Shown here: piece after piece, positions 1 through 64,000 of the stretch
How the letters are laid out: every line of letters starts with the position of its first letter
Position numbering within the stretch: position 1 is the stretch's first letter
Source: Marsupella aquatica
Taxonomy: Eukaryota; Plantae; Marchantiophyta
NCBI GenBank assembly: GCA_973895155.1
Contig: OZ316891.1
Coordinates: 14,911,037-14,975,036 of the forward strand
Reading direction: 5' to 3'
Length of the DNA: 64,000 bases
Program-made: the position numbers and the translations under genes
Notes under the pieces: model-generated
What the model was told of the DNA's origin: nothing
The model's input: the letters and a program-made list of their open reading frames with translations, nothing else
Database searches by the model: none

Positions 1-603
1 GATTGAACTGCTGTCGGAACGAGACAGAATCCAGCTCACCGAGCGAGTTCTATTTCGACGACATGGCCGCTCTGTGCAAAGAATGTGGCTGCATTCCTTA
101 GCGCCAGCGCCAACGGACTTCCTTCTCTGGGGCTTGACCCCAACAGTTCGCCTCCCAGCACTGCCTGGAGGCCAATCCAAAGTTTTTTTTTTTTGTATGG
201 AGGCTAATAAGGGTCTCACAGCCTGTTCATTAGTGAAAGTTAGTGATTTGTGCTATATATCATAACCCATTTATGGAATTTTTAAAATTGAGGGGAGGTA
301 GCGGGAGTTAGTGTATCACATGTCTCATAGTCTATATTCTTTTTTCCTGCCATCGCAAATGTAGTAGCCAACAGCACTTCAGGCACAAAGTCCACATGCC
401 TTCAGTTGTAGTTTTCCGGAGTCCTTGATTTTCGTATTTCCACCTAAAGTTGCAAGAAAGTTACGGTTAAATGTTGAGCCCGCAGGCTTTCCTTATGGTA
501 GCTGAATATCGGCTCCCATAATTTTTAGGAGTTCCCGTAATACTAGAGTTATAGGAGTGCCTTATCTTTTTAACATCAGACTTTGAGACGCCCTAATACA
601 GCC

Positions 604-847
604 TTTTTGGGGGGACTCAGGTATGTACTATCATTTATGTTTTAGATGGAGGCCAATCCTGTCTCTTTTCTTTTACTTTTTTTCCGCTTGAACCCCACGG
701 AGGGGAAGACCCAAAGAAGGCCATCGATAATCAAAAAAGGCCAAAGATACAACAGAAATAAAGCCCAAAAGCCCACCGCCGAGAGACAGGATTTTTTGGG
801 GGGCTCAGGTATTCACTATCATTTAACTTTTAGTGGAGGCCAATCCA
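604..847. repeat. ~55-bp imperfect direct repeat (604-660, ~792-847) flanking a segment bounded by a 12-bp inverted repeat
   Basis: TTTTTGGGGGG(A)CTCAGGTAT..ACTATCATTTA...TTTAG(A)TGGAGGCCAATCC occurs twice. AATCCTGTCTCT (655-666) is the reverse complement of AGAGACAGGATT (782-793). Confidence 0.55.
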
Positions 848-1046
848 GCCTGTTTTAAGGGTGCTCTACACTAGTGCCATTCAGGTTTGTGCAAAAATAA
901 ACCAGGTACTGTAGCTGAACAATACAGTTTTGATAATTAATTATATGGTGCACAATACTATTCACAAAATGTTTGGGCCATTTTCTGGCCCCATCACAAT
1001 ACCAAACTAAAGTTCAGCCAATAATTTGTCTAGCAAAAGTCTAGGT

Positions 1047-2462
1047 GAGTGGTGGACCCTACCACCCAGCGCCCTCACCAATCCCACCACCTGCGTTGGG
1101 TGCCCAAATGCCTCCACGGAATACCCTGGGCAAGCAACCTGGTGTCCCTTGCACTGCCTGCGGCCCCTCCCATACGAAGCCGCACTTGCCCCTAAACTTG
1201 ACCGCTACTCAATGGTCCTCACAGTCTGCACAAGCAACCAAGCGTCTCAGTAAGTAACCCTTTAGGATCTAGATCTTCTAAGTCTAGCATCCTAACTCAA
1301 GCTCAACAGACTTTGGTAAGTAGGACAGCGATAGGTCTCCCAATGCCATAAGTCGGAATCAAAACCGACAACAACTATTCGTCCAAAACAACTCCTTCCT
1401 TGGGCGCAGCCCGGGTTCCCCCTCGTACCTATCCATCACCAACTGATTGCCCTGCCCCCAGGACATGCTCATGGCCCAAATAGCCTAGCTTGTCCTAAAG
1501 CTTGTCCCAACACATCGGGACCAAAATGGCCCCGACTCTAGCAACCAACTCCCGATTCTTGCCCAACTGATGGTCTAGGGGGCAAGTGCCCTTGGAAATC
1601 AACCTCCACACCTACTTGGCCTTGCCTCCCCAATGTGAGCTCCCAATTGAGAGACTGAACGCAGCTTGGCTGTTGTTTCGACAGGATTTGACAAGCGGGC
1701 AAGATAGCCCCCGCAAACCACAAGAACCTATAGCACCCCTAGATCCACTTGAGCTCAACAGGATGTAGCCCTCCTCAAGAGCTTTCCAACACACCCAAGA
1801 AGTCCTCCAACGAACTCTCCGTTGGGAAATTATCATCGTTTCCGTTTGGCGTTTAATTTCCCTTAGTGTCGCGACTGCTATAGCTCATGACTTCGGTTCG
1901 CCCTTAGCCCCCAGGGAGACACCACTCCCCTCATATATGCTTCTGGAGACCTTCACCCCTGGACCAACTTTGGTCCCCAAATTTTGGCCCCCCACCTGGA
2001 CCCCAACCCACATATTTGGGCGCGCCACCAACTGGCAATGCCCATAACTTTCTAGTTAGGCATCCGCAGCCAAGCGGAGTGCCTTAGCCCATTGTGATTA
2101 GGCCAACCCAGTGCTCAATCATGCCTAGGCCCTCAGATCCCATTTTTCTCGGGACCCCGATCGACCAAACCCGGATCGGGCCATAACTCGTGCCCCAAAT
2201 GTCCGTTGCCCATGGAGTCAACTCCATTGGCCTCGGGCCCAGAGGAGCTCTCACTCAACCCTTAGAACTCAAAGTCCGTCTGGGGGTCAGGACCACCACG
2301 CCCCATTGCCCACAAGTCTCCCCATGCTAAGTCCTCCCTGAATGGCCTATCCGGGCCTGGACCATAAGGGAGCTCGGCGTTGGAGTCAGCGACGCATGAG
2401 CTAAGTGTTAAGGTAATCAAGTTTCGCGACTAGCTGCCCTAAACCACATCCACCCTCCCACA
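1047..2462 (+). repeat. Non-coding dispersed repeat, copy A (possibly LTR-derived); host of the Copia-1 insertion, and it may continue after 9377
   Basis: Co-linear similarity to the reverse complement of ~22300-24135, e.g. AGTGGTGGACC, CTCAGTAAGTAACCC, CTAGCATCCTAACTCAAGCTCAACA, GAGCTAAGT.TTAAGGTA.TCAAGTTTC. Confidence 0.75.
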
Positions 2463-3021
2463 TGTTAGGATTTACTCTTAGGTCTAGAGTTACGGACCCT
2501 GGGCCCTCACTCCGTGTAAAATAAGTGGACCCCCCTGCGATCGGGCCCTTTTCCTATTTACCCCTTGTTATTTCCATTTTACTATTAAAAGTTCCCTTAT
2601 TACCGGTAATAATTATAATTATTAGTTCAAAATGAATAAAAATTACCCTTTGAGCGTTCGCACGTCCTCCATGTATTAGTTAAGACTGAGGGCCCAGGGG
2701 TTACGGATGTACCATAGTTAAGGCTAACCTTAGTCGCAGACTTGGTTAGGTTAGTCATGCTGTGCACACTCTATAACCAAGCGGTGTTTGCTTGGAGAGG
2801 GGGAACTCAGGCTCATTGTTACGGAGCTAGTTGAGAGATAGAGAGAGCTTGCGCTGTGGATGCTTGGTATGGCCGGTGGGCCTGGAGTGCAGTAAAGCTC
2901 ATGTGTGTTCCCGTGGACGTAGCCTCATGTGGAGGTGAACCATGACGTATCTCTATGTGTCGACTCTTGTGCATTGGATGGTTCATGGGCTTGACGTTGC
3001 GATTGTTGTCTATGCTCAACA
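2463..3021 (+). repeat. Copia-1 5' LTR, interrupted by a MITE
   Basis: Matches the 345-bp 3' LTR once 2497-2707 is removed. Confidence 0.95.
2497..2699. mobile_element. 203-bp MITE with 8-bp TSD
   Basis: Perfect 13-bp TIR CCCTGGGCCCTCA/TGAGGGCCCAGGG; TSD GTTACGGA at 2489-2496 and 2700-2707; absent from the other LTR copies that span this position. Confidence 0.92.
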
Positions 3022-3023
3022 AT

Positions 3024-3035
3024 TGGTATCAGAGC
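3024..3035 (+). promoter_or_regulatory. Primer binding site (tRNA-iMet) of Copia-1
   Basis: TGGTATCAGAGC follows the LTR end after a 2-nt spacer; the same site occurs at 25383-25394 and, with one mismatch, at 57580-57591. Confidence 0.92.
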
Positions 3036-4518
3036 ATGCCTGGGAGGTGATGAGGTTTTTTCGTGACGGTTTTCCAGCATTCTTTGTTGGTGTTGCATTC
3101 GGGGTTTCGTCGCATGAAACTCAAATGTGTGTGGCTGAGCGAATAGGTTAATGAGAGGGCTTTCTAACAGTGGTTAGAAGTCGCTGATCGGTATCCGTGG
3201 TGCGGAGGAATTGAAGTTTGCGTCGTTCAGGGTTTATTTGTGTTTGACGGGATTTTAGGGGAGAGACCAGAGATTGTTTTTTCAACGGTGTGAGCTGTGC
3301 GGTGCGGGAGGCATCGCACGTTATAGCTCAAGTTGAAGGTTGAAGCGAGCTGGTCATTTTGGTACCTGGTGTGTTGGCGTTTGTGGAGCGAGTACGTCGT
3401 GACGAGTGAAAGTTGAGTTCTGGTTTTTTGACAAGCTATGGTGCTTGTTTTTCCTTGAACCGGATTACTCGTCGTGACGCTTGACTCGGAGGAAGAAACG
3501 CGAAGTGCTGAGGCTCAACGGAGAGATCGTGGTGAGGCGATCGTTTTGAGTCCGAGATTGGCCTTTGACGCGAAGAGAGTAAGACACGACGGAGGTTTTC
3601 TCTTCTCTGGTGGAGCTGCAGACGTGCCGGTGCAATTCAACAACATTTTCATGTCGGCGGTCATCACTTTTCTCATTGGAAACCGAAGCGGAGGCAGCTG
3701 AGGTTTGTAACACGGCCTTTGTGTCCTTTTTTGGCACATTTTAAGGTTAGTTTAGGGCATTGTTTTGCCCCCATACGGCCTGTATACCTTCAAATCCCGA
3801 CAAACCTACTTCGCCATATGCCCCGGCGCGCGCCCCGGCCTCCCACACCCCTTTAAGCGCGAAAATATGGCCCAAAACGCCCTTATACGGTCCAAATATG
3901 CAAAAATATGCACATTTTGACCCCTTTAAACCCATTTTTTTCACATTTCTTGCACGTTATACGCGATTCTGGTCGCGAATACGTGCGCCTTTTCCAGGGG
4001 CTTTAAGACCCCTTTAAAGTGCTTTTTTTGGAAAAAAAATTCTCTCCTCCTCCTCATTGGTTGTGCCACATCCCGGGCCCTGTGACCCTCCATTTTAACC
4101 GCTTAGACAGGGGGAACGGCCCCCTATGAAACTTGTCGGACTGTGCGAAATATTCCCAAAAAACAAAGAGCTGTTTTTTGGCCGTTCGACAAAGATCCAT
4201 TTGCTGAACGATAACTTTTTTGGTTCTTTTTTGGCGAGGTCGTAGCCATTGAAGTTGGCAACACGGCGCACCGATCACATCGCAATTCCGACGACGGGTT
4301 GTACTTGGTATTTTGGTTATTCCCTGAGGTGGTCAAAATGGGGGAGTTTCCCAAGGTTTTACCCACCTCGACCAAAATTTGAATAATTTTTCCGTCAAAT
4401 TTCGATTTTGATTTCGGTTTTCAGTATTGGACTCCTAGCTTTGTGGGCTACGCGGCGGTGTTGAGTTTCAAGTTTTTTGAGAAGTTATGAAAAACAACTT
4501 TTGTTGTGATTTTCTCAT

Positions 4519-7500
4519 ATGAGTGATTCGGAGGAGTTTTTTGAAGATGTGGAACTTGAAGCATGAGGATAACCACAGCGGTTTGAGGGGCAGAGAGAGG
4601 AGCAGGAGGAAGAGCATGTGACACCGATACCATCACCGGTGTGACATGTGGTGGAGGAAGCAGTACTACTATCGGAGCTCACGGTAGTGCCAAAGAAGAA
4701 GATGGGGACTTTTCAAGCTTGGGGGACCCAAGTATGAAGTGACAAAGTATGATGGGCGCTCTGACTACTTGCTATGGGAGAAGCAGGTGAAGGGAGTGCT
4801 CTATGCGTCAGGGATGGGCCAACTACTGAGCCCTCGTGAAGACGATGTTGATGAGAAACAATGGGACCGCATGCAGGAGCAGGGAGTGTGGTGTGTTACA
4901 CTCTATCTCATGCCTCCCATCATCAAGCAGTTCGGTGCACATAAGGATTGCATGTCCTTGTTTGCGGAATTGTAGAGCAAGTATCACCGCAAGGAGTTGT
5001 CAAACCGACTCTACACTTCCTACAAACTGATGAGTTTCAGGATGAAGGAATCCGGTACAAAGTTGCAAGACCATGGGGATGCTTTCAACGACATGGTCGT
5101 TGACTTGGAAAACCTTGGGGAGACTTTGAATGATGAGACGAAGGCTCTGCAGCTTCTCAGTTCATTGCCTCCATCTTACCAGTCCCTATCACGAGTGTTG
5201 TTGCATCGTGATAGGGATACCATTTCATACAATGACGTGGTAAGTTCTCTGCTTAGTGATGATCTTCAGCAGAAGATGCACATCAAGTCACAGCCTTCAT
5301 CATCTGGTGCTGCCCTCAATGTTAACCGTACGTGGGAGGAGTATGCAGCGACCAACTGGGGACCGTAGAACCCAGTTTAGATCTAAATCCAGATCTAAGT
5401 CCAGGGGTAAATTCCCTCAGAGGAGGCAGGTGACATGTTGGAAGTGCAACCAAGTTGGACACTTCAAGCGAGACTGTAAGGGAAAGGTAGCCGAAACTTC
5501 ATCGGCAAATGTGGCTAGGGCTGATGGAGAAGCTGATTAACTCAATGATGAATATGTTTTATGAAGCCGGGGTATGCCCTGTGCACGTCATCTAGAAGAG
5601 CAGATGATGTGTGGATTTTTGATTGTGCTTGCTCTTTTCATATTTGTTACATTCATGAGTTTTTCAATTCTTACTCTGTTTCAAACGGTTCAGTTCTGAT
5701 GGGAAATGATCACTCTTGTCAAATTGAGGGAATTGGGTCTGTGAAGATTCAAATGTTTAATGGCGTTGTGCGCACAGTGTCCGGAGTCAGGTATGTACCT
5801 AGCATGCGTAAGAATCTGATTTCACTCGGTGTGTTGGATTCAAATGGTCATCAATGGAGCGTTATTGATGGTGAACTTCAAGTCAGGTCGGGAGAGACAG
5901 TGATTTTGAAGAGGAGCAAACAGAAGAATTTGTATGTATTACAGGGCAATACTGTATGTGGAGAGGCCAATGTAACCAAGTCTCACGAGGAGATGACTCA
6001 ACTGTGGCATTCACGGCTAGGCCACATGAGTGAGAAGGGTTTGGCTATCTTATAGGATAATGGACTCATTTCTGATTTGGAATCTTGTAAATTAGAGTTC
6101 TGTAAGCATTGCATTCTTGGAAAGCAACATTGTCGTGCTTTCGGTGTTGGAACCCATCGTTCTAAAGCGGTTCTTGAGTACATACATAGTGACATGTGGG
6201 GTCCATCCCCGACTCCCACTCTGGAAAGTTGTACTATATATCATTTATTGATGATTACTCAAGATTTGTGTGGATTTATTTTATGACGCATAAGTCTGAT
6301 GTCTTGTCCATTTTTAAGAAGTGGAATGCCCAGGTGGAGAATCAGACTGGAAACACAGTCAAGTGTTTGGATACAAGGATGAAGAGTCTGAGGTCAGACA
6401 ACGGCGGGGAGTACACTTCAGTGGAATTTGAAGAGTACTATTCAGAACAGGGGATAACTCGCCATCTCACCACAGTTTATACTCCGTAGTAGAATGATAT
6501 CGCTGAGAGGCTCAATCGGACACTGTTGGAGCGGTCACGGAGTATGTTGAGCCAATCAAGTTTATCACAAGAATTTTAGGCAGAAGCTGTCAATACCGTA
6601 GCTTATTTGGTAAATCTTTCTCCTTCTAGTGCTATCAATTTCAAAACACCGTTTGAGATGCGCTATAAGCGGCAAGCAGACTATCATGGCTTGGTAGTTT
6701 TTGGAAGTGATGCATATGCTCTCACACCGAAGCAAAATAGGACCAAGTTGGATCCTACCTCCAAGAAATATGTTTTTCTTGGGTACCAGAGTGGTGTGAA
6801 AGCCTATAGGCTATGGGATCCTATTGTCTATAAGCTCATTGTCAATAGGGATGTTTCCTTCAATGAATCCTGATTATTGAAGGAGGAGAAGAATACTCAG
6901 GTCTCCCGTACTGACAAAGGAAAATCTCTTATCCCGGATCTCATTGAGGGGGAGATTGGTCATGAAGTGCATGACCGAAGAGAAGGAGTTGCTCCAATTA
7001 TGGAGTTGGTTTCTGTGCGAGAGGAACCAGAGGAGTTTGTTGATGCTGGTGAGCAGCAAGTGGATGTTGCTGAGCTTCAAATTGTACGTACCAGCACACG
7101 CAGATCAGTCGGAGTCATCGACTAGAAGAGCATTTGGTCGCACTGTACGCGCTCCACCAAGGTATGGACAGTGGGTTGATTCATCTCAATTGCAAGAGGA
7201 GGACTTTATTACTAATGATGAGGGTGACGCATTGATTTTGGAAGAAAGGGAACCTTCTTCATTTCATGAGGCAAGTGCTTCAAAGGAGAAGCAAGAGTGG
7301 GCTGTAGCAATGCAAACGGAAATGCAGTCACTGAAGGACAACAAAACTTGGGAGCTTGTCAAGCTGCCTGAGGGACAACAAGTGGTGGACAGCAAGTGGA
7401 TATATAAGCTAAAGGATCAATCCACAGGAGGTGGATCGAAGGTCTACAAGGCTAGGTTGGTAGCCAAGGGATTCACACAGGAAAAAAATGTGGATTACAA

Positions 7501-8835
7501 TGAGGTCTTCTCACCAGTTGCTAAGTACTCAACAATACGGCTATTGTGTGTGCTTGTTGTTATGTTTGGTCTGCTGCTAGATCAGATGGATGTTGTCATA
7601 GCCTTCCTCTATGGCACCTTGGAAGAGGTGATCTTCATGAGACAGCCGCTAGGTTTTGTGAAGAAAGGGCAAGAGGATTTGGTTTACAGATTGCTGAGAT
7701 CCTTGTACGGGTTGAAGCAATCACCAAGATAGTGGAATAAGCGGTTTGATGATTGAATCCGTGCACAAGGCTTTCATAGGAGTGTGTTTGACCCATGTGT
7801 GTATCTTAAACCGGTGAAGAATGTTGTTTTTGGGTTCATTGTTTTAGTACTTTATGTGGATGACATGCTTATTGCGGCCAGGGATAGGTCTGAGATTGTT
7901 AAGCTCAAGGCACTGCTTAGTGTAGAGTTTAAGATGAAGGACTTAGGGCCAGCTAAGAGAATTTTGGGTATGGAGATCACTAGGGACTTGAAGGCTGGTA
8001 AGCTATGGTTGACGCAGAGCAGTTATGCGAGGAAGGTAATTGCAAGGTTCAACATGGGGGATAGCAAGCCAGTAAGTACCCCCGTTGGCTCCACACTTCA
8101 AGTTGTCATCAGCATTCTGTCCTACAGATGAGACAGAGAAGGGGTTGATGTCAAAGGTTCCGTATGACAAGGCAGTGGGGAGTCTCATGTATTTGATGAC
8201 TTGCACTAGACCTGATCTTGCCATGGCTATGGGCAAGGTGAGCAGGTACATGTCGAATCCAGGGAAGGTACACTAGGAAGCAGTGAAGTGGATTATTCGG
8301 TATTTGAAGGGTGCCGTGGATCATGGTCTATTGTTTGATGCATGCTGATAATGCTAGATCATTGATGGGCTATGTAGATGCTGACTATGCATAGGATCTG
8401 GATCGAAGAAGGTCAACAACAGGTTATGTGTTCACACTTGGAGGTGGATGCATAAGTTGGAGGTCTATTTTGCAGAAGTGTATTGCTCAGTCTACTACAG
8501 AAGCGGAGTATGTTGCAGCAGCGGAAGCAGCAAAGGAAGCGATTTGGTTGGAAAGACTTATCACTGAGATGGGATTGCCACAGGGGAATGTGAAGCTCCA
8601 TTGTGATAGTCAGAGTGCACTCCATCTTGCTGTGAACCAGGTGATGGACAGCAGAGTGAAGCACATCGACGTCAGGTACCATTTTATCAGGCAGGTTGTG
8701 TCTGATAATATGTTTGAGCTAGTCAAGATTGACGGTAAACTCAACCCGGCTGACGCTTTTACCAAAGTGATTCCTTTGGAGAGTTTTTCTAGACACCATG
8801 ATGCATTGCAGGATTTGCAATTGCCTCACAAGTAG
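4519..8835 (+). pseudogene. Copia gag-pol polyprotein with many stops and frameshifts
   Basis: Zn knuckle CWKCNQVGHFKRDC; protease WIFDCACSFH; GAG-pre-integrase LWHSRLGHMSE; integrase LRSDNGGEY; RT YKARLVAKGF and LYVDDMLI; RNaseH STTEAEY, KHIDVRYHFIR, NPADAFTK. Confidence 0.95.
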
Positions 8836-9026
8836 GGTTACTTAACATTTGTGTAGATACTGAGATATGCTCTTGCTCATTCCTTGTATAGGCTACGGCT
8901 TAGTTTTGGTCTACTCTCATATAAAGAGGGAAAAACCGGTTTGGTTTTTCTTTCCAGAACTTCCCGCTGAGCAATCATATTGGTAGCAGTCTTTACCCTC
9001 CCCTAGACCAGAGTCAAGGGGGAGAT

Positions 9027-9371
9027 TGTTAGGATTTACTCTTAGGTCTAGAGTTACAAATGTACTGTAGTTAAGGCTAACCTTAGTCGCAGACTTGGTT
9101 AGGTTAGTCATGCTGTGCACACTCTATAACCAAGAGGTGTTTGCTTGGAGAGGGGGAACTCAGGCTCATTGTTACGGAGCTAGTTGAGAAATAGAGAGAG
9201 CTTGCGTTGTGGATGCTTGGTATGGCCGGTCGGCCTAGAGTGCAGTAAAGCTCATGTGTGTTCCCGTGGACGTAGCCTCATGTGGAGGTGAACCACGTAT
9301 CTCTCTGTGTCGAATTTTGTGTGTTGGATGGTTCATGGGCTTGCCGTTGCGATTGTCGTCTATGCTCAACA
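9027..9371 (+). repeat. Copia-1 3' LTR
   Basis: TGTTAGGATTTAC...GCTCAACA, following the PPT. Confidence 0.95.
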
Positions 9372-11365
9372 CCACACCTTACATCAAAGTTTCCAAGAGG
9401 GCCTGAAGTTACCATCCCTCGCCCTTGTGAACAAACCCTCCAGCAGTTGGACCGGCTGCAGCAATACCCTGTCACACCATTCTAGGTAGTGTTAGAGTGT
9501 ATCGTACTATCTAGATCCGTATGTTTGGTATGTGTGCTATATGAGCCGATAAGGTTCCGTCAGGTTTGTGTGAGAGGGTACTTCTCACTTGTGAGGCATT
9601 GAAAGGTCATCTTTCAATGTTGAGCCTTGGAGAGAGAGGAGCTTGAGTGTGGCTATGGTGGCTGTGAGCTTCGCTTGTGTAACGTGGATTCCTTGAGTAG
9701 TGCAAGGTGCGTTGGCTTGACATACATGTGTGATTGGATCGGTGCGGGATCGATGAGGTATTGTGGACCGGGATATTGTGGGTTTTGGACATGTGTGGAC
9801 ATGAGTTCCCCTTGTATTCCATTCTCTTGTGTTTGTGATGTGGCAATCTGACTATGTCTGGATGTATGTGACAAGTGATGTATGTTGTGTAGCGATGTGT
9901 ATGCGCACGACAACCCTCAGCAAACCTTCCACCCCTCATTGCAAGATGGGAAGTGGGAGACGAAAGCATTCCAGCCTTAGTGGTTTTATGCTCTCCTGGT
10001 TTTGTCCTTCGGCGGGTGTCCCCGGGGTTTTGTCCCTCCTTTGTTGGCTACCATTTTTCCCATCTGGCTGTTTTAATGGATTTAAATTGGCTCGTTCAAG
10101 ACAGAAAATAAAATTACTAGATAACAACAGAGGCCAGATTATAAGTGCACCTTATGACCTAAAAGTTTAATTTGCAAAAGCCATCAGAAATTATCAAGAA
10201 GTTTTCACAATGAATAAAACATCAAGATATAAATGGGTACAGGTCATTGAGTTGAGAGTTGAGAATTCAGGATAATTATTGCCAGTGACAATTGTGATAA
10301 AACACACTATACAAAACCGGCACATTTAGTTACTTTGCCAATTAAAGGAAAGCCTTTTGTTACCTTTTCCATAAGTTTGATTCAGGCTAGAAAATCATTG
10401 TATGTTTTTTGAATTTGTCAAATTGTTGAGCTATTTTGTACTGACAGGGTTCAAAATCTAAATATCATTGAAACTACTAAACATCTAAATGATCAAAATC
10501 AATCCAATAGTTTGCTGGTTCAAAAAACCCCTCGACAATGCATGTTATTCCCCCTGTACCTCTGAATAAAAAATAAATCAATGGACGTAAGCTTGACCAT
10601 GTTCCAAGTTCATGGTAATGTCAAAAGTTCAACCACACCTGCCCATATAAAAGCCCCATTCCCTGCCTTCTACTGCTGGTTCTTGTTTAGTGGTGAAGAA
10701 TGTGGAGCTCAAGCCCATTTCTAATGAAACTGAACCTGTGCACTTTATAATGAGAGCTACCGGTAAACCAAACCCTCCATACTAGGTGCAGTTGTGATTT
10801 CAGCACAAGACTAAGCAAAGAGCTAAGTCTTTTGAGCCCTCTTATTCTAAGCCACTGACTTAACTGCAATTCAAATAGCATAAAACTAATTTAAGATATC
10901 TTAATCCAAAGTCCTCCATGAGACATTTACACAACTAAGAATCTGCAACTAAATTTCTTCAGATCCAGGTTCTCATGATCAGAGCCGAATTTGCTGATTT
11001 GTTTCCCTAGTTGCACAACCACATGCAAGACGCTTCTTAGCTACATCTGACTTGTGTTTTTGTTCGTCACCCAAAGCTTTCCCTAGCCACCTATAGGGGC
11101 ACTCTGCTTTACCAGGCTTTTCACTTTCCTGCTCAGTAGAGCCTTAGTTTGCTATAGTGGGGGACTCTTGCAGGGTCCTTTCCCTTCTTTGGCCCCTGTT
11201 ATTAGGTCTCCTTCTCTAGGTTCGACATTTTTTGTTCTTTGGCAGTTTGGGTCTTTTCCCTTGTTTGCCCCCCTTTATTGAGTCCCCTTCTCCCTATTTG
11301 ACATTTTCTGTTGTTTCGCACTTTGCTATATATTACTAGATGAGGTGTCACATGTATGGAAACAA

Positions 11366-12181
11366 CATTGGAAACAGCGAGAATGTATCACTGGCAAAGT
11401 TAGAGCTGCAACCGACATCGTTTGGTATGCACTTTAGCATGCGCGATCTGCTACGTCTCCAATTTCGCGATTCTGAGCTCGGGGCAAAATTTCACTTCGA
11501 GTTGGAAGGGCAATCGGCTGCGGTTTGAGCTCAGACTTTGCCAGAGCATTGGAAACAGCGAGAATGTATCACTGGCAAAGTTAGAGCTGCAACCGACATC
11601 GTTTGGTATGCACTTTAGCATGCGCGATCTGCTATGTCTCCAGTTTCGCGATTCTGAGCTCGGGGCAAAATTTCACTTCGAGTTGGAAGGGCAATCGGCT
11701 GCGGTTTGAGCTCAGATTTTGCCAGAGCATTGGAAATAGCGAGAATGTATCACTGGCAAAGTTAGAGCTGCAACCGACATCGTTTGATATGCACTTTAGC
11801 ATGCACGATCTGTTACGTCTCCAATTTCGCGATTCTGAGCTCGGGGCAAAATTTCACTTCGAGTTGGAAGGGCAATCGGCAGTTTCGCAATTTTGAGCTT
11901 GGGGCGAAATTTCACTTCAAGTTGGAAGGGAAATTGGCTGCGGTTTAAGCTCAGACTTTGCCAGAGCATTGGACACAGCGAGAATGTATCACTGGCAAAG
12001 TTAGAGCTGCAACCGACATCGTTTGGTATGCACTTTAGCATGCACGATCTGCTACGTGTCCAGTTTCGGGATTCTGAGCTTGGGGCGAAATTTCACTTCG
12101 AGTTGGAAGGGCAATCGGCTGCGGTTTGAGCTCAGATTTTGGCAGAGTGTTGCAAACAGCGAGAGTGTATCACTGGCAAAG
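11366..12181 (+). repeat. Tandem array of 181-bp monomers (~4.2 copies) in the LINE 5' UTR
   Basis: Units start at 11366, 11547, 11728, 11967 and 12148 (partial). Unit 3 contains a 58-bp internal duplication. Confidence 0.93.
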
Positions 12182-12188
12182 CTTTGTG

Positions 12189-12959
12189 ATGGCAACGGAG
12201 GAGATTGCCCATCTCAAGGCTTTGCTTGAGAAAATCTTAGTTGTGGCTGAAAACTCTGCAATTGAGATTACCACACTCAGCAAGGAGGTGACGGAGCTAA
12301 AGAATGAGAATGTCAAGCAAAAGAGGTTGATTAGTGATCTTCGATCTCAAACTCAGGAGAATGGTAAGCAACTCTCATTGCTTGCATCATGTTTTGGAGA
12401 CATGGAGAAGAGTATGTGCCCAGAGAAATCAGTGATACATGAGGCTGTAGGGGAGATTGAGGAGAAGCTCAAAACCTTTGCACAGGCTGCAAAACAATCA
12501 CATATGGAATTTGTCCAAGCCAAGGAGGAGGAGAGAAGAGCACTAGAGGAAGAACACAAGAACCAGCATGCAAGAGTCAGCAACTGCAAAATATCAGGCC
12601 TTGTTGAGGAGAAGAAGGAAGACACCAAGAAGGTAGCAATTTCATTCTTCCAATCTCAGATGAAAGTGCATGACCCTATCATTTTGCAAGCATATAGGAT
12701 TGGGCAAAAGAAGGGGGACCTTCCACATCCAATCTTGGTGAAGTTTGCAGCTGAATCCGAGAAAGCTAGAGTGATGGCTAATAGGAGCATGCTTAAAGGG
12801 CTAAGGATTTGGTTGGATGATGATCTGACTCCCACACAAGTCCAAGCAAGGAAAATTGAGCTTGAGAAGGTGAGGGTAGCCAAAGACCAAGGATTGGTAG
12901 CCTACTTGCGCAATGGACAAGCTGTTGTTACCAATAAGAAGAGAGTTGTTTCTAAATGA
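12189..12959 (+). CDS. LINE ORF1 (coiled coil + RRM-like nucleic-acid-binding domain)
   Basis: Open frame from ATG 12189; heptad-rich N-terminus, then ISGLVEE...AYRIG...PILVKF...IWLDDDLT, typical of LINE ORF1 proteins. Confidence 0.85.
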   Translation: MATEEIAHLKALLEKILVVAENSAIEITTLSKEVTELKNENVKQKRLISDLRSQTQENGKQLSLLASCFGDMEKSMCPEKSVIHEAVGEIEEKLKTFAQAAKQSHMEFVQAKEEERRALEEEHKNQHARVSNCKISGLVEEKKEDTKKVAISFFQSQMKVHDPIILQAYRIGQKKGDLPHPILVKFAAESEKARVMANRSMLKGLRIWLDDDLTPTQVQARKIELEKVRVAKDQGLVAYLRNGQAVVTNKKRVVSK

Positions 12960-12980
12960 TGGATTGGGACCTTGAGAGTC

Positions 12981-15900
12981 ATGGCATGGAATGTTTCAGG
13001 ACTTTCCATAGAAACAGCAATTGGAGGGGAACCTTTGTTTGAGAATTTTGACATCTTGCTTTTCACGGAGACTTGGGAATATGAGGGAAATGCTCTACCT
13101 AGCATTAAAGGCTTTACTTGCATACAATCCATCTTCAATGAGAAGAAGACCACACGGGGAAGAGGGTTTGGAGGCATTGCTGTCTACACCAAGAATCAAC
13201 TTCAACACATCACCTCTATTGAGCATGAAGATCCCAGCAAGCAGTTCATGGTGGTGAGACTTCATACCAGAGGTACTCCATCATTTCTGATTGTCACCTA
13301 CTTTGCTCCCCTTAATATGAATGTCTATAAGATGGGAATTGCTGATGCACATTATCCCTTTCATAGGTTAATCCAAGTCATTCATGATATATCACCACTA
13401 GGGGAGACATGGATAGTGGGGGACTTTAATGCCAGGGTATCTAATGAACAATTTACTGAAAGTGAGGACTTAGGAACTTTACCTTGGTCATCATGTAGTG
13501 AAGAGATACCTTGGGTGAGAGAGGCTCTTGACACCAGAACAAATGACATGACACGTCACTTTTTGCATTTGGGAGCTTCTTGTAATCTAAGAATATTGAA
13601 TGGGCTTGAGAGATTTCCCCAATCATCTAGTTACACTTTTAAATCTAAACAAGGATGTAGTACCATTGATTACCTTCTTGCCTCACCTACCTCTGCCACT
13701 AGAGTGGTTGACTTTCAAATACTTGATCAACAACCAGAGTCTTCACACTTGCCTTTGTTGTTCCATCTTGACCTGACCACAATCCCAAACAAAGTGCATA
13801 GAAAGCCAGTACCCAAACCTCTGTTTCTAGACCCTGATAGAGAAGTCATCTTCAAAGCCAACTTTGAACATCTTCTCCATACCCTGGATGATCAGATTGA
13901 GCTCTCAGAAGTCATAGCACAAGCAGCAGCCTCTACTTTCTCCACCAAACCCCCTAGAAAGCAAAACATGAAGGCTTGGTTTGACGAGGATTGTGCTAGA
14001 GCAAGGATGCAAGCAAGATCACATTCAGGGGAAAAGAGACTTTTGGCATTCACTATGTACAAGAACTTCATCAAACACAAGAAGAGGTGCTTCTTGAAGA
14101 GTCATCAACAATCACTATGTGAGGAGTTCATCAAACATCCAAAACGTTTTTGGGAGAGAATGCAATCAGGCAAGACTACTCCCCCCTTGGATCACCAGGA
14201 CCTGGTAACCTATGTCACATCCTTGTATTTCTTTCCAGATGCTAGTGGCATGCCTTTACCCCTTGGGGACACCATTCAGTTTACAGAGAGGGAGGTGAAG
14301 GTGCATCTTTCCCACATGCAACATGGGAAAGCTAAAGATCTGTTGGGCCTGAACTTGGAGCTTCTTTTGTGGGGAGGACCCTCTTTACTAACAAACTTGG
14401 TGCATGAGCTGAATCAAGCAATGGCTTTAGGTTTACCTAAAGCTTGGATGACCAGAAGAGTGGTGCCTATCTTCAAGGCAGGCAACAAGGACGATGTGCA
14501 CAACTACAGAACCATCATGGTAGGCAATACTTTTGCTAAAGTTTTGGGAGGACTACTTGAAGCCAGATTAAGCTCTTGGTTGGAGAGTGAGATGAAAAGG
14601 GCACCTTCACAAGCAGGTTTTAGGAGAGAATTCAGCACTATGGATCACATTCTCTGCTTGAGGGTGTTGTGTGAAAAGGCCAAATCTCCACATAAACCAT
14701 TATTTTGCTTGTTTGTGGACTTCTCCAAGGCCTTTGACAAAGTTTCCCGATCCAAGCTTTGGGATAGGATGGTGGAGTTGGAAGTGCCTGAAGAGCTCAG
14801 GTTGGCTGTTTCTAAATTGTACCAAGAAGTGCGCATCAAACTTTCAAAGGAAACCTCTGAAGAAATCTGGAGCACTCTTGGGGTGATCCAAGGTTGTCCT
14901 CTCTCACCAACTCTCTTTGGCATCTTCATTGATCAGCTACACAACATTTTGGAGGAGCATGGTGGAGTTGGCACTCAATTGGGTAGGTTTGTCCTCCAAC
15001 TTCTTATATTTGCAGATGATGTGGTCCTACTTGCTCATGCTCAAGAAGCTTTGCAAAGACATCTCAATGCCTTGGAGGAGTTTTGTCAAGCAACAGGGAT
15101 GGTAGTCAACCTCAAGAAGACCAAGTGTTTGGGCATTGGCACACGACAAAATCCAGAGCTCTACTTCCAAGGGAATCTGGTGGAATTTGTGAGGACCTAC
15201 AAATACCTTGGGGTGGAGTTCTCTCAAAACTTGAGTTGGGCCTCATGTGTAAAATCTAGGGCTGCCAATGGGTACGGAGCTTTTTATGCATTCATGAACA
15301 AATGCAAAAGAGCTGGTCTACACACTTGGAGGTTAAGGAAACATCTCTTTGGAGCTTTGGTGAAACCAGTCATTCTTTATGGAGCACCAATTTGGGGAGC
15401 AGGTGTGTCTAAATCTGGGTGACAACAGATTGAGGGGCTGCAAAAGCTATTTCTTGAGATGGAGCTTGGGATCAAGTCACAAACCCCATATACACTTACA
15501 CTTGCAGAGGCAGGCTTGTTTCCTTTGGAGGTGGAGGCACTCTTCCACACACTCAAATACATCATGCGTGTAAGAGAGTTGGAGGAAAACAGATTTCCTT
15601 TTCATGCCTTGCGCTCATCTTCAGCTAAAGGGTGGTATGCAGATGTGTGCAGGTGGGCCCATGCTTGGGATTTTCCTGAACATGAATGGCCAACACACCC
15701 AACCAAGCTAAGAGCAAAACTTGAGCAAAAGGCTTTGCACAAACTTTGGCATGAACCTAGCCCACGGCAGCAATACTACATGAGAGATGTGAACCCCATG
15801 AAGAAATATCGAGAACAAGAATACTTATCTAGCACTATCTCAGTACAACTTAGACAACTTATTGCTCAGTATAGACTAAGCTCACACCACCTTGAAGTAG

Positions 15901-16175
15901 AACAAGGGAGATGGAAGGATATTGACAGGAAAAAGAGGGTTTGTCAACTATGTGATAGCTCTAGTATAGAGAATGAATATCATGTATTCATTGCTTGCAA
16001 GTTTTATGAGGGGGTTAGGATGGCATCTCAAATCTTGGTGAAAGATTTGTATGCATTGTTTGGTCTGCCCCCTCAGCAACTTGGAAGATATATCTTTGCA
16101 GTGGATAGGGAAAGGAGAATAGGTTTGGAAAATCTTTCAGGGCTCTCTAGGTTCATAGTTTCTTTGAGGACATAG
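12981..16175 (+). pseudogene. LINE ORF2 (APE endonuclease + reverse transcriptase) with a single in-frame stop at 15420-15422
   Basis: APE motifs WNVSG, TETW, GDFNAR, TIDY, SSHLP; RT motifs QAGFR, VDFSKAFD, GVIQGCPLSPTLF, FADD, YKYLG; C-terminal CQLC..ENEYHVFIAC. The frame resumes after the TGA. Confidence 0.92.
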
Positions 16176-16507
16176 TTGTCCTCTTCTGAGCAATCTCTTT
16201 TGGTTGCTCTTTTCTTTGATTGCATTGTACTTTACTTTTTGTGGCAGCTCCTTTGACTTTCATGGTCCCGGAGTTTATAATACATTACCATTACCATATA
16301 CATACACTGAATATCTTTCTAGAAGTATTATGGCTTAACTCATTACTACACGTGACAAACTAATGTCGTATCGGAACCGAGGGATCGTGGTCAACATAAA
16401 TTAAAGTAGGTGTGCCCCTGTGCTATATATCTCAAACATTTAGGCTGGGATCGACCCTCAATTGCTCGATCAGCAGTACTAAGATGAAACTGGACTGAAC
16501 AGAATCT

Positions 16508-18731
16508 TCAATGCGAAATTCCCTTGTCATTGGCATTGGCGATAAGCGGCGGCTGTACAGGATGCAAGTCACCCGACAGACACCCATGGCGAAGTCCACC
16601 GGTCTGTGACATCTCTAGCAGGCTTTCTTTCACCTGCTCCGGCCGTAGCATTTCCTTCTCTTTGTTCTACAAAACATAAAATCAATAAATGAACAAATCA
16701 GCTATGATTCCTCTCACTTCGATCATCTGGAAACCAGTGCAGCAGCGGAATTGGTCTAAACTATAGAAATTACAACTCCCGTCGTAAGTTGGATTTCATC
16801 AACAAGCTCGGCGTTTAGGTGTTGGGTTCCGTCCTAATTAATTACCCAGGTGTATAATTTCCTGTAGTGCACAGAGAGGAAGAGGAGCAGTGCTGTGCAC
16901 AACTACTTTCCAACTAATCCCTTGGGGTGTCCCTGATGTCTCTCCAGATGATTGTAAGCATTGAGCAACTTCGCCTTTTTCAACGCTCCAGTACAGTGTG
17001 CATAATCTCATTTTCAGGACAGTCGCATTGACATTCATCGTTAAGCGCAAATGGGTGATATGCAGTATGTGCAAGTTACCAAGAGATGCCCATCGTAGTG
17101 AGTGTCCGTCGGATATCTATCTTCTTCTTCCTCTCTATCATCAACAACAGCAGAACATCTCATCTCTACAGCGATCGAGCGAATTTATGTCCAGAGTACA
17201 GACAGCGAACAGGAGAAAAAATTACCTCGGCATTCAAGATGTTGAGGACAAGGCCACGGAATGTGGTGATATTGGCATTTACGATGTCAAGACCGAGAAC
17301 GTCAAGGTTTTGCATTAATTTCACAAAAACTCCAGGACGCTTCTCGCAAAAGATTCGGAGACTGAAGAGTTGGCTGTCGATCTTGTTCACTTCCACCTGC
17401 ATCACGACATCCTTTACTTCATGTCAATGGATATCAACGTCTAGAGTACTTTACCAAGATTTCAAGATGTTAATCTATTGCTGTACAATCGAGTTTATCC
17501 AGACCAATGCAAAGCCATAGCAGCCAAGGCTGTCGAACCATTACTGCAGAAGTCCTTCAGTCGACGGTAAGGAACGTAAAAATCATATCCCCCGTGAGAT
17601 ATTATTGTTACTCATTAAATGACAATCAGAAAACCTTTCGAGCGTAATGTATCAGTACAGTAACCCTCTCAAGGTCCTAGGAAAACTTACTTGCATTGGC
17701 TGACTAAGTTCATCGCCCTTCCGCTCCTGCATTGCCTCCATGGAGACATTTAGCTGATCCACCTTTCCTGTATCCCTCCCATCATCCATAATTATTGTTC
17801 CTTTGCCATCCTCTGCGGCTTGCTGCCTCTCCACGTCATCGGGTGAAGCGGTCGCTTCAGCCAATTGTAGATCATCCTGCTTCGGATCGAGAAGCTCATC
17901 TTGTAGGTCCTTCACCTGTTGCTGTAGCTCCTTGACGTACTCAATGGCATCACCCAGAATGGAAGCTCTGTCCATCTGCACATGATCCAGTTTGGAGTGC
18001 GTTTGCCGTAGACATAATTAGTTAAGTAGATCGAGATATTCACAAATTGACAGCGTGCCGTAACTATCAAGCATTGCGAATTTGAAACTCACTTTCGTGA
18101 TCTTGGGCACCAGTGCGCGCAATGAGTAAAGACGTTCATTCAATTTCTTTCTTCGCTTGCGCTCAGCTACCAGGTTCTTCGAGAGATGCCGTCTTCCAGA
18201 CCTAGCACCGCCTTTCTCATCATCATCATCCAGTGGGTCACTTCCATCCGATGAGTCTGCACGCATCTCTTGCTTCACTTCTCTGTCCGAGGTCTCCTTT
18301 GACAAACTACTTGCCATTGGAGATTCTGCCACTCCAGCTGAATGAAGGGAATGACTCGGAGCGACGGGAAGCATCATATCCTGAAGAGTCTGGTTGCCAG
18401 ATGACATGCCCGCTGAGTCCAGGCGCAAGGAATCTCCTGAGCCCTCAAATAGACTCTGGCCTCCAAGCGAACCAATTCCCTTGGTTTGATCAAGAAAGTT
18501 CAGCTGCATTTGCCCTTGTGTATCCATCAGGGACTCGTCATGCTCCCATAGATCAGACGGTGCACCCCATGGATTTTCAGAGGCTATATCAACTTGAAAG
18601 TTCCTGGGTCCCTTATCACTGTTTGACAGTCCAGAATGATTATAGTAGAGTTTGACTGAATCCTTATTCAGCAGCCCTTGAAGGTCTCTGCTAGATCCAG
18701 ACCCCAGAGGAGACTCGGGGGACAGGACCAT
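16508..18731 (-). CDS. bHLH transcription factor of the AMS/TDR-like group (subfamily III) with a C-terminal ACT-like domain; ~417 aa in 4 coding exons (18731-18093, 17975-17691, 17396-17226, 16666-16508)
   Basis: SKNLVAERKRRKKLNERLYSLRALVPKITK|MDRASILGDAIEYVKELQ; ACT-like RIFCEKRPGVFVKLMQNLDVLGLDIVNANIT. GT-AG introns keep frame. The start codon is inferred because there is an in-frame TGA upstream. Confidence 0.88.
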
Positions 18732-21700
18732 TGCGGCCGTTGCTTGAAGGGATTTAAGAAGGAATTCCAAGAAGTCTGAAGTAAACTCAGCTGGTTGTCG
18801 TCACAGATGTCCCCCACCAGCGACCTGAACAAAATCAAAATCCTTGCACTGCTGTTAGCATATATACATCAAAACAAGGGGATGTCTTCCAAATTTGACG
18901 TATTTTCCATCAATACAGCTCCTCACAACCTTGATGACTCACTTGCAACGAATCGATGGCAATGAAGAACGATTCATTGCCTACTGTACACGAACAGCAA
19001 TTTAGCCTCTAGTAGTAGTTCACGATGAATACGCAAAGTACTGGAGACAAGTACATGAAACTCGAGGCAAGACCCACGAAGGTTAGTGTAGTTTAAATTC
19101 CCATTCCCAACGGACAGCAAAAGCCATTCAAATTCCTATACCCTTAAGAAGATGAATCCATGTACGCTTAGAGCAATTGACAAATATTTGATGTCTATCT
19201 TCTAATGCGAGCTTAGCGTTTCCATCGCATCAGGTTACCTAGAAATTTATTGTTGCATTGCCCCACATTGCACCCCTCTTTGATTTTCCATTCGATGTGC
19301 TGGACAGAGGAAGAATTTAACGTCTTACCTCTTCCGACGATAGAATTTCACACGCTACCGTTTCTCTATTTCGCGAACAAATACTCTGTATGTAAGCGTG
19401 ATTGATAAGGTGAAAGTTAAAGTGGAGCTGTCTGTAGATTATTGATGGTATAGTTCTAGCCACATTATCATTGGTTTTCTTCGTATGCAGAAGACCAGTC
19501 CATCTCTCTCGCTCCTGCCTCCTTACCTCCACCCGAGCAGTGCAGAATCCACAGGTGTAAGATATCTGAGCAATTCTTTCACTACCTAGTAGGGCTCTCC
19601 ATACGGACGGACAATTGTCCAATGAGAACTCACCTGTAGACAGCTCGAGGACTCAGAAGCAGGTTTCTTGCCAGGCGAGTTCGTGGTTGAAGTCACACCT
19701 TTGCGACAGTTTTTCCCATCCGAGCTACGCAATTCTGAATTGCCATCCATAAACTGCGACACAGTAGCCTCGCGATTAGAAATTCTACAGTCTCACACGT
19801 ACCCGCCGGGTCATAAACAGTATTGCAAGAAACACTGTATGGCCCACAGAAGTATCGTAGTCCACTTTACTTGGGAACTAATGTACTGTACCAAGGCTTT
19901 GATGGAAAGAAACGAGCTACAGTAATTTGCTGTCGACGATACCAGATTGCGATTTCTGTAAATATATTCAAGCAGCAAACAAGACACAACCTACGCACCT
20001 CTTCTCGTGACATGGAAGTTTGTTTGCCAATTTGAGTAGTTCAGCTCACATTGCACCGGCAGGCTAGATTGGCTTACGGGCAGAAATAATACAGAGACCT
20101 ATAACTTGATGGAGTTGGGAGTCGTTCGCCTAGTTATTCTGGTCGCTCGGCTTCTTTTTCTGCTCGGTGTCGCAAAATAACTGGAGAAGCGATGGACGAA
20201 GCTTGACGTCGGATGATGATAAGCTCGGCCTAGAGAACACATGCACGAACGCCATTCACTGGAGGGCAAGCCTGCTGCTGTAGTAACTGCAGGAGTGGAA
20301 GGAAGCTAGGCGAGCACGGTGAATGAGACCGCCATCAAATGCGTCCAGCATGATAAGTACGGAGTGGTTGGTGCTGCGGCAGGTGCGGTCCGTCCTCGCT
20401 TAACCGCACGGCACAGCCTGCGCTCTCTCTCTGCTAAGCGGTTCCTTTCCAGAGAGGAGGGATCAGGATCGCGGTGCGTAGTTTGTTGGGCTGTTACAAA
20501 GGAGATAGCACAAGTTTGTTTACGGCATTTAGATTACGCTCAAGTCTTAAGACTTCGCTTCTCGGATCTTTAGTAAACATTTCGCAGTCTGTCTTGCTTG
20601 TGCCTTCTTGCCCGTGCTGCAACCTTCGTCCCTTCTCTCTTTCACTGGAAGGTAGCATCAAATCAGTACTTCATTAATTCATTGATCGGTAGAAATTGTC
20701 TATCAGTTGCCAGGTTCACTAGCAGGGGAAACAATCAATTCGAAGGCAAACTTTTGCATAGTTTCCAGTCTAAGTAAGCCTTAATTGCAACTGACTTGTC
20801 TTTCTTCATATCTTACATTTCTATCTGTTGCCTGAGTTGTGTCTGTCTAGCCTTTTGAAACTCTTCGTTCATCCCCTCTGGAGCTGCTTGTGCGCATCTA
20901 TTCAAGAGAAATTGGCTTAACTTTTGAAACGGAAATTATCGCTCTTCTTCTGCTGGGGAGGTGTAGTAAGTTTGTTCAAATCAGTAGTTAAAACTCATTA
21001 GTTGATTCCTTGGCTGCATTTCATCGCCGTTTGTACGCTCCATAAGTCGATCTTTGGAACCGTGGACAATCATGTACTTCATATCAAACTTATTTCTTCT
21101 GCCAAGCTCGTACGCTGATTCAGCTTTTTCCGTGGTCGATTTGTAGCCCTGCCCGTAGGAATGACGGTCAGGAGGCAATCAATGGCAAAGAAGTGGAGCT
21201 CGCTTCTCTTTTCACCAGTCAATCTTTGCTGAATTTGACAGTACCTCCCGTGGTCTTTGTTGCATTAGCTCTCTGTATCTGACGAAGACTGTTTTCCATT
21301 TTCTCAGGAGACTTAAGAGGTTCCTCTAGAGGGCAGTGGCCACTAATCTTCCCCTCCACCCCTCTACCTGCTCGATCTCAGCTTCTCCTTAGAATTGGTC
21401 GATCGAACGAACTGTCTCTGTATGGAGGACAGACACATATGAATGACTTCCTCTTGGCTACTACGATTGGCAGAAACGAAGGGAAAAGGAATAGCTATGT
21501 TTTTCTTGTACTGGTGGTATCACAAACATGTCACTCAAACGAAGGATAAAAAAGGAGAATGGCGATGGAGCTCATGAGCTGACCATTTGCATGTCCCAAG
21601 AGGCTCTCCAATGAGTTCGTTTGGAATGACACCACTACAAGAAAAGCACAGCCGTTCCCAACACTTGGTTATTTCCTGGAGAGCACAGCTTGCTTGGGAA

Positions 21701-22220
21701 GAAGGGACTATTCGGCTGCAACGGCTTTGAATGTAGTGCAATTTGTCCATATGAAATAAGTTGCTTTCAAGTGGGTCACAACGAAAGTTCACTCTTCCAG
21801 ATTCTTTCAAATACTAGCCCACCACACCTTACTAAATCAATAGGCCTCTCGTGGAGGATGGGTCTTGATATGGATGATTGCCTAGGCCCTTTGGTGCTGG
21901 TTTGCTCGGGGCGTGTTTTAAAGTGGTAAACATTCCCAAGATTGCACCAATTAGCTACACTAGGGTTTTTGTATTCCATTGGCCAATTTTCCACCTAGAC
22001 ACACAGAACCCATTAGTCAGAATCTTAAATCTAGGTAGATCTCATAGTCACAAATGAATCTAAGAATACTAGCTAAGGAATGTTTTTTGCATCTATTCAC
22101 ACAAGGTGACATACTTGTGAATCTAAGAAAATTAGATAAGTAATACTTTAGCATTTCCCTTCCGACAAGTTGACATTAGCCTCACCATAAAGGAAAAACC
22201 TTAAAAATTAGGCTGCTTGG

Positions 22221-22335
22221 CCCCCTTCTTGTATTGCATTGCACTGGTTAAGTTGCAAAACTTGACTGTCTACCTTAACACCCTTCCTGTATTGCATTGC
22301 ACTGGTTAAGTTGTGAAACTTGACTACCTTAATAC
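22221..22335. repeat. ~58-bp tandem duplication
   Basis: CCCTTC.TGTATTGCATTGCACTGGTTAAGTTG..AAACTTGACT(GTCT)ACCTTAA occurs twice. Confidence 0.8.
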
Positions 22336-24135
22336 TTAGCTCCGATGTCGCTAACTCCGACGTCGAGCTCCTCTATGGTCCAAGCCCTCGGAACGGCCAT
22401 ACGGTGGTGACTAAGTATGGGGAGAATAGTGGGCAACGAGGTGTTGCATTAGCAAGGGCAAGACGCTAAGCTGATGACGCACACTAGGGACTTAAACTTA
22501 CTAGCTTTGGGTTGGTCGGGTCATGGGAAGGGGCTGGGCTCAGGGTGGACCGTTCGGACCCCCGGGTGGATTTGAGTTGTGAGAGCTTGAGTGAGAGCTC
22601 CTCTTGGGCCCAAGGTTAACAAAGTTTAGTTCATGCGCAAGGGACGTTTTGCGCATAAGTTATGGTGTTGGCCAAGGTGCAGCCGTCCGAGACCCCTGGG
22701 TGACGACAGGTTCTGAGAGCCTATGCATGAGCATTGGATCGGTCTGATCACAACGGGCTAAGGCACTCCATCTTCGGATGTCTAGCTACAAAGTTATGGG
22801 CATAGCAAGTTAGTTGCATGCCAATGCAATGTGTAGGTTGGAGTCCAGGTTAGGGCCCAAATATAGGGGACCCAAACCGGTCCGGGGGTGGCAGGTCTCC
22901 AAAAGCACATATGAAGGGAGTGATGTCTTCATGGGGGCCAAGGGCAAGCCCAAGTCGTGAGCCACGACGGTCGCGACACCAAGAGGAAACGTCAAATTGA
23001 AACGACAATAACTTCTCAACGGGAAGTCCGTTGGGGGACTCTTGGATACGTTGGAAAGCTCTTGAAGAGGACTAGTGCATCCTTCTGATCTCAATTGGGT
23101 CTAGGGGTGAAATGGATTCTTGTGTTTTGTGGGGGCTATCTTGCCTGCTTGCCAAATCTTGCCAGCTTGCCAAATCTTGCCAAAATAGCAACCAAGCCAC
23201 ATTCAATTTCCCACAGAAGCTTGCGTTGGGGAGGCAAAGCAAAGTAGATCTGGAGGTTGAGTTCTAAGTGCACTTGGCCCCTAGACTATCAGTTGAGTGG
23301 GAACCTTGGAGTTGGTTGCTAGAGTCACAGTCAATCTAGTCCTCGGGGGCCTCAATGCAAGGGGTGTCCCTATGTCACGTGCAAAGTTTTGGGGGAATAA
23401 ACACCCTAAAACTTAAGTCAATAAAGGTTTTATTTACCCCTAACTTAATGGAATATTTCCAATTTTGATTTAAAAAAACTCTATGATTCTTACAATTCTC
23501 GAAATTGGATTAAAATAACCCTAATGTTCTTCAACAAAAATTTAAAAGTATTTCACTAAACCCAATTAAAAACCCTACACTTATTTGCGTGTGATGGGTT
23601 GGAAGAAAAGAAGTGAAGACCCCGGGATCTAGTCTCGACGTTGTAAGACAAGCTTTCGGACAAGCTAAGCTATTGGGCCATGAGCATGTCTTGGGGGCAA
23701 GGCGATTAGCCAATGACGGATAGAAAGTGGGGAGGCACGGGCAACACCCAAAGAGGTGTTGTTCTAGACAAACAATGGGTGTTGGCTCTGGCTTTGACTT
23801 ATGGCAAGGCCATGCGGGCCCGGGAGGTTCTATTTGCTGAGCTTGAGTTCTCTTTACCAATGTTTGTTGAGCTTGAGTTAGGATGCTAGTCTTGGAGAGT
23901 CTAGATCCTACGGGTTACTTACTGAGGTGTTTGGTTGTTTGTGCAGACAATGATGATCGATGTGCGACGGTCGTGTTAGGGAGCAAGTGCGACTTTGTAT
24001 GGGAGTTGTCGCTGGAGGTGCAATAGGTACCTAAGTGCTTGCTCCATGAGTTCTGTGTAGGCGTTCGGACATCAGGGGCACTTAGGGGAGGGTGTTAGGA
24101 TTGGTGAGAGCACTGGTTGGCAAGGTCCACCACTG
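22300..24135 (-). repeat. Non-coding dispersed repeat, copy B (inverted relative to 1047-2462)
   Basis: Its reverse complement aligns co-linearly, though diverged, with 1047-2435; it contains a MITE insertion. Confidence 0.75.
23342..23626. mobile_element. 285-bp MITE with 8-bp TSD
   Basis: TSD ATCTAGTC at 23334-23341 and 23627-23634; imperfect TIR CTCGGGGGCCTCAAT/AGTGAAGACCCCGGG; interior resembles 38636-38932 (ACCCTAATGTTCTT). Confidence 0.88.
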
Positions 24136-24493
24136 GTTAGTAGGGTATGCATTTTTGAAAAATTAAAAAGCAACAAGCATTACAACAATCCATGAAACAA
24201 ATTCTTCCCTTAAAATCTACATAGTACTTTAAAAGATAGCTAAATCATGGCATAAATAACTATGAGTATCCTTTAATTACTAGACTATGTGTTTTTGCAT
24301 ATTTTGTATTTTAATCACTTTGCAACTTTGTTTTAATGTGTTTTTGCCATATCTAAGTTAAGTTTATTTGATAATCATTTAGCTAGTTTACAACACCATC
24401 AGGCTGAAACAAATGTACTAATGGTTCTGTCCTTAGTATTTTATAGTCTGATAGTCTTTGAATAACTATTGATGGTTATACCGTCATTAACTA

Positions 24494-24817
24494 CACTCTT
24501 CATTGTAATTAGTGTTAATATGCAAGAATTAGTGTTACTAACATTAATTTTGGTAAAAATAATTTTGAGTCCAAGTAACACTAATTTTTGTCAGTTTTTC
24601 AGAATAGTTTTTGCCACTTTTGTTTAATTGCTAGGATTTTCAAAATAGATTTTCCCCTCTATTTTTCCACTTTGAGACCACAGTGACACTAATTCATGTG
24701 CACGGAAATAGTGTTAGCACAAAATTAGTGTGACTAACACTAATTGGCGAGTGACTCTGAAAATTGGCCCTCTCAAATTAGTGTTAGTCACGTGCACAAT
24801 AATTAAGGTGAACAGTG
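24494..24817. mobile_element. 324-bp MITE-like element flanked by TA, with internal TAACACTAATT motifs
   Basis: Left end CACTCTTCATTGTAATTA versus right end (reverse complement) CACTGTTCACCTTAATTA; TA on both flanks; many AATTAGTGT/ACACTAATT copies in both orientations. Confidence 0.65.
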
Positions 24818-26453
24818 TAGAGTTATAAACATAGGTGTAATCTTAAACCATGGTTAATCCTCTTTGAATGTGCTGGCATCTTACAAAATGGGGACTGATT
24901 TGAGCTTGTGCTCAGCTTTGTACTGAAAAATACATGGTTAATCACAATAATCTACCAAAGGTGGGAGTGACTTAACCATAGTTGAAATTAGTGGCAAAGA
25001 GAAGCAAGACCTTGATATGTGCATGTTGTTGACAATGTTAGGATTTACTCTTAGGTCTAGAGTTACGACTGTACCATAGTTAAGGCTAACCTTAGTCGCT
25101 GACATGGTTAGGTTAGTCATGTTGTGCACACTCTATAAGCAAGCAGTGTTTGCTTGGAGAGATGGAACTCGGGCTCATTCTTACGGAGCTAGTTGAGAGA
25201 TAGAGAGAGCTTGTGCTGTGGATGTTTGGTATGGCCGGTCGGCCTAGAGTGCAGTAAAGCTCTTGTGTGTTCCCGTGGACGTAGCCTCATGAGGAGGTGA
25301 ACCACATATCTCTTTGTGTCGACTATTGTGGGCTAGATGATTCATGGGCTTGCCGTTGCAATCGTCGTCGATACTTAACAATTGGTATCAGAGCATGTCT
25401 GGGAGGTGACGAGGTCTTTTTTGTGACGGTTTTTCCAGCGTTCATTGTCGGTGTTACATTTGGAGTTTTGTCGCATGAAACTCGAATGTGTGTGGTTGAA
25501 CGAATAGATTAGTGAGAGGGCTTTCTAACGGTGGTTAGAACTTGCTGATCGGTATCCGTGGTGTGGAGGAATCAAAGTTTGTGTCAATCTGGAGTTTTTT
25601 CGTGTTCGATGGTATTTTGGGGGAGAAACTAGAGATCGTTTTTTCAACGGTTTGAGTTGTGCGGTGCGGGAGGCATCGCATGTTATAGCTCATGTTGGAC
25701 GTTAAAGCGAGCTGTTCATTTTGGTAGTTGAGTTGCTGTCGAGTGGTTACCGAGTGCGTCATGACGAGTGAAGGAGACGTTCAGATTTTTTCACAGGCTA
25801 TGGAGCTTGTTCTCATCTGAACCGGGTTAATCGTCGTCACGTCCAACTTGGAGGAAGAAACGCGAAGTGCTACGGCTCAATGTTTTGATCGCGGCAAGGC
25901 GGTCATTTTGAGTCCGAGATTGGCACTTGACGTGGAGTGAGTATGACACGACGGAAGATTTTTTCTCTGCTGAGCTCACAGATTGTGTCGGTGCAATTCG
26001 GCAACATTTCCCCGTCGGCGGTCATCATTTTTACTCGTGGAATTGGCGGCAACAAGCAACGTTGGATGTTGGCAAATTGTGTTTCCTACGGCAACTTAGC
26101 GCACCGCGGAGAGGTGAGGTGCGGCGACGACCTAGGGCACAAGGAAAAGACAAAGTTAGTGAACAGTAACTTTGTCCAGGAATTGCGGCAGGATTTTCAT
26201 AGCAACAGGGTTTCTAGGGAGACCCGGAGTGACCAGAGGGAGCCTCGCTCCAAGGGCGCCCCTAGGGCACCTCACTCCAAGAGCGACCCAAAGTGACTAG
26301 GGGGACCAAAATTTGTATAACTTTTCCGTCGAAGTTTGTTTTTGATTTTGGTTTTCAGTCTTGGACTCCTAGCCTCATGGGCTACGCGGCAATGATTAGT
26401 TTTGAGTTTTTTGAGAAGTTGTGAAAAACATTGTTTTTTTGTGATTTTCTCAT

Positions 26454-29400
26454 ATGAGTGATTCAGAGGAGATTTTCGAAGACGTGGAACTTGAAGCACG
26501 AGGATCACCGCAGCGGTTTGTGGTGGAGAGAGAGGAGCAGGAGGAAGAGCACGTGACACCGATACCATCACCTGTGCGACGAGTGGTGGAGGAAGCAGTT
26601 CTTCTACCGGAGCTCACGGTAGTGCCAAAGAAGAAGATGGATACGTTCAAGCTTGGGAGACCCAAGTATGAAGTGACAAAGTATGATGGGCGCTCTGACT
26701 ACTTGCTTTGGGAGAAGCAGGTGAAGGGAGTGCTCTATGCGTCAGGGATGGGCCAACTATTGAGCCCTCGTGAAGACGATGTTGATGAGAAACAATGGGA
26801 TCGCATGCAGGAGCAGGGAGTGTGGTGTGTTACACTCTATCTCATGCCTCCCATCATCAAGCAGTTGGGTGCACATAAGGATTGCATGTCCTTGTTTGCG
26901 GAATTGCAGAGCAAGTATCACCGCAAGTAGTTGTCAAACCGGCTCTATACTTCCTACAAACTGATGAGTTTCAAGATGAAGAAATCTGGTACGAAGTTGT
27001 AGGACCATGTGGATGTTTTCAACGACATGGTCATTGACTTGGAAAACCTTGGGGAGACTTTGAATGATGAGACGAAGGCTCTGCAGCTTCTCAGTTCATT
27101 GCCTCCATCTTACCAATCCCTATCATGGATGTTGTTGTATCGTGATAGGGATACCATTTCATACAATGACGTGGTAAGTTCTCTGCTTAGTGATGATCTT
27201 CAGCAAAAGATGCACATCACGTCACAACCTTCATCCTCTGGTGCTGCCCTCATTGTTAACCATGGGAGGAGTATGCAGCGACCAACTGGGGAGCGTAGAA
27301 CCCAGTTTAGATCTAAATCCAGATCTAAGTCCAGAGGTAAATCCCCTCAGAGAAGGCAGGTGACATGTTGGAAGTGCAACCAGGTTGGACACTTCAAGCG
27401 AGACTGTAAGGGAAAGGTAGCTAAATCTTCATCGACAAATGTGGCTAGGGCTGATGGAGATGCTGATTTACTCAATGATGAGTATGTATTATGAAGCCAA
27501 GGGTATGCTCTATGCACGTTATCTAGGAGAGCAAATGATGTGTGGATTCTTGATTGTGCTTGCTCTTTTCACATTTGTTACATTCGAGAGTTTTTCAGTT
27601 CTTACTCTGTTTCAAACGCTTCAGTTCTGATGGGAAATGATCACTTCTGTCAAATTGAGGGTATTGGGTCTATGAAGATTCAAATGTTTGATGACACTAT
27701 GCGCACAGTGTCCGGAGTCAAGTATGTACTTGGCATGCGTAAGAATCTGATTTCACTTGGTGTGTTGGATTCAAATGGTCATCAATGGAGCATTATTGAT
27801 GGTGAACTTCAAGTCAGGTCGGGAGAGACAATGATCTTGAAGGGGAGCAGACAGAAGAATTTGTATGTGTTGTAGGGCAATACTGTATATGGAGAGGCCA
27901 ATGTAACCAAGTCTCACGAGGAGATGACTAATCTGTGGCATTCACGGCTAGGCCACATGAGTGAGAAGGGTTTGGCTATCTTACGGAAGAATGGACTCAT
28001 TTCTAATTTGCAATCTTGTAAATTAGAGTTCTGTGAGCATTGCATTCTTGGAAAGCAGCATCGTCGTGCTTTTGGTGTTGGAACTCATCGTTCCAAAGCG
28101 GTTCTTGAGTACATACATAGTGACGTGTGGGGTCCATCCCCGACTCCCTCACACTCTGGAAATTTGTACTATGTATCATTTATTGACGATTACTCAAGAT
28201 TTGTGTGGATTTATTTCATGACGCATAAGTCTGATGTCTTATCCATTTTTAAGAAGTGGAAGGCCCAGATGGAGAATCAGACTAGAAACACGGTTAAGTA
28301 TTTGGATACAAGGGTGAAGAGTCTGAGGTCTGACAACGGTGGGGAGTACACTTCAGTGGAATTTCAAGAGTATTCTTCAGAACAGGGGATAACTTGCCAT
28401 CTCACCACAGTTTATACTCCACAGCAGAATGGTGTCGCTGAGAGGCTTAATCATACACTGTTGGAGCGGTCACAGAGTATGTTGAGCCAATCAGGTTTAC
28501 CACAAGAATTTTGGGCAGAGGAAGTGATGCATATGCTCTCACACCAAAGCAAAATAGGACCAAGTTGGATCCTACCTCCAAGAAATATGTTTTTCTTGGG
28601 TACCAGAGTGGTGTGAAAGCCTATAGGCTATGGGATCCTATTGCCTGTAAGCTCGTTGTCAGTAGGGATGTTTCCTTCAATGAATCTAGATTATTGAAGG
28701 AGGGGGAGAATACTCAGATCTCCCGTACTGACAAAGGAAAATCTCCTATCCTGGATCTCGTTGAGGGGGAGATTGGTCATGAGGTCCATGACCGGAGAGA
28801 AGAAGTTGCTCCAAATATGGAGTTGGTTCCTGTGCCAGAGGAACCAGAGGAGTTTGTTGATGCTGGTGAACAGCAAGTGGATGCTACTGAGCTTCAGATT
28901 GTACCAGCACACATGGATCAACCAGAGTCATCGGCTAGAAGAACATCTGGTCGCACTGTACGCGCTCCACCAAGGTATGGACAGTGGGTTGATTCATCTC
29001 AATTGCAAGAGGAGGTTTTGTTACTGACGATGAGGGTGATGGGTTGATTTTGGAAGAAGGGGAACCTTCTTCATTTCATGAGGCAAGTGCTTCTAAGGAG
29101 AAGCAGGAGTGGACTGCAACAATGCAAACGGAGATGCAGTCACTGAAGTACAACAAAACTTGGGAGCTTGTCAAGCTGCCTGAGGGACAGCAAGTGGTGG
29201 ACAACAAGTGGATATACAAGCTAAAGGATCAATTCACGGGAGGTGGATCGAAGGTCTACAAGGCTAGGTTGGTAGCCAAGGGATTCACACAGAAAAAAAA
29301 TGTGTGGATTACAATGAGGTCTTCTCACCAGTTGTTAAGTACTCAACAATACGGCTATTGTGTGTGCTTGTTGTAATGTTTGATCTGTTGCTAGATCAGA

Positions 29401-30530
29401 TGGATGTTGTCACAGCCTTCCTCTATGGCACCTTGGAAGAGGTGATCTTCATGAGACAGCCGCTAGGTTTTGTGAAGAGAGGGCAAGAGGATTTGGTTTG
29501 TAGATTGCTGAGATCCTTGTACGAGTTGAAGCAGTCACCAAGACAGTGGAATAAGCGGTTTGATGATTGGATTCGTGCACAAGGCTTTCACAGGAGTGTG
29601 TTTGACCCATGTGTGTATCTGAAACCGGTGAAGAATGTTGTCTTTGGGTTCATTGTTTTAGTACTTTATGTGGATGACATGCTTATTGCGGCCAAGGACA
29701 GGTCTGAGATTGTTAAGCTCAAGGCACTACTAAGTGCAGAGTTTAAGATGAAGAACTTAGGGCCAGCTAAGAGGATTTTGGGTATGGAGATCACTAGGGA
29801 CTTGGAGGCTGGCAAGCTATGGTTGACGCAGAGCAGTTATGCGATGAAGGTAATCGCAAGGTTCAACATGGGGGATAGCAAGCCAGTAAGTACCCCGTTG
29901 GCTCCACACTTCAAGTTGTCATCAGCATTCTGTCCTACGGATGAGACAGAGAAGGGGCTGATGTCAAAGGTTTCTTATGACAAGACAGTGGGGAGTCTCA
30001 TGTATTTGATGACCTACACTAGACCTGATCTTGCCATGGCTATGGGCAAGGTGAGTAGGTACATGTCGAATCGATGCTGACTATGCACAGGATCTGGATC
30101 GAAGGAGGTCAACAACAGGTTATGTGTTCACACTAGGAGGTGGATGCATAAGTTGGAGATCTACTCTACAGAAGTGTATTGCCAGTCTACTACAGAAGCG
30201 GAGTATGTTGCAGCAACGGAAGCATCAAAGGAAGCAATTTGGTTGGATAGACTTATCACTAAGATGGGATTGCCACAGGGGAATGTGAAGCTCCATTGTG
30301 ATAGTGAGAGTGCACTCCACCTTGCTGTGAACCAGGTGATGGATAGCAGAGTGAAGCACATCGACGTCAGGTACCATTTTATCAGGCAGGCTGTGTCTGA
30401 TAATATGTTTGAGCTAGTCAAGATTGACGGTAAATTCAACCCGGTTGACGCATTTACCAAAGTGATTCCTTTGGAGAGTTTTTCTAGACACCGTGATGCG
30501 TTGCAGGTTTTGCAATTGCCTCACAAGTAG
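26454..30530 (+). pseudogene. Copia gag-pol polyprotein, disrupted
   Basis: Same motifs as copy 1 (CWKC Zn knuckle, WILDC, RSDNGGEY, YTPQQNGVAER, YVDD, KHIDVRYH), with stops, frameshifts and deletions near 28520 and 30071. Confidence 0.95.
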
Positions 30531-30720
30531 GGTTACTTAATATTTGTGTAGATACTGAGATATGCTCTTGCTCATTCCTTGTATAGGCTACGGCTTAGTT
30601 CTGGTCTACTCTCGTATAAAGAGGGAAAAACCCTTTTGGTTTTTCTTTCTAGAACTTCCCGCTGAGCAATCATATTGGTAGCAGTCTTTACCCTCTCCTA
30701 GACTAGAGTCAAGGGGGAGA

Positions 30721-30818
30721 TTGTTAGGATTTACTCTTAGGTCTAGAGTTACGATTGTACCATAGTTAATTGTTGGGATTTACTCTTAGGTCTAGAGTTA
30801 CGATTGTACCATAGTTAA
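30721..30818 (+). repeat. 49-bp tandem duplication of the start of the Copia-2 3' LTR
   Basis: 30721-30769 and 30770-30818 differ by one base. Confidence 0.92.
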
Positions 30819-31982
30819 GGCTAATCTTAGTCGCTGACATGGTTAGGTTAGTCATGTTGTGCACACTCTATAAGCAAGCAGTGTTTGCTTGGAGAGATGG
30901 AACTCAGGCTCATTCTTACGGAGCTAGTTGAGAGATAGAGAGAGCTTGTGCTGTGGATGCCTGGTATGGCCGGTGGGCCTAGAGTGCAGTAAAGCTCTTG
31001 TGTGTTCCTGTGGACATAGCCTCATGATCGAGGAGGTGAACCACGTATCTCTCTGTGTCGACTATTGTGCGTTGGATGATTCACGGGCTTGCCGTTGCGA
31101 TCGTCGTTGATACTTAACAGACAGTAGATGGCTTGATGCATATAATGAGGGTGCAGTGTGCTAAACCCCTTTAATGCACACTTTAAGGCAGCTAGGGAAA
31201 CCCAACTAATACAAATCATTTAACTTATGTTTACTTAGGTACAGTAAAATGGGCATGTTAGGGGTTTCTGCTAAATAAGAGGTTTAGGGTGCACTCCCAC
31301 CCACACTTAGGATTAGAATAACTGGGAGTAAAGTATCATGATTTTTAGAAAATTAGCTTTACAAAACTTGACTATTCCCTAAGTCTTCCAACTGTATTTT
31401 TGGCCTAACTTGTTTCCTACCCCCCAGATCAAGTTTTTTGGTCCTTTTGATAGGGTGAAAAGTTTCAAACAGTTATTGTCAATTCTGTCAGTCAGAATTT
31501 ACTGCTTGATAGCTCTCATGCCTATCCTCCTTTGATACTTCCCACCATAGCAATGGCCTCCAAGAGAAAATTCAGCTGATCATCTGAATTTCTTTTGCTT
31601 GCTTGGAGGAGGTTTTCTGCCGTGACAGGAAACAGTAACAGGAAACAGGAAATGGTAACAGTAAAATAAGTGAGGAAATTTACACAATATTTGCGACATC
31701 CATCAATAAAAAGGGTGTATAAAAATGCCGAGTATATTAGTAGCGCCTGGCGCTACTTTAAAATGTGTGTTACATGGTAGCAAAAACACAAAGCCCGATG
31801 ACAATACAAAATCTTAAGAGATACCATGAGCAGAAAAATGGCTAAAGAATTGGGATGTAGTAAGCTTGCAAGAAAACATGGAGAACCGAGACTACAACCT
31901 AACACCTTCAATCTCCGATGGCGGTAGCGCCAGGCGCTACTATCGCAAAAGTCTTTAAGAAGACTCCATCTTTCAAACAATC

Positions 31983-32453
31983 TCAGGACGTCGATGAATG
32001 ACACTCATCATCGACTCCCGCATTGAAGCGATCCTCGTCTCGGCGAAATCCATCCTCTCGCTCAACAAAAAAACGCAGTCCTAGAAGGCGACTCCTCAGC
32101 CTGCAATTTGGAATGTTGGAGTCAGAAAATCCAACTCGCCCGGTCCATTGTTGAATGCCCCTAAAAAACGCCGTCCATCCAACCCTATAGACATCGGAAG
32201 GATCCAGATCGTGAATAGAGAACCGTTCTCTAAAAGACCGGGGAGGAGACGAATCAGGGCATGATTCTGGTTTTGCTCGAAGGCTTATCCCCTCGTCCAA
32301 GGCCAGCCATAGTCGATTCCTCTCCATTGAGGTGACAGGGTGAGGAGTCTCATCAATCGGGACCTCTGAGGCAAGCAAATCAATTGAAGCTTTGCCTTCC
32401 AACTTTGTGGGGCCGGAAGTTCTCTCACACAAGACTTGCTTTCCTTTCTCCAT
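31983..32453 (-). CDS. Putative accessory ORF of the MULE (156 aa, unknown function)
   Basis: ATG-initiated ORF inside the element, on the same strand as the ParB-MTase gene; no recognisable domain. Confidence 0.35.
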   Translation of the reverse strand: MEKGKQVLCERTSGPTKLEGKASIDLLASEVPIDETPHPVTSMERNRLWLALDEGISLRAKPESCPDSSPPRSFRERFSIHDLDPSDVYRVGWTAFFRGIQQWTGRVGFSDSNIPNCRLRSRLLGLRFFVEREDGFRRDEDRFNAGVDDECHSSTS

Positions 32454-32855
32454 GGTCTCTGGATCAATGTCTATGCCGCGCTAAACGCAAAAGAGCTCCT
32501 GGAAATCCTCGAACATCGGCGATGTCAAACGGAGAGGGTGTAAAATAGAAGAGGGTGTCGAAATACCTACCGTTGCGAAGGAATTCAACCTAGGGAAACA
32601 GGTATGTATGGTAGTCAAGGTCATTAAGGATTTTCATCGTACATCAGTACATGTACTTGCAGTTTGGAAAACATTACACTACACTTCACATCAGAAAAAG
32701 ATATGCGGAAGCTAATACCTTTCCCACTTTGTATTTATATAAAATTGATGCGTACAATAAGTAGCGCCTGACGCTACTATTTTGGAGGAGGTAATATGTT
32801 TTAAAATCATGAATATATAACTAATCTAATTTAAACTAACCTAATCCAATGTAAT

Positions 32856-33168
32856 CTAATCTCCAGATTCCGACTCACTACTCTCCGATCTATCCGTACT
32901 CTCTGCTTCATCGTCGATAAATTCATTTCGTTCCATATCATCGACAAATGGATGACGGATGAACTTTCTATCCAAACCACGTCTCAATCGCAAGCCCTTA
33001 TTCTCCCAGGTCAGGGTTCTTCTACTCTCTTCTTTGCGAGCGGCATACTCTGCGTATGAAGGCAATACAAATGGTTTCTCAAGGGTAATTAGGACTTTGC
33101 TTGAAAATTTCCTTCACAGATTGAACCTCTCGCGAAGATTCCACTCTGACCTACGAGTCAGTTGAAAC
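32856..33168 (-). pseudogene. Possible small accessory ORF or exon with an acidic C-terminus
   Basis: Frame reads FQLTRRSEWNLRERFNL*RKFSSK...LPSYAEY...EFIDDEAESTDRSESSESESGD, with one internal TGA. Confidence 0.3.
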
Positions 33169-33258
33169 ACTAAGTACACTTCGAGAGATTCCAGTAATTC
33201 AAGTATGCAAGATAAAAAGAAAACGGAAAGTTAAGTAATGTAAAGGAGCTTACGGGCA

Positions 33259-36200
33259 TTACTCAGAAGAATCTGAATCTTCCGTTTCTCCTTCTGAATT
33301 CCCCTCATCCTTTTTCTCTCCTTCTTTCTGGACATCAATCCCGGCCTCTTCATCAGCTACATCGTCTTCCTCTTCTTCGGAATCAAAATTCAGAACAGAT
33401 CAAACTTTATCTTTCACTTTTTTCTCCATGTCTTTGCTCGGACCAGCCTCACTCAATTCTTTCGGGAGGAGCAAGTCAGTGTATGTCCTCTCTGCAATAG
33501 AAACAAATTCCTTGCGATTCTCAATCCCAAGGATGAAACGGCCACAAAAATCACCAGCCACAAATGTACTTCCTGACCCAACCGTCCAGTCCATAATAAT
33601 ATCTCCCGGACGAGAAATTAACTCCAGGACAGACTGCATGAAGCCAACCGGTAGTCGTGCATTCCCTGCAAATGCAGCTTCTTGAACAGGATCCTTCTTT
33701 AGAGTCTGCAGCCCAATGAGGTTTGTGATTGAAGGGTCCTCGGTTGAAGACAAAGGCTTGAACTTTGAATATTTGGGGACCCTAACCTTCGATGTAACTC
33801 GACTAAAGATATCAAGTCTTAAGGTGAAAACCTGGAAAATAAACAGTATTCAATATGAGATTTGGTAACATATATTAATAGCGTCTGGCGCTACCCAAAA
33901 GACCCTGTGTACACGAGGACATTTACATGTGAACATCAAACATGAAATGAGATCTATTAATAGCGCCAAGCGCTAGCAAATGATTCTCTTGATTCAAAAG
34001 GACAATTACCTAACAATCGCTTTTGGCCATGTACATTGGGGCACCCATAACAACGTTGAGCGTTTTGAGGCACTGGAACTTTTGGGAATCTTGGCTGGCC
34101 GAAATTACTTGGGAGATCTGGTCATACTCCCCAGTGTGCAAAACTGCTAACAACCCATCATCGGCAAGAAATGGGTCCATTGCCCGAAAGAAAGAGCCAA
34201 CCATTCGGTGATCCGGTACATTCCACTTTGGCGATTTTTGGTGAAGCAAAGAAGGTCGTAGACCTGTCGGTAGGTAGACAAAACCCGCATCCACCCCAAA
34301 AGATCTCAACTTGCCTCCCCTAACTACCCCTTTCTCCCGGAGACCAAGTGTCACTAAGTCTTTTCCCCACTTCTCGACATTCGTCACCCACCTGGGTTTA
34401 GTCTCTTTTGTAAAAATAGAATCAAAAAAGTCCATTAGACTGGACTCAACAAACATATGACGGCAAACTTTGGACTTGAATTGACCAACTTCTCGTTGGA
34501 TGCCAGTACATGCATACGAATCTCTAGAAGAAGAACCGAGATCAAGAGTTTTCTTCTTCTTTTTTCTGGTGCTTGTGGCATCAACCGGACGATCAATGTT
34601 GGTATTTGCAGGAGGAGTCTGCTCTTGGGTAGCATCGGCAGCCTCAGTGTTTGCTTCAGATTGATCAGGGGTAATGGTCGTCTTTGCATCTTGAGTTTCT
34701 TCTCCCTCTGATTTCCTACCCCCTGTAGAGAATCGAAAAGGTAAGAACACTGGGAAAACTATAACAGCGCCCGGCGCTAGCCAAACATTTACTTTCTAAA
34801 TTCTCGTGTATGAGTATACATTTAATAGTTTAAAGTAGCGCTTGGCGCTAACCAAAATCAATGCAAACAACTAAGTGAATTTCAGAGGAAAAGATCAAGA
34901 AGAATTGCAAAAAGTCATATAACTTACGTTTTCTTCCGGATCTCGTGGACGGGCTATTCAATCCTGTATCAACTTTTACTTTTGCGCAAGGTCTTCGGCT
35001 CCTGTCAACATGTAAGACTTCAGTCTCACATATTTTTTGAAGCTCCACTGCAGAAGCTTCAACGTCTCCCACCAATCCTTCCTTCATCTCAGACAACCAT
35101 TTCCGAGGAACTAAAGATTTGGACAATTTCAAAAAGGCATCTTTCTCAGATTCATCAAAAGGTGTATCCCACTTATCAGTATCGAGGTACTAGGGACAGT
35201 TTGTTCGCTCCCAAACAGAAATGTCACGTGGAGGATTGGCTCTTTCTGCAGGATACATCGAGTAAACCTCACTGAAATCATCCCCATCCATGACCGACCA
35301 CCTCTGGAATGCAGGAGGATAAGCCCAAAAATATTCAGGAGAATTGCTCTCCATGGACAAGAAGAACCAATAAAGGTATCTCTTTGCCCGCTTCTGGTTT
35401 CGGGAAGAAAAATCTTCTTTCTCCCCGTACTTTGACGCCCACATTGTGTTAAAAAACTTTGCCTTGACTGTATCTCCATAACTTTTGAAATCATTGCAAA
35501 TCGTCTGCACTAAAGCATCAAAAGTTTCTACACCTCCTGTGACAAGTCGTTCCGGAGGCATGACAGATTGAACTTGTCTGAGAGCAGTCTGCATCATCCC
35601 CATTGAAATTCCTTCGATCCAACTCCACATGTGCAAAGTGTGACACCATTGTTTAACTGGTTCGTCATTCACACTCGGCGGATGGAAAAATTGCTTGCGA
35701 AGTTCGGGCGTGCAATGCGCCACAAGAAGAGTGGAATGCAACTTTGGGTCCAAAGCTGAGACGGCAGTAAAGAGACGAGAACGATCCATCGTGCAAACCA
35801 CAGCGTCTACTTTCCGTTCTCACTTGTTTTTCTCTGTCAGCGTGTACATTTCCGCACATGTTGACAGAAAATCTTCGAATTTGGGGCTAAGGAGTGGAGT
35901 GATCTTTGAGGTCTTCACGCTCCATTCTTTTGTGGCCTCCTTCATCATTGTCGCATGACACTTGGTGACCTCCTCCTTTGACCACGGCCTCCCTTGAGTG
36001 TTTGCAGTCGCCATGTCCAATTTGAATTGCATAGAGTATGACTTGATCTTGTTCTCGCACAAGATGTACACAAGGGCCTCCAAAGGCATCTTCTTCATAT
36101 ACCAAGAGCCTTTCCTTGTCTTTGCGCGAATTGCCTCAAAGCATTTGAAGTTTCTGGCGTCAATTATCGTCTTGTAATAATCAAGGTCATGGGACAGAAT

Positions 36201-37056
36201 TTGACTAATTCTGTCAGCATCGAGGATCCACGACGGTTCTACAACGGCTTGCCCCAATCTGTATACAACCATTTGTTAGCGCCAGACGCTAACCAAAATC
36301 CCACAATTGAAAATTTGTCCAAATCAAAGAAAATGACCAAACTTACTGATTGACAGTGTGCATGGCGGCTTCAATCTCAATAAGAGAACCTCGATCTCCC
36401 TTGAACACAGTGCATAGCACACAAGGGTGGTACTTGATATTTTCGGGGTTCTCTTTTATTACCTGCGACCAGGAATATAGACGATGATTCCCGTTGAACA
36501 CACAAAACATCTTATCTTTTAAGACAAGGAAATCTGGATCTGCTTCACAGTCCGCTTCAAATTTCTCATTCTGGACAGTCCAGACAGCATCCAAACTCTT
36601 GCGGATTTTGGGGGTACAAAATTGGATGACGCCTTTAGAAACAGCGGGTTGCACGTAGAATCGCATCGCAATGGAGGAGTTGTAACCGGAACTGCGAAAT
36701 GATTCTTTTAGCTTCTCGATTGAAGCGCTCTCCTTCTGGAGAGTCCAAACAACTTCCATATTGACCAGGCGACAAAGCGGTATACGCGGAGGGTCCTTGG
36801 GCTCTCCTCTGAAATTAGTGTCGAGCGACATTGCATGTTTGGCAATCACATCTCCCATCGCTAGCGACCCTTCACACCCGTCTTCCATGATGAAATCACT
36901 CGAATTCTCCATGACACCTCGTCTCTGCGTTGGGAAAGTCTGCGCAGAGTTCCGAAGAGAATGCGATGTAGTCGAGCGAGTAACGCGTCGTGTGTAAATA
37001 GAACCAGCGAACGATGTCTCCGATGTTTGAGAATTACCTGGGGAAGTGTTGTCCAT
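33259..37056 (-). pseudogene. ParB/Srx-like domain + beta-class N4C/N6A DNA methyltransferase-like fusion; ~1108 aa in 4 exons (37056-36347, 36258-34928, 34722-34010, 33831-33259), with 4 premature stops
   Basis: All three GT-AG introns preserve frame (3327 nt in total). ParB-like FCVFNGNHRLYSW at ~36470-36505. MTase motif IV-like VDAGFVYLPTG..W..FFRAMDPFLADDGLLAV precedes motif X/I PVGFMQSVLELISRPGDIIMDWTVGSGSTFVAG..GRFILGIE, which is the beta-class order. In-frame stops at 35820, 35190, 34010 and 33400; acidic tail. Confidence 0.82.
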
Positions 37057-37484
37057 CTCGGGATAAAGAGTCTTTGGCCCTAAAATTTGGAGAGTTCTCA
37101 GCCACTCACAAAGGCCTGCAACGTACTGTTGCAACCAAATAGATACGACCCACGTCCGAAACAGCCAGTATGGAGACCGTTTTCCTGCAACAGAATGACA
37201 CGACAGCAAGATCAGATTTGTCAAATTGACCTTTGACAGGAAAAAGATCCCAAAAAGGCCGACAGCTGACTTAAATATGAATGTTCCATGATGAAAAATA
37301 TCAGGTAATCGAGCAATCGAACCAAAGAGAAAGGGACAGTTGGCATATAGTACTGACGTGGCTACTCAAATGTAACAAAAAATCTCATAATTAACATTCA
37401 TTCAAGAGGTAAAAATGGTCACACAGGCATAAAGTTACCATTACAAATATCCGTTGGACAGACAACTCGGAGGATAAACATTAA

Positions 37485-37912
37485 TAGCGCCCGGCGCTAT
37501 CATAAACATCACTCCTTCTAGACCAAAAAGTACACATATTTTCTTTTGAGTCGACCCTGAAATACTAGTAATCCACTGAGTTTCAATAATAGCGCCCGAC
37601 GCTATTATTGATTGTTGTCTAACATTCATAAAATCTTTCAAATGTTCCATCATATACATCAGAATCTCTTGTTTTTTCATTTTCCGCAATAATAGCGCCA
37701 GGCGCTATCAATGGAGAGTATCAAACAAAGTCATGTTTTGCATAATTCTGATTTTAAATTTCACGCTTTTGAACGATGATCTGGTAGGGTTTTTGCTAGC
37801 GCTTGGCGCTATTATTCTCCGTTGTGAAAATGTCCGTTAAATTAACAGAAACATTTTGTTTTCAACGGTCATCCGTCGCCATTTATCTCAAATTTATCCG
37901 TTGAGTTAACGG
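37485..37912. promoter_or_regulatory. Putative bidirectional promoter region: four phased palindromes plus an AACGG/CCGTT cluster
   Basis: Palindrome spacings of 105, 103 and 104 bp; five AACGG/CCGTT motifs in 37819-37912; lies between ATG 37056 (-) and ATG 38029 (+). Confidence 0.5.
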
Positions 37913-38028
37913 TAAAGTTCTAAATATTTTTTGCGTTTGAGTGTGGTTTCTTCGTTCTTGATGATTTACTTGAGGGAAATAATAAACCGAGGCTGGAAAC
38001 ACCCTTACCATTTTTTCATTCTGTCAGA

Positions 38029-41000
38029 ATGTCACGGGTTATTAGGGTAAAATGTCCTGAAACGGGAGACGTGATTAGCGTTCCTGTGACTTACGGAGAT
38101 GGTAATCAGCGTGTGAGCGAAGATTATCTTTGCGGAAGGTTTGATGTTAGGAGGAAAGACATTGAAAGCTTAGGGACAGCTGCCAAGGGGGTAGTGAATT
38201 CTTTTTACATTTTTGGTCAAAAATGGTGGGAACTGCACTGCGGTGTCGAGTACACGCTTTTCCTCCGAGGAAAAGTAGTGAAACTAGAGACGGTGGATGC
38301 ACCAACAGAGGTCATTGATCTCACGTCTGATGGCGATGACTCTTCCCCTGTCTCTCAATTGCCGATTGACATTAGGAACATCAAGCGTGAAGAGTGTCAG
38401 TTGTTGAAGAATTCATTTCCAATGCATCAACGTAGTACCTCAACGGAAGACAGTGGAGGTGACAAGCTTCTTAAATCTCCTTCTCTTGCTATAGTTTACA
38501 GAAGGAGCGCATTTGACGCCCTTCTGAAATTGACTGGTCAAAGTGAGCTATCTCGATTTGTACAATCAGAAACTTTCAAGCACGAGCAAGTAGAATTTCT
38601 TCCCAAAACTTACAACGGCAATGTCATATTTGAGCCTCGGGGGTCTCACTATATAGGGACCTCCCCATCGCCTGCGACGTTTTGAAGCCTAGGACCCCCT
38701 AAAATGTAAGAATTTTTAAAAAAAAATTAACCCCTATAAAGTTGGAATATTCTTGGAATATTCTAAAAAATGGATTAAAAAGACCCTAATGTTCTTATAA
38801 GTCTCAAAATTGAATTTAAAAGACCCTATTGTTCTTCTACAAAAATTCTTAAGTCTTCCCTTAGAACCAATAAAATGACCCTATCCTTCGTCGCACGTGA
38901 TATGCCATTTTTGTGGAAGTGAAACCCCCGAGATTTGAGCTTCCGCCTGTCAATTGTGTGGGTTCAAAGGGGAAGCATCTCCTTAACATGGACCGTTTGA
39001 AGGATTGCTATCTCTGGACTTGAATTATTCCTACTTCTGCAAATGTTTTGCCGAAGAAGATGTGGGGGTTTGGTAAAGTCAGTTGTAGCGGATCACTTGA
39101 ATGCCAAAACAAATCATGCAAGTTTTATACCAAAACAAATGGTAGGAATTGTAGCTCCTGGGAAGGGACCCCCAAGTTGGGAGGCCAACATTGTCCAGGA
39201 AAGTTGATTGATTCAGGAGGGATTGTTTGTCGGTATTGTCTTCAACTTCCATTCTGTTTGGACTCCTGTTCCACAAAAATGTTTTACATGTACCCACAAG
39301 TTCTCCTGGATTTGGCGACAACGCAACATATGTCACACCTTGCAGTACATATGGGTGTCCATAACCATCCGTGTCGAAAGGTCTGGTCTAGAAGTTCGAA
39401 GATGATAGCGGTCGAAGAGATTCGGAAAGAGCATTTGAAAAATGCGATCACTGGATCTCTTAAGGATGCACTAGATGAATCTATCGATGACATCTCGAAG
39501 ATGGAAGAGAGTGAGATTTGGCAATCACTTATGCTTGTTTCGACTCCGCAGAAGTTCTCTGCCTTGTTTAAGAGTGTCCGGAAAGATCAGGCCGGGCGAG
39601 GAGACCTCGAATATCTGGTTCGGATGCAGAAGAATGTCAGGTTCCCGTTTGTTCAAAGGTATCTACTTCCAGGGCAAGGCTCTAAGGAGGACCGAGCTCA
39701 TATTTTCAAAATGATGATCAAAGGGCATGGATCCGGAGTCGATTTGTTGCGACAGATGAAAAAGGGTGGACCCCTCGAAGGTGCGTGGGTGAGTTTTGAT
39801 GTCATGAAACGAATGTCAAAAGATTGGAGTACTTTTAGCGCCCATGTTTATGACCATAACTATCGAGCTTTATGTACAATATTTACGTGTGAGCTGAAAG
39901 CGGAGGACACTGAATCTCTCGAGAAAGCATGGAGATTAATGATTGAGGTCGCTTTAGAAAATGGGGTAGATGATGTTCAAATTCATGGATTCATGGCTGA
40001 TAATGCTCAGTCAGGGAGGCGTGCGGTCAGAAACGTTTTCTTTGGGGGCCATCCAAATCCGGAGAAAGAGAGATCGGATGCTTTTCATTTTTACCAATCT
40101 TTGCACCGCCATTCTATCGAAGGAGTGCTTGAAGACAAACGTTTTGAGCATCGCCTCCTCTGGGATAAGCTCAGAAATGCATCAACGTTTGTCAAAGCTT
40201 ACAGGATTTCCCGAGAAATTGATTTGTGGTGGAGATCTGGCATGGCAATTGCATTCCCGGGAAGCTTCGGATGCTGCAGGGATGGATCTCTTGGTGGGTT
40301 GTAAGATGGCAACAATGGGGAAATTTTATTCGACTTGTAAGTATCACCATTTTTGACTTATTGAATAGACACTTCCATACTAGCGCCTGACGCTATTATT
40401 AACACCTTCTTTTTCTTGATTCTCTCAGCGTTTTGGTCAGCGCCTGGCGCTACCTTTAATTGATACATATTGTTGAAGAATATCAACTTATCTTCCAAAA
40501 GTAGATTTTGAGATTTGACAAACTCTGGCCGTCCTGCAGAGCAAAAGTGCACAAGAAGGAGGGATGATTCCTAATTGCACTGGATCTGAGGCAGTTCATG
40601 GTATCATGAAAGCTTGGCAAGGGAAGAAAACTATCGGATTATTTGAGGGTTGTAAAATTGACCACAATCGTGCAATCTCTCAAATTGCTGCTTATACTGC
40701 CTATTGGGATGGGTTACATAGAGGAACAGGTCCTACGGTATTTGAACTAGCTTTCCGTTCAGCGGACCTGGCTGGATCCCCTCAATTGTTCGAAGAGGCT
40801 TCTAATTTGCTACTAGCTAATGCGGCTGAATTTGATTTGGAGAGGAGTACTCCATTGAACGGTGATTTTGTAACCAAATCTATCAAAAGAAAAGGTCCAG
40901 CGATAGGGAATGTCTCGGCACAAGACTCCCATCGTCATGACACCATTCTGATAACAACACCGAATACACGGGGTTTGAAACGGAGAAATCTGAACTCGGC

Positions 41001-42051
41001 TCAGTTTTCTCATATTCCACCAAGTGTTCCTGAGACACCGATCGATTTGACTGGGAGTGAGGACCTGAGTGACTTGCCGGACGCATCTGCTTCTGGTCCA
41101 GGTGAAGAATTTTCCACATTACCAGAAGTCTCTCAAATGGACCAAACTCCAGTCCTCCCTGACACGTCGCTTTTGGAGTCGGACGTTGAACCTGGGTCTT
41201 GGCATCTTCGTCGAATTTCAAGACTTGGGCCTGGTCCTCAGTGTAACGGGACATTGTCAAGTAGATGCGATCGTGATGAGTGTCGAAACCGGATTAAGAA
41301 GGTTGGATATCCTTCTAATGCTGGAGTGATCGAAATTGTTGCGAAGGGACATCGCGTGTTCAGGAGTGAACCCATGCCGAGTTCGTGTGGTTTTGCCCCA
41401 ACGGCAGTTGTTGGAAAAGCCGCCCACATCGAGGCATCACTAACCTGCCTCCTTATCATTTTCCTTGCCAGTACTAACAGGAACACATTTGTCAAACTTG
41501 GAGTTATGTTTCCTGGAAGAACAGGGTGTTGCAATCTTCAGACAACACCACCAAAGCATGCCTGCCAACCCTACGCCTTTTGACTTGAGAATCAATATTG
41601 ATGTTTTTCCTGAGAAGATCAATATGGCACAAATCAACATCCGTGTTCAAACTAGGAATGGGCGCCCAATGAACCCCAGATCAAATCTTACTCAGGAATA
41701 CCATAGAAGGATCGAATCTGCTGCGAAGGAAACAATGACTCTTATCACAGAATTGGATGTTTCCTCGGGGAACTCATATGGGAAACGATTACTATCCAAA
41801 CACACGCTCATCTAAGGACGGCAAACACTTATTGGGTGCAGATTTGCGTATTCCCTTGTTGCTCTTGTGAGGACTTCTTTCGCTGACATTCTCGAGGAAG
41901 ACCTTTCATGCCTTGTAAACATTTGTACTGGGTTTACAAAACAATCTTCAAGCTTGATCCATTGGATTCGGTCTTACCAAGCCAGCCAATTTTGATTGTT
42001 GGAGAACTCCAGTACATCATAGGAAGGAGGAATTCGCATGGTTTAGAATAA
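38029..42051 (+). pseudogene. MULE-family transposase (GCM/WRKY-like Zn domain, DDE core, SWIM finger), disrupted by a MITE, stops and frameshifts; intron 40337-40539
   Basis: CSGSLECQNKSC...CRYC...C...HMGVHNHP; D1 in WVSFDV; D2 in GFMADNAQ..AVRNVF..DAFH (CxxH position); WISWWVVRW; E in CTGSEAVHGIMK; SWIM CSCEDF...PCKHLYWV at ~41856-41935. Removing the MITE restores the frame (IFELPPV). Confidence 0.85.
38636..38932. mobile_element. 297-bp MITE with 8-bp TSD, inserted in the transposase gene
   Basis: TSD ATTTGAGC at 38628-38635 and 38933-38940; TIR CTCGGGGGTCTCACT/AGTGAAACCCCCGAG (14/15 match). Confidence 0.93.
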
Positions 42052-42439
42052 TTCTTTTCAGTCTACTAGACGTTGAACGGGCATTTTTGGGTTGCCGTTT
42101 TTAACGGTAACAAATATTTTGTTAGCGGTCGGCGCTAGTAAAAGGCTGGCATTTTGTAATGTTGTTTTATCTGGCAACAAGTATTGGAGTCTCAAATCTT
42201 CCCAAATATCTTGAGTTTTGCTAGTGTTCATTTGGGAGAGATGACTCCAAGCAAGCATCAAGACATTTGATAGCTTTGTTGGGACCAATTGAAAACTCTG
42301 AAAACTGCAATCTCTACAGTGGAAAGTGCACATGTCATCGATGGCATACATGGTCCTTTCCATCAATGGCCCTTTGTAGAGGTTCTTCAGAATTTGATTT
42401 CCAGCCAATCTATTACTATAATACCCTATACTGCCAAAA

Positions 42440-44495
42440 ATGTCCATCAACAAATCCCGGATCATTCCTCTCTATCTCAATGGGGGAATTTATCCCGACT
42501 GGCTCAATGATACGGGCTGCCGAATCTCGGAGACAGGTGAAATCACTGAATACCTGGGATGCCCAATTGGGTACAACATCCGCCCTTCTCACAAAAACAA
42601 CTTCCTTCTAGGGAAAGTGAGAAAGCGATTGTTCCACTGGAACAATAGATGTCTTACTGTGGCTGGAAGGGCAATCCTACTGAAACATGTTCTGAGAGTG
42701 ATCACGACTTATCACCTCATGATACTTGAACTCCAAACAGCTGGATATCTTGACCTTGAAAAACTTTGTAGACGATTCTTGTGGGGAACCTCTCTTGAAA
42801 GGGGGCACAAAAAGGCTCTCATAGCCTGGCAGGAGATTGCAACACCTAAAGGAAGCGGAGACTAGGAATCTTACCTTTCAAAGACCAGGCCCAGGCACTG
42901 AAGATGAGACACGTCTCCAAGCTGATCAGTGGGGACAGTAGAGAGTGGGTGACCATTGGAAACGACATCATCAAAAAGGCACTGAAACGAGGAGCGAGAA
43001 TAAAAGAGAAGCGGTGGTGGACACCCACTGACACAATTTTACTAAGCACTGAGCTATGTGTGAAAGGCTCTCCCACTCTGAAGACGCTGCTCAAAGGGTG
43101 GTTTGAAAACAACCAGCGCCTGAAATTCAACTTTGGTTCTGGTAAGCTGTCATCCCATTTATCTATTGAGCACACCCTCCTACTGTATTCTAGGAATAAC
43201 CAGGTTAGTGACCAGGAAGGTACTTTGCTCAGGAGATACCTTTCATCCAGGGGGATCCGTAAGGTGATTGACCTGTGGTCGCAACAACACGGTTGGAGCG
43301 AAGGTGAAGCCATTAACAACAGTGAGAGTAAGGAGCAATAGACCTAACGGCCTTGAAGCCTTCACTAGATTCTACGACCTGCTTAAACAGTCTACGGGAC
43401 TGGGTGAACATAACCTGTCGGAAAGCACTGAATGGCAATGGGATTGGAAGGCGAAGGACAGAGGTTGGACTTTCCCCAACAAAACCTGGGTTAACTGCTC
43501 CCTTCCCCTTTCACAAGATGTTACCAAACTTAACCGGAGATGGGGGGGACAGAATTGCACATTGGACTGATGGAGACTATACTGGAAGCAACTTTATGGT
43601 GGCATGACTTTACCGAAGGTCAGGTTCTTCATTTGGCGGCTAATCAACCACTGCTTCTTCACAAATGGGAGAGGCAGCTATTGGAAGGTCTGCAATGGAA
43701 TGTGCAACAGATGCAAATTGGGATTTGAAAATACTGACCACCTTTTCTTTAGCTGCAGCAAAGTTTGCAAGAGGTGGAGAGAAATACAATGTTTGATGCA
43801 GGGTTCTTTTACCTTCTCCATAGGGTACACGTCACTCTTTGACACTATCCATAACGCTTTTCAGAATCAAAAAAGGAAATCGGGTACTATGGTTCTCCTG
43901 ATGGAACTTTGTAATAGCATCTGGAAAGAGCGAAATGCTGCCACTTATTCTCACTTCTTAGGTCGTCTCCCCGGATGGTGACACTTTGGTACACTGAAGC
44001 TTCCTTGAAGGCTATGATTGACCTGTGTCACTCCCCGAGGAAACACAGACAAATTCAGGAAGCCCTTGAACAGGTGCAGAATGTTCTTAAACCTTGGGAA
44101 CAGACTGACAGCCCGGTTTCACTCAACCCCACCAATGATGATGATGAAGCATGCAACATAACAGCCAATTGCAGGCTAGGAAAGACTCAAACTTGTGAAG
44201 GTCCTTGGGCACATGAAGTGGACTGAACATATTTGGAGTGGGCCTATTAGCCAGAGTGAAGTTGGTAGATTTGAGATTACTCAGGACACTAGGAGAAAAT
44301 ATCAGAATTATCCCTATAGGGGAATGAGTAGATGGGACTTGGATACGGACACCCTGAGGAGGATGCTCCGGGACCCTTGGTTGGACTAGATTTCTGGCGT
44401 TTTTCTGGCTGTTTGTCGCCGCTGGCCCCGACTTGTGCTTTCTGGGTGGTCTTTGCTCCCGCGGTGCTTTTTCCCATGTGTGGGGGAAAAAAAAC
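42440..44495 (+). mobile_element. 5'-truncated, frameshifted L1-clade LINE (RT C-terminus + zf-RVT)
   Basis: EYLGCPIG, RLFHWNNRCLTVAGRAILLKHVL, RRFLWG, IAWQEIATPK..GLGI, PKVRFFIWR, CNRC..ENTDHLFFSC; A-rich tail at ~44487. Confidence 0.88.
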
Positions 44496-45286
44496 ATAAA
44501 ACAAAATCAGTATAAAGTGGGAACCAATCCTAGCCCTTCATCAAAAAAATATTTTTCAGGGACCTTCAAAATCCATCCATATCCCCTTTACTCTCAAATT
44601 GCCTCTACCTCAGCTGCCCTTTGCCTGCCCAAACCTACCCGAGATAAATAAATAATAATTATTAATTGAATTTAGATATGAAATTTGAATTTGAAAAAAA
44701 AGACTTTGAGCACAAATTTTTAAAAATCAAAACTTTTTTAAAAATTAGAATTAAAACAAAAGAGAAAAAATGAAACAAACAATATTCCCTCCTTTCATGT
44801 AGTTGCATTTGGACTATGTGGTGGGGTGCTTCCTTAATTCACTCAATGTACATTTCCTTGCCTCGAGATCCTCTTTTCCTCTATTGGACATCTTTGACTC
44901 ACCCAAACATCTTTGCCTCATTGTGACATCTAAAATTTCCTCAAGATTTTTCTTTGCCTCAATGTTTTTGTTTCACCTGGACATCTTTGTCTTGCCTCGA
45001 CGTCGTTGCCTCACCTCAAAATGAATTGTGCAACACACGGGCATTGGGCTTTAGAGGTTCTTAATTCAAAATCTGATCTTTTAGCCAATTCTCCTACTCC
45101 TATGATAGAGACAACTTTAGTTTCTCCAGCTCTATCCTAGAGCATCACTCTTAGTTACTTGTCACATTAATGTGTTCCTGTTTTGTCCCAATTAGATTGT
45201 TTGCCTTTCTCAAACCTAATCTGACTGTCAAATTTGTAGGCTCGCCGTGCTCTGTGTGGGGGAATGTTTATTTGATGTCTTTCAAC

Positions 45287-45456
45287 AGGCCTTTGACTTC
45301 CACTTACTTTGTATTGAGGAGCTGACAATTGCTCTTTGAACACTCTAGTTTCTTGAATTGTAGTATAAGCAACAGCTAGGCATAGGTCTTGACTTCAATT
45401 GGGTTTGTACTGAGGAGCTAACAATTGCTCTTCACTCTAGTTACTTGAATTCTAGA
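45287..45456. repeat. ~97-bp imperfect tandem duplication
   Basis: TTGACTTC..TTTGTA.TGAGGAGCT.ACAATTGCTCTT..CACTCTAGTT.CTTGAATT occurs twice. Confidence 0.7.
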
Positions 45457-47789
45457 ATGCTGATGCTAGCTATCAGGGCCTCTCATAGGAGTGAGCCATC
45501 TGGAAATGTTTCCTCAAGCCAAAACATCATTCTATTTTCTGGTTTTTTGGTTTTTTTTCTTACATTTGCTTCTGTTTGCTGTCAGGCTTAGATGAACTCT
45601 TTAAGGTGTGTGTTGATCTGTAATTGCACTCCTTGTCCTCTCAATCATCTCCACGTGTGAAAATTTATGTCTCATTAAAAGAATCAAGCATACCTTGTGT
45701 ATCTTTTATACTACTCTGCAACAAGACACACTCTGCGGGACGTTCAGCTCTGAGGTATAGATTGTACCAACATCCACCTGGCCAGTCGTCTCCCCGTATG
45801 AAAACTCATAAGAGAAAAGTCACCCATATAGTTGTATGGAGTATACAGTCTCAACTATGTCTCCTCGCCTATGCAGGTTGACATACAATTGCTCGTTATT
45901 TCATAAAGCTAAACAGGTGACCTTTATCCTAAACAAAAAGTGCCCAAAGAAATATGGTTGTGTGGTAGCTCACTTGAGTGGAGACTCATAGGTCTTGGGT
46001 TCAATTATTGTGACTGACTGTTCCCTTTCTATGGGGTTTCATAGATTTCCGCTTCATTTATTTACTTAAACAAAATTTACAAAAATATACATAAAGCTCA
46101 AATAGACTCAGATAGCACATTTTACACCCTTGACCCAAATGTGACCCATAAATGGTCTCCTTAGAATTTGCAGGCTGTTTCAGTTAGTTCACCTGGTGTT
46201 CTATAGCATCAGCAGCCAATGCTCGAACCCCTTAGCTATGACCGTAAGAGTTACCTTCCCACATGCAAAGAACATAATGAGGGACTGCAAAAGAAAGGGC
46301 AGTCTAGATGCAAGACAGCCCTTAGTTGGTTTGCTGTTGGTGGGGACTCTCCAGCTTTTTTGCACTTTGGTCGTCTTGTCATTTTCCCCTGGTTTTCTCC
46401 CCTTTATTAGGGTTCTCTGGCCTTAGGAGTCTTGTCTCCAGGTTAGCCACTTTTGTTCTTTGAATTGATGTCTCTTGGTTAGGCACTTTCAATGTGTTCT
46501 TTGACAACAATAGCCCCAACTACCCATTCTTTGAACATGAATAGAGGAGAGGACAATAAGAGTGTCAACAAACTATATTCTCTATTCTCATTCTTTGAAG
46601 GTTAATGAAATGATAAAAAAAACCATCATACATGTCACAATTTTAACAATCATACATAACATACTATACTCCTTTCTAAGCACATATATTATGGTGGGGC
46701 CCTAGAGTCATGTCTAGAGGCTTGACTCTAGAAGCCTAGACCTCAACTCTAGCTCTAGCTCCCCTTCAGGCTTTATAAGTAAGACTGATGATATATATTG
46801 AACCAAGCCCATGACCAAAGGTGTGCACTGACAATAGGCTTAACACCAAACATTCATTTCTCTATCATGACAATACTTCACACAATACAAGGAGAGGCTG
46901 AACACTGCATCTGTTGATGTTTTGACAATACTTCCATAGGAGCATATTGTTTTGTCCCATTAGGGGTGAGGCAGTTGGTATAAAGGCCTCTAGAGGCCTC
47001 AAGTCAGATTTACTTGCTTTACCCTCCTATGTTGTTCACACTCTACCAGCCTCTTCAGTTTACAGATAGGGTAGGGTTTAGGTTTTTATGTCCCTCCTTG
47101 TTCTTGTTTTGGGCCTTTGCCCAGGTCCTTCAGGGTGTTTGACTCTTTGGTTGCCTCCCCTTGATTTGTTGTTTTGTCCATTAGCCTGACTGCATGAATG
47201 TAAATATACGTGAGGACACGAAAACCTTGCACCAAAAAGATTCCTTATCATTCACATTCATTTATGATTTGTCCCCATTTACTCCACCCCCAAAGTTAAA
47301 TGAGCAGAGTTATGGTCTAGAGTCTTTACTCTAGACCTAGGGTAGAAAAGTACGCTTCTATTGGGAATTACTAGTAAGATGGAATCCTGGTCGCAGGGTA
47401 GGGCGCGTTAGGTCCTTTGGCAATTTGAAATATATAATGTAGGGCACTTGGGCCCCATCACAACAACAACTGAAGAAGTTCAGCTACAAACAAAGCTATT
47501 AACTTTTAGGGCGGTGCATGCGGAACCCTGATACTCTCGACGGTAATAATAATTATACAGTCTGGTACCAAAAGTTGGCGACAGCCATTGCCCGGCAAAC
47601 TTCCCGGTTAAAACCCGTCATATGCCGTGAGCTTCTTGGATCTGCACTGTAGAGTAAAATAATCGCAGTTTCTGGTCCTGAACGCGAAGATCTCACTCCA
47701 AAAGTGCCCTTGCAGCAGCAGAGGAGGACTCTGTTTTTCCCTTGAAATGATAGTCGATGTGATTCATTCACGCAAAAGACTTGTTAGGC

Positions 47790-47797
47790 GCGAGAAC

Positions 47798-47834
<37 letters not shown>

Positions 47835-47864
47835 CGAGAGAGAACGCGAGAGAGAGAGAGAGAG
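47790..47864. repeat. (GA)n microsatellite interrupted by GAGAACGC units, upstream of the TON1-like gene
   Basis: Seen directly in the sequence. Confidence 0.9.
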
Positions 47865-48210
47865 GATGTTCGTCGCAGTATTATATTGCTGTCCCTGATA
47901 TCTGCTGTATGGATGTCGTAGAGGTGGGTGAACTTCTGCTGCTGCGGGTGCTCGGCCGATCGAAATTGTCGTGAGTTGGATCATTCGATTTCAGCCTCGC
48001 TTGCTGGCTTGGCTTGCGGGATTGAGTGAAAGGTCGAGTGCTCGACATCTTTCGTTCCTTCGTTTGAGAAGCGGATTCCGGACGGTGGGTCGCTTCTGTT
48101 GTGCATGTGGTCTGCCCCGCTTGTTCTTCTTCTTGCCCAAGACCCACCGACTTTCCGGATCATCGCTGGTGGTCGTGCCCGTGCGGAAGGCCCTAGCGTC
48201 GTCGTTCAGA

Positions 48211-51200
48211 ATGGACGACTACATGAAGGAGATGATGGATCTGAAGACGCTCGTCACTAAGACGCTGGAAAAGAAGGGCGTAATGGCTCGCATTCGGGTA
48301 AGGCTTGGGATTCGCTTGGCGCTGGGGCTCTTTGCATGCGCTCGAGCTCTCCCTTCTCTGCTTTTTTCTGCTTTCTTTGGGTTTTGAAGGCATCGAAGCG
48401 AGAAGAAGGTTGACATAACAGGGTACAATTGGTTGCACTTCGGTGTCATCGTCCATTCCATTGCATTGAATTGCATTGCATTGCGTTCCTGTTGCGTGCG
48501 TTGGGGAACGGCGAGCTACGGTTGCATCGCTTCGGGTTAGTCCGCACGGGGAACGCGACTGATTCCGTGAAGTTTGTGCTTCTGTCTAGTTTACTTACTT
48601 TTGCGATCTTCGAAGAATCATTCTGCCAAGTTCCTTTGGGCGCTTTTGCCTCATTGACCGAGTAGATGGAGAAGAGCAATGTAATGGGGGGTTACTTCAG
48701 TGCATAATGTGAGTTGAAGGATGGGGAACGACTTCGATATCATCATTCTGTGAACCTGCGTTGGGATTGGTTGATTGATTGATAGTTGGTTCTTGCAGGC
48801 CGAGCTGAGGGCTAATATATTTCAAGCAATAGAAGAGCAGGACCATGTTACAGAAGGCGAAGGTGGTGAGAGCTTTGCTCTGCTTGGACAATGCAATGAA
48901 AGGGCCAAGCAACTTCATGCTACTCCTGCAGGCAATGTCCTGCTCACCTATCGCTCAATTTAAGATAAGAAAATGAAAAAAGTAAAAAACAACCCATCTG
49001 GCGGATCTTCAGTGTTCTGTGGTGGAATCGTAAGAAGTCAGCTTCATTCCTCCGGACTGCTATTCTCTTGGCGTAACCATACGTCCGTTATGTGGCTGCA
49101 GGCAAGCTGTTGACTGGGCTTCTCTGTGAATACCTGGCGTGGTGTGAATTGGACCGCACATTGCATGTGTATTTGCCAGAGCTCAACCAGGTACTGAACC
49201 TATAGCAAGTGCTGGGTAATGGTACTGGAAGCACAGCAACCATTGTTTTCTGTCAGTTTCTTTTGGTCCTTGCGTGCAGGGCTTCGCACGACGCTGAAAG
49301 TGCATGTAGTAACAATTACGTGATACATTTGTGCGCAGCAAAAGCCCTATTCAAGGTCTGAGTTAGAAGAATTGTTGGAGATAAAGAACGATAAGAACTC
49401 TGCGTCAGGTTCTGCAGAATCTCGACCACTGTTACTCGAAGTTCTAGATGGATATTTGAAGTATGAGGTACGAATTCAGAGGTTCCCTCTTTGGATCCAG
49501 GAGATGTGAGGCTTAGAGGAAAATGAACCGCAGATTAATGGCTTCGGGATAAATAATGTGGCTACTGTAGTAGCATATTCCTAAAGCGAAGTCCGTGAAT
49601 ACAATCTTTAGCCACCTTTCTACCAATTTGGCTTTAAGACTTCCCTTTGTTGAGGTCCTTTCGCCATGAAATCAATCCGAATCATGGCTTCATCAAGAGC
49701 AGGGTCCTAAGACTCACATGGGAAAGGAAGGCATTGAAGTTGTGTTTATTTTCAACTTCTGTCTGAAGTCTAGAGAGTTCCCCAGCATGAATTCTAGTGC
49801 AGTGTGCCTTAGTTCAGAGAAACAAGTGTGGCACGAACTATGAACAATTCATTGATGTATCTTTTAACCGGGTCTTATGCAGTTGCTTTGGTTGTTGGGG
49901 ACATCAAAAGGATTGTAATCGAGTTGTGTTTGCCCAGATACACAAGTCTAGATTATGTCTGACAGGCAAACACAGTACAATGATATTGAATCTAACTTGT
50001 TGCTTGATTCCTTTCTCCAGACAAGTTTAGTGAAGGACTCATATGCCGTATCTTCTTCCAATTTGCCAAGACCGTCTAAGACTTCATCAAAACCTTTGAC
50101 GAACGGCGTAGACATTGGAGATGAGGACTTGACCGGGGCACTTGAATCAAGATTGAATTTGTCCAAGTAAAGCTCCAGGGACCTTTTTTTCTATCGGTCT
50201 GGTACATGATATTTTCAACTCAGGCGGCATGAATGAATTGACAAAATCCCTGTGCTTTGCTCTGTCTTGGCAAGGTGCGAGCAAGGTCACTGCGAATTCT
50301 GGTTGGAAGTAACGGTGCAACCGGTTTATGTAGATTCGTCATTCAGAGTCAATCTCCAATATAAACGGGCCACAATTTGGGAGTATAGATTGTTTAACTC
50401 CCACGGGCTGGGTTCTGACTTCGCCAATTATTCCCGTTCATTTGTGGGAGTTTCTGTCTGCAAAAGAGCCAGGTGGATTGGAAGTGAAGTTTGGAAGTGA
50501 AGTTTATCTTAACACCTGCTGTCTCCACTTGGCTCATGTTTACGGCCAGTGGTAGATGAGTTCCATACAGGAAGTCACTTAGAGGGGATATACCTGTGGC
50601 AGCCTTGTACTTCTCAGCCAGAACGAGAAGATTAACAATTTTAGATCAATCTGGGCGAGCCAACCAAGGCAGGACTGTGTGCATAGTCCTAAAGATAATG
50701 ACTCACATGGGCCTTTAAGAAGTTTTTACGAACGTCATTTTTCCATCTCTCCCCCATCTCCAGATTTTGAGTTATTGGCAGAGCTTCAGGGCTTTTGCTA
50801 GAGCTGGAAGCTGGAAGCTCTCGTCAAGCATTGTGGTTCGGGGTTTAAAAGATGTCACTGACCTGTAAAGGTAGATTCAGAAGAATTTGAATTCAGATTT
50901 TCTTGATACTTGTGTCTAATGCTTGGCAGCAAGGTAGTCGATCAGATGATATCGTCCCCTGACACCCTTGTGGAGGTATTCTCCGGGGGAACTTCGGTAT
51001 GTGCTCAGCTTCATCTTTCATATCTGCTAATAAACTCAACCACTTGAAGGACGGAAGATAATAGTCAGGTTCACATCCGAGTAGTTGTAAGGTTAGGAGG
51101 GTGCGTTGTTTGGTGTTTTGATAATATTGAGGTTCACTACGGTTGGACTCCTTTGCTTGATATGCTGGCTGCCCTTCACAAATTGACGGTGGCCAAATCT

Positions 51201-54200
51201 TGTGTTCTAAGAATCAAAGACGATATTCTGTGATCATCTTCTCACTAACAAGAGATATAGAAAATTGATTTGTTATTTCTCCGGGACTGCTTGACGTCAC
51301 TATTATTTGTCTACTTAAATCTTTCAGATAGGGGCTTGAATACGATACAACATTACTTGGTAGCTTTACTTCCCCCTTGGATCGCTGCCGCTCTTGAATC
51401 CACACTATCTTTCAAATACAGTTCTCTTAATATTCATAATATTTTCACTAAAGTGTGAGAGTTCAAACATAGACAGAACAGGATGTTTTCTCTGCAGGGC
51501 ATGTTGACTTTTCATATGTTTTCGTCCTTGACTGTTCAATCAATTGTTGACTCCCAGCAGCCAGAGGCTGGTGCACCAATCAAGCCCCATGCGAGCAATC
51601 TGCGACCTGGTAGAATTTTGACACCAGGGATTACTACACTTTTAATGGTAAAGCCTGACGAGGCTCTCAAGGATGTCAACAAGCCCTCCGGCAGATTATC
51701 CCTACTGGGGGATTTGCCCCCAATTTCAGGAAGGAGTGGAGGGCAAGTTTCTAAACCTCTGTCGATGAAACAGTGTAAGCCTTGTCTTTGATTCCAAGGA
51801 ACCTAGGTGCATGCCTTTGTTGCGCTTGTAAGATACGGAGTATTCCCCTCGCGATGACGAAGCATGACGGCATTGCTTCTATTCCATGAAGAATTATCTA
51901 AACCAGCAATGATAACTTGCTTTTTAACGTTTATGGCACACAAATGAACTTGTGAACAGTTCTTAGCCGTATTTTTGCAATGGTAGATTTAGTCATGATC
52001 TATCTTCGCCTGCGCATACAACTGTCTTAAATAATCAAAAGGGGATTGAATGATTAACCTTCTGAGGTGCCAAACGAAATTCGCTTCACATTGTATGCTT
52101 GCAGACTTGCTCCAATGGTTCTAGGAAATAGTAGTTGGAGAGCCAATGGCAAAGTCAGTGCAGGAGGAGATAACCCTGAGTCTACTGATGTGTCGGTCAC
52201 TGGTTCGTATTCATTCAGGTGCTTGGTCATATTTTCTTTGGATGCATCCTCTTCACTGGATCTCTCTTTAATAAGACTCAATTCATTGGAGACAGATTCA
52301 GAGTTATAAATCTTGGCCGCAATAAGGCCCTTTGAGATGCGTGTTTTTTGCTAATGAACTGGAATACAAACCTTCAGCTGCCATGCCTAAAAGTTGTACT
52401 TCCGCTGGACCTGGCTGCGACCTGCCAGGCACCTGTAATCTACTCATGGTTGCTTCCAGCTACGGAACCGTCCAAATTGGTTGTGTTTCCTCTTCTTAGG
52501 CTATTCTACAAGGTGGAATTAAAGTTCTTAGTGATTAACAATCTAGCTAGATTCTGATGTTCATTATATCAGTCGTGCATCAGGAATGCATAGTAGTCAT
52601 GGCTTTGGAGGTGTGGGTGGCCGGGTCGGCCATCCAAAGCGAGAAAGTCCACCTCAAGACGTTGATACAATTCAAGCTAGGATTGTGGGCGAGAAGCAGT
52701 ATGGCGATGTTTTGGAAGAAGCGACCACAAAACGATACTGGGCAGAAACAGGAAACAATCTTGATGGGAGCATTCGTGATTTGGAATTTAAACCTGCTGA
52801 CTCAGAGACAGTGGATACCTTGTCTTTGACATTTCAACAATATGCACGGGATAAACCTGAAGACAACAGCACACCCTGCACTGCAGCCTCTCCAGACCTT
52901 GTCAAATCTTTTGTAACAGAAGGTTCCTCATCGTTATTCAAAATCTCTTAGAAATTCCTGAAAGGAAGTCGAAATTGTTGGTGGGGCAAGTAGATGAGAC
53001 CTGTCCGTTTCTGCTTTGTTGAATCTCACCGAGCTATCCCAATTGGTCTGGTGCAATGCTTCATTACTATCCTTTCCTATCTGTAATGTGTTGTTTCTTT
53101 AAAATGATACGTCTTGACAGTTGAAGTCCACATCAGCACCATCTACACAATTCTGGCGCTACCACTCCTTGGTTCATGTTCAACCCAACGTAAGGCTGAA
53201 AGTCATAGAAGAAGTAATTGTAGAACTTAAAATTGTTGCCGGTAGAACATCCAGCTTAGTCAAGATTATCAGATCTTGGTTATTAGCCCAAGATTTACAT
53301 TTATGTGCGGCTCACGTACAGGTGATGACACCTCACATGCGAGGCTAGAGACTGGTGAACTGTACTATTCCCAGCCAAAAGATACCTTCCAGTCGCTGCC
53401 GTCTCTGGATAAGATGACCACCTTGTCGAGTGCATCCGAATTACGGTTTGGTCCTGCCGCCCTCAGTTGTACCTGTCTATTTGTATTCATCCAACTGGAT
53501 CGCAGTAATAAATTCTTTCAATAATTCGTACTGATATAACGTAGCAACTGGCAACTTCATGGTACTGGTCTGTAGTTTTTTCTTCAACAAGACACCCTTT
53601 CTGTTCTGCTCGACCTTCGTGGTGCAGATTGATTTCTATTACTGATCAGACAAGTATACTTCTAGCTCCCCGGTTTTATATATGTTTCACGGATACTAGT
53701 AAGAAAGGAACAAGTACACCAGTTACAGTTAAGAGGCCCTAAATGTAGAACTGTTTGGACGATTTCTGACTGCTATCCTTAATGCTTATAATTTGTTGAA
53801 CTCTCGCCATAAATCCTTTTATTAGACGTCAGCACGTCTGAAAGCTACTGTACATGTTTTGAATCCTCGCCTTGTCGTGCAAAAGGAATACGAGGTTCTC
53901 GGCCGATTTCTACAGTGAAAGTGATGATGAAGCCCCCAGTCTGTAAGTATGGAAACACTTATTCTGCTGGGATCCTTTCTTCAAATCGGCACTTGTGTGA
54001 AGCACTAATGCTTCCAGTGTGGAAATGAAAATGAAACAGTTTTTACTCAAGATTTGGTCAATGTCTAATTCTTGAGGTGATGAAAGCTATCTTATACGCA
54101 TTTGAACCTGTCAATTTAGTGTGGAAGAGGACTTCAATGACAACAGTGATGGGCAAAGTGATCGGCAGTTTTATCATTGAAGGTTTGCCGGGCATTAATG

Positions 54201-54565
54201 TTATTGTTTTATGCTATTATGTCAACTTACACAGCCACTTAAATAGATGCTTCTCAGAGATCAATCCAAACTTGTCATAGAAGAAGCCATGCGCAAGAAT
54301 GTTGATGAAAGCTTTTTTCAAGATCTCCTGTTGCATTAAATTAGCTATCAAATCCTAGCCTAGTATGAAAAACCTTGGTATGAATCGAGGATAGAGATGT
54401 GGGCGAGTTCTTGAGGGTGCTGCCACTCCTAAAAGTTTGTGGTACGCTGCTGGTATTTCAGACGGAGAGGACTCGAATGAAGAAGTGGAATATCAACCGG
54501 ACGATGAGCCTGATGCCAAGACAACAAACTTGATATTGAGGAGGACAGATGTGAAGACGTCTTGA
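48211..54565 (+). CDS. TON1: TONNEAU1/FOP(CEP43)-like protein. Confident exons: 48211-48297, 48799-48931, 49102-49190, 49339-49467. Probable further exons near 50021-50166, 51560-51774, 52575-52905, 53322-53447, 53826-53942, 54113-54146 and 54462-54565
   Basis: MDDYMKEMMDLKTLVTKTLEKKGVMARIRAELRANIFQAIEE (TOF), GKLLTGLLCEYLAWCELDRTLHVY (LisH) and RPLLLEVLDGYLKYE (PLL) closely follow plant TON1. The 3' exons are inferred from splice signals only. Confidence 0.85.
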
Positions 54566-55371
54566 AGATAAACTTGAAGAGGGCATGCCTTGCTTAAAAA
54601 CTGATGATTCAATTTACTTTTCCTTAATTGAGGATAATGAGTTGATTCTGATCAACGAGTCAATGAACCCATTAGTCAAATTAACACGTAAAGCCAATTT
54701 TAGTCGGGAGTACCCACTATGTAGAGTTGAGCATAACAAACAATGTAAAGAGATAGATATCTCAGGCCACAACTAGTTGGAATTGTGGGTGTGTAGAAAA
54801 TACCTTCTTGATCATAAGCCATGGATGGTTACACTCTTCACAAGTATATAAATAGGACAAACTTGGTTTGATCTGCTTTTATGAGCAAATTTTCACATGG
54901 ATGTGGATTTAGTTTCTCCGAGAATATATGTGATATGTGTGCACAGATTGCTTTGATCTATGTGAGAGAAAAATATAATTCTATTTGAAATAGACTGGGT
55001 ATCACAAGTGTATTTGTAAAATCTCAGTCAGTTATCTACAGTAGGTTTAGGTTCACCCCTCCCACCCCTCCAGGTTGCTAATCTCTTCATCTTAGTTAGC
55101 TATCTCAGCAGAAAGTACTGAAGTTGAACTTTACCTACGATTAATGACACTACTTTATTCACTCTTGCATTCACTACTTATGCACATGACATTGGAACTT
55201 ACCTTCAAACTCCATCCACAGGTGGGTGATCCTTGTTGGAAAAGCACTTTGAACACACAGGGGGTTTGGTCAAAAACCTTTTGCATGCAACAACTAAATC
55301 CTTGTTAGCTCTACTAGGCTTTTCAGTTTGATGCTCACTAGTAATTTTTTGTTCCTTAGCTGTATGGGACT

Positions 55372-55832
55372 TGCAGGCTTTTTGGCCCTTTGATCTTGTG
55401 GGTTGTTTCTGGCGTTTTCCTGAGTTTCTAGCCTTTGGGATTATGTCTTCTGTTTGGCCCTTTCTGTTTTTTGACAGCTTGACAATTGTTGGAAAGGCAT
55501 TTCACCTTTGTATAGGGTTTGTACTTTGGGGAATTGACTACAGAAGCCCACAGGAATCATGTGCTACTAGAAATAAACAATATTTGAGTGATATTTATAT
55601 TGTGATTTAATGTGGCAGGTTTTGGCTCTTGGTCTTGTGGGGGTTGTCCATCGTTTTCCCCCCTCTATTGTTCCTAGCCTTTAGGATCATGTCTCTTGTT
55701 TGGCCCTTTTTGTTTTTTGACAGTTCTAAAATTGTTGAAAAGGCATTTCACATATGTACAGGATTTGTACTTGGGGGCATTGACCACAAAAATCCGCAGG
55801 AATTACCTGCTACTAAAAATTAAAAATATTTT
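55372..55832. repeat. ~243-bp diverged tandem duplication
   Basis: Units at ~55372 and ~55615 share TGTTTGGCCCTTT.TGTTTTTTGACAG, AAAGGCATTTCAC, TTTGTACTT.GGGG and CAGGAAT..TGCTACTA. Confidence 0.8.
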
Positions 55833-57232
55833 TGAAAATATGCAGGCGGTTGGCAGGTAAAAGAAAGTAATGCACACTCATATATTAAGACTATTATTAA
55901 ACATATCATTTTTTGAAGTAAAATAGTGTACTAAAAGTGGAAATAAATAATGTTTTGGAATTTGCTGGTACAGTTAACTGCTAACTGTTTGACCTACAGA
56001 AGGAAAATATGCAAGTTTTCCACAAGAAAAAACATTTTATGGCCTACTTTAGAAATACACAATGATAACAGCAAAAAGCAACACTGTTAAGAAAAGAATA
56101 CACTGGAACAATGGGGAATGCAACATGTAGAGGGGGGCACCTGAGATGTTCAAGATCTGGCCCAGCCCACATTAATGTCCTGCTCAGGCCTCCATTGTCT
56201 TCTATCCATAGACAACCTTAACCTTGAGATTTTGTTCTCCAATGGCTTAGGGAAGTTGGTACATCCAAATCTCTACATACCTGAGAGGATTCCTTTATGC
56301 AGCAGATGGTCAGGACCAAACCACATCTTCTCCTTGATTCTAAATTTCTCATAAAGTTGTCGATGTCACTTCCCAATTTTGGTCAGGATCGAACCAAATT
56401 GTCTCCCTAACATTGGTAAAAAGACTATACACATTTCCAATCTTTGAACAGGTATGGGGCTAGGCATGGTTTCCAATCTCCATAGTGGTCAATGCCAATT
56501 GTAGACTAATATGGGTGAATGTACGATAGCACCCGCTTTTGTCGATCCCAGGTGTAAGACAACAAGGTAACCAGCTTGACCGATTCAGGCTCTAGCATGG
56601 TGTGTCTGTTGTGGTTGGGGCTGACCAAGTGGAGCTCTACTACTCTACTGCAGTAGTGACTAGGTACTACTCTACAGCGGTAGTAATTAGGTTAATGCAA
56701 AAAACAATAATTAAGTATTTTAGGCGCCCAGTCCAATGAAGTGATACCCCCACAATAGTAAGCTACCCTTTTGGGGAAATTGCGTGGAAATTCCCGGTGA
56801 AATTCAATTCTTGACATAACAGCTTGATTTTTTGTTAAGACCAGATGCCAGAACTAAAACAAGGAGGACAGTGAGATCCACTCCATTGCCATCTGTTTTG
56901 TTGAATTGTGTTTATTGTTGTATTATTATGTTGCCACCTTTTTCCACAGCTGGTTGAGTATAGTCATCCTTGTTAGCTTGGAATGATCCAACAATCAGCG
57001 TTGGACAATCCTCACCATACTCCAATTAACCTGAAAACCCTTGCCTGCCCTTGACCAAGGGGGCCAAGGGAGTGGGCCTGGGCAACGAACTAGGAGGGGC
57101 CTGGAGCACAATAAGAGATCCAACCTAAGAGTGTTAAACCTACAGTAGAATACATGGATGACCAAGTCATGGTGAGTGTCATATTGTTTCAAGTTAACTA
57201 TAGTTACTTTGCTTTAACCAGCAGTGGAAAAA

Positions 57233-58888
57233 TGTTAGGATTTACTCTTAGGTCTAGAGTTACGACTGTACCGTAGTTAAGGCTAACCTTAGTCGTAGAC
57301 TTGGTTAGGTTAGTCATGTTGTGCACACTCTATAACCAAACGGTGTTTGCTTGAAGAGTGGGAACTCAGGCTCATTGTTACGGAGCTAGTTGAGAGATAG
57401 AGAGAGCTTGCGCTGTGGATGCTTGGTATGGCCGGTCGGCCTAGAGTGCAGTAAAGCTCATGTGTGTTCACGTGGACGTAGCCTCATGTGGAGGTGAACC
57501 ACGTATCTCTCTGTGTCAACTCTTATGCGTTGGATGGTTCATGCGCTTGCCGTTGCGATTGTCGTCTATGCTTAACAATTGGTATTAGAGCATGCTTGGG
57601 AGGTGACGAGGTTTTTTCGTGACAGTTTTTCAGCGTTTAGTGTCGGTGTTAGATTCGGAGTTTCGTCGCATAAAACTTGAATGTGTGTGGCTGAGCGGAG
57701 AGATTAGTGAGAGGGCTTTCTATTGGTGTATAGAACTCACTGGTTGGTATCCGTTGAGTGGAGGAATCAAAGTTTGTGTCGTTCTGAAGTTTTTGTGTTC
57801 AACGGTTTTTTGGGGGAGAGACCAGAGCTCGTGTTTTCAACGGTGTGATCTATGTGGTGTGGGAGGCGTCGCATGTTATAGCTGAAGTTGGAGGTTGTGG
57901 TGAGCTGGTCATCTCGGTAGCTGAGTTGCTGCCGAGTTGTTACCGAGTGCGTTGTGACGAGTGAAGGAGGCGTTCAGATTTTTTTCACAGGCTATGGAGA
58001 TTGTTCCCATCTGAACCGGGTTTCTCATTGTGACGTCCAACTCGGAGGAAGAAATGCGAAGTGCTACGGCTTAACGGTTTGATCGTGATGAGGCGGTCGT
58101 TTGGAATCCGGGATTAGCACTTGACGCGGAGAAAGTGAGTTGCAACAAAAGGTTTTTTCCTCTACTGTATGTGTAGAGGTGCCGGTTCAATTCGGCAACT
58201 TTTCACAATTGGTGCACTTCACTTTCTCAAGCTAAACACGGCGATTAGGTTTGTAACATGGCCTTTGTTGTGCTTAATTTGGCAATTTTTTTTGGGTTAC
58301 TACAAGGTGATTGTTCGTGTGTCCCCGCACCTTTGATCAATACCCAGCCCTCCCCACTCATGACTGTTTGTGCAGCGCTGGCCGGTGCAAAAACAGCCGC
58401 ACGGACTCTCGGCCCGGCTCGCAGTGTACACGGCTGCGAAGCAGCCGCCCGATTTTTTTCTCCCTTCGCGAGCCGGCCCCGCCATACCCCGCCCCTTTAC
58501 TCTTTCTGCAGCCAACGATTGTCGGAGGCCGTCGCGAAGTCGCAGGGTGACTTCATACCACCCCGGCCTGGCCATCTTGCCTGTATTCGCCCCGTCCATG
58601 CCCTGCGTACTCCGGGTATGTGAGTACCCCCGGCCCTTATACTTGTGTTTTTACAAAAGGGCTTAAACCCCTCTTTTAAGGCTCATTTTTACGGAGCTAG
58701 TTGAGAGATAGAGAGAGCTTGAGCTGTGGATGCTTGGTATGGCCGACCGGCCTAGAGTGCAGTAAAGCTCATGTGTGTTCCCGTGGACGTAGCCTCATGT
58801 GGAGGTGAACCACGTATCTCTCTGTGTCGGCTCTTGTGCGTTGGATGGTTCATGGGCTTGCCGTTACGATTGTCGTCTATGCTCAACA
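57233..58888 (+). mobile_element. Ty1/Copia copy 3, internally deleted: 5' LTR + PBS + leader fused to the distal 210 bp of an LTR
   Basis: LTR at 57233-57577; PBS at 57580; leader homologous to copies 1 and 2; LTR fragment at ~58679-58888; flanks (G)AAAAA / GAAAA; no gag-pol. Confidence 0.92.
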
Positions 58889-58910
58889 GAAAACACAAAA
58901 CACGTGGCAA

Positions 58911-61325
58911 ACTAGTGTAGGAAATCTTAGAAACCAGGAATGCAAAACCATAATTAGAGCCAAAATTGTTGGGGTTTTCACAAAAACAATAGCAATCTTT
59001 AATTCAACTAAAAATAGTTGCAGGGCTTAAATCTTAGAAACCAGGAATGCAAAACTAAAGAGCCAAATTTCTTGGGGTGTTCATGAGTACAATAACAACC
59101 TTTTATTAATCTGAAAGTTGCAATGTAGTAAATCTTAGAAACCAGGAATGCAAAATCAAAGAGCCAAAATTCTTGGGGGTTTTCACAAATACAATAACAA
59201 TCTCTTATGATTTTACTAATACAGTGCAATAAAAAAACAAACAAACAAATACAGCGCATTGCAAAGTTACTTGTGAGGGCTACTTTGTAGAGTGAAACCT
59301 CTAGCCCATACCTCTCAATAAGGACAAAACAGAAAATATAGAGTGGACAACAAACAGAGATGGGGCAAAAATGAACTAGAAATAATATATAATCATTTTT
59401 GTTGCAGGATTCTTTTTAGTCTTGGTCTCTATTTACGGACCCCACTAGAGGTCCCTTCCAAAATTCCTGGCACCACAGCGTGCCACATCATCAACAACCG
59501 CAACAAACAAGACTCGTCGGTTTTGTGAATCAAACTTATAGTTTTCATTCGTGTTTATGTCAATTTGGGTGTAAATTTTGGGACACCATGCCGTAAAAAG
59601 AAAAGTAAAAACATTGGAAATACAAAGAACAAGATGGTTAAAACTGTCACTATGTAAACGTTTTAGTTACATTTCCAATTTTAAAACTTAAATTCAAAGA
59701 TTTATAAAAAGTATTTTTCATATAATAAATAATGACTAATAACTAACTTGATAACTTCCTTGTTAAACCGCAACTCCCGGTATGTAAGGACCTCTCGTAT
59801 TGTACGGCCATTAATGCTGGGAAGAGCACATAGAAACCCAGGATCGGGGAGGAGGAATGGCTGGAATCCTGAAAGTTCATCAAATTTTATACTCAAAACT
59901 ATTTACTCATTCTCAAAACAAAAAATACCCAATCGTAGATCTCATTGAGATCTTTCTTTTGCACCCTAGATCGCCTTCTAACATGGATGAATAAGATTTC
60001 TAGAGGCATTACAAAATGGACGGCAAAGATCGTAAAATCAACAAAATCGACGGCTAGGAAGGCTTGGATTTGTTTATTTTTTCATTTGAAAAATATTAAC
60101 CCATTTGCAAAACGGACAGAACCCATCCATAGATCTATTTGAGATCTTTCTTTTGAGCCATAGATTGACCATTATGATGGACGGACGAGATTTCTGGAGA
60201 TAAGAAATGGAGACGGCTTAGATCAACTCTTCCCCCTGATTTTATTAGCCAAGGGGTCCATGAACTAATTATGTTCAAGGACTTAGGGGGTGATAATCAA
60301 ATTAGGGTTGGGGGTGAAAATGGGGATGGGGGTGGAGTAGTGCGCCGCATTTGAAAATATGACTGCCTGTGAAGAGAGTCAATGGAGTAAGGGCCACATG
60401 TGAAGAGAGACAATGGATTAGGGAGGCTGTCTGTGAAGGGGCCAACTGTTGTCATTGAGGGTTGAGGGCTATGGTGAAACTACCAGCTCTTCTTCAATTA
60501 CTTGATGCAAGAAGATTTGATCAACTTCTTTCATTGAGGGTCTGCACTTTTCTATCCTCATCTCTATTGAGGTTCAAAGAACTAGTAGTCAGGCTAGTGA
60601 GAATGGGTAGTTGGGCTAGTTACACTAAAAGTTGTTGCAATGTAGTACATCTTAGAAACCAGGAATGCACAACCAAAGAGCCAAAATTATTGGGGTTTTC
60701 AGGAATACACAATCTTTTATCTAAGTAACAAAGCCTATTCAAAAACTACCCCCACTGCCTATTATCTAGAGTGAAATCTCTAAACCTCGAGTAGAATCTA
60801 ACTGATGGCATACCTGAAAGTGAGGGAAGTGAGGGTAGGAAGCAAACAAAATGTAGGATGGGACAAAGTAATAATGAAGCCTCAAATTAAAAATAGTTGC
60901 AACAGTGTACTAAAACTTAGAAACCCAGGGTGCAACCAAAAAGTAGGAGGGACAAAGTAATAATGAAGCCTCAAATTAGAAATAGTTGCAATATACTAAA
61001 ACTTAGAAACCCATAGCTTCTACATGTGCAACTGTGGTGTAAGGCTACAAGGAACGGGTAATGAGGCTAGAGTAGTTATACTAAAAGTAGTTGCAAACTA
61101 AAAATGGTTGCAATGTACTAAAACTTAGAAACCCATAGCTTCTATATATGCAACTGTGGTGTAAGGCTACAACGAACGGGTAATGAGGCAAAGAGTAGTT
61201 AAAACTAAAAATAGTTGCAAACTAATATTAGTTTGCTGAAATGTAGTAAAATCTTAGACACCAGGAATGCAAAAAGGAACCAAGGAAAGGAGAGCCAAAA
61301 TTGTTGATTTGTTGGGGTTTTCACG
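58911..61325. repeat. Clustered ~110-bp AT-rich repeat units (58911-59200, ~60630-60715, ~60890-61325)
   Basis: Recurring AAATCTTAGAAACCAGGAATGCAAAA..AGAGCCAAAATT.TTGGGGTTTTCA and TAGTTGCAA..TACTAAAACTTAGAAACCC. Confidence 0.8.
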
Positions 61326-61977
61326 AAGAGGGAAGCGAGGTCGGCGTACCGTACGCGAAGCTGGCGAGAATAGATTTTTTTCTCCGTGTGTAGCCTCTGT
61401 TCAGGTGGCGTCGTCTTCGTCGTTCCGTCGTCGATGGGATGATGCTCTCTAAACTACTACATTAGTACAGTACACTGCTGCCACTGCTGCCTCTGCGATG
61501 TTCCCGTGCTGCCATGAGTGCAGCAAAATGTCAAACAGCCTAAATTGTGCAGCAGCAGATCTGATGCACATTATCATGACTTCCCGGAGGTGTCCATAGA
61601 GTGGCCCCGTTCTTGCTTCAGACGATTCTCGTATCGGCGATGGTTTCGTCGCCGTCATCAGCAATTCGGGATCATTTACTGGATGGGCAGGAGCAGAAGT
61701 TTGGAAGTCTGATGAGCTCTAAGACTTTTCTTGTTTCTTCGGATGCCGATGCGGATTTACAGCTGGCTCGATAAAATGACAGAATCGCAGGAAGATTCAT
61801 ATTCGTGCGTTGGAGGAGGAGGAGACTGCTGTGGCGGCTTCCGTGCCCGGCGGCTTCTCCGCGATGCTGCAGGGCAAGGCAGTCGCGCAGTGCAAGGCAA
61901 GGCAGGGAGAGGGGCTGGGCAATTCTTCTCGGGCGATTTGCAGGCCTGGAAAAGTATGATGCAGTGAATATTAGTTA

Positions 61978-63692
61978 ATGTTTCCGAGGAAGTCTTCTCG
62001 AGCTTCCTCCCCTAGGAATGCAGCAGAAATGCATCGAGGGGGAGGACTGGGAGTGAGTGGGGAAGCGTCGTCGTCGAGAAGCGAAATGGGAAGGAACGTC
62101 CCCGGAGGACGCAAGGATGTTAGAGGAAGTGGTGGAGTCGGAGGAGGAGGGGCAGGACCGTCGCGGATGGGCGGGGGAGCTCACTCAAGGCAGCGCCTGC
62201 AACAACGAAAGCATCCCGAGCCCCTTCGCCGTGCTGTTGCACAATGTTTGTCCGCTTCTTACCATGGCGCTGCCTCAGCATTCACTTCTGAAGCTGTCCG
62301 GACGCTACAGGTGTGTTCATTGAGTGAAGGCTTACCTTATTTTCTGGCTTAGGTTAAGAGCTGTAAAGTTCTGGCGATCGCATTACAAGTTGCGATTTTG
62401 CAACACCTTCATCTCTAGCTCTTTCAACCTTTCTTCTTCCTAAGCAAAAGAAAGCACTATCAGTCATGAATAAACTCTTCATTTTCCTGATCAGGATTAC
62501 CTCGCCAATTCGTCCACAATGGATTCTGCATATATCGTTCTCATCGACCATGCCCTGGCAGAAAGGGACCGCAGGTTCGTACTGGGAATCCTCTACGATC
62601 AGACCTTTATTATCTCATCGCTACCTCGTTGATTGTCTCAGTAACCTGAACACAGTACGTTCCTTCAACGATCTCACAGGATCTCAAGTTTCCAGCAGAT
62701 ATTTTTATCTGTTTATTAAGGCCGTTAAAAGTGTCCCTTTCCATCGCCTCGTTCCTCTGTGTTGAGAAACGTGCAAACTTACTAACATGAATAGATGTGC
62801 TAGTTGTGAATTCATGCTTCTCGAAACCGTTAACCATCTGAAATCCTTCGCTAGTGTTGCAGTTTTTCATATTTCTGATGATTTCTGCGCCACTTTATTA
62901 TGAGAGATGATGCAAGCCTGAGATTGATACGCTTGGACTCCTGTGATGTTGGCAGTCCTCCCGTTATCAGCAAGTGTGTTGGTTTGCTCAAGAGATACCT
63001 TTTCAGGTACTGCATCTGATCGGAATCAAGTTGATATCATCAGATTTCTTTGAGCTGCCTTTATTAGTTCTATTTTTGTTCAAAAGGTGGGACATGAATG
63101 GTTCCCAGCAGACAGAACTTCACTGCGTGACTCGCATGGTTGTGGTTTTTACTGTTTTCAGATATGTGCCCCGGTCATCAACGCTTCAGCAAATTGACGC
63201 ATTTTGTTCAGTGCTCATAGCTGAATGCAATGAACTGGGAGGCAGTGCTGGGAAGAGAACACCATGGGTACAACCTGTGAATGAGCCAGTTGCCCCACGA
63301 CGTCCAGGAACCCCACCATCTCCAAGCTCAACGACTTTGGCATTTGCTTCAGCTTCCCTTGTAAAATCTTTAATTTATGTCCGTGCTTTAGTAGCTCGTC
63401 ATCTTCCTCGCTATTCTCTTCAACCATCCACAAGTATCCCACTTGTTAAGCCCCTAAAACCAAATTTGCCATCCCCACGATCTAGATCTTTTAGTAATCC
63501 ATATGAAAGGGGACTCAAGAGATCAATCCCTGAAGACAGGGAGGCTGCCAAGTCAGCCGCTTTGACGATAGCGGGCTTGGAGGCGATAGATGATGAAAAC
63601 TCAGATTACATTGCAGTGGATGTACTGAAGTGGCGATGGCTTGGTGGTAAAGGGCAGCCAGCCTGGGCTCCTTCGCCAGTTATGCTGGATAG
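61978..63692 (+). CDS. 5' part of a conserved plant protein of unknown function (At3g12590-like); exons about 61978-62310, 62495-62574, 62955-63007 and 63162-63692; continues beyond the window
   Basis: KHPEPLRRAVAQCLS..SEAVRTLQ|DYLANSSTMDSAYIVLIDHALAERDR|SPPVISKCVGLLKRYLF|RYVP..TLQQIDAFC..LIAEC..FASASLVKSLIYVRALVARH..YIAVDVLKWRW matches my recollection of this family; GT-AG introns. Confidence 0.8.
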
Positions 63693-64000
63693 GTAGGTTA
63701 AAATCTTCTCTTGTTTAGTATATCCACTGTGAGAGTGCGCGTTTTGAGTTCATTGGACAGTCAACTTTCTTGTCAACAAGCTGTTAGGGATGGACTAGGT
63801 CTCCCCTCGCTGAAGTTGAACGTCTCTAAGATCGGTCAGCCAATGTTTACGGTTAGACCTTACCAATCTTGCAGTTCAACCTCACACTTTGAGAGGAGCA
63901 TTAAGGAGAAGTGAGGTCGACAATGGTCTATGAAGGGTGCTAATTTCCGCCCCTTGGTCAAGAATGCAGTGGAGGGATAGCAAGACCCCATGTGGAGCGG

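Follow-up and report, generated by a model that had tools for sequence, protein, structure and literature searches.

A liverwort Mutator-like element with clustered dyads and an accessory gene for a predicted ParB-like, methyltransferase-fold protein: a candidate anti-silencing module

To our knowledge, Arabidopsis VANDAL elements and Spm are the only transposons whose accessory proteins are understood in detail as sequence-specific anti-silencing factors. The VANDAL elements are MULEs that carry an extra gene, VANC, together with a short family-specific motif that is concentrated in non-coding DNA (introns, intergenic stretches and the terminal parts) and varies between related families (PMC5735166; PMC10398659); for VANC21 in particular, sites are reported from all three of these locations (PMC5735166). 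Here, we present a Mutator-like element from Marsupella aquatica, located in a 64-kb window (the whole stretch of DNA that was analysed, to which all positions refer), that resembles these systems in combining a transposase gene, an accessory gene and a family-specific motif whose distribution is that reported for VANC21 sites. It appears to differ from VANDAL in its motif, a dyad of about 25 bp where VANDAL has 9 bp, tandemly arrayed in one orientation (PMC5735166; PMC10398659), and it differs in that its accessory protein is ParB-like and methyltransferase-like in its predicted parts, with anti-silencing as a candidate role. Pfam gives no sign of VANC homology, with no plant-transposon accessory family matched by any piece of the element, and our literature search found no published description of an element of this kind.

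Contig depth and inverted similarity between its ends place the minimal extent of the element at 31537-42327. In all four public DNA runs, contig depth across 31.4-42.2 kb is far above that of the flank, and the element constitutes a multi-copy family represented in runs from two organisms. The left terminal region (31537-31856, plus strand, including the dyad at 31741) and the right one (42032-42327, minus strand, including the dyad at 42123) are degenerate inverted regions, of which the first is identical to the reverse complement of the second at 185 of 281 aligned bases. This is the top non-self match of the 64-kb window (score 82 vs a median of 30), but with the dyad left out the score, 42.5, does not rise above the controls (maximum 50). 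An earlier sequence-only reading, which had set the limits at 31690 and 42200, was too narrow. No convincing target-site duplication of the 8-11 bp expected for Mutator/MULE elements was found around the provisional ends of the element; a 9-bp candidate at 31423 and 42456 was rejected because its right copy lies inside a LINE reading frame. A LINE fragment adjoins the right end of the element from about 42430.

As proposed in that reading, the transposase and accessory genes stand head to head, with start codons at 38029 and 37056 and 972 bp between them, and the copy in the window is dead, its transposase being broken and its accessory frame holding internal stops. For the other copies, no listed contig covers both reading frames, and the linkage is drawn from overlapping diverged contigs. 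An open frame of 165 codons on the minus strand (31983-32480), without a Pfam match, is a possible third gene. The CpG observed/expected ratio is 0.76-0.77 in both element genes and 0.77 in the neighbouring host bHLH region, whereas two copia copies have values of 0.40-0.45 and two LINEs values of 0.09 and 0.42; this gene-like CpG content is indirectly in favour of protection of the element, but may reflect youth instead.

The transposase pseudogene, of the Mutator/IS256 family (38029-41815, plus strand, with an intron at 40337-40538), is no longer intact, having acquired an insertion, a stop codon and frameshifts. Its product begins with a Cys/His-rich part, which is conserved among its relatives and may resemble GCM domains, and continues into a core with VSFDVM, MADNA, DAFH and GSEAVH, which we take to be the D, D, DxxH and E motifs and which can be read in the relatives as well as in a distantly related locus (L001). 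The structural model (pLDDT 81.5) has ISCth4, of IS256 type, as its best Foldseek match (E 1.4e-4), followed by Hermes, and the top protein-atlas matches are MULE clusters (0.90-0.91), so that both methods agree on the Mutator-type transposase first proposed, with an RNase H-like DDE fold of IS256/Mutator type. The Pfam MULE family matched 1 of 81 transposase relatives (E 0.0057) and did not match the window protein; the named relatives are liverwort proteins, with Calypogeia fissa and Riccia sorocarpa among the species that have them. Inside the transposase gene lies an unrelated high-copy MITE (38636-38932) with an 8-bp duplication, ATTTGAGC, which is absent from other copies of the element, where the joint skips 305 bases in four of four runs.

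The dyad, TAGCGCC-N-GGCGCTA, is present in 15 copies, and its confinement to the element, claimed from the outset, was borne out: the 64-kb window has 15 occurrences of AGCG-n5-CGCT, every one of them within 31741-42137, and TAGCGC-n3-GCGCTA with up to two mismatches yields no further site there. When spacers of 2-3 and one mismatch are allowed, the 15 inside the element are joined by one lone imperfect match at position 99; 100 simulations of the element under a dinucleotide model gave no dyad. Since all 30 half-sites share an invariant AGCG and have a purine at position -2, the dyad extends over about 25 bp; the repeat families around the dyads reach no further than the motif itself plus a few adjacent bases. 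None of the 15 lies in coding sequence (P about 7e-7, given how much of the element is non-coding): seven are intronic, four intergenic and four terminal or downstream. Dyads 1-2 (at 31741 and 31925; 31741-31939) belong to the left terminal region and dyad 15 (42123-42137) to the right one, while dyad 3 (32762-32776) is non-coding and downstream of the accessory gene. Accessory introns 3, 2 and 1 contain dyads 4-5 (33879-33975), 6-7 (34765-34850) and 8 (36277-36291), respectively, the transposase intron contains dyads 13-14 (40381-40452), and dyads 9-12 (37485-37811) are spaced at about 104 bp in the divergent intergenic spacer. The distantly related locus L001, known from a 2-kb contig whose transposase exon is 66% identical at the DNA level, has three dyads in the same transposase intron. 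Their half-site is unchanged and their centre is 0 nt instead of 1 nt long; 300 simulations produced no such dyad.

For the accessory gene, on the minus strand, the original model of four exons with GT..AG introns, encoding 1108 aa with 4 internal stops, holds for those four exons and falls short in their number, a likely fifth exon (32856-33150, with GT/AG sites in frame and an acidic FIDDEAE tail) bringing the protein to about 1205 aa. Exon 1 (36347-37056) encodes a low-complexity N-terminus and then a predicted ParB/Srx-like (DUF3723-like) domain, and exon 2 (34928-36258, stops at 35822 and 35192) a region of about 440 aa of no known family. Exon 3 (34010-34722) supplies a linker with a basic run and the first half of a beta-class methyltransferase fold, and exon 4 (about 33259-33831, stop at 33402) its second half and an acidic stretch. 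Both exon 2 stops and the fifth-exon stop at 33116 are sense codons in other copies.

The N-terminal GNHR motif described earlier is present at aa 189-192 (36492-36481) and has the GxxR form of ParB Box II (10.1101/2025.10.10.680097). Language-model look-alikes of exon 1 include DUF3723 clusters (0.95; 189 of 256 features) and, at 0.91, the sole atlas cluster carrying ParB_N, which is annotated on 11% of its members. The ParB profile match that had been expected was not obtained from Pfam, PDB sequences, PHROGs or a profile built from 4 phage ParB sequences (probability 1.3%), and single-sequence folding of exon 1 gave no usable model (pLDDT 31). It is from the motif and the look-alikes that a ParB fold is weakly suggested. 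No helix-turn-helix was identified, exon 2 has no family match in Pfam and PHROGs, and none of 12 reading-frame pieces of the element has a Pfam match to a ParA partner or ATPase. In word-index searches, no long relatives were found among 297 candidates for exon 1 and 4413 for exon 2, both weak blanks in a collection mostly of exon-sized pieces; exon 3 gave one relative among 32 candidates. Matches of exon 1 to phages and plasmids were at chance level only, the scanned viral contigs and prokaryotic genomes held no relatives, and a metagenome scan gave one related locus among 89 pattern matches.

The permuted amino-methyltransferase domain that had been recognized at the C-terminus is upheld as regards the beta-class fold and motif I, and not as regards the catalytic motif IV. 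The Pfam N6_N4_Mtase match, found in one of 12 pieces scanned, covers the motif-I half only (E 7.7e-9, above the cut-off), and the motif-I part has PDB sequence matches to DpnA, CcrM and MboIIA. SAM-binding motif I, DWTVGSGST (aa 999-1007; 33591-33565), is intact, as is the following GIE, and in a global profile alignment the motif-IV strand (aa 825-834) precedes it, in permuted order; the register of motif IV comes from this global alignment and has low column confidence, the local profile match spanning the motif-I half only. At the motif IV position the protein reads YLPTG (34276-34262) and not DPPY or DLPY: in ungapped register, DAGFVYLPTG faces DMVLCDLPYG of phages, with D replaced by Y and Y by T, and at the conserved HPTQKP lysine the accessory protein reads RLP. 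YLPT is also found in P0157, a 71% relative, and is unchanged by every listed variant across four runs. Of the 40 variants listed in 34181-34343, 33 are synonymous, where 26% would be expected (P 2e-13), as are all 10 in codons D825-G834, so that the accessory protein, including its YLPTG codons, is by this measure under purifying selection across copies. In the rotifer N4CMT, replacement of the two motif positions changed here abolishes activity (PMC8885841). Because YLPT does not vary between copies, is under purifying selection and recurs in P0157, the domain is probably a catalytically inactive pseudo-enzyme with its SAM-binding motif kept, not a writer of 4mC or 6mA, and the original proposal that the protein marks DNA with either base is disfavoured by the YLPT of the window copy, the other copies and P0157.

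The rival proposal, that the accessory fusion is an active, atypical amino-methyltransferase which loads at the dyads and writes a 4mC, 6mA or RNA mark, could draw on the intact motif I and GIE, on the strong purifying selection on the domain, on the commonness of ParB-N6N4-MTase fusions in phages (10.1101/2025.10.10.680097) and on a ParB-like N-terminal GxxR segment in 4 of the 17 phage methyltransferases compared. It is improbable given that both catalytic positions of motif IV are altered in the window copy, in P0157 and in all variants listed for the other copies, and that the HPTQKP lysine is replaced. The main, if doubtful, alternative is that the dyads are sites for the Cys/His-rich N-terminal domain of the transposase, serving end recognition and self-activation, with the accessory protein otherwise employed, for example in integration like MURB. 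Each inverted end has one dyad at a matching position, as a transposase site would, the dyad is kept beside a related transposase in L001, the sole distant locus seen, and the conserved Cys/His-rich region would suit such binding. The AtMu1 transposase alone is reported to bind its own family and lower methylation; the same account, however, has its peaks at the terminal repeats (10.64898/2026.08.24.746577), whereas 12 of the 15 dyads are internal, in a pattern like that of the accessory-protein (VANC) sites (PMC5735166). We consider the accessory protein, rather than the transposase, the likely binder of the dyads.

The dyad is tied directly to neither element protein, which leaves some room for a host transcription factor or chromatin protein whose sites have gathered in the non-coding parts, the accessory gene being unrelated cargo. 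This is distinctly improbable: the other 53 kb of the window, host genes included, are without the dyad, and the centre varies between families (1 vs 0 nt) while the half-sites are kept, which a co-evolving element-encoded dimer fits better. A role for the dyads as hairpins in RNA or single-stranded DNA, such as splicing or export signals, and not as double-stranded binding sites, is highly improbable. Seven of the 15 are intronic, and in some the arms continue (by 7 further pairs at 37590), but eight lie outside introns, a centre of 1 nt (0 nt in L001) leaves too little for a loop, and arm position 6 is changed in three intronic sites, two of which would have a C-A mismatch on the transcribed strand.

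Our tentative preference, held at somewhat less than an even chance, is for a module that resembles VANDAL/VANC and is built from a different, prokaryote-type protein, with the accessory protein as likely binder of the dyads. With its predicted ParB-like domain and likely inactive methyltransferase fold, it would bind the fifteen non-coding sites as a dimer and, once bound, would protect the element against silencing by the host, through occupancy or spreading, without writing a methyl mark itself. Parallels outside plants include KorB and VirB, ParB-family proteins encoded on mobile elements with palindromic sites spread along them, of which VirB counteracts H-NS silencing; they differ in being bacterial with clamp activity on CTP shown, here there being a predicted ParB-like domain and no helix-turn-helix identified, and the TAGC...GCTA arms shared with the KorB operator are probably a coincidence (10.1101/2024.02.16.579611). 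A further reading, which we regard as unlikely, is a eukaryotic VirB/KorB-like nucleotide-dependent clamp that would load at parS-like dyads, their 1- or 0-nt spacer setting family specificity, and spread, with the SAM-binding pseudo-methyltransferase as base reader or as decoy against the host 5mC machinery; if true, it would have a parallel among fungi in the DUF3723 proteins of Starships.

Phage and prophage ParB-N6_N4_Mtase fusions (for example L002, L003 and L009) likewise join a ParB-like N-terminus to a beta-class amino-methyltransferase C-terminus (10.1101/2025.10.10.680097), unlike which the accessory protein is about 1200 aa long, has a 440-aa middle of no known family, is spliced, resides in a eukaryotic DNA transposon and has lost the catalytic motif. 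As its methyltransferase half looks like stand-alone phage enzymes of the DLPYG type (L005, L015, L016) and its N-terminal half like eukaryotic DUF3723, independent assembly and the capture of a phage fusion seem equally likely. Bacterial-type permuted amino-methyltransferase folds are also described from eukaryotes in rotifer N4CMT (PMC8885841) and Marchantia DN4MT1a/b (10.1101/2021.02.12.428880), both domesticated host genes with SPPY intact and activity shown, as opposed to transposon cargo with YLPT. DUF3723 of fungal Starships, the closest language-model look-alike of exon 1, is conserved cargo of a eukaryotic transposon too; those are tyrosine-recombinase elements, whose account reports no methyltransferase fusion among the cargo it describes (10.1101/2021.12.13.472469), and exon 1 has no Pfam DUF3723 match. 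DNA- or chromatin-modifying folds travel as cargo elsewhere, DNMTs reportedly in dinoflagellate and charophyte retrotransposons. Further cases are TET/JBP, carried by DNA transposons of fungi, and the SET-domain MuDR/HarbingerS of oomycetes (PMC12730594), as well as the inactive N6A-MTase of DIRS1 retrotransposons, a precedent for an amino-methyltransferase kept though inactive (PMC4738411). These carriers are of other element classes and enzyme clades, and none is reported, in the parts of these sources that describe them, with a ParB-like domain and its own dyads (PMC4738411; PMC12730594).

The family represents an independent anti-silencing candidate in an early-diverging plant lineage, with prokaryote-type parts and a sharply defined site open to direct testing. 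The common ParB-fold protein of eukaryotes is sulfiredoxin; if the ParB-like domain loads and slides, the element would provide a ParB clamp that works on the chromatin of a eukaryote. Further, for DUF3723, which is conserved cargo of Starships, the element suggests a function that can be tested.

A scan of the 64-kb window with the pattern AGCG-n5-CGCT gave 15 matches, spanning 31741-42137 within the Mutator-like element, and beyond these 15 dyads no window position came within two mismatches over the 12 arm bases, in agreement with the sequence-only reading, which had described a palindrome confined to the element. A looser pattern recovered the identical 15 dyads plus a single imperfect match at position 99 of the window, and returned 0 dyads in 100 simulations of the element. 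The palindrome is thus real, but its length had been read too short: the 30 half-sites give the consensus W-W-T-R-N-TAGCGCC, followed by one central base and the mirror image, with AGCG unchanged and a purine at -2 in 30/30. A dyad of this length is likely bound by a dimer. All 15 dyads are non-coding (P about 7e-7), with five in accessory introns 1-3, two in the transposase intron, four in the spacer between the start codons and four at the ends or downstream. C-to-T substitutions at arm positions 6-7 make up nearly every change across 31741-42137 (9/10 of the half-site changes at these positions), with the CpG changed in 0/30 half-sites, and in the metagenome contig L001 (1111-1300) the CpG is altered in 1/6; this pattern may reflect either tolerance or a deamination footprint.

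L001, 2078 bp long, encodes a related transposase, 66% identical at the DNA level across 702 aligned bases, and carries three dyads in the intron equivalent to that holding dyads 13-14 (40337-40538). Its half-site equals that of the window, including the outer T-R, with a centre of 0 nt vs 1 nt, so the dyad is conserved beyond the family present in the window, and its geometry differs between families. The intron sequence itself did not align to the window's transposase intron and the half-site is the same, which argues that selection keeps the dyad.

The element is a family and not a one-off. Of six listed runs, four, from two organisms, supplied contigs that were placed on 30500-43500; they tile the element at 84-98% identity, and summed contig depth over 31.4-42.2 kb is about 5 to 100x that of the right flank in 4/4 runs, a ratio that should not be read as copy number. 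Among the diverged contigs, one extends from the dyads of the intergenic spacer into the transposase (37488-38141), another spans 37204-37903 and a third covers the accessory start (36769-37124). None of the contigs listed for the four runs over this region bridges both reading frames. The element ends resemble each other in inverted orientation, though in degenerate form, and each holds one dyad at the matching place; a target-site duplication was looked for and not found. A 5'-truncated LINE fragment (42430-43980) lies directly at the right end and may have hidden the true one.

The plus-strand transposase gene starts at 38029 and is disrupted by a stop, frameshifts and a 297-bp MITE, which other copies skip in 4/4 runs. 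This MITE (38636-38932) is high-copy, with CTCGGGGG termini and an 8-bp duplication (a hAT-like length), and has a weak 37-bp match at 23495. A search of 1.84 billion proteins yielded 264 relatives of the transposase core (E up to 0.001), and the named organisms among 19 looked up were Calypogeia fissa (2) and Riccia sorocarpa (6), which points to a probable liverwort or other non-seed-plant host. Its atlas neighbours are MULE clusters, and a model from 81 sequences (pLDDT 81.5) best matched ISCth4, an IS256/Mutator transposase (E 1.4e-4), then Hermes. One distant relative, P0137 (1010 aa), has an additional N-terminal region with a Cys...His pattern, which we take to resemble an OTU-type protease.

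For the accessory gene, the earlier minus-strand splice model was reproduced (1108 codons, 4 internal stops), and a likely fifth in-frame exon at 33150-32856 would add an acidic tail and bring the protein to about 1205 aa. In other copies, sense codons stand in place of the stops at 35822, 35192 and 33116 (among the variants listed, 40 of 1870), and that at 34012 is glutamine in P0157, a 71% identical relative. Between dyads 2 and 3, a 165-codon open frame (31983-32480, minus strand) is a possible third gene of the element; 4/5 of the variants listed there change the residue.

The expected N6_N4_Mtase match was obtained in Pfam through motif I, DWTVGSGST, which also matches DNA methyltransferases in PHROGs and beta-class enzymes of known structure. 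Against a profile built from 11 of 17 phage methyltransferase reading frames, the local match covered motif I only, whereas global alignment placed VDAGFVYLPTG on the sidlv..DpPY strand; by eye, YLPTG registers without a gap against the stand-alone DLPYG/DLPYN phage enzymes (L005, L015, L016). The proposed DNA-marking activity fared less well, as the acidic catalytic residue is replaced by Tyr and the aromatic one by Thr, and the HPTQKP lysine is lost too. P0157 has the same residues, and across 34150-34380 in four runs 33/40 listed variants (of 45) are synonymous vs 26% expected, including 10/10 listed in codons 825-834; because of both, the altered motif is not decay of a single copy. Changing these two positions abolished activity of rotifer N4CMT (PMC8885841), and the amino-methyltransferase of DIRS1 retrotransposons was judged inactive in all copies (PMC4738411). 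The accessory methyltransferase is probably a pseudo-enzyme and, on the features tested, would fall outside the active amino-methyltransferases.

The ParB assignment of exon 1 stands as a lead. Exon 1 contains GNHR, a Box II-type GxxR, and among its atlas neighbours, at rank 26, is a cluster (0.91) in which 11% of members bear ParB_N; the fold was not confirmed by any profile search, and folding without relatives gave no usable model. The other neighbours in the atlas belong to eukaryotic DUF3723 clusters (0.95). Fungal Starships carry DUF3723 genes as conserved cargo, and no paper combining DUF3723 with ParB was found among the open papers searched. Phages often encode ParB-N6N4-MTase fusions, whereas in eukaryotes the commonest ParB-fold protein is sulfiredoxin. 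On the features tested, the element is not a member of ParABS.

The surrounding window holds two related Ty1/copia copies (4370-9371 and 26304-31119, about 92% identical), solo-LTR-like copies at 2700, 25036, 57233 and 58679, and an inverted diverged duplication (1048-2288 vs 22557-24134, 70-73% identity). A near-complete LINE (12078-16175), which has ORF1 and an endonuclease/RT frame of 820 codons and is extremely depleted in CpG (0.09), is preceded by a 181-bp tandem array (11366-12181). A host bHLH transcription factor exon (18018-18800, minus strand) served as the gene-like CpG reference.

Both element genes have CpG observed/expected of 0.76-0.77, similar to the nearby bHLH region, and values for the two copia copies and for two LINEs lie at 0.09-0.45; the gene-like value is consistent with the element having long escaped methylation, but also with its being young. 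VANC21 of VANDAL21 binds introns, intergenic and terminal non-coding regions, and the window dyads sit in the same places. Because of this placement and the CpG content, we lean, at slightly under even confidence, towards an anti-silencing module whose accessory protein would occupy the dyads and perhaps spread from them; VirB, a ParB-family clamp, is a bacterial precedent. The main rival, that the transposase itself binds the dyads, has a parallel in AtMu1, whose transposase binds its own terminal repeats, and seems to us rather unlikely. An active atypical methyl writer would have to work with both catalytic residues replaced and is improbable; a host-factor site is a shade less probable again, and hairpins are very improbable.

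We found no Mutator element with a ParB-like or amino-methyltransferase cargo gene in the open literature that was searched; relatives could be present in Repbase Reports, in the journal version of the work on 4mC in Marchantia, or in the supplements to PMC4738411 and to the survey of ParB folds. The combination of a MULE, an accessory gene and the element's own motif is known, and what is new in this family is an unreported accessory protein.

Follow-up and report, generated by a model that had tools for sequence, protein, structure and literature searches.

Palindromic sites confined to the noncoding DNA of a decayed land-plant Mutator-type element that encodes a predicted ParB/KorB-fold protein

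The tested cases of transposons that recognize and de-silence their own copies are VANDAL and Spm/AtMu1. VANDAL21/VANC21 of Arabidopsis is a Mutator-like system in which the VANC motif is asymmetric, same-oriented, and multiplied by tandem repeats (Hosaka et al. 2017, PMC5735166). A ParB-type accessory gene in such a role has so far been a hypothesis from red algae only. PAG3 is an accessory gene found in Plavaka (EnSpm/CACTA) elements of red algae, and homologues have been reported from Mutator elements of Chondrus (Petroll et al., bioRxiv 10.1101/2025.02.11.637652). Because this hypothesis is already in print for PAG3, the element described below is a land-plant variant rather than a wholly new idea. 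Our literature searches, which covered neither Repbase nor the Petroll et al. supplements, found no account of the land-plant element; related families may be recorded in those two sources. The element supplies the ParB hypothesis with a sharp site, with a sister family in which the spacing naturally differs, with a mutational hint that the sites are protected from methylation, and with a Riccia sorocarpa gene model, which make it directly testable.

The element, about 10.5 kb long, lies within the window (the whole 64-kb stretch of DNA that was analyzed). It has two head-to-head genes, one for a predicted GCM-domain DDE transposase and one (the left gene) for a predicted ParB/KorB-fold protein fused to a methyltransferase-like domain. 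Going by the published description of PAG3, in both cases a eukaryotic DNA transposon carries an accessory gene that has a ParB-like front and a back resembling a nucleic acid-modifying enzyme, with inverted repeats nearby and proposed self-binding. Unlike PAG3, whose back is a 2OG oxygenase, the window gene is found in a land plant beside a GCM-Mutator transposase, and its ParB part is fused to a probably dead PF01555-type domain. In the red-algal elements PF01555 sits on a separate gene, PAG2, and PAG3 adjoins inverted-repeat arrays, whereas the window sites are single islands across introns, spacer, and ends.

As in VANDAL, a family-specific motif that differs between families has amassed in introns and in intergenic and terminal noncoding DNA; unlike in VANDAL, the motif is a spaced dyad that lies in no tandem repeat in the window, and the accessory protein has a predicted ParB fold and is not VANC (PMC5735166). 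The element resembles KorB-OB of plasmid RK2 and ParB/Noc-parS in the best fold match of a relative's model and in having a palindromic operator, which in those systems acts at a distance on a mobile element (McLean et al. 2025, PMC11790492). Unlike KorB and ParB as described there, the window gene is eukaryotic and spliced, has no ParA partner in sight, and carries the fused methyltransferase-like domain. OB (TTTTAGCGGCTAAAA) and the window site have an A/T-TAGC arm in common, a four-base likeness that may be chance, and the center between the TAGC arms is 7 bp in the window site versus 1 in OB. The domain order, ParB fold and then PF01555, is that of phage ParB-CTPase and N6_N4 methyltransferase fusions, but the window gene differs in its long helical middle, replaced catalytic motif, introns, and transposon setting (Kaljevic et al. 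2025, PMC12704722). Exon 1 of the left gene is nearest to Atlas clusters bearing DUF3723, which is carried by fungal Starships as mobile-element cargo of obscure function, although Starships are a different class of element and the window protein has no Pfam DUF3723 match (Gluck-Thaler et al. 2022, PMC9156397).

A scan of the window for TAGCGCCNGGCGCTA at ≤2 mismatches gave 15 matches between 31741 and 42137 (Table 1), the same copies that the preliminary description had listed, including four between the genes, three on the left side, and a single copy at the right end. Across one hundred shuffled sequences the number of matches averaged 0.05 and never exceeded 1. No further palindrome appeared when the tolerance was raised to 3 mismatches (0.56 expected by chance), and at ≤2 mismatches the palindrome was absent from the other 53 kb of the window. 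The full consensus is present in 4 of the 15 copies; 10 others depart from it at one position and the last at two. AGCG-N5-CGCTA is invariant in all copies, and the central CCNGG is the most variable portion. All 15 copies are in noncoding DNA and none is in the 6,873 bp of exons, as previously noted; with 31.9% of possible starts noncoding, the probability of this placement is about 3.6e-8. The extended symmetry CAATAATAGCG..CGCTATTATTG reported at 37584-37610 is also present. Viral contigs contained 85 stretches with the exact motif, single copy in all but one contig among the loci listed, and these were taken as background.

Table 1. Positions of the element, its genes, and its palindromes in the window
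Feature	Position	Strand	Remarks
Mutator-type element	31625..42200	.	left boundary near 31600-31625, right boundary somewhere from 42137 to about 42370
Palindrome 1	31741..31755	.	left subterminal; mirrors copy 15
Palindrome 2	31925..31939	.	just past stop of distal ORF
Distal ORF	31983..32589	-	interrupted by one stop; may be a third gene or a last exon
Palindrome 3	32762..32776	.	noncoding gap separating two candidate coding pieces
Candidate exon or short gene	32856..33150	-	weak likeness to end of Riccia protein P0043 (pairwise E 0.009)
Candidate intron	33151..33262	-	GT-AG, 112 nt, no palindrome; alternatively 3' end of ParB-fold gene
Left gene exon 4	33259..33831	-	SAM-binding half (motif I), acidic tail, one internal stop; PF01555 E 7.7e-9
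Left gene intron 3	33832..34009	-	GT-AG; palindromes at 33879, 33961
Left gene exon 3	34010..34722	-	linker, then first half of methyltransferase-like domain; YLPTG in place of catalytic motif
Left gene intron 2	34723..34927	-	GT-AG; palindromes at 34765, 34836
Left gene exon 2	34928..36258	-	helical region after ParB domain, predicted DNA-binding part, two internal stops (Riccia proteins, P0050 model)
Left gene intron 1	36259..36346	-	GT-AG; palindrome at 36277
Left gene exon 1	36347..37056	-	ParB/Srx-fold domain (predicted); start codon inferred
Intergenic palindromes (37485, 37590, 37693, 37797)	37485..37811	.	spaced 105, 103, 104 bp
Transposase exon 1	38029..40336	+	GCM-like zinc domain, RNase H-fold D..D core (predicted); MITE insertion, one stop, frameshift
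MITE, 297 bp, unrelated	38628..38940	.	short inverted ends, 8-bp target duplication; no palindrome
Transposase intron	40337..40504	+	GT-AG; acceptor within 40501-40512; palindromes at 40381, 40438
Transposase exon 2	40505..42051	+	putative catalytic E, low-complexity linker; two frameshifts
Palindrome 15	42123..42137	.	right subterminal

The site is longer than first described. A purine stands two bases outside the core (-2) in 30/30 half-sites and A/T at -4 in 29/30, and the extended half-site is TWWTRN-TAGCG. The two flanks pair in just 6 to 8 of the 15 sites per offset. Together this pattern points to sequence recognition rather than a stem. Within the palindromes 0/60 CpG positions have changed, compared with 10/60 central positions (Fisher p 0.0013). 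From 31760 to 33300 at least 13 of 160 CpG cytosines are gone from the window copy (at least 8%; p about 0.006 for 0/60 in the sites), as are at least 6 of 108 CHG cytosines, rates that are based on 20 listed variants from the best-supported rows in this one 1.5-kb stretch. The undecayed site CpGs are a mutational hint of shielding from methylation.

Related loci carry related or different sites. In the orthologous transposase intron of locus L001, TAG[C/T]GC-NG-GCGCTA occurs three times, with a center one base shorter and a purine at -2 in 6/6 halves. Two distant relatives, L010 and L025, have another palindrome, CTCGG-NN-CCGAG, repeated beyond a head-to-head ORF, and show repeated units, unlike the window element. 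Related families with different palindromes, which it was suggested at the outset to look for, were found. The ParB-fold gene was seen in 0/32 related loci, for which contigs are mostly short; this counts against the ParB-fold protein as binder. The dyad symmetry, fixed-purine half-site, confinement, sister palindrome, undecayed CpGs, and ParB/KorB-like fold support the earlier proposal of a dimeric binder encoded by the element, and we consider it highly probable, from these features, that the palindromes are binding sites for such a protein.

With its three introns removed the left gene reads as a single frame of 1,061 codons with 4 internal stops. Exon 1 has 152 relatives at E ≤ 0.001, with the family pattern VR...DGNHR...N, two positions of which are occupied by W and N in the window copy. 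The nearest Atlas clusters to exon 1 are of the DUF3723/ParB_N type (score 0.96; 47% and 92% of their members carry the family), and Pfam DUF3723 is likewise missing from the families listed for 54 relatives. Exon 2 is about 25% identical to Riccia proteins (best E 8e-26), and the sequenced liverwort Riccia sorocarpa has a full-length-looking gene model, P0172. Protein searches with exon 3 (longer setting) and phmmer searches with P0173 gave no match.

ParB/KorB clamps have a helix-turn-helix DNA-binding domain behind the N-terminal one and, as dimers stimulated by their site, bind CTP, close, and slide. A ParB/KorB-like fold is predicted from a model of the Riccia relative P0050. A search of 48,161 chains with this model placed KorB first (Z 7.4, rmsd 4.7, 137 aligned, model 151-427), and all five best-ranked chains were ParB/Srx folds. 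ParB/Noc chains gave Z 8.2-8.6 (rmsd 5.1-5.7, 179-199 residues) and sulfiredoxin ≤5.8, where Z 7-8.6 is middling by the fold tool's own scale and the modeled relative is about 25 to 30% identical to the window protein. The alignments pass the N-terminal domain (KorB 52-192 on model 151-427; ParB 42-221 on model 146-484), at rmsd 4.7-5.7 and with long inserts. Foldseek with the same model returned nothing at E ≤ 0.001, and PDB sequence-profile searches returned nothing at a useful E-value for the ParB-fold or transposase family. A helix-turn-helix was not directly seen; what the search gave was a Z 4.1 match between model 305-432 and the DNA-binding domain of DeoR. Conserved residues R56 (49/54 relatives), GNHR144 (49-53/54), and N188 (at least 90%) follow the order of MxParB R54, R95, and N127 in our own mapping. 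R56 is lost in the window copy, and N stands at the place of the ParB hydrolysis residue E93. Nucleotide residues are dispensable in a phage ParB partner, and therefore the fold does not imply a clamp.

The ParB-fold protein is probably the binder. We lean, if only slightly, toward reading the palindromes as parS/OB-like sites at which the element's own ParB-fold protein would bind as a dimer for self-recognition and anti-silencing, the role that VANC, which causes hypomethylation in trans, plays in VANDAL. In such a mechanism a dimer would land on the palindromes and mark the element's own copies, the helical domain of each subunit reading one half-site. The nucleotide-binding domain might then shut the clamp, which would spread out from the site, but NTP-dependent sliding is a tentative addition that we rather doubt. 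The probably dead methyltransferase domain could act as a DNA- or methylcytosine-binding module. The outcome would be local anti-silencing, with copies shielded from host DNA methylation, and by analogy this purpose is marginally favored over self-repression or end pairing. Sites would build up wherever coding constraint permits, introns being free space within genes. A much broader scenario appears unlikely: that land-plant transposons possess a true ParB/KorB-type nucleotide-gated sliding clamp that loads at private parS-like palindromes and spreads while the dead methyltransferase bars host methylation, that site and protein diverge jointly in each family, and that the cassette was acquired by several transposon superfamilies across eukaryotes. 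A CTP-type sliding clamp on eukaryotic chromatin would be new, if true.

Mutator/IS256 transposases carry a WRKY/GCM1-type zinc DNA-binding domain ahead of the catalytic core. The GCM-like domain earlier ascribed to the window transposase was borne out by fold search, in which the transposase model matched GCM domain 1ODH (Foldseek prob 0.99, E 2.6e-3; Z 6.3, rmsd 4.3, 132 aligned, model 122-314). For a model of a 53%-identical relative (P0001) the top matches were ISCth4 transposase (Foldseek E 2.5e-5; Z 8.1, rmsd 12.2, 162 aligned). FDV, MADN, and DAFH are conserved among the transposase relatives, and the CxC..CKH end of exon 2 is what we take to be a SWIM-like pattern. The Pfam MULE family did not match the transposase, and viral contigs contained no transposase relative. 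The protein is predicted to be an IS256/Mutator-type DDE transposase with an RNase H fold. Its zinc domain might itself bind the palindromes, pairing ends that lack good terminal repeats and activating the element's own copies, like TnpA/Spm or AtMu1. The presence of this domain and the mirror positions of the two outermost palindromes in the degenerate ends count against the ParB-fold protein as binder. In addition, the AtMu1 transposase binds a motif of its own and brings about hypomethylation, and the related transposase of L001 is accompanied by a related site. However, AtMu1 and TnpA bind termini only, whereas the window sites spread through the element, 13 of the 15 being internal and up to about 5 kb from an end. 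Moreover, ParB-fold genes and inverted repeats recur with another transposase superfamily. Binding by the transposase is unlikely, though it is the most probable of the alternatives to binding by the ParB-fold protein.

The palindromes mark a decayed multicopy element. Many divergent contigs (runs X1-X4) cover it, and near both ends these give way to flank contigs that show few differences or none. Mutator/MULE ends have 8-11 bp target-site duplications and are either terminal inverted repeats or non-TIR. Here the inverted ends are degenerate, and their alignment takes in both terminal palindromes; a search for target-site duplications gave two 9-bp candidates with one mismatch each, neither convincing, and the element ends are approximate. 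A LINE-like piece in the flank was of no help in placing them. The MITE, presumably hAT-like by the target-duplication/ends rule, is missing from other copies (305-bp skip).

A third element product, encoded by the distal ORFs (31983-33150), or a host transcription factor might instead bind the sites. VANDAL employs a small separate gene for such a job, the ORFs are present, one of them bears some likeness to a Riccia protein, and its internal stop (position 33116) is a sense codon in most other copies. However, neither relatives nor a fold were found for the ORF at 31983..32589 in protein searches, with no usable Atlas match, and a host factor ought also to have sites outside the element, yet the 53-kb flank has none and only two half-site-like spots lie outside full sites. 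We consider either binder improbable.

Alternatively, an active methyltransferase of the element might place 4mC or 6mA on the palindromes, with the central CCNGG as one conceivable target. Exon 4 is beta-class N6/N4 methyltransferase-like, with a DpnA-like enzyme and CcrM matched by phmmer. SAM-binding motif I is recognizable after motif IV (permuted order), DWTVGSGST corresponding to DPFMGSGTT of the DpnA-like enzyme (PF01555 positions 163-220), and Marchantia possesses active 4mC enzymes of the same class. However, active beta-class N6A/N4C methyltransferases require [DNSH]PP[YFW] (PMC4738411), and this motif is missing at the family level: YLPTG is found in the window protein and the 63%-identical P0175, Riccia has DLPTG, DMPSG, and DMPTG, and a single fern protein has DVPFG. 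Because the motif is missing across the family, the domain is probably dead and probably does not methylate the palindrome. The variability of the CCNGG center also speaks against a substrate there, and this explanation has little chance of being correct.

Splices were read from frames and relatives. Similarity to relatives stops at three of the four supported donors; P0175 ends at the intron 3 donor and many relatives at the intron 1 donor. The copy counts previously given for the introns (2, 2, and 1 in the left gene and 2 in the transposase gene) are correct, and the statement that every intron contains the palindrome holds for the four supported introns but is unsafe in view of the candidate GT-AG intron at 33151-33262. 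The proposal that introns act as carriers of sites finds no support. The position of the transposase intron is common to distant relatives, and the L010 intron there has no palindrome, so that the intron is older than its sites, and eight of the 15 palindromes fall outside the four supported introns. No intron resembles a mobile carrier; the sites gather in all noncoding DNA.

That seven copies are intronic, and that L001 has one inverted repeat with 29-bp arms, could suggest RNA hairpins in pre-mRNA acting as splicing or silencing signals, but this is very improbable given the remaining copies, stems of merely 5 to 6 bp, transcript-orientation mismatches that include C-A and T-T besides G-U, distances to splice sites that vary from 18 to 148 nt, and no Rfam match. 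Footprints or micro-insertions at TA sites, suggested by the TA that starts 13 and finishes all 15 copies, are, like mobile introns, just as improbable, since the repeat-rich 53-kb flank has none, the best-supported joints show no empty-site 13-bp skip, and flanks beyond 6 bp match poorly (best pair 27/60 positions, mean 18.7).

No tandem repeat overlaps any palindrome in the window and the spacers lack direct repetition, and a tandem-repeat origin of the sites in this family was rejected. One pair of spacers has a weak inverted likeness (9/300 shuffles) that is nonsignificant over 6 comparisons. The spacing of the intergenic set is compatible with ten helical turns, but spacings among other sites are mixed (57, 71, 82, 184), and phasing is not claimed. 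A transversion at 42128 in palindrome 15 is private to the window copy.

The palindrome is a real, well-defined feature of the window. Searches with TAGCGCCNGGCGCTA at up to two mismatches returned 15 matches, all within 31741-42137, versus 0.05 in shuffled sequence, and allowing three mismatches added no copies in the window. The AGCG-N5-CGCTA core was invariant in all 15 sites, with the whole consensus matched by only 4. Base composition predicts 0.02 copies in the 3348 non-coding bases of the element, and every site lay outside the 6873 bp of exons (p ~3.6e-8; p = 2.6e-10 when the two distal ORFs are counted as coding), the exons having been delimited by reading frames and relatives, independently of the motif. 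The fifteen copies of the preliminary description and their absence from the exons of both genes were thus confirmed. Its further claim, a copy in every intron, held for the three GT-AG introns of the left gene and for the transposase intron but not for a 112-nt GT-AG candidate intron past left-gene exon 4, which has none.

That segment may be a fourth left-gene intron or the gap ahead of a third gene. Most other copies have a sense codon in place of the stop of the in-frame ORF that follows the segment, and this ORF weakly resembles the end of the Riccia protein P0043 (E 0.009). P0172, a full-length Riccia protein collinear with left-gene exons 2 to 4, terminates directly after the methyltransferase domain. 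An acceptor-like stretch upstream of the inferred left-gene start suggests a 5' UTR intron, which might contain some of the sites counted here as "intergenic". The four sites between the genes follow one another at intervals of 105, 103, and 104 bp, about ten helical turns, and the spacers lack direct repetition.

The half-site reaches beyond the core, with a purine at -2 in 30/30 half-sites, A/T at -4 in 29/30, and T at -3 in 20/30. Flanks paired with each other at any given offset in only 6 to 8 of the 15 sites, and mismatches on the transcribed strand showed no G-U preference. This poor pairing and lack of G-U bias indicate that the symmetry is read on DNA. More than 6 bp out, the flanks of different sites match poorly, and no tandem repeat in the window covers a site.

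The sites mark an ~10.5-kb element with two head-to-head genes, a Copia piece on one side and a LINE-like piece on the other. The window copy is dead because its left gene has four stops and its transposase has one stop, frameshifts, and a 297-bp MITE. None of the 60 CpG positions in the sites was changed, and 10 of 60 center positions were, 9 of them C-to-T on one or the other strand. A partial variant list for one stretch of the element (31760-33300) gave cytosine losses of at least 13/160 at CpG, at least 6/108 at CHG, and 1/418 at CHH. Loss at CpG and CHG versus a single CHH change indicates that this copy was methylated. Relative to decay in that one stretch, with the same partial list, CpG retention at the sites has p ~0.006, which fits the sites having been shielded once the copy was dead.

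With its three introns removed, the left gene reads in one frame. Exon 1 had 152 relatives at E<=0.001, and its nearest Atlas clusters were DUF3723 and ParB_N. The model of a Riccia relative, P0050, had a mean pLDDT of 68.4, much higher across most of residues 131-640. A Foldseek search with it gave no matches at E<=0.001. An unbiased search of 48,161 chains placed KorB top (Z 7.4, rmsd 4.7, 137 aligned), and the top five were all ParB/Srx folds. When 114 Foldseek candidates were realigned, ParB/Noc scored Z 8.2-8.6, sulfiredoxin <=5.8, and non-ParB/Srx rows <=2.9. These Z values are middling, and the DNA-binding part is putative.

The back domain is PF01555 with a recognizable SAM-binding motif. 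The catalytic motif reported for this methyltransferase class is [DNSH]PP[YFW] (PMC4738411), in place of which the window protein and a 63%-identical relative have YLPTG; five further relatives have D(L/M)P(T/S)G or DVPFG. As judged from these motifs, the domain is probably not an active enzyme. Marchantia 4mC enzymes are described as keeping TSPPY (bioRxiv 10.1101/2021.02.12.428880). The UniRef label "Trimethylguanosine synthase" on three Riccia sorocarpa relatives (P0170, P0172, and P0173) looks like a mislabel.

We consider it fairly probable that the sites are bound by the element's ParB-fold protein. Most likely, each dyad would be bound by a dimer, which might close and slide, as KorB is reported to do from OB (PMC11790492). 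A phage ParB partner described as functional without its nucleotide residues (PMC13229309) counts against such a clamp. The protein would keep host methylation off copies of its family, like VANC, which is reported to keep its own family free of methylation by acting from motifs that lie in the introns and spacers of VANDAL (PMC5735166). The main rival is binding by the GCM domain of the transposase. That domain, proposed in the preliminary description, was borne out by the model of P0001 (mean pLDDT 74.6), one of 19 transposase relatives found; this model matched 1ODH (Z 6.3) as well as its best match, the IS256/Mutator transposase ISCth4 (E 2.5e-5). Against this rival, the AtMu1 transposase and TnpA are reported to bind at element ends only (bioRxiv 10.64898/2026.08.24.746577), and 13 of the 15 sites here are internal.

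ParB-PF01555 fusions are reported as frequent in phages (PMC12704722). PAG3 is a ParB-like accessory gene adjoining inverted-repeat arrays in red-algal transposons, for which self-binding has been proposed (Petroll et al.). Nothing was found on this land-plant element in the literature searched, a search that left Repbase and supplements outside. The feature is probably a new land-plant form of a self-recognition design for which VANDAL is the tested case and PAG3 a proposed one.

The transposase intron position is common even to relatives at 29% identity. The N5 site was absent from all 32 loci that carry a related transposase. The closest locus, L001, has three sister sites whose center is shorter by one base; they all lie in the orthologous transposase intron, each with the -2 purine and an upstream TATT. 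The middle one lies within a perfect inverted repeat whose arms measure 29 bp (L001 1103-1304), which hints that sites of this family multiply through local inverted duplication. The distant loci L010 and L025 have three and two exact copies of CTCGG-NN-CCGAG past exon 1 of a head-to-head ORF, within repeated units (L010 22-780, L025 285-1076); this exon is lysine/arginine-rich and points away from the transposase. The remainder of the head-to-head gene was not found on those contigs. No palindrome occurs in the transposase intron of L010. Most other related loci, mostly short and coding, had no repeated long palindrome, and no ParB-fold gene was seen in the 32, mostly short, loci.

Features of the window
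Feature	Position	Strand	Remarks
Copia-type retrotransposon relics (two)	5552-8835, 27003-31100		
LINE	12078-16175		endonuclease and RT
Helix-loop-helix gene piece	18018-18800		
Left end of element	31625-31672		short tandem repeat, 13-bp period
Distal ORFs	31983-32589, 32856-33150	minus	candidate coding pieces
Candidate fourth intron	33151-33262		
Left gene	33259-37056	minus	predicted ParB/KorB-fold front, methyltransferase-like back
Acceptor-like stretch	37186-37330	minus	pyrimidine-rich, AG; read from sequence
Four intergenic sites	37485-37811		
Transposase gene	38029-42051	plus	
MITE, 297 bp	38628-38940		in transposase exon; short inverted ends, 8-bp target duplication
Further LINE-like fragment	about 42400-43980		zf-RVT

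At its ends the element has degenerate inverted repeats, which take in both outermost sites; a target duplication was looked for there and not found. Contigs from four public runs (two studies) cover the element in many divergent versions, with 10-25 contigs at one site; their summed depth does not give a copy number. Flank contigs that differ little or not at all replace the divergent ones near 31625 and between ~42190 and 42370. The nearest named relatives come from two liverworts, Calypogeia fissa and Riccia sorocarpa, and one fern, Adiantum nelumboides, which makes a bryophyte the probable host. The tandem repeat at the left end also occurs in a more abundant sequence; other copies, unlike this end, run outward into a G-rich end. 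Summed contig depth over the MITE far exceeds that over its host element, and the MITE probably belongs to a very abundant family.

Follow-up and report, generated by a model that had tools for sequence, protein, structure and literature searches.

A candidate palindrome-binding pseudo-methyltransferase gene in a likely Mutator-like element of the liverwort Marsupella aquatica

Results

A multi-copy element with two divergent genes

The DNA analysed here (the window) is a stretch of 64,000 nucleotides of contig OZ316891.1 of M. aquatica. Its central part contains an element extending approximately from 31630 to 42200, in which a methyltransferase-like gene on the minus strand stands head-to-head with a transposase-like gene on the plus strand. 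In four runs, diverged contigs were found over 31625-42000. The 11-kb stretch was matched by 3,517 to 9,077 contigs per run, most of them less than 95% alike, and all 30 bins were covered. Unlike these diverged contigs, those matching the flank at 31054-31669 were single and identical. The element is dispersed and multi-copy. The proposal of the first-pass annotation that the methyltransferase is borne by a transposable element was supported, the multi-copy stretch of 31.6-42 kb containing a transposase-like gene.

The transposase gene (37924-41815, plus strand) is interrupted by an insertion and carries a frameshift near 40240. A high-copy, MITE-like insertion of about 305 bp was located at 38628-38932 by a depth spike and by joints skipping 305 nt in all four runs. 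When the transposase was compared with the ESM Atlas, the best matches were MULE (score 0.91, on only 139 shared features), and the best 10 matches having a family (10/10) belonged to MULE or its clan. Nineteen relatives, at 29-60%, share the aspartates of FD(V/H) and MAD(N/S) and a D/CxxH motif. The Pfam MULE model gave no match in the ORFs of the window or in 16 transposase relatives. Judged from these comparisons, the transposase is likely to be Mutator-like; its pairing with the accessory gene is known from the window locus alone.

No terminal inverted repeats were detected by blastn-short, and a target duplication and the exact ends were not found. The right end of the element is hidden because a LINE relic, corresponding to the decayed 3' part of such an element (42422-43978), abuts there. 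The presumed left end has a short tandem motif of 13 bp (31628-31679), and a hairpin with 39-bp arms is situated just to the left of the element (31163-31267).

The observed/expected CpG ratios of the two genes of the element were 0.77 and 0.75, versus 0.12-0.46 in four neighbouring retroelements; a host exon gave 0.61. The milder CpG depletion of the element is in line with the reading favoured below, though it may also be explained by its age. The commonest changes among its copies are C>T together with G>A, which indicates that the family does suffer deamination.

Other repeats are present in the window. Two decayed Copia LTR retrotransposons of one family, 90-97% alike in their coding parts, are found at 4500-9324 and 25034-31119, and further LTR copies near 2460-3230 and 57230-58890. 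A LINE with long open pieces of ORF1 and ORF2 (12078-16172), strongly depleted in CpG (0.12), is preceded by a 181-bp tandem repeat (11279-12179). A long diverged inverted repeat (1048-2122 and 22723-24134, 71-86%, about 21-23 kb apart) probably represents two opposite copies of one repeat. Host sequences are also present: a bHLH transcription-factor exon on the minus strand (18021-18800; Pfam HLH, E 3.9e-5) and ORF pieces resembling host gene exons at 47932-48384 and 62947-63693.

Structure of the methyltransferase-like gene

Four exons were predicted on the minus strand, which by exon arithmetic sum to about 1,060-1,110 amino acids; the splice sites are predictions from the sequence, and the end of exon 4 was taken as 33400 (TGA) or as 33260. 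Exon 1 (36347-37056), an open reading frame with a GTAAG donor at 36346, encodes a ParB-like domain (IPLCRL...NGNHRL...AAMHTVN); its start codon is uncertain, a candidate Met lying at 37056, and it is 31% identical to protein P0103 of Riccia (E 1e-25). Exon 2 (34928-36258) encodes a large helical domain, and exon 3 (34010-34722) a low-complexity linker followed by the N-terminal half of the methyltransferase domain. This domain is interrupted by a predicted GT-AG intron of 178 nt (33832-34009), which contains two palindromes; the gene models from Riccia are also split at this point. Exon 4 (33260-33831) carries the motif I region, the GIE and the TGA at 33402-33400, with an acidic tail beyond it.

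The window copy is a pseudogene with at least three in-frame stops. Two of them, private to this copy, are situated in exon 2 (TGA at 35822-35820 and TAG at 35192-35190), where sister copies read Arg and Trp codons. The third, a TAG at the end of exon 3 (34012-34010), stands directly ahead of the intron donor, and the relative P0132 has Gln at this place. On the 3' side of the gene, further ORF pieces on the minus strand (33113-32856 and 32480-31983, within 31983-33113) gave no informative Pfam match and are possibly a third gene of the element.

The motifs of exon 1 are collinear with those of ParB domains apart from an insert of about 50 residues. When the exon 1 family was compared with 10 phage ParB domains by HHalign, the local alignment covered 36 columns at an E-value of 0.0036 and scored above all 40 column shuffles; the global alignment gave 0.11, and 1 of 40 shuffles was as high. 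A Pfam search with this domain gave no match, and tblastn of the exon against phages returned just two records, at E 1. A model of the ParB-like and helical parts, for which a Riccia protein served as stand-in, gave no fold match with E<=0.001 when searched against PDB and BFVD, the highest Z being 5.9, and the helical domain of exon 2 had no clear fold match with the same stand-in. Two rows obtained with this model, a SopB DNA-binding domain (Z 5.0, 92 aligned) and a 'chromosome partitioning protein' (E 0.46), were within the noise and were rejected. From its motifs and the local profile alignment, the N-terminal domain is probably ParB-like.

The methyltransferase domain and its motif IV

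The SAM-binding half of the domain, which the first-pass annotation had described as well formed, was recognised by database searches. The motif I region, SRPGDIIMDWTVGSGST, is encoded at 33615-33565 (minus strand), and GRFILGIE ends at 33520. Exon 4 matched positions 163-220 of Pfam N6_N4_Mtase (E 7.7e-9; score 36.3, above the curated cut-off of 26.7), and in PDB the SAM-binding exon matched the beta-class enzymes M1.HpyAVI, CcrM and MboIIA (E 4e-4 to 9e-3). In the window copy, DWTVGSGST (33591-33565) is present and strand 2 is followed by the acidic residue (GIE); Thr occupies the Phe position of the DxFxGxG motif I.

The sequence VDAGFVYLPTG is encoded at 34294-34262 (minus strand), with YLPT (34276-34265) standing where D/S/N-P-P-Y is expected; the catalytic (D/S/N)-P-P-(Y/F/W) is absent from the window copy. 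The two halves are in different frames, with the predicted GT-AG intron between them, and motif IV is N-terminal to motif I, as in the beta class (PF01555). The motif IV half alone gave no meaningful match in Pfam, PHROG or PDB, and its register was therefore taken from the relatives. DAGFV-YLPTG aligned to DCLYL-DLPTG of the Riccia proteins, the family profile in turn placed DLPTG on the DLPYG of a cyanophage enzyme, and no alignment put motif IV elsewhere. On these alignments, VDAGFVYLPTG is identified as motif IV of a beta-class amino-methyltransferase domain, at the position proposed earlier.

The fold was examined on an AlphaFold (AF2) model of Riccia P0104, taken as a stand-in for the window protein. 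The confidence of this model is low (mean pLDDT 50.9, rising to about 70 in the half with motif IV). Foldseek matched it to CcrM at E 5.9e-8, the comparison with MboIIA gave Z 11.6 (rmsd 3.6, 163 aligned), and the top seven fold matches were all beta-class DNA methyltransferases; the rotifer N4CMT was also among the matches (Z 9.4). A permuted Rossmann methyltransferase fold is present in this low-confidence stand-in model. Together with the profile alignments, these fold matches agree with the beta-class fold and motif order originally assigned.

Relatives and erosion of the catalytic motif

When exon 2 was searched against 1.84 billion representatives, 99 relatives were found at E<=0.001. 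Thirty representatives were looked up (20 from the exon 2 or methyltransferase search, eight transposases and two further ones), and those with an organism name all belonged to one of two liverworts, Riccia sorocarpa and Calypogeia fissa. P0103 of Riccia (1207 aa) contains the three parts of the window gene in the same order. A word-limited search with the methyltransferase profile returned 25 Riccia proteins and one contig protein, with no Marchantia protein among these 26 matches. Exon 4 alone, used as query among longer proteins, gave 0 homologous proteins in 363 candidates. A metagenome scan yielded 26 pattern matches, which reduced to one locus of 1,053 bp, too short for synteny. The UniRef label 'trimethylguanosine synthase' carried by Riccia members was rejected, as Pfam and the fold indicate PF01555.

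The family alignment comprised 35 rows, of which 26 span motif IV. Position 1 of the motif is D in 23 rows, Y in two and S in one; a single Riccia genome supplies all the rows with Asp, and the Ser row is from Calypogeia. None of the 26 rows has an aromatic residue at position 4, and none reads xPPY. In the Riccia rows covering motif I, DxxGGxx is found in place of GSG (21/21). By this alignment, the YLPT subfamily to which the window copy belongs has lost the catalytic Asp as well as the aromatic residue.

Five viral enzymes were compared with the family profile. The cyanophage methyltransferase P0140 aligned end to end over 191 columns (HHalign E-values of 1.8e-6 and 9.1e-8 with two alignments), as did a Mollivirus enzyme with DPPFG over 199 columns; the other three aligned near motif I only, among them a phage enzyme with TSPPY (57 columns). 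The history of the motif may have run from a phage or bacterial enzyme of the DLPYG type to DLPT/DMPS, with loss of the aromatic residue (Riccia type), and then to YLPT, with loss of the Asp too.

Selection on YLPT across copies

Motif IV was inspected across copies in a region of 131 bp around it, in 75 contigs at least 80% alike to the window. These sister copies come from four public runs, representing at most four samples and two studies, one of which may be the source of the window itself. Among the 26 variants listed, 20 are synonymous, versus 31% expected (p 1.7e-6). Within the YLPT codons, six of the seven listed variants are silent and the remaining one, found in a single contig, changes Thr to Ile. 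In none of these contigs is the Tyr codon altered at its first two bases, and none regains an aromatic residue at position 4. Furthermore, P0132 keeps YLPTG; with respect to the window, its methyltransferase half is identical at 101 of 129 residues (78%) and its linker at 48 of 103 (47%). This pattern of variants indicates that YLPTG is maintained across copies by purifying selection.

Palindromes in the element

A 15-bp palindrome, TAGCGCnnnGCGCTA, has 15 matches in the 64-kb window versus 0.45 expected, and all of them fall between 31741 and 42137. By pattern match, the sites are at 31741, 31925, 32762, 33879, 33961, 34765, 34836, 36277, 37485, 37590, 37693, 37797, 40381, 40438 and 42123. 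None of the 15 lies in the assigned coding intervals, though these cover 71% of the element; the site at 42123 is inside an open frame of 137 codons that was not counted as a gene. In the methyltransferase gene, each of the three introns contains one or two sites, and the promoter shared by the two genes contains four, spaced by 105, 103 and 104 bp.

Discussion

A probable pseudo-enzyme that may bind the palindromes of its own element

In the known enzymes, the target amine is held by the first residue of motif IV together with a Pro carbonyl, and the Tyr provides the ring that stacks against the flipped base (PMC10406627, PMC3814359); D164A and SPPY-to-APPA mutations abolished activity. Since YLPT has neither the amine-bonding residue nor the stacking ring, N4C/N6A transfer is predicted not to occur, and proteins of the window type are quite probably devoid of this activity. 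The main point against inactivity is the intact SAM motif of the YLPT subfamily.

The reading that we favour, with a probability of roughly 0.55, is that the gene encodes a catalytically dead accessory protein of a likely Mutator-like transposon, which binds the palindromes of the element. Among the choices offered by the first-pass annotation, the inactive reader is the most likely. Intact copies would encode a pseudo-enzyme with a methyltransferase fold that binds the TAGCGCnnnGCGCTA sites; recognition of the site, with its twofold symmetry, would fall to the ParB-like and helical parts, and the methyltransferase fold would serve for DNA binding or dimerisation, perhaps with SAM still bound. 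By occupying the introns and the shared promoter, the protein could protect the element from methylation by the host or help to assemble the transposition complex. By analogy with VANC in VANDAL, the accessory protein might keep the element transcribed or active. Against this reading counts the good SAM site (DWTVGSGST, GIE), which is unexpected if SAM is irrelevant.

A bolder version, which we regard as doubtful, is that the pseudo-methyltransferase, of phage type and repurposed in Mutator-like transposons of land plants, is a VANC-like, sequence-specific anti-silencing reader, covering or flipping cytosines while leaving them unmethylated, and so blocking host 5mC; its targets would be the palindromes, rich in CG and CHG, of the promoter and of each intron.

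Alternative explanations

A different possibility, unlikely in our estimation, is that the protein is an active methyltransferase with a remodelled site, which binds SAM and acts on an unusual target (a protein, RNA or a non-canonical base position), the new Tyr or another aromatic residue doing the stacking. The YLPT subfamily has kept motif I and the acidic residue that follows strand 2, the Riccia members retain the Asp, and in RlmJ a Trp outside motif IV stands in for the stacking Tyr (PMC3814359). On the other hand, the better SAM motif occurs without the Asp and the Asp with a changed SAM motif, and position 1 is variable, a pattern that fits relaxed chemistry. The purifying selection on YLPTG counts in favour of an active enzyme but is equally compatible with a structural role.

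It is also conceivable, if rather improbable, that the enzyme is dead and its role unrelated to the palindromes, these being binding sites of the transposase. The transposase of AtMu1 is reported to need no accessory protein for binding and activating its own elements (bioRxiv 10.64898/2026.08.24.746577); in addition, the transposase relatives possess a Cys/His-rich N-terminal region, and the ParB evidence for the accessory protein is weak. However, the palindromes are scattered through introns and promoter and not at the ends of the element, and red-algal transposons are described as pairing inverted-repeat arrays with ParB-like accessory genes (bioRxiv 10.1101/2025.02.11.637652).

The first-pass annotation had further suggested that such copies were the vehicle through which N4C/N6A methyltransferases entered early land plants, and by extension that this transposon family brought active N4C enzymes such as MpDN4MT1 into liverworts. 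The fold class and the plant group are the same, the rotifer N4CMT is among the fold matches, and carriage on a transposon would help the spread. Nevertheless, this idea is so far unsupported and appears very improbable: MpDN4MT1a/b carry TSPPY and no extra domains, versus 0 of 26 xPPY in the family; the TSPPY phage enzyme aligns around motif I only, when the DLPYG and DPPFG viral enzymes align end to end; and the word-limited profile search retrieved no Marchantia protein among its 26 matches.

Finally, the idea that a canonical motif decayed at random to YLPT in this copy, which is indeed a pseudogene with at least three premature stops and a broken transposase, is hardly tenable and, for copies at least 80% alike, already refuted by the sequence comparisons, given the excess of synonymous variants (20/26), the silent changes in the YLPT codons (6/7), the unchanged first two bases of the Tyr codon and the YLPTG of P0132.

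Comparison with known systems

The architecture combining ParB-like and methyltransferase parts is already known from reports on Ectocarpus Sola1-1 and on Bostrychia. Sola1-1_Ec32 carries, opposite its transposase, a gene for a 1104-aa protein with a ParB-like and an N4C/N6A methyltransferase domain, and similar genes are cited there from green and red algae (PMC12477816). The window protein is alike in its size of about 1,100 aa, its amino-methyltransferase part, preceded by a probably ParB-like one, and its strand opposite the transposase. The Ectocarpus protein was predicted to be active and was suggested to act on its own element by binding and modifying it (PMC12477816). Unlike it, the window gene is from a land plant, is linked to a likely Mutator-like and not a Sola element, and has an eroded catalytic motif; the two are likened here by architecture.

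In Bostrychia, the transposon-borne Plavaka genes PAG2 and PAG3 likewise carry PF01555 and ParB-like domains; inverted-repeat arrays of Plavaka were proposed as binding sites, and homologs are described on Chondrus Mutator elements (bioRxiv 10.1101/2025.02.11.637652). These are separate genes (methylase with SET; ParB with 2OG oxygenase), whereas the window gene is fused, and the Plavaka repeats form tandem arrays, whereas the window palindromes are dispersed in introns.

VANC binds motifs in the non-coding DNA of VANDAL (PMC5735166), and the window gene resembles it as the accessory gene of a likely Mutator-like element that has short motifs concentrated in non-coding DNA. The analogy would be one of function: there is no sign of homology, and the VANC motifs are asymmetric 9-mers in tandem, in contrast to the 15-bp palindromes found here.

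With the bacterial and phage enzymes CcrM, M1.HpyAVI, MboIIA and cyanophage AIX44018, the window protein shares the order of motif IV before motif I, the motif I region and, judged from the Riccia stand-in, the fold. It differs from beta-class PF01555 enzymes by a family motif IV of YLPT or D(L/M)P(T/S), by predicted spliceosomal introns and by about 800 extra N-terminal residues. A bacterial-type beta-class fold in a eukaryote is also found in MpDN4MT1a/b of Marchantia and N4CMT of bdelloid rotifers. These are active host enzymes with SPPY, where the window gene has YLPT (bioRxiv 10.1101/2021.02.12.428880, PMC8885841, PMC10406627); MpDN4MT1 is described without extra domains, and the window gene has helical and probably ParB-like parts. 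The N6A-methyltransferase domains of DIRS1 retrotransposons, predicted to be inactive in all copies, are a precedent for inactive domains of this kind carried by transposons, but belong to a PCIF1-like group within a retroelement polyprotein (PMC4738411).

A literature search returned no paper on the land-plant family. As far as this search shows, what is new here is the land-plant, likely Mutator-linked and motif-eroded form of this accessory gene. The algal genes are assumed to methylate their own element. In the land-plant branch, the stepwise loss of a catalytic motif that is still under selection suggests that binding, and not marking, is what has been conserved. With a candidate site and relatives in transformable plant groups, the question of binding is testable. 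PF01555 matches in liverwort genomes are no evidence of 4mC or 6mA writers.

Concerning the origin of the methyltransferase, a direct descent from phage ParB-methyltransferase fusions found no support, as the alignment of the two AcaML1 fusions is confined to 56-57 columns near motif I. A tentative lead is entry into plants from giant viruses: the Mollivirus enzyme whose end-to-end alignment with the family is described above is a giant-virus beta methyltransferase encoded in record BTJB01000001.1 (L002:2027-2851).

Follow-up and report, generated by a model that had tools for sequence, protein, structure and literature searches.

Among Mutator-like elements (MULEs), the non-TIR element VANDAL21 of Arabidopsis with its VANC21 protein is the described system that most resembles the locus studied here. 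VANDAL21 carries accessory genes, and according to the account in PMC5735166, VANC motifs sit in introns, intergenic stretches and terminal regions, multiply by the formation of tandem repeats and shift in number as repeat units are gained or lost. The motifs are described there as non-palindromic 8- to 9-mers within recognisable tandem repeats, and VANC as having DUF1985/DUF287 domains (PMC5735166). Many palindromes scattered over a mobile element are described for ParB-parS, Noc-NBS and KorB-OB of RK2 (PMC11790492). Eukaryotic domains of the N6_N4_Mtase family are reported in Marchantia DN4MT1 (10.1101/2021.02.12.428880) and rotifer N4CMT (PMC8885841), both presented as genes of the host that have an SPPY motif, with DN4MT1 lacking any further domain; ParB-HTH-fused Dam-type methylases are reported in chlorophytes and chytrids (PMC4738411). 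Finally, DUF3723 is described as a conserved cargo gene of fungal Starships, and thus as another accessory gene on a mobile element of eukaryotes, moved in that case by a tyrosine recombinase (PMC9156397).

The stretch of Marsupella aquatica DNA that we analysed, referred to as the window, is 64,000 nucleotides long. Within it, the interval 31610..42170 (approximate ends) is one copy of a dispersed, multicopy DNA transposon family of ~10.5 kb, since contigs with identical unique flanks are found on both sides of it; these stop at 31648/31669 and resume at 42192. Multicopy contigs begin at 31625-31630, and the summed depth drops at both element ends. Family contigs, 80-99% identical to the element, number in the thousands in all four sequencing runs, which come from two studies, one of them possibly the source of the window. 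Among 6 runs no RNA source of the sequence was listed, which has no bearing on expression. The ends have only degenerate inverted similarity, centred on terminal palindromes at 31741 and 42123 that align in register within it, and no convincing target-site duplication is present at the estimated ends, of which the right one, next to a LINE fragment, is possibly cut short. The element carries a DDE transposase gene and a divergent ParB-fold/amino-methyltransferase gene and is, by predicted fold and motifs, Mutator-like. The MULE class criteria (PMC6446971) also include a TSD of 8-11 bp and long TIRs, the latter absent or degenerate in VANDAL-type elements. The window copy is decayed, with two stops, frameshifts, a MITE and altered conserved residues.

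Several other features of the interval and its surroundings were recorded. The observed/expected CpG ratio is 0.80 in the element (31620-42170) and 0.54-0.56 in the flanks; the higher value could stem from a young age of the element, from its coding content or from methylation being kept off it. An orphan frame, ORF3 (31986..32516, minus strand), is covered by family contigs, and no homologs were found for it at 90-289 aa. The LINE fragment on the right (42200-44226; zf-RVT, E 1e-9) is decayed and has possibly truncated the right end of the transposon. LTR retrotransposons lie at 2462-9371, 25035-31119 and 57232-58888, comprising two copia-type elements that belong to a single family, along with additional LTR copies, and ORFs at 26445-30530 resemble gag, integrase and reverse transcriptase.

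A scan of the 64-kb window for the pattern TAGCGC-NNN-GCGCTA, tolerating at most two mismatches, returned 15 sites, all within 31741-42137, and none in the remaining 53 kb. Only 0.45 sites are expected by chance, and 0 of 100 shuffled sequences reached 15. Every one of the 15 sites is non-coding, in an element of which ~28% is non-coding (p about 5e-9, for an exon model inferred from ORFs, splice motifs and homology). Two sites lie by the left end (31741..31939; starts 31741 and 31925, gap 184) and one beyond the accessory gene, in the interval between it and ORF3 (32762..32776). Three accessory introns hold five, namely two in intron 3 (33879..33975, gap 82), two in intron 2 (34765..34850, gap 71) and one in intron 1 (36277..36291). 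The divergent intergenic region has four, the transposase intron two (40381..40452, gap 57) and the right end one, with two changes (42123..42137). Thus, 12 of the 15 sites are internal to the element.

The four intergenic palindromes had been singled out by the sequence-only reading as a regularly phased array in a divergent promoter, and the rescan recovered them exactly where it had placed them. They have the sequence TAGCGCCNGGCGCTA and start at 37485, 37590, 37693 and 37797, giving gaps of 105/103/104 bp. P1 (37485..37499; consensus RN-TAGCGC-CNG-GCGCTA-NY) and P3 (37693..37707) are exact; P2 (37590..37604), whose inverted arms run on into the flanks, and P4 (37797..37811) have one change each. 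The region is divergent-intergenic, running from the ATG at 37056 (minus strand) to the ATG at 38029 (plus strand). The divergent promoter in which they sit is that of a transposon, which has the other 11 of its 15 sites elsewhere. A host bidirectional promoter, which was among the candidates considered, was rejected because the palindrome region is inside a multicopy dispersed element.

The regularity of the array is real and far beyond chance: the probability that four random sites in 1100 bp have three gaps within 2 bp of one another is 6e-5, and 1.9e-4 if the span is taken as given. With these values and the shuffling result above, a chance origin of the even gaps and of the motif set was ruled out. 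We also confirmed that the spacers are unlike one another. The three of them could not be aligned, with z values for global alignment of -0.7 to -0.1 and ungapped identities of 28-35%; the highest z in 20 comparisons, which included the two flanks and reverse complements, was 2.6. Comparison in register gave p=0.13, and no residual homology of the spacers emerged. A recent tandem repeat with alignable spacers was rejected on the basis of both tests.

How the palindromes vary points to readout by a protein. Position -2 is a purine in all 30 half-sites, A-G-C-G is invariant in 30/30, and the CGs of the motif are likewise invariant. Half-sites rarely stand by themselves, 27 of the 29 half-site matches in the window being part of a palindrome. 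Where the core does change, the change is always uncompensated (0 covariation), and flanking positions show no clear tendency to pair: 6/15 sites pair at -2 compared to 7.4 expected, so no excess, and 7/15 at -1 compared to 3.8 expected (p=0.06). The sequence is also kept in diverged copies, which we compared as contig pieces; of 40 listed substitutions out of 108 in the promoter (39 places), 1 falls in the 60 palindrome bases (p=0.011), and this lone change is at a tolerated position. Given the -2 purine, the invariant CGs, the lack of covariation, and the conservation in diverged copies and in a relative described below, the palindromes are very probably protein-bound sites, as predicted from sequence, and their protein-bound appearance in the original description is upheld. 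The same data bear on the proposal that the palindromes act as DNA or RNA hairpins or cruciforms, or are tiny self-copying repeats. P2 has a fold z of -6.7 and one site of the relative has perfect 29-bp arms, as such a proposal would have it, but folding is weak for most sites (-4 to -8 kcal/mol), no change in the core has a compensating partner, and the flanks obey the consensus rather than pairing. We consider this explanation highly improbable, and the hairpin was rejected as a selected feature.

Among sequences related by their transposase, a metagenome locus (L001) whose transposase is 60% identical at the amino acid level has three palindromes in the same transposase intron, with TAGCGC half-sites, a 2-bp centre and gaps of 84 and 90. 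One palindrome of this locus (L001:1172-1231) has grown into a perfect inverted repeat with 29-bp arms (fold z -13), which suggests that the sites can seed fold-back expansions. L001 is the only one of 5 related loci with the motif. L002 has none in the 310 nt upstream of the transposase start, L003, a locus consisting of coding sequence only, has none, and L004 (42% identity) and L005 (23%) continue beyond the matched part but lack it. In none of the 5 does the motif occur together with the accessory gene.

We next consider the origin of the even spacing, where other copies of the family are informative. In these, the spacing is partly kept. A copy that is ~83% identical (X4 record 16) has gaps of 106/101/104, worked out by hand from an indel table in which 12 of 15 indels are listed, and two long diverged pieces have a net length change of 1 bp despite 9 gap letters each. 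On the other hand, copies with a 42-bp deletion have a gap of 61 (three runs, two studies), a copy with a 238-bp deletion has a gap of 74 (one run), and one copy has an additional unit. In this last copy (X3 record 9 / X4 record 19), 37553-37605 is present twice with 52 other letters in between, so that there are five sites and a new 105-bp gap. Since it contains an extra 105-bp unit, the array can change by whole units, although the observation comes from one locus in two runs of one study. This weakens the earlier statement that the array is not a recent tandem duplication: the spacers are indeed unalignable, but one copy differs by the gain or loss of an entire 105-bp unit. We consider it likely that the 104-bp period goes back to a unit which contained the motif and was duplicated long ago, the spacers having since diverged. 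Because no spacer homology is left, we infer rather than observe this origin.

The alternative put forward in the sequence-only reading is that the spacing, at about 10 helical turns, is under selection because it places bound proteins on one DNA face and keeps nucleosomes off the bidirectional promoter, a scheme that fits either of the candidate reader proteins discussed below. The regularity far above chance is in keeping with it, as are the 106/101/104 gaps of the ~83% copy and the net change of 1 bp in the two long pieces, even if the neighbouring +1/-1 indels in these alignments are possibly artefacts. The other close-pair gaps are 57, 71, 82 and 184 bp in the window element; L001 has gaps of 84 and 90, and other contigs have gaps of about 53 and 62 bp (by hand, to within a base or two). 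We tested nine spacings for helical phase, counting the promoter once and excluding the two deletion derivatives. With a turn of 10.3-10.4 bp, gaps of 53, 62, 71, 82 and 84 come close to whole numbers of turns, and p is 0.018 at 10.3 bp/turn; however, it is 0.084 at 10.4 and 0.27 at 10.5, and the best period in the range 10.2-10.6 gives p=0.058 (0.028 with the deletion derivatives added). The gaps of 57, 90 and 184 bp do not fit the phase, the family includes copies in which a gap is 61 or 74, and unit duplication would yield an even period without any selection. Helical phasing of the sites is thus borderline and not established. Repeat-unit duplication is the more likely source of the even 104-bp spacing, and selection for a shared helical face is, in our view, rather unlikely.

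The transposase gene (38029..41813, plus strand) encodes a protein with a Cys/His-rich N-terminal region and the putative catalytic residues D 39798, D 39999, DxxH 40077 and E 40588; L001 retains the D, D, DxxH and E motifs, as does the window transposase. Its 19 homologs, about 57% identical, include one from the liverwort Calypogeia fissa. There is no match in Pfam, MULE families included, and a predicted structure (pLDDT 70) has ISCth4 as best Foldseek match (E 1.4e-4), followed by Hermes, with an integrase-like core matching at Z 6-7. For the homolog P0003, the nearest Atlas clusters are MULE (0.86), which is used as a lead only. The N-terminus has a conserved Cys/His pattern that matches neither Pfam nor PDB sequences, and is putatively GCM/WRKY-like by its motif; GCM1 is not among the fold matches of the model, which cover only residues 243-426. 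The gene is interrupted by frameshifts near 40240-40270 and 41456 and by a MITE of 297 bp (38636..38932) with 15-bp TIRs and an 8-bp TSD (38628-38635 / 38933-38940), for which other copies have the empty site. The MITE itself is present in high copy.

The accessory gene (32880..37056, minus strand), with exons inferred from splice motifs and homology and an uncertain 3' end, is broken in the window by two in-frame stops in exon 2, and residues conserved in the family are altered at codons 36747, 36495 and 34276. Its exons are collinear with multi-copy proteins of Riccia sorocarpa of up to 1207 aa; homologs include those of liverworts, at only about 30% identity. Judged from such distant homologs of the two genes, a non-seed land plant is the likely host. 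The N-terminal domain (about 36349-36870, minus strand) is predicted to have a ParB/Srx fold. An AlphaFold model of this exon (pLDDT 91) superposes on ParB, Noc and KorB with Z 7.7-8.0 and rmsd 2.5-3.0 Å over 92-98 residues, the best match (Z 8.0, rmsd 2.7 Å, 98 residues) still having a middling Z and the Foldseek E value of 0.04 being middling as well; all 28 fold matches listed are of the ParB/Srx type or related kinases. The exon has 152 matches in an HMMER library search and none in the longer-protein search. Within the family, the conserved Arg and the GxHR-type motif of ParB/Srx N-domains are represented by R56, kept in 42/45 proteins, and G-N-H-R, kept in 41-44/45, and both R56 and D140 are changed in the window copy. 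Pfam has no match for the exon, with DndB reaching E 0.066 in 3/45 family proteins. The region following the ParB domain likewise has no Pfam match, and the fold of the middle region, between the ParB-fold and methyltransferase-like parts, was not recognised.

The C-terminal part (about 33460-34300, minus strand) is amino-methyltransferase-like, its exon matching N6_N4_Mtase (PF01555 positions 163-220) at E 7.7e-9, with further methylase matches in PHROG and NCBIfam. SAM-binding motif I is present and lies C-terminal to the catalytic motif, as in beta-class N4C/N6A enzymes. Motif IV, however, reads D-x-P-[S/T/F]-G in 5 homologs rather than DPPY/SPPY, departing from the canonical [D/N/S]PP[Y/F], and the window copy has Y where the homologs have D. 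Since motif IV is non-canonical, the activity of the methylase is doubtful or may be divergent, and the domain is possibly inactive.

These proteins set the element apart from the described systems in several ways. Like VANDAL21, it is Mutator-like with an accessory gene and has its motif in introns, between genes and at the ends, but the motif is here a 15-19-bp palindrome with unalignable spacers. Its protein combines a ParB fold with an amino-methyltransferase in place of the VANC domains, and neither DUF1985 nor DUF287 was matched in Pfam by 14 window ORFs or by 25 homolog and window proteins. As it lacks VANC domains, the element is not a member of the VANDAL/VANC group; by its sequence organisation it would work in a similar manner, perhaps with an anti-silencing role. 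With ParB-parS and KorB-OB it shares the predicted fold of the N-domain and the many scattered palindromes, and the RK2 KorB OB oligonucleotide TTTAGC-G-GCTAAA (PMC11790492) has TAGC...GCTA in common with our motif, which may be coincidence. It differs from them in being a eukaryotic transposon, in the methyltransferase-like fusion, and in that no ParA or KorA was seen. The likeness to DN4MT1 and N4CMT lies in the N6_N4_Mtase-family domain and in the presence of accessory gene homologs in liverworts, whereas the methylase here is transposon-borne, fused to a ParB fold and has a non-canonical motif IV; the architecture also differs from that of the ParB-HTH-fused Dam-type methylases (PMC4738411). 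In a language-model comparison, DUF3723 is nearest to the ParB-fold exon (36346-36912, minus strand; score 0.96, 191/256 features), a link to Starship cargo that consists of shared features and no alignment. Another near cluster is an unnamed one from cnidarians. This hints that accessory genes with a ParB fold may have arisen or been taken up more than once among mobile elements of eukaryotes. Searches of viral contigs for the transposase, for the ParB domain and for paired motifs were negative, phages yielded nothing with P0173, and a PDB sequence search gave no match for proteins of the element.

Which protein would read the palindromes? That they are recognition sites for a protein encoded by the element itself is a probable prediction, and ORF3 is a third candidate for that protein besides the two discussed here. 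We favour the ParB-methylase protein over the transposase, as a palindrome this strict suggests a dimeric reader and one product of the element has an N-domain with the ParB/Noc/KorB-like fold of clamps that load at palindromes. The best explanation, to which we assign a probability of about 45%, is that the transposon has a motif set read, in VANC-like fashion, by a ParB-fold/amino-methyltransferase dimer, with the 104-bp period stemming from duplication; the placement of 15/15 sites in non-coding DNA speaks for it. A dimeric protein of this kind would load at each palindrome, like ParB at parS or KorB at OB, and once loaded could tag or control the copies of its own element together with the two divergent genes, in the way that VANC acts on VANDAL. 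The motif-bearing unit would duplicate from time to time and the spacers would diverge afterwards, leaving the period of ~104 bp. Against a ParB-type reader, ParB/Srx folds also occur in enzymes that are not clamps, the modelled fold match is middling, and the one related locus with the motif does not show the accessory gene. A more elaborate version, in which the ParB fold would act as a CTP clamp that loads at its own sites, slides, and lets the amino-methyltransferase write or shield 4mC/6mA so that the element escapes silencing, is unlikely.

Should the transposase be the reader instead, its Cys/His N-domain would recognise the ends and the internal sites would serve self-regulation. The terminal sites at 31741 and 42123, in register within the degenerate inverted ends, fit such a role, and L001 links the motif to the transposase gene. 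WRKY-GCM1-fold DNA-binding domains are described in MULE transposases (PMC1702500), the AtMu1 transposase alone is reported to bind and activate its cognate elements (10.64898/2026.08.24.746577), and the MULE-derived FHY3/FAR1 are reported to bind CACGCGC (PMC13306707), which has GCGC in common with our half-site. However, AtMu1 peaks are described at TIRs (10.64898/2026.08.24.746577), while 12/15 sites are internal here, and the strict palindromic geometry is better suited to dimers of the ParB family. Moreover, a GCM fold in this transposase has neither a Pfam match nor a fold match behind it, the fold matches being confined to residues 243-426. We therefore see the transposase as a possible reader, if on the unlikely side.

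A host transcription factor co-opted by the transposon appears a poor candidate by comparison. Plant transposons amplify host factor sites, and host-factor input at the promoter is suggested by five AACGG/CCGTT motifs just downstream of the palindromes. These lie within 100 bp (37819-37912) immediately upstream of the transposase start, where their number is the maximum for the window (background 0.13 per 100 bp); they also occur at 42076-42103, three are found in the upstream 330 nt of L002, and they resemble MSA/MYB3R mitosis elements. But for the palindromes themselves, the 53 kb outside the element has 0 sites, and the centre shifts from 3 to 2 bp in L001. In addition, none of the papers searched, all from outside the subscription journals, contains this motif under any of five spellings. 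Hence, a host factor is a quite improbable reader of the motif.

A description of a MULE family with a ParB/N6-methylase gene was likewise not found in the literature searched, and the family may be catalogued in Repbase/Dfam, subscription journals or supplements. By itself, the 104-bp spacing that first drew attention to the locus is of less importance; more interesting is which of the transposon's proteins reads the motif. Self-recognition of transposons and their resistance to silencing are understood in few cases, those of VANC, TnpA and AtMu1. The present family pairs a sharp palindromic motif with two candidate readers, and a single binding assay could decide between them. If the ParB-fold protein is the reader, loading in the manner of parS would be at work in a eukaryote, and non-seed plants might have in this family a mobile element that supplies methylation other than 5mC.
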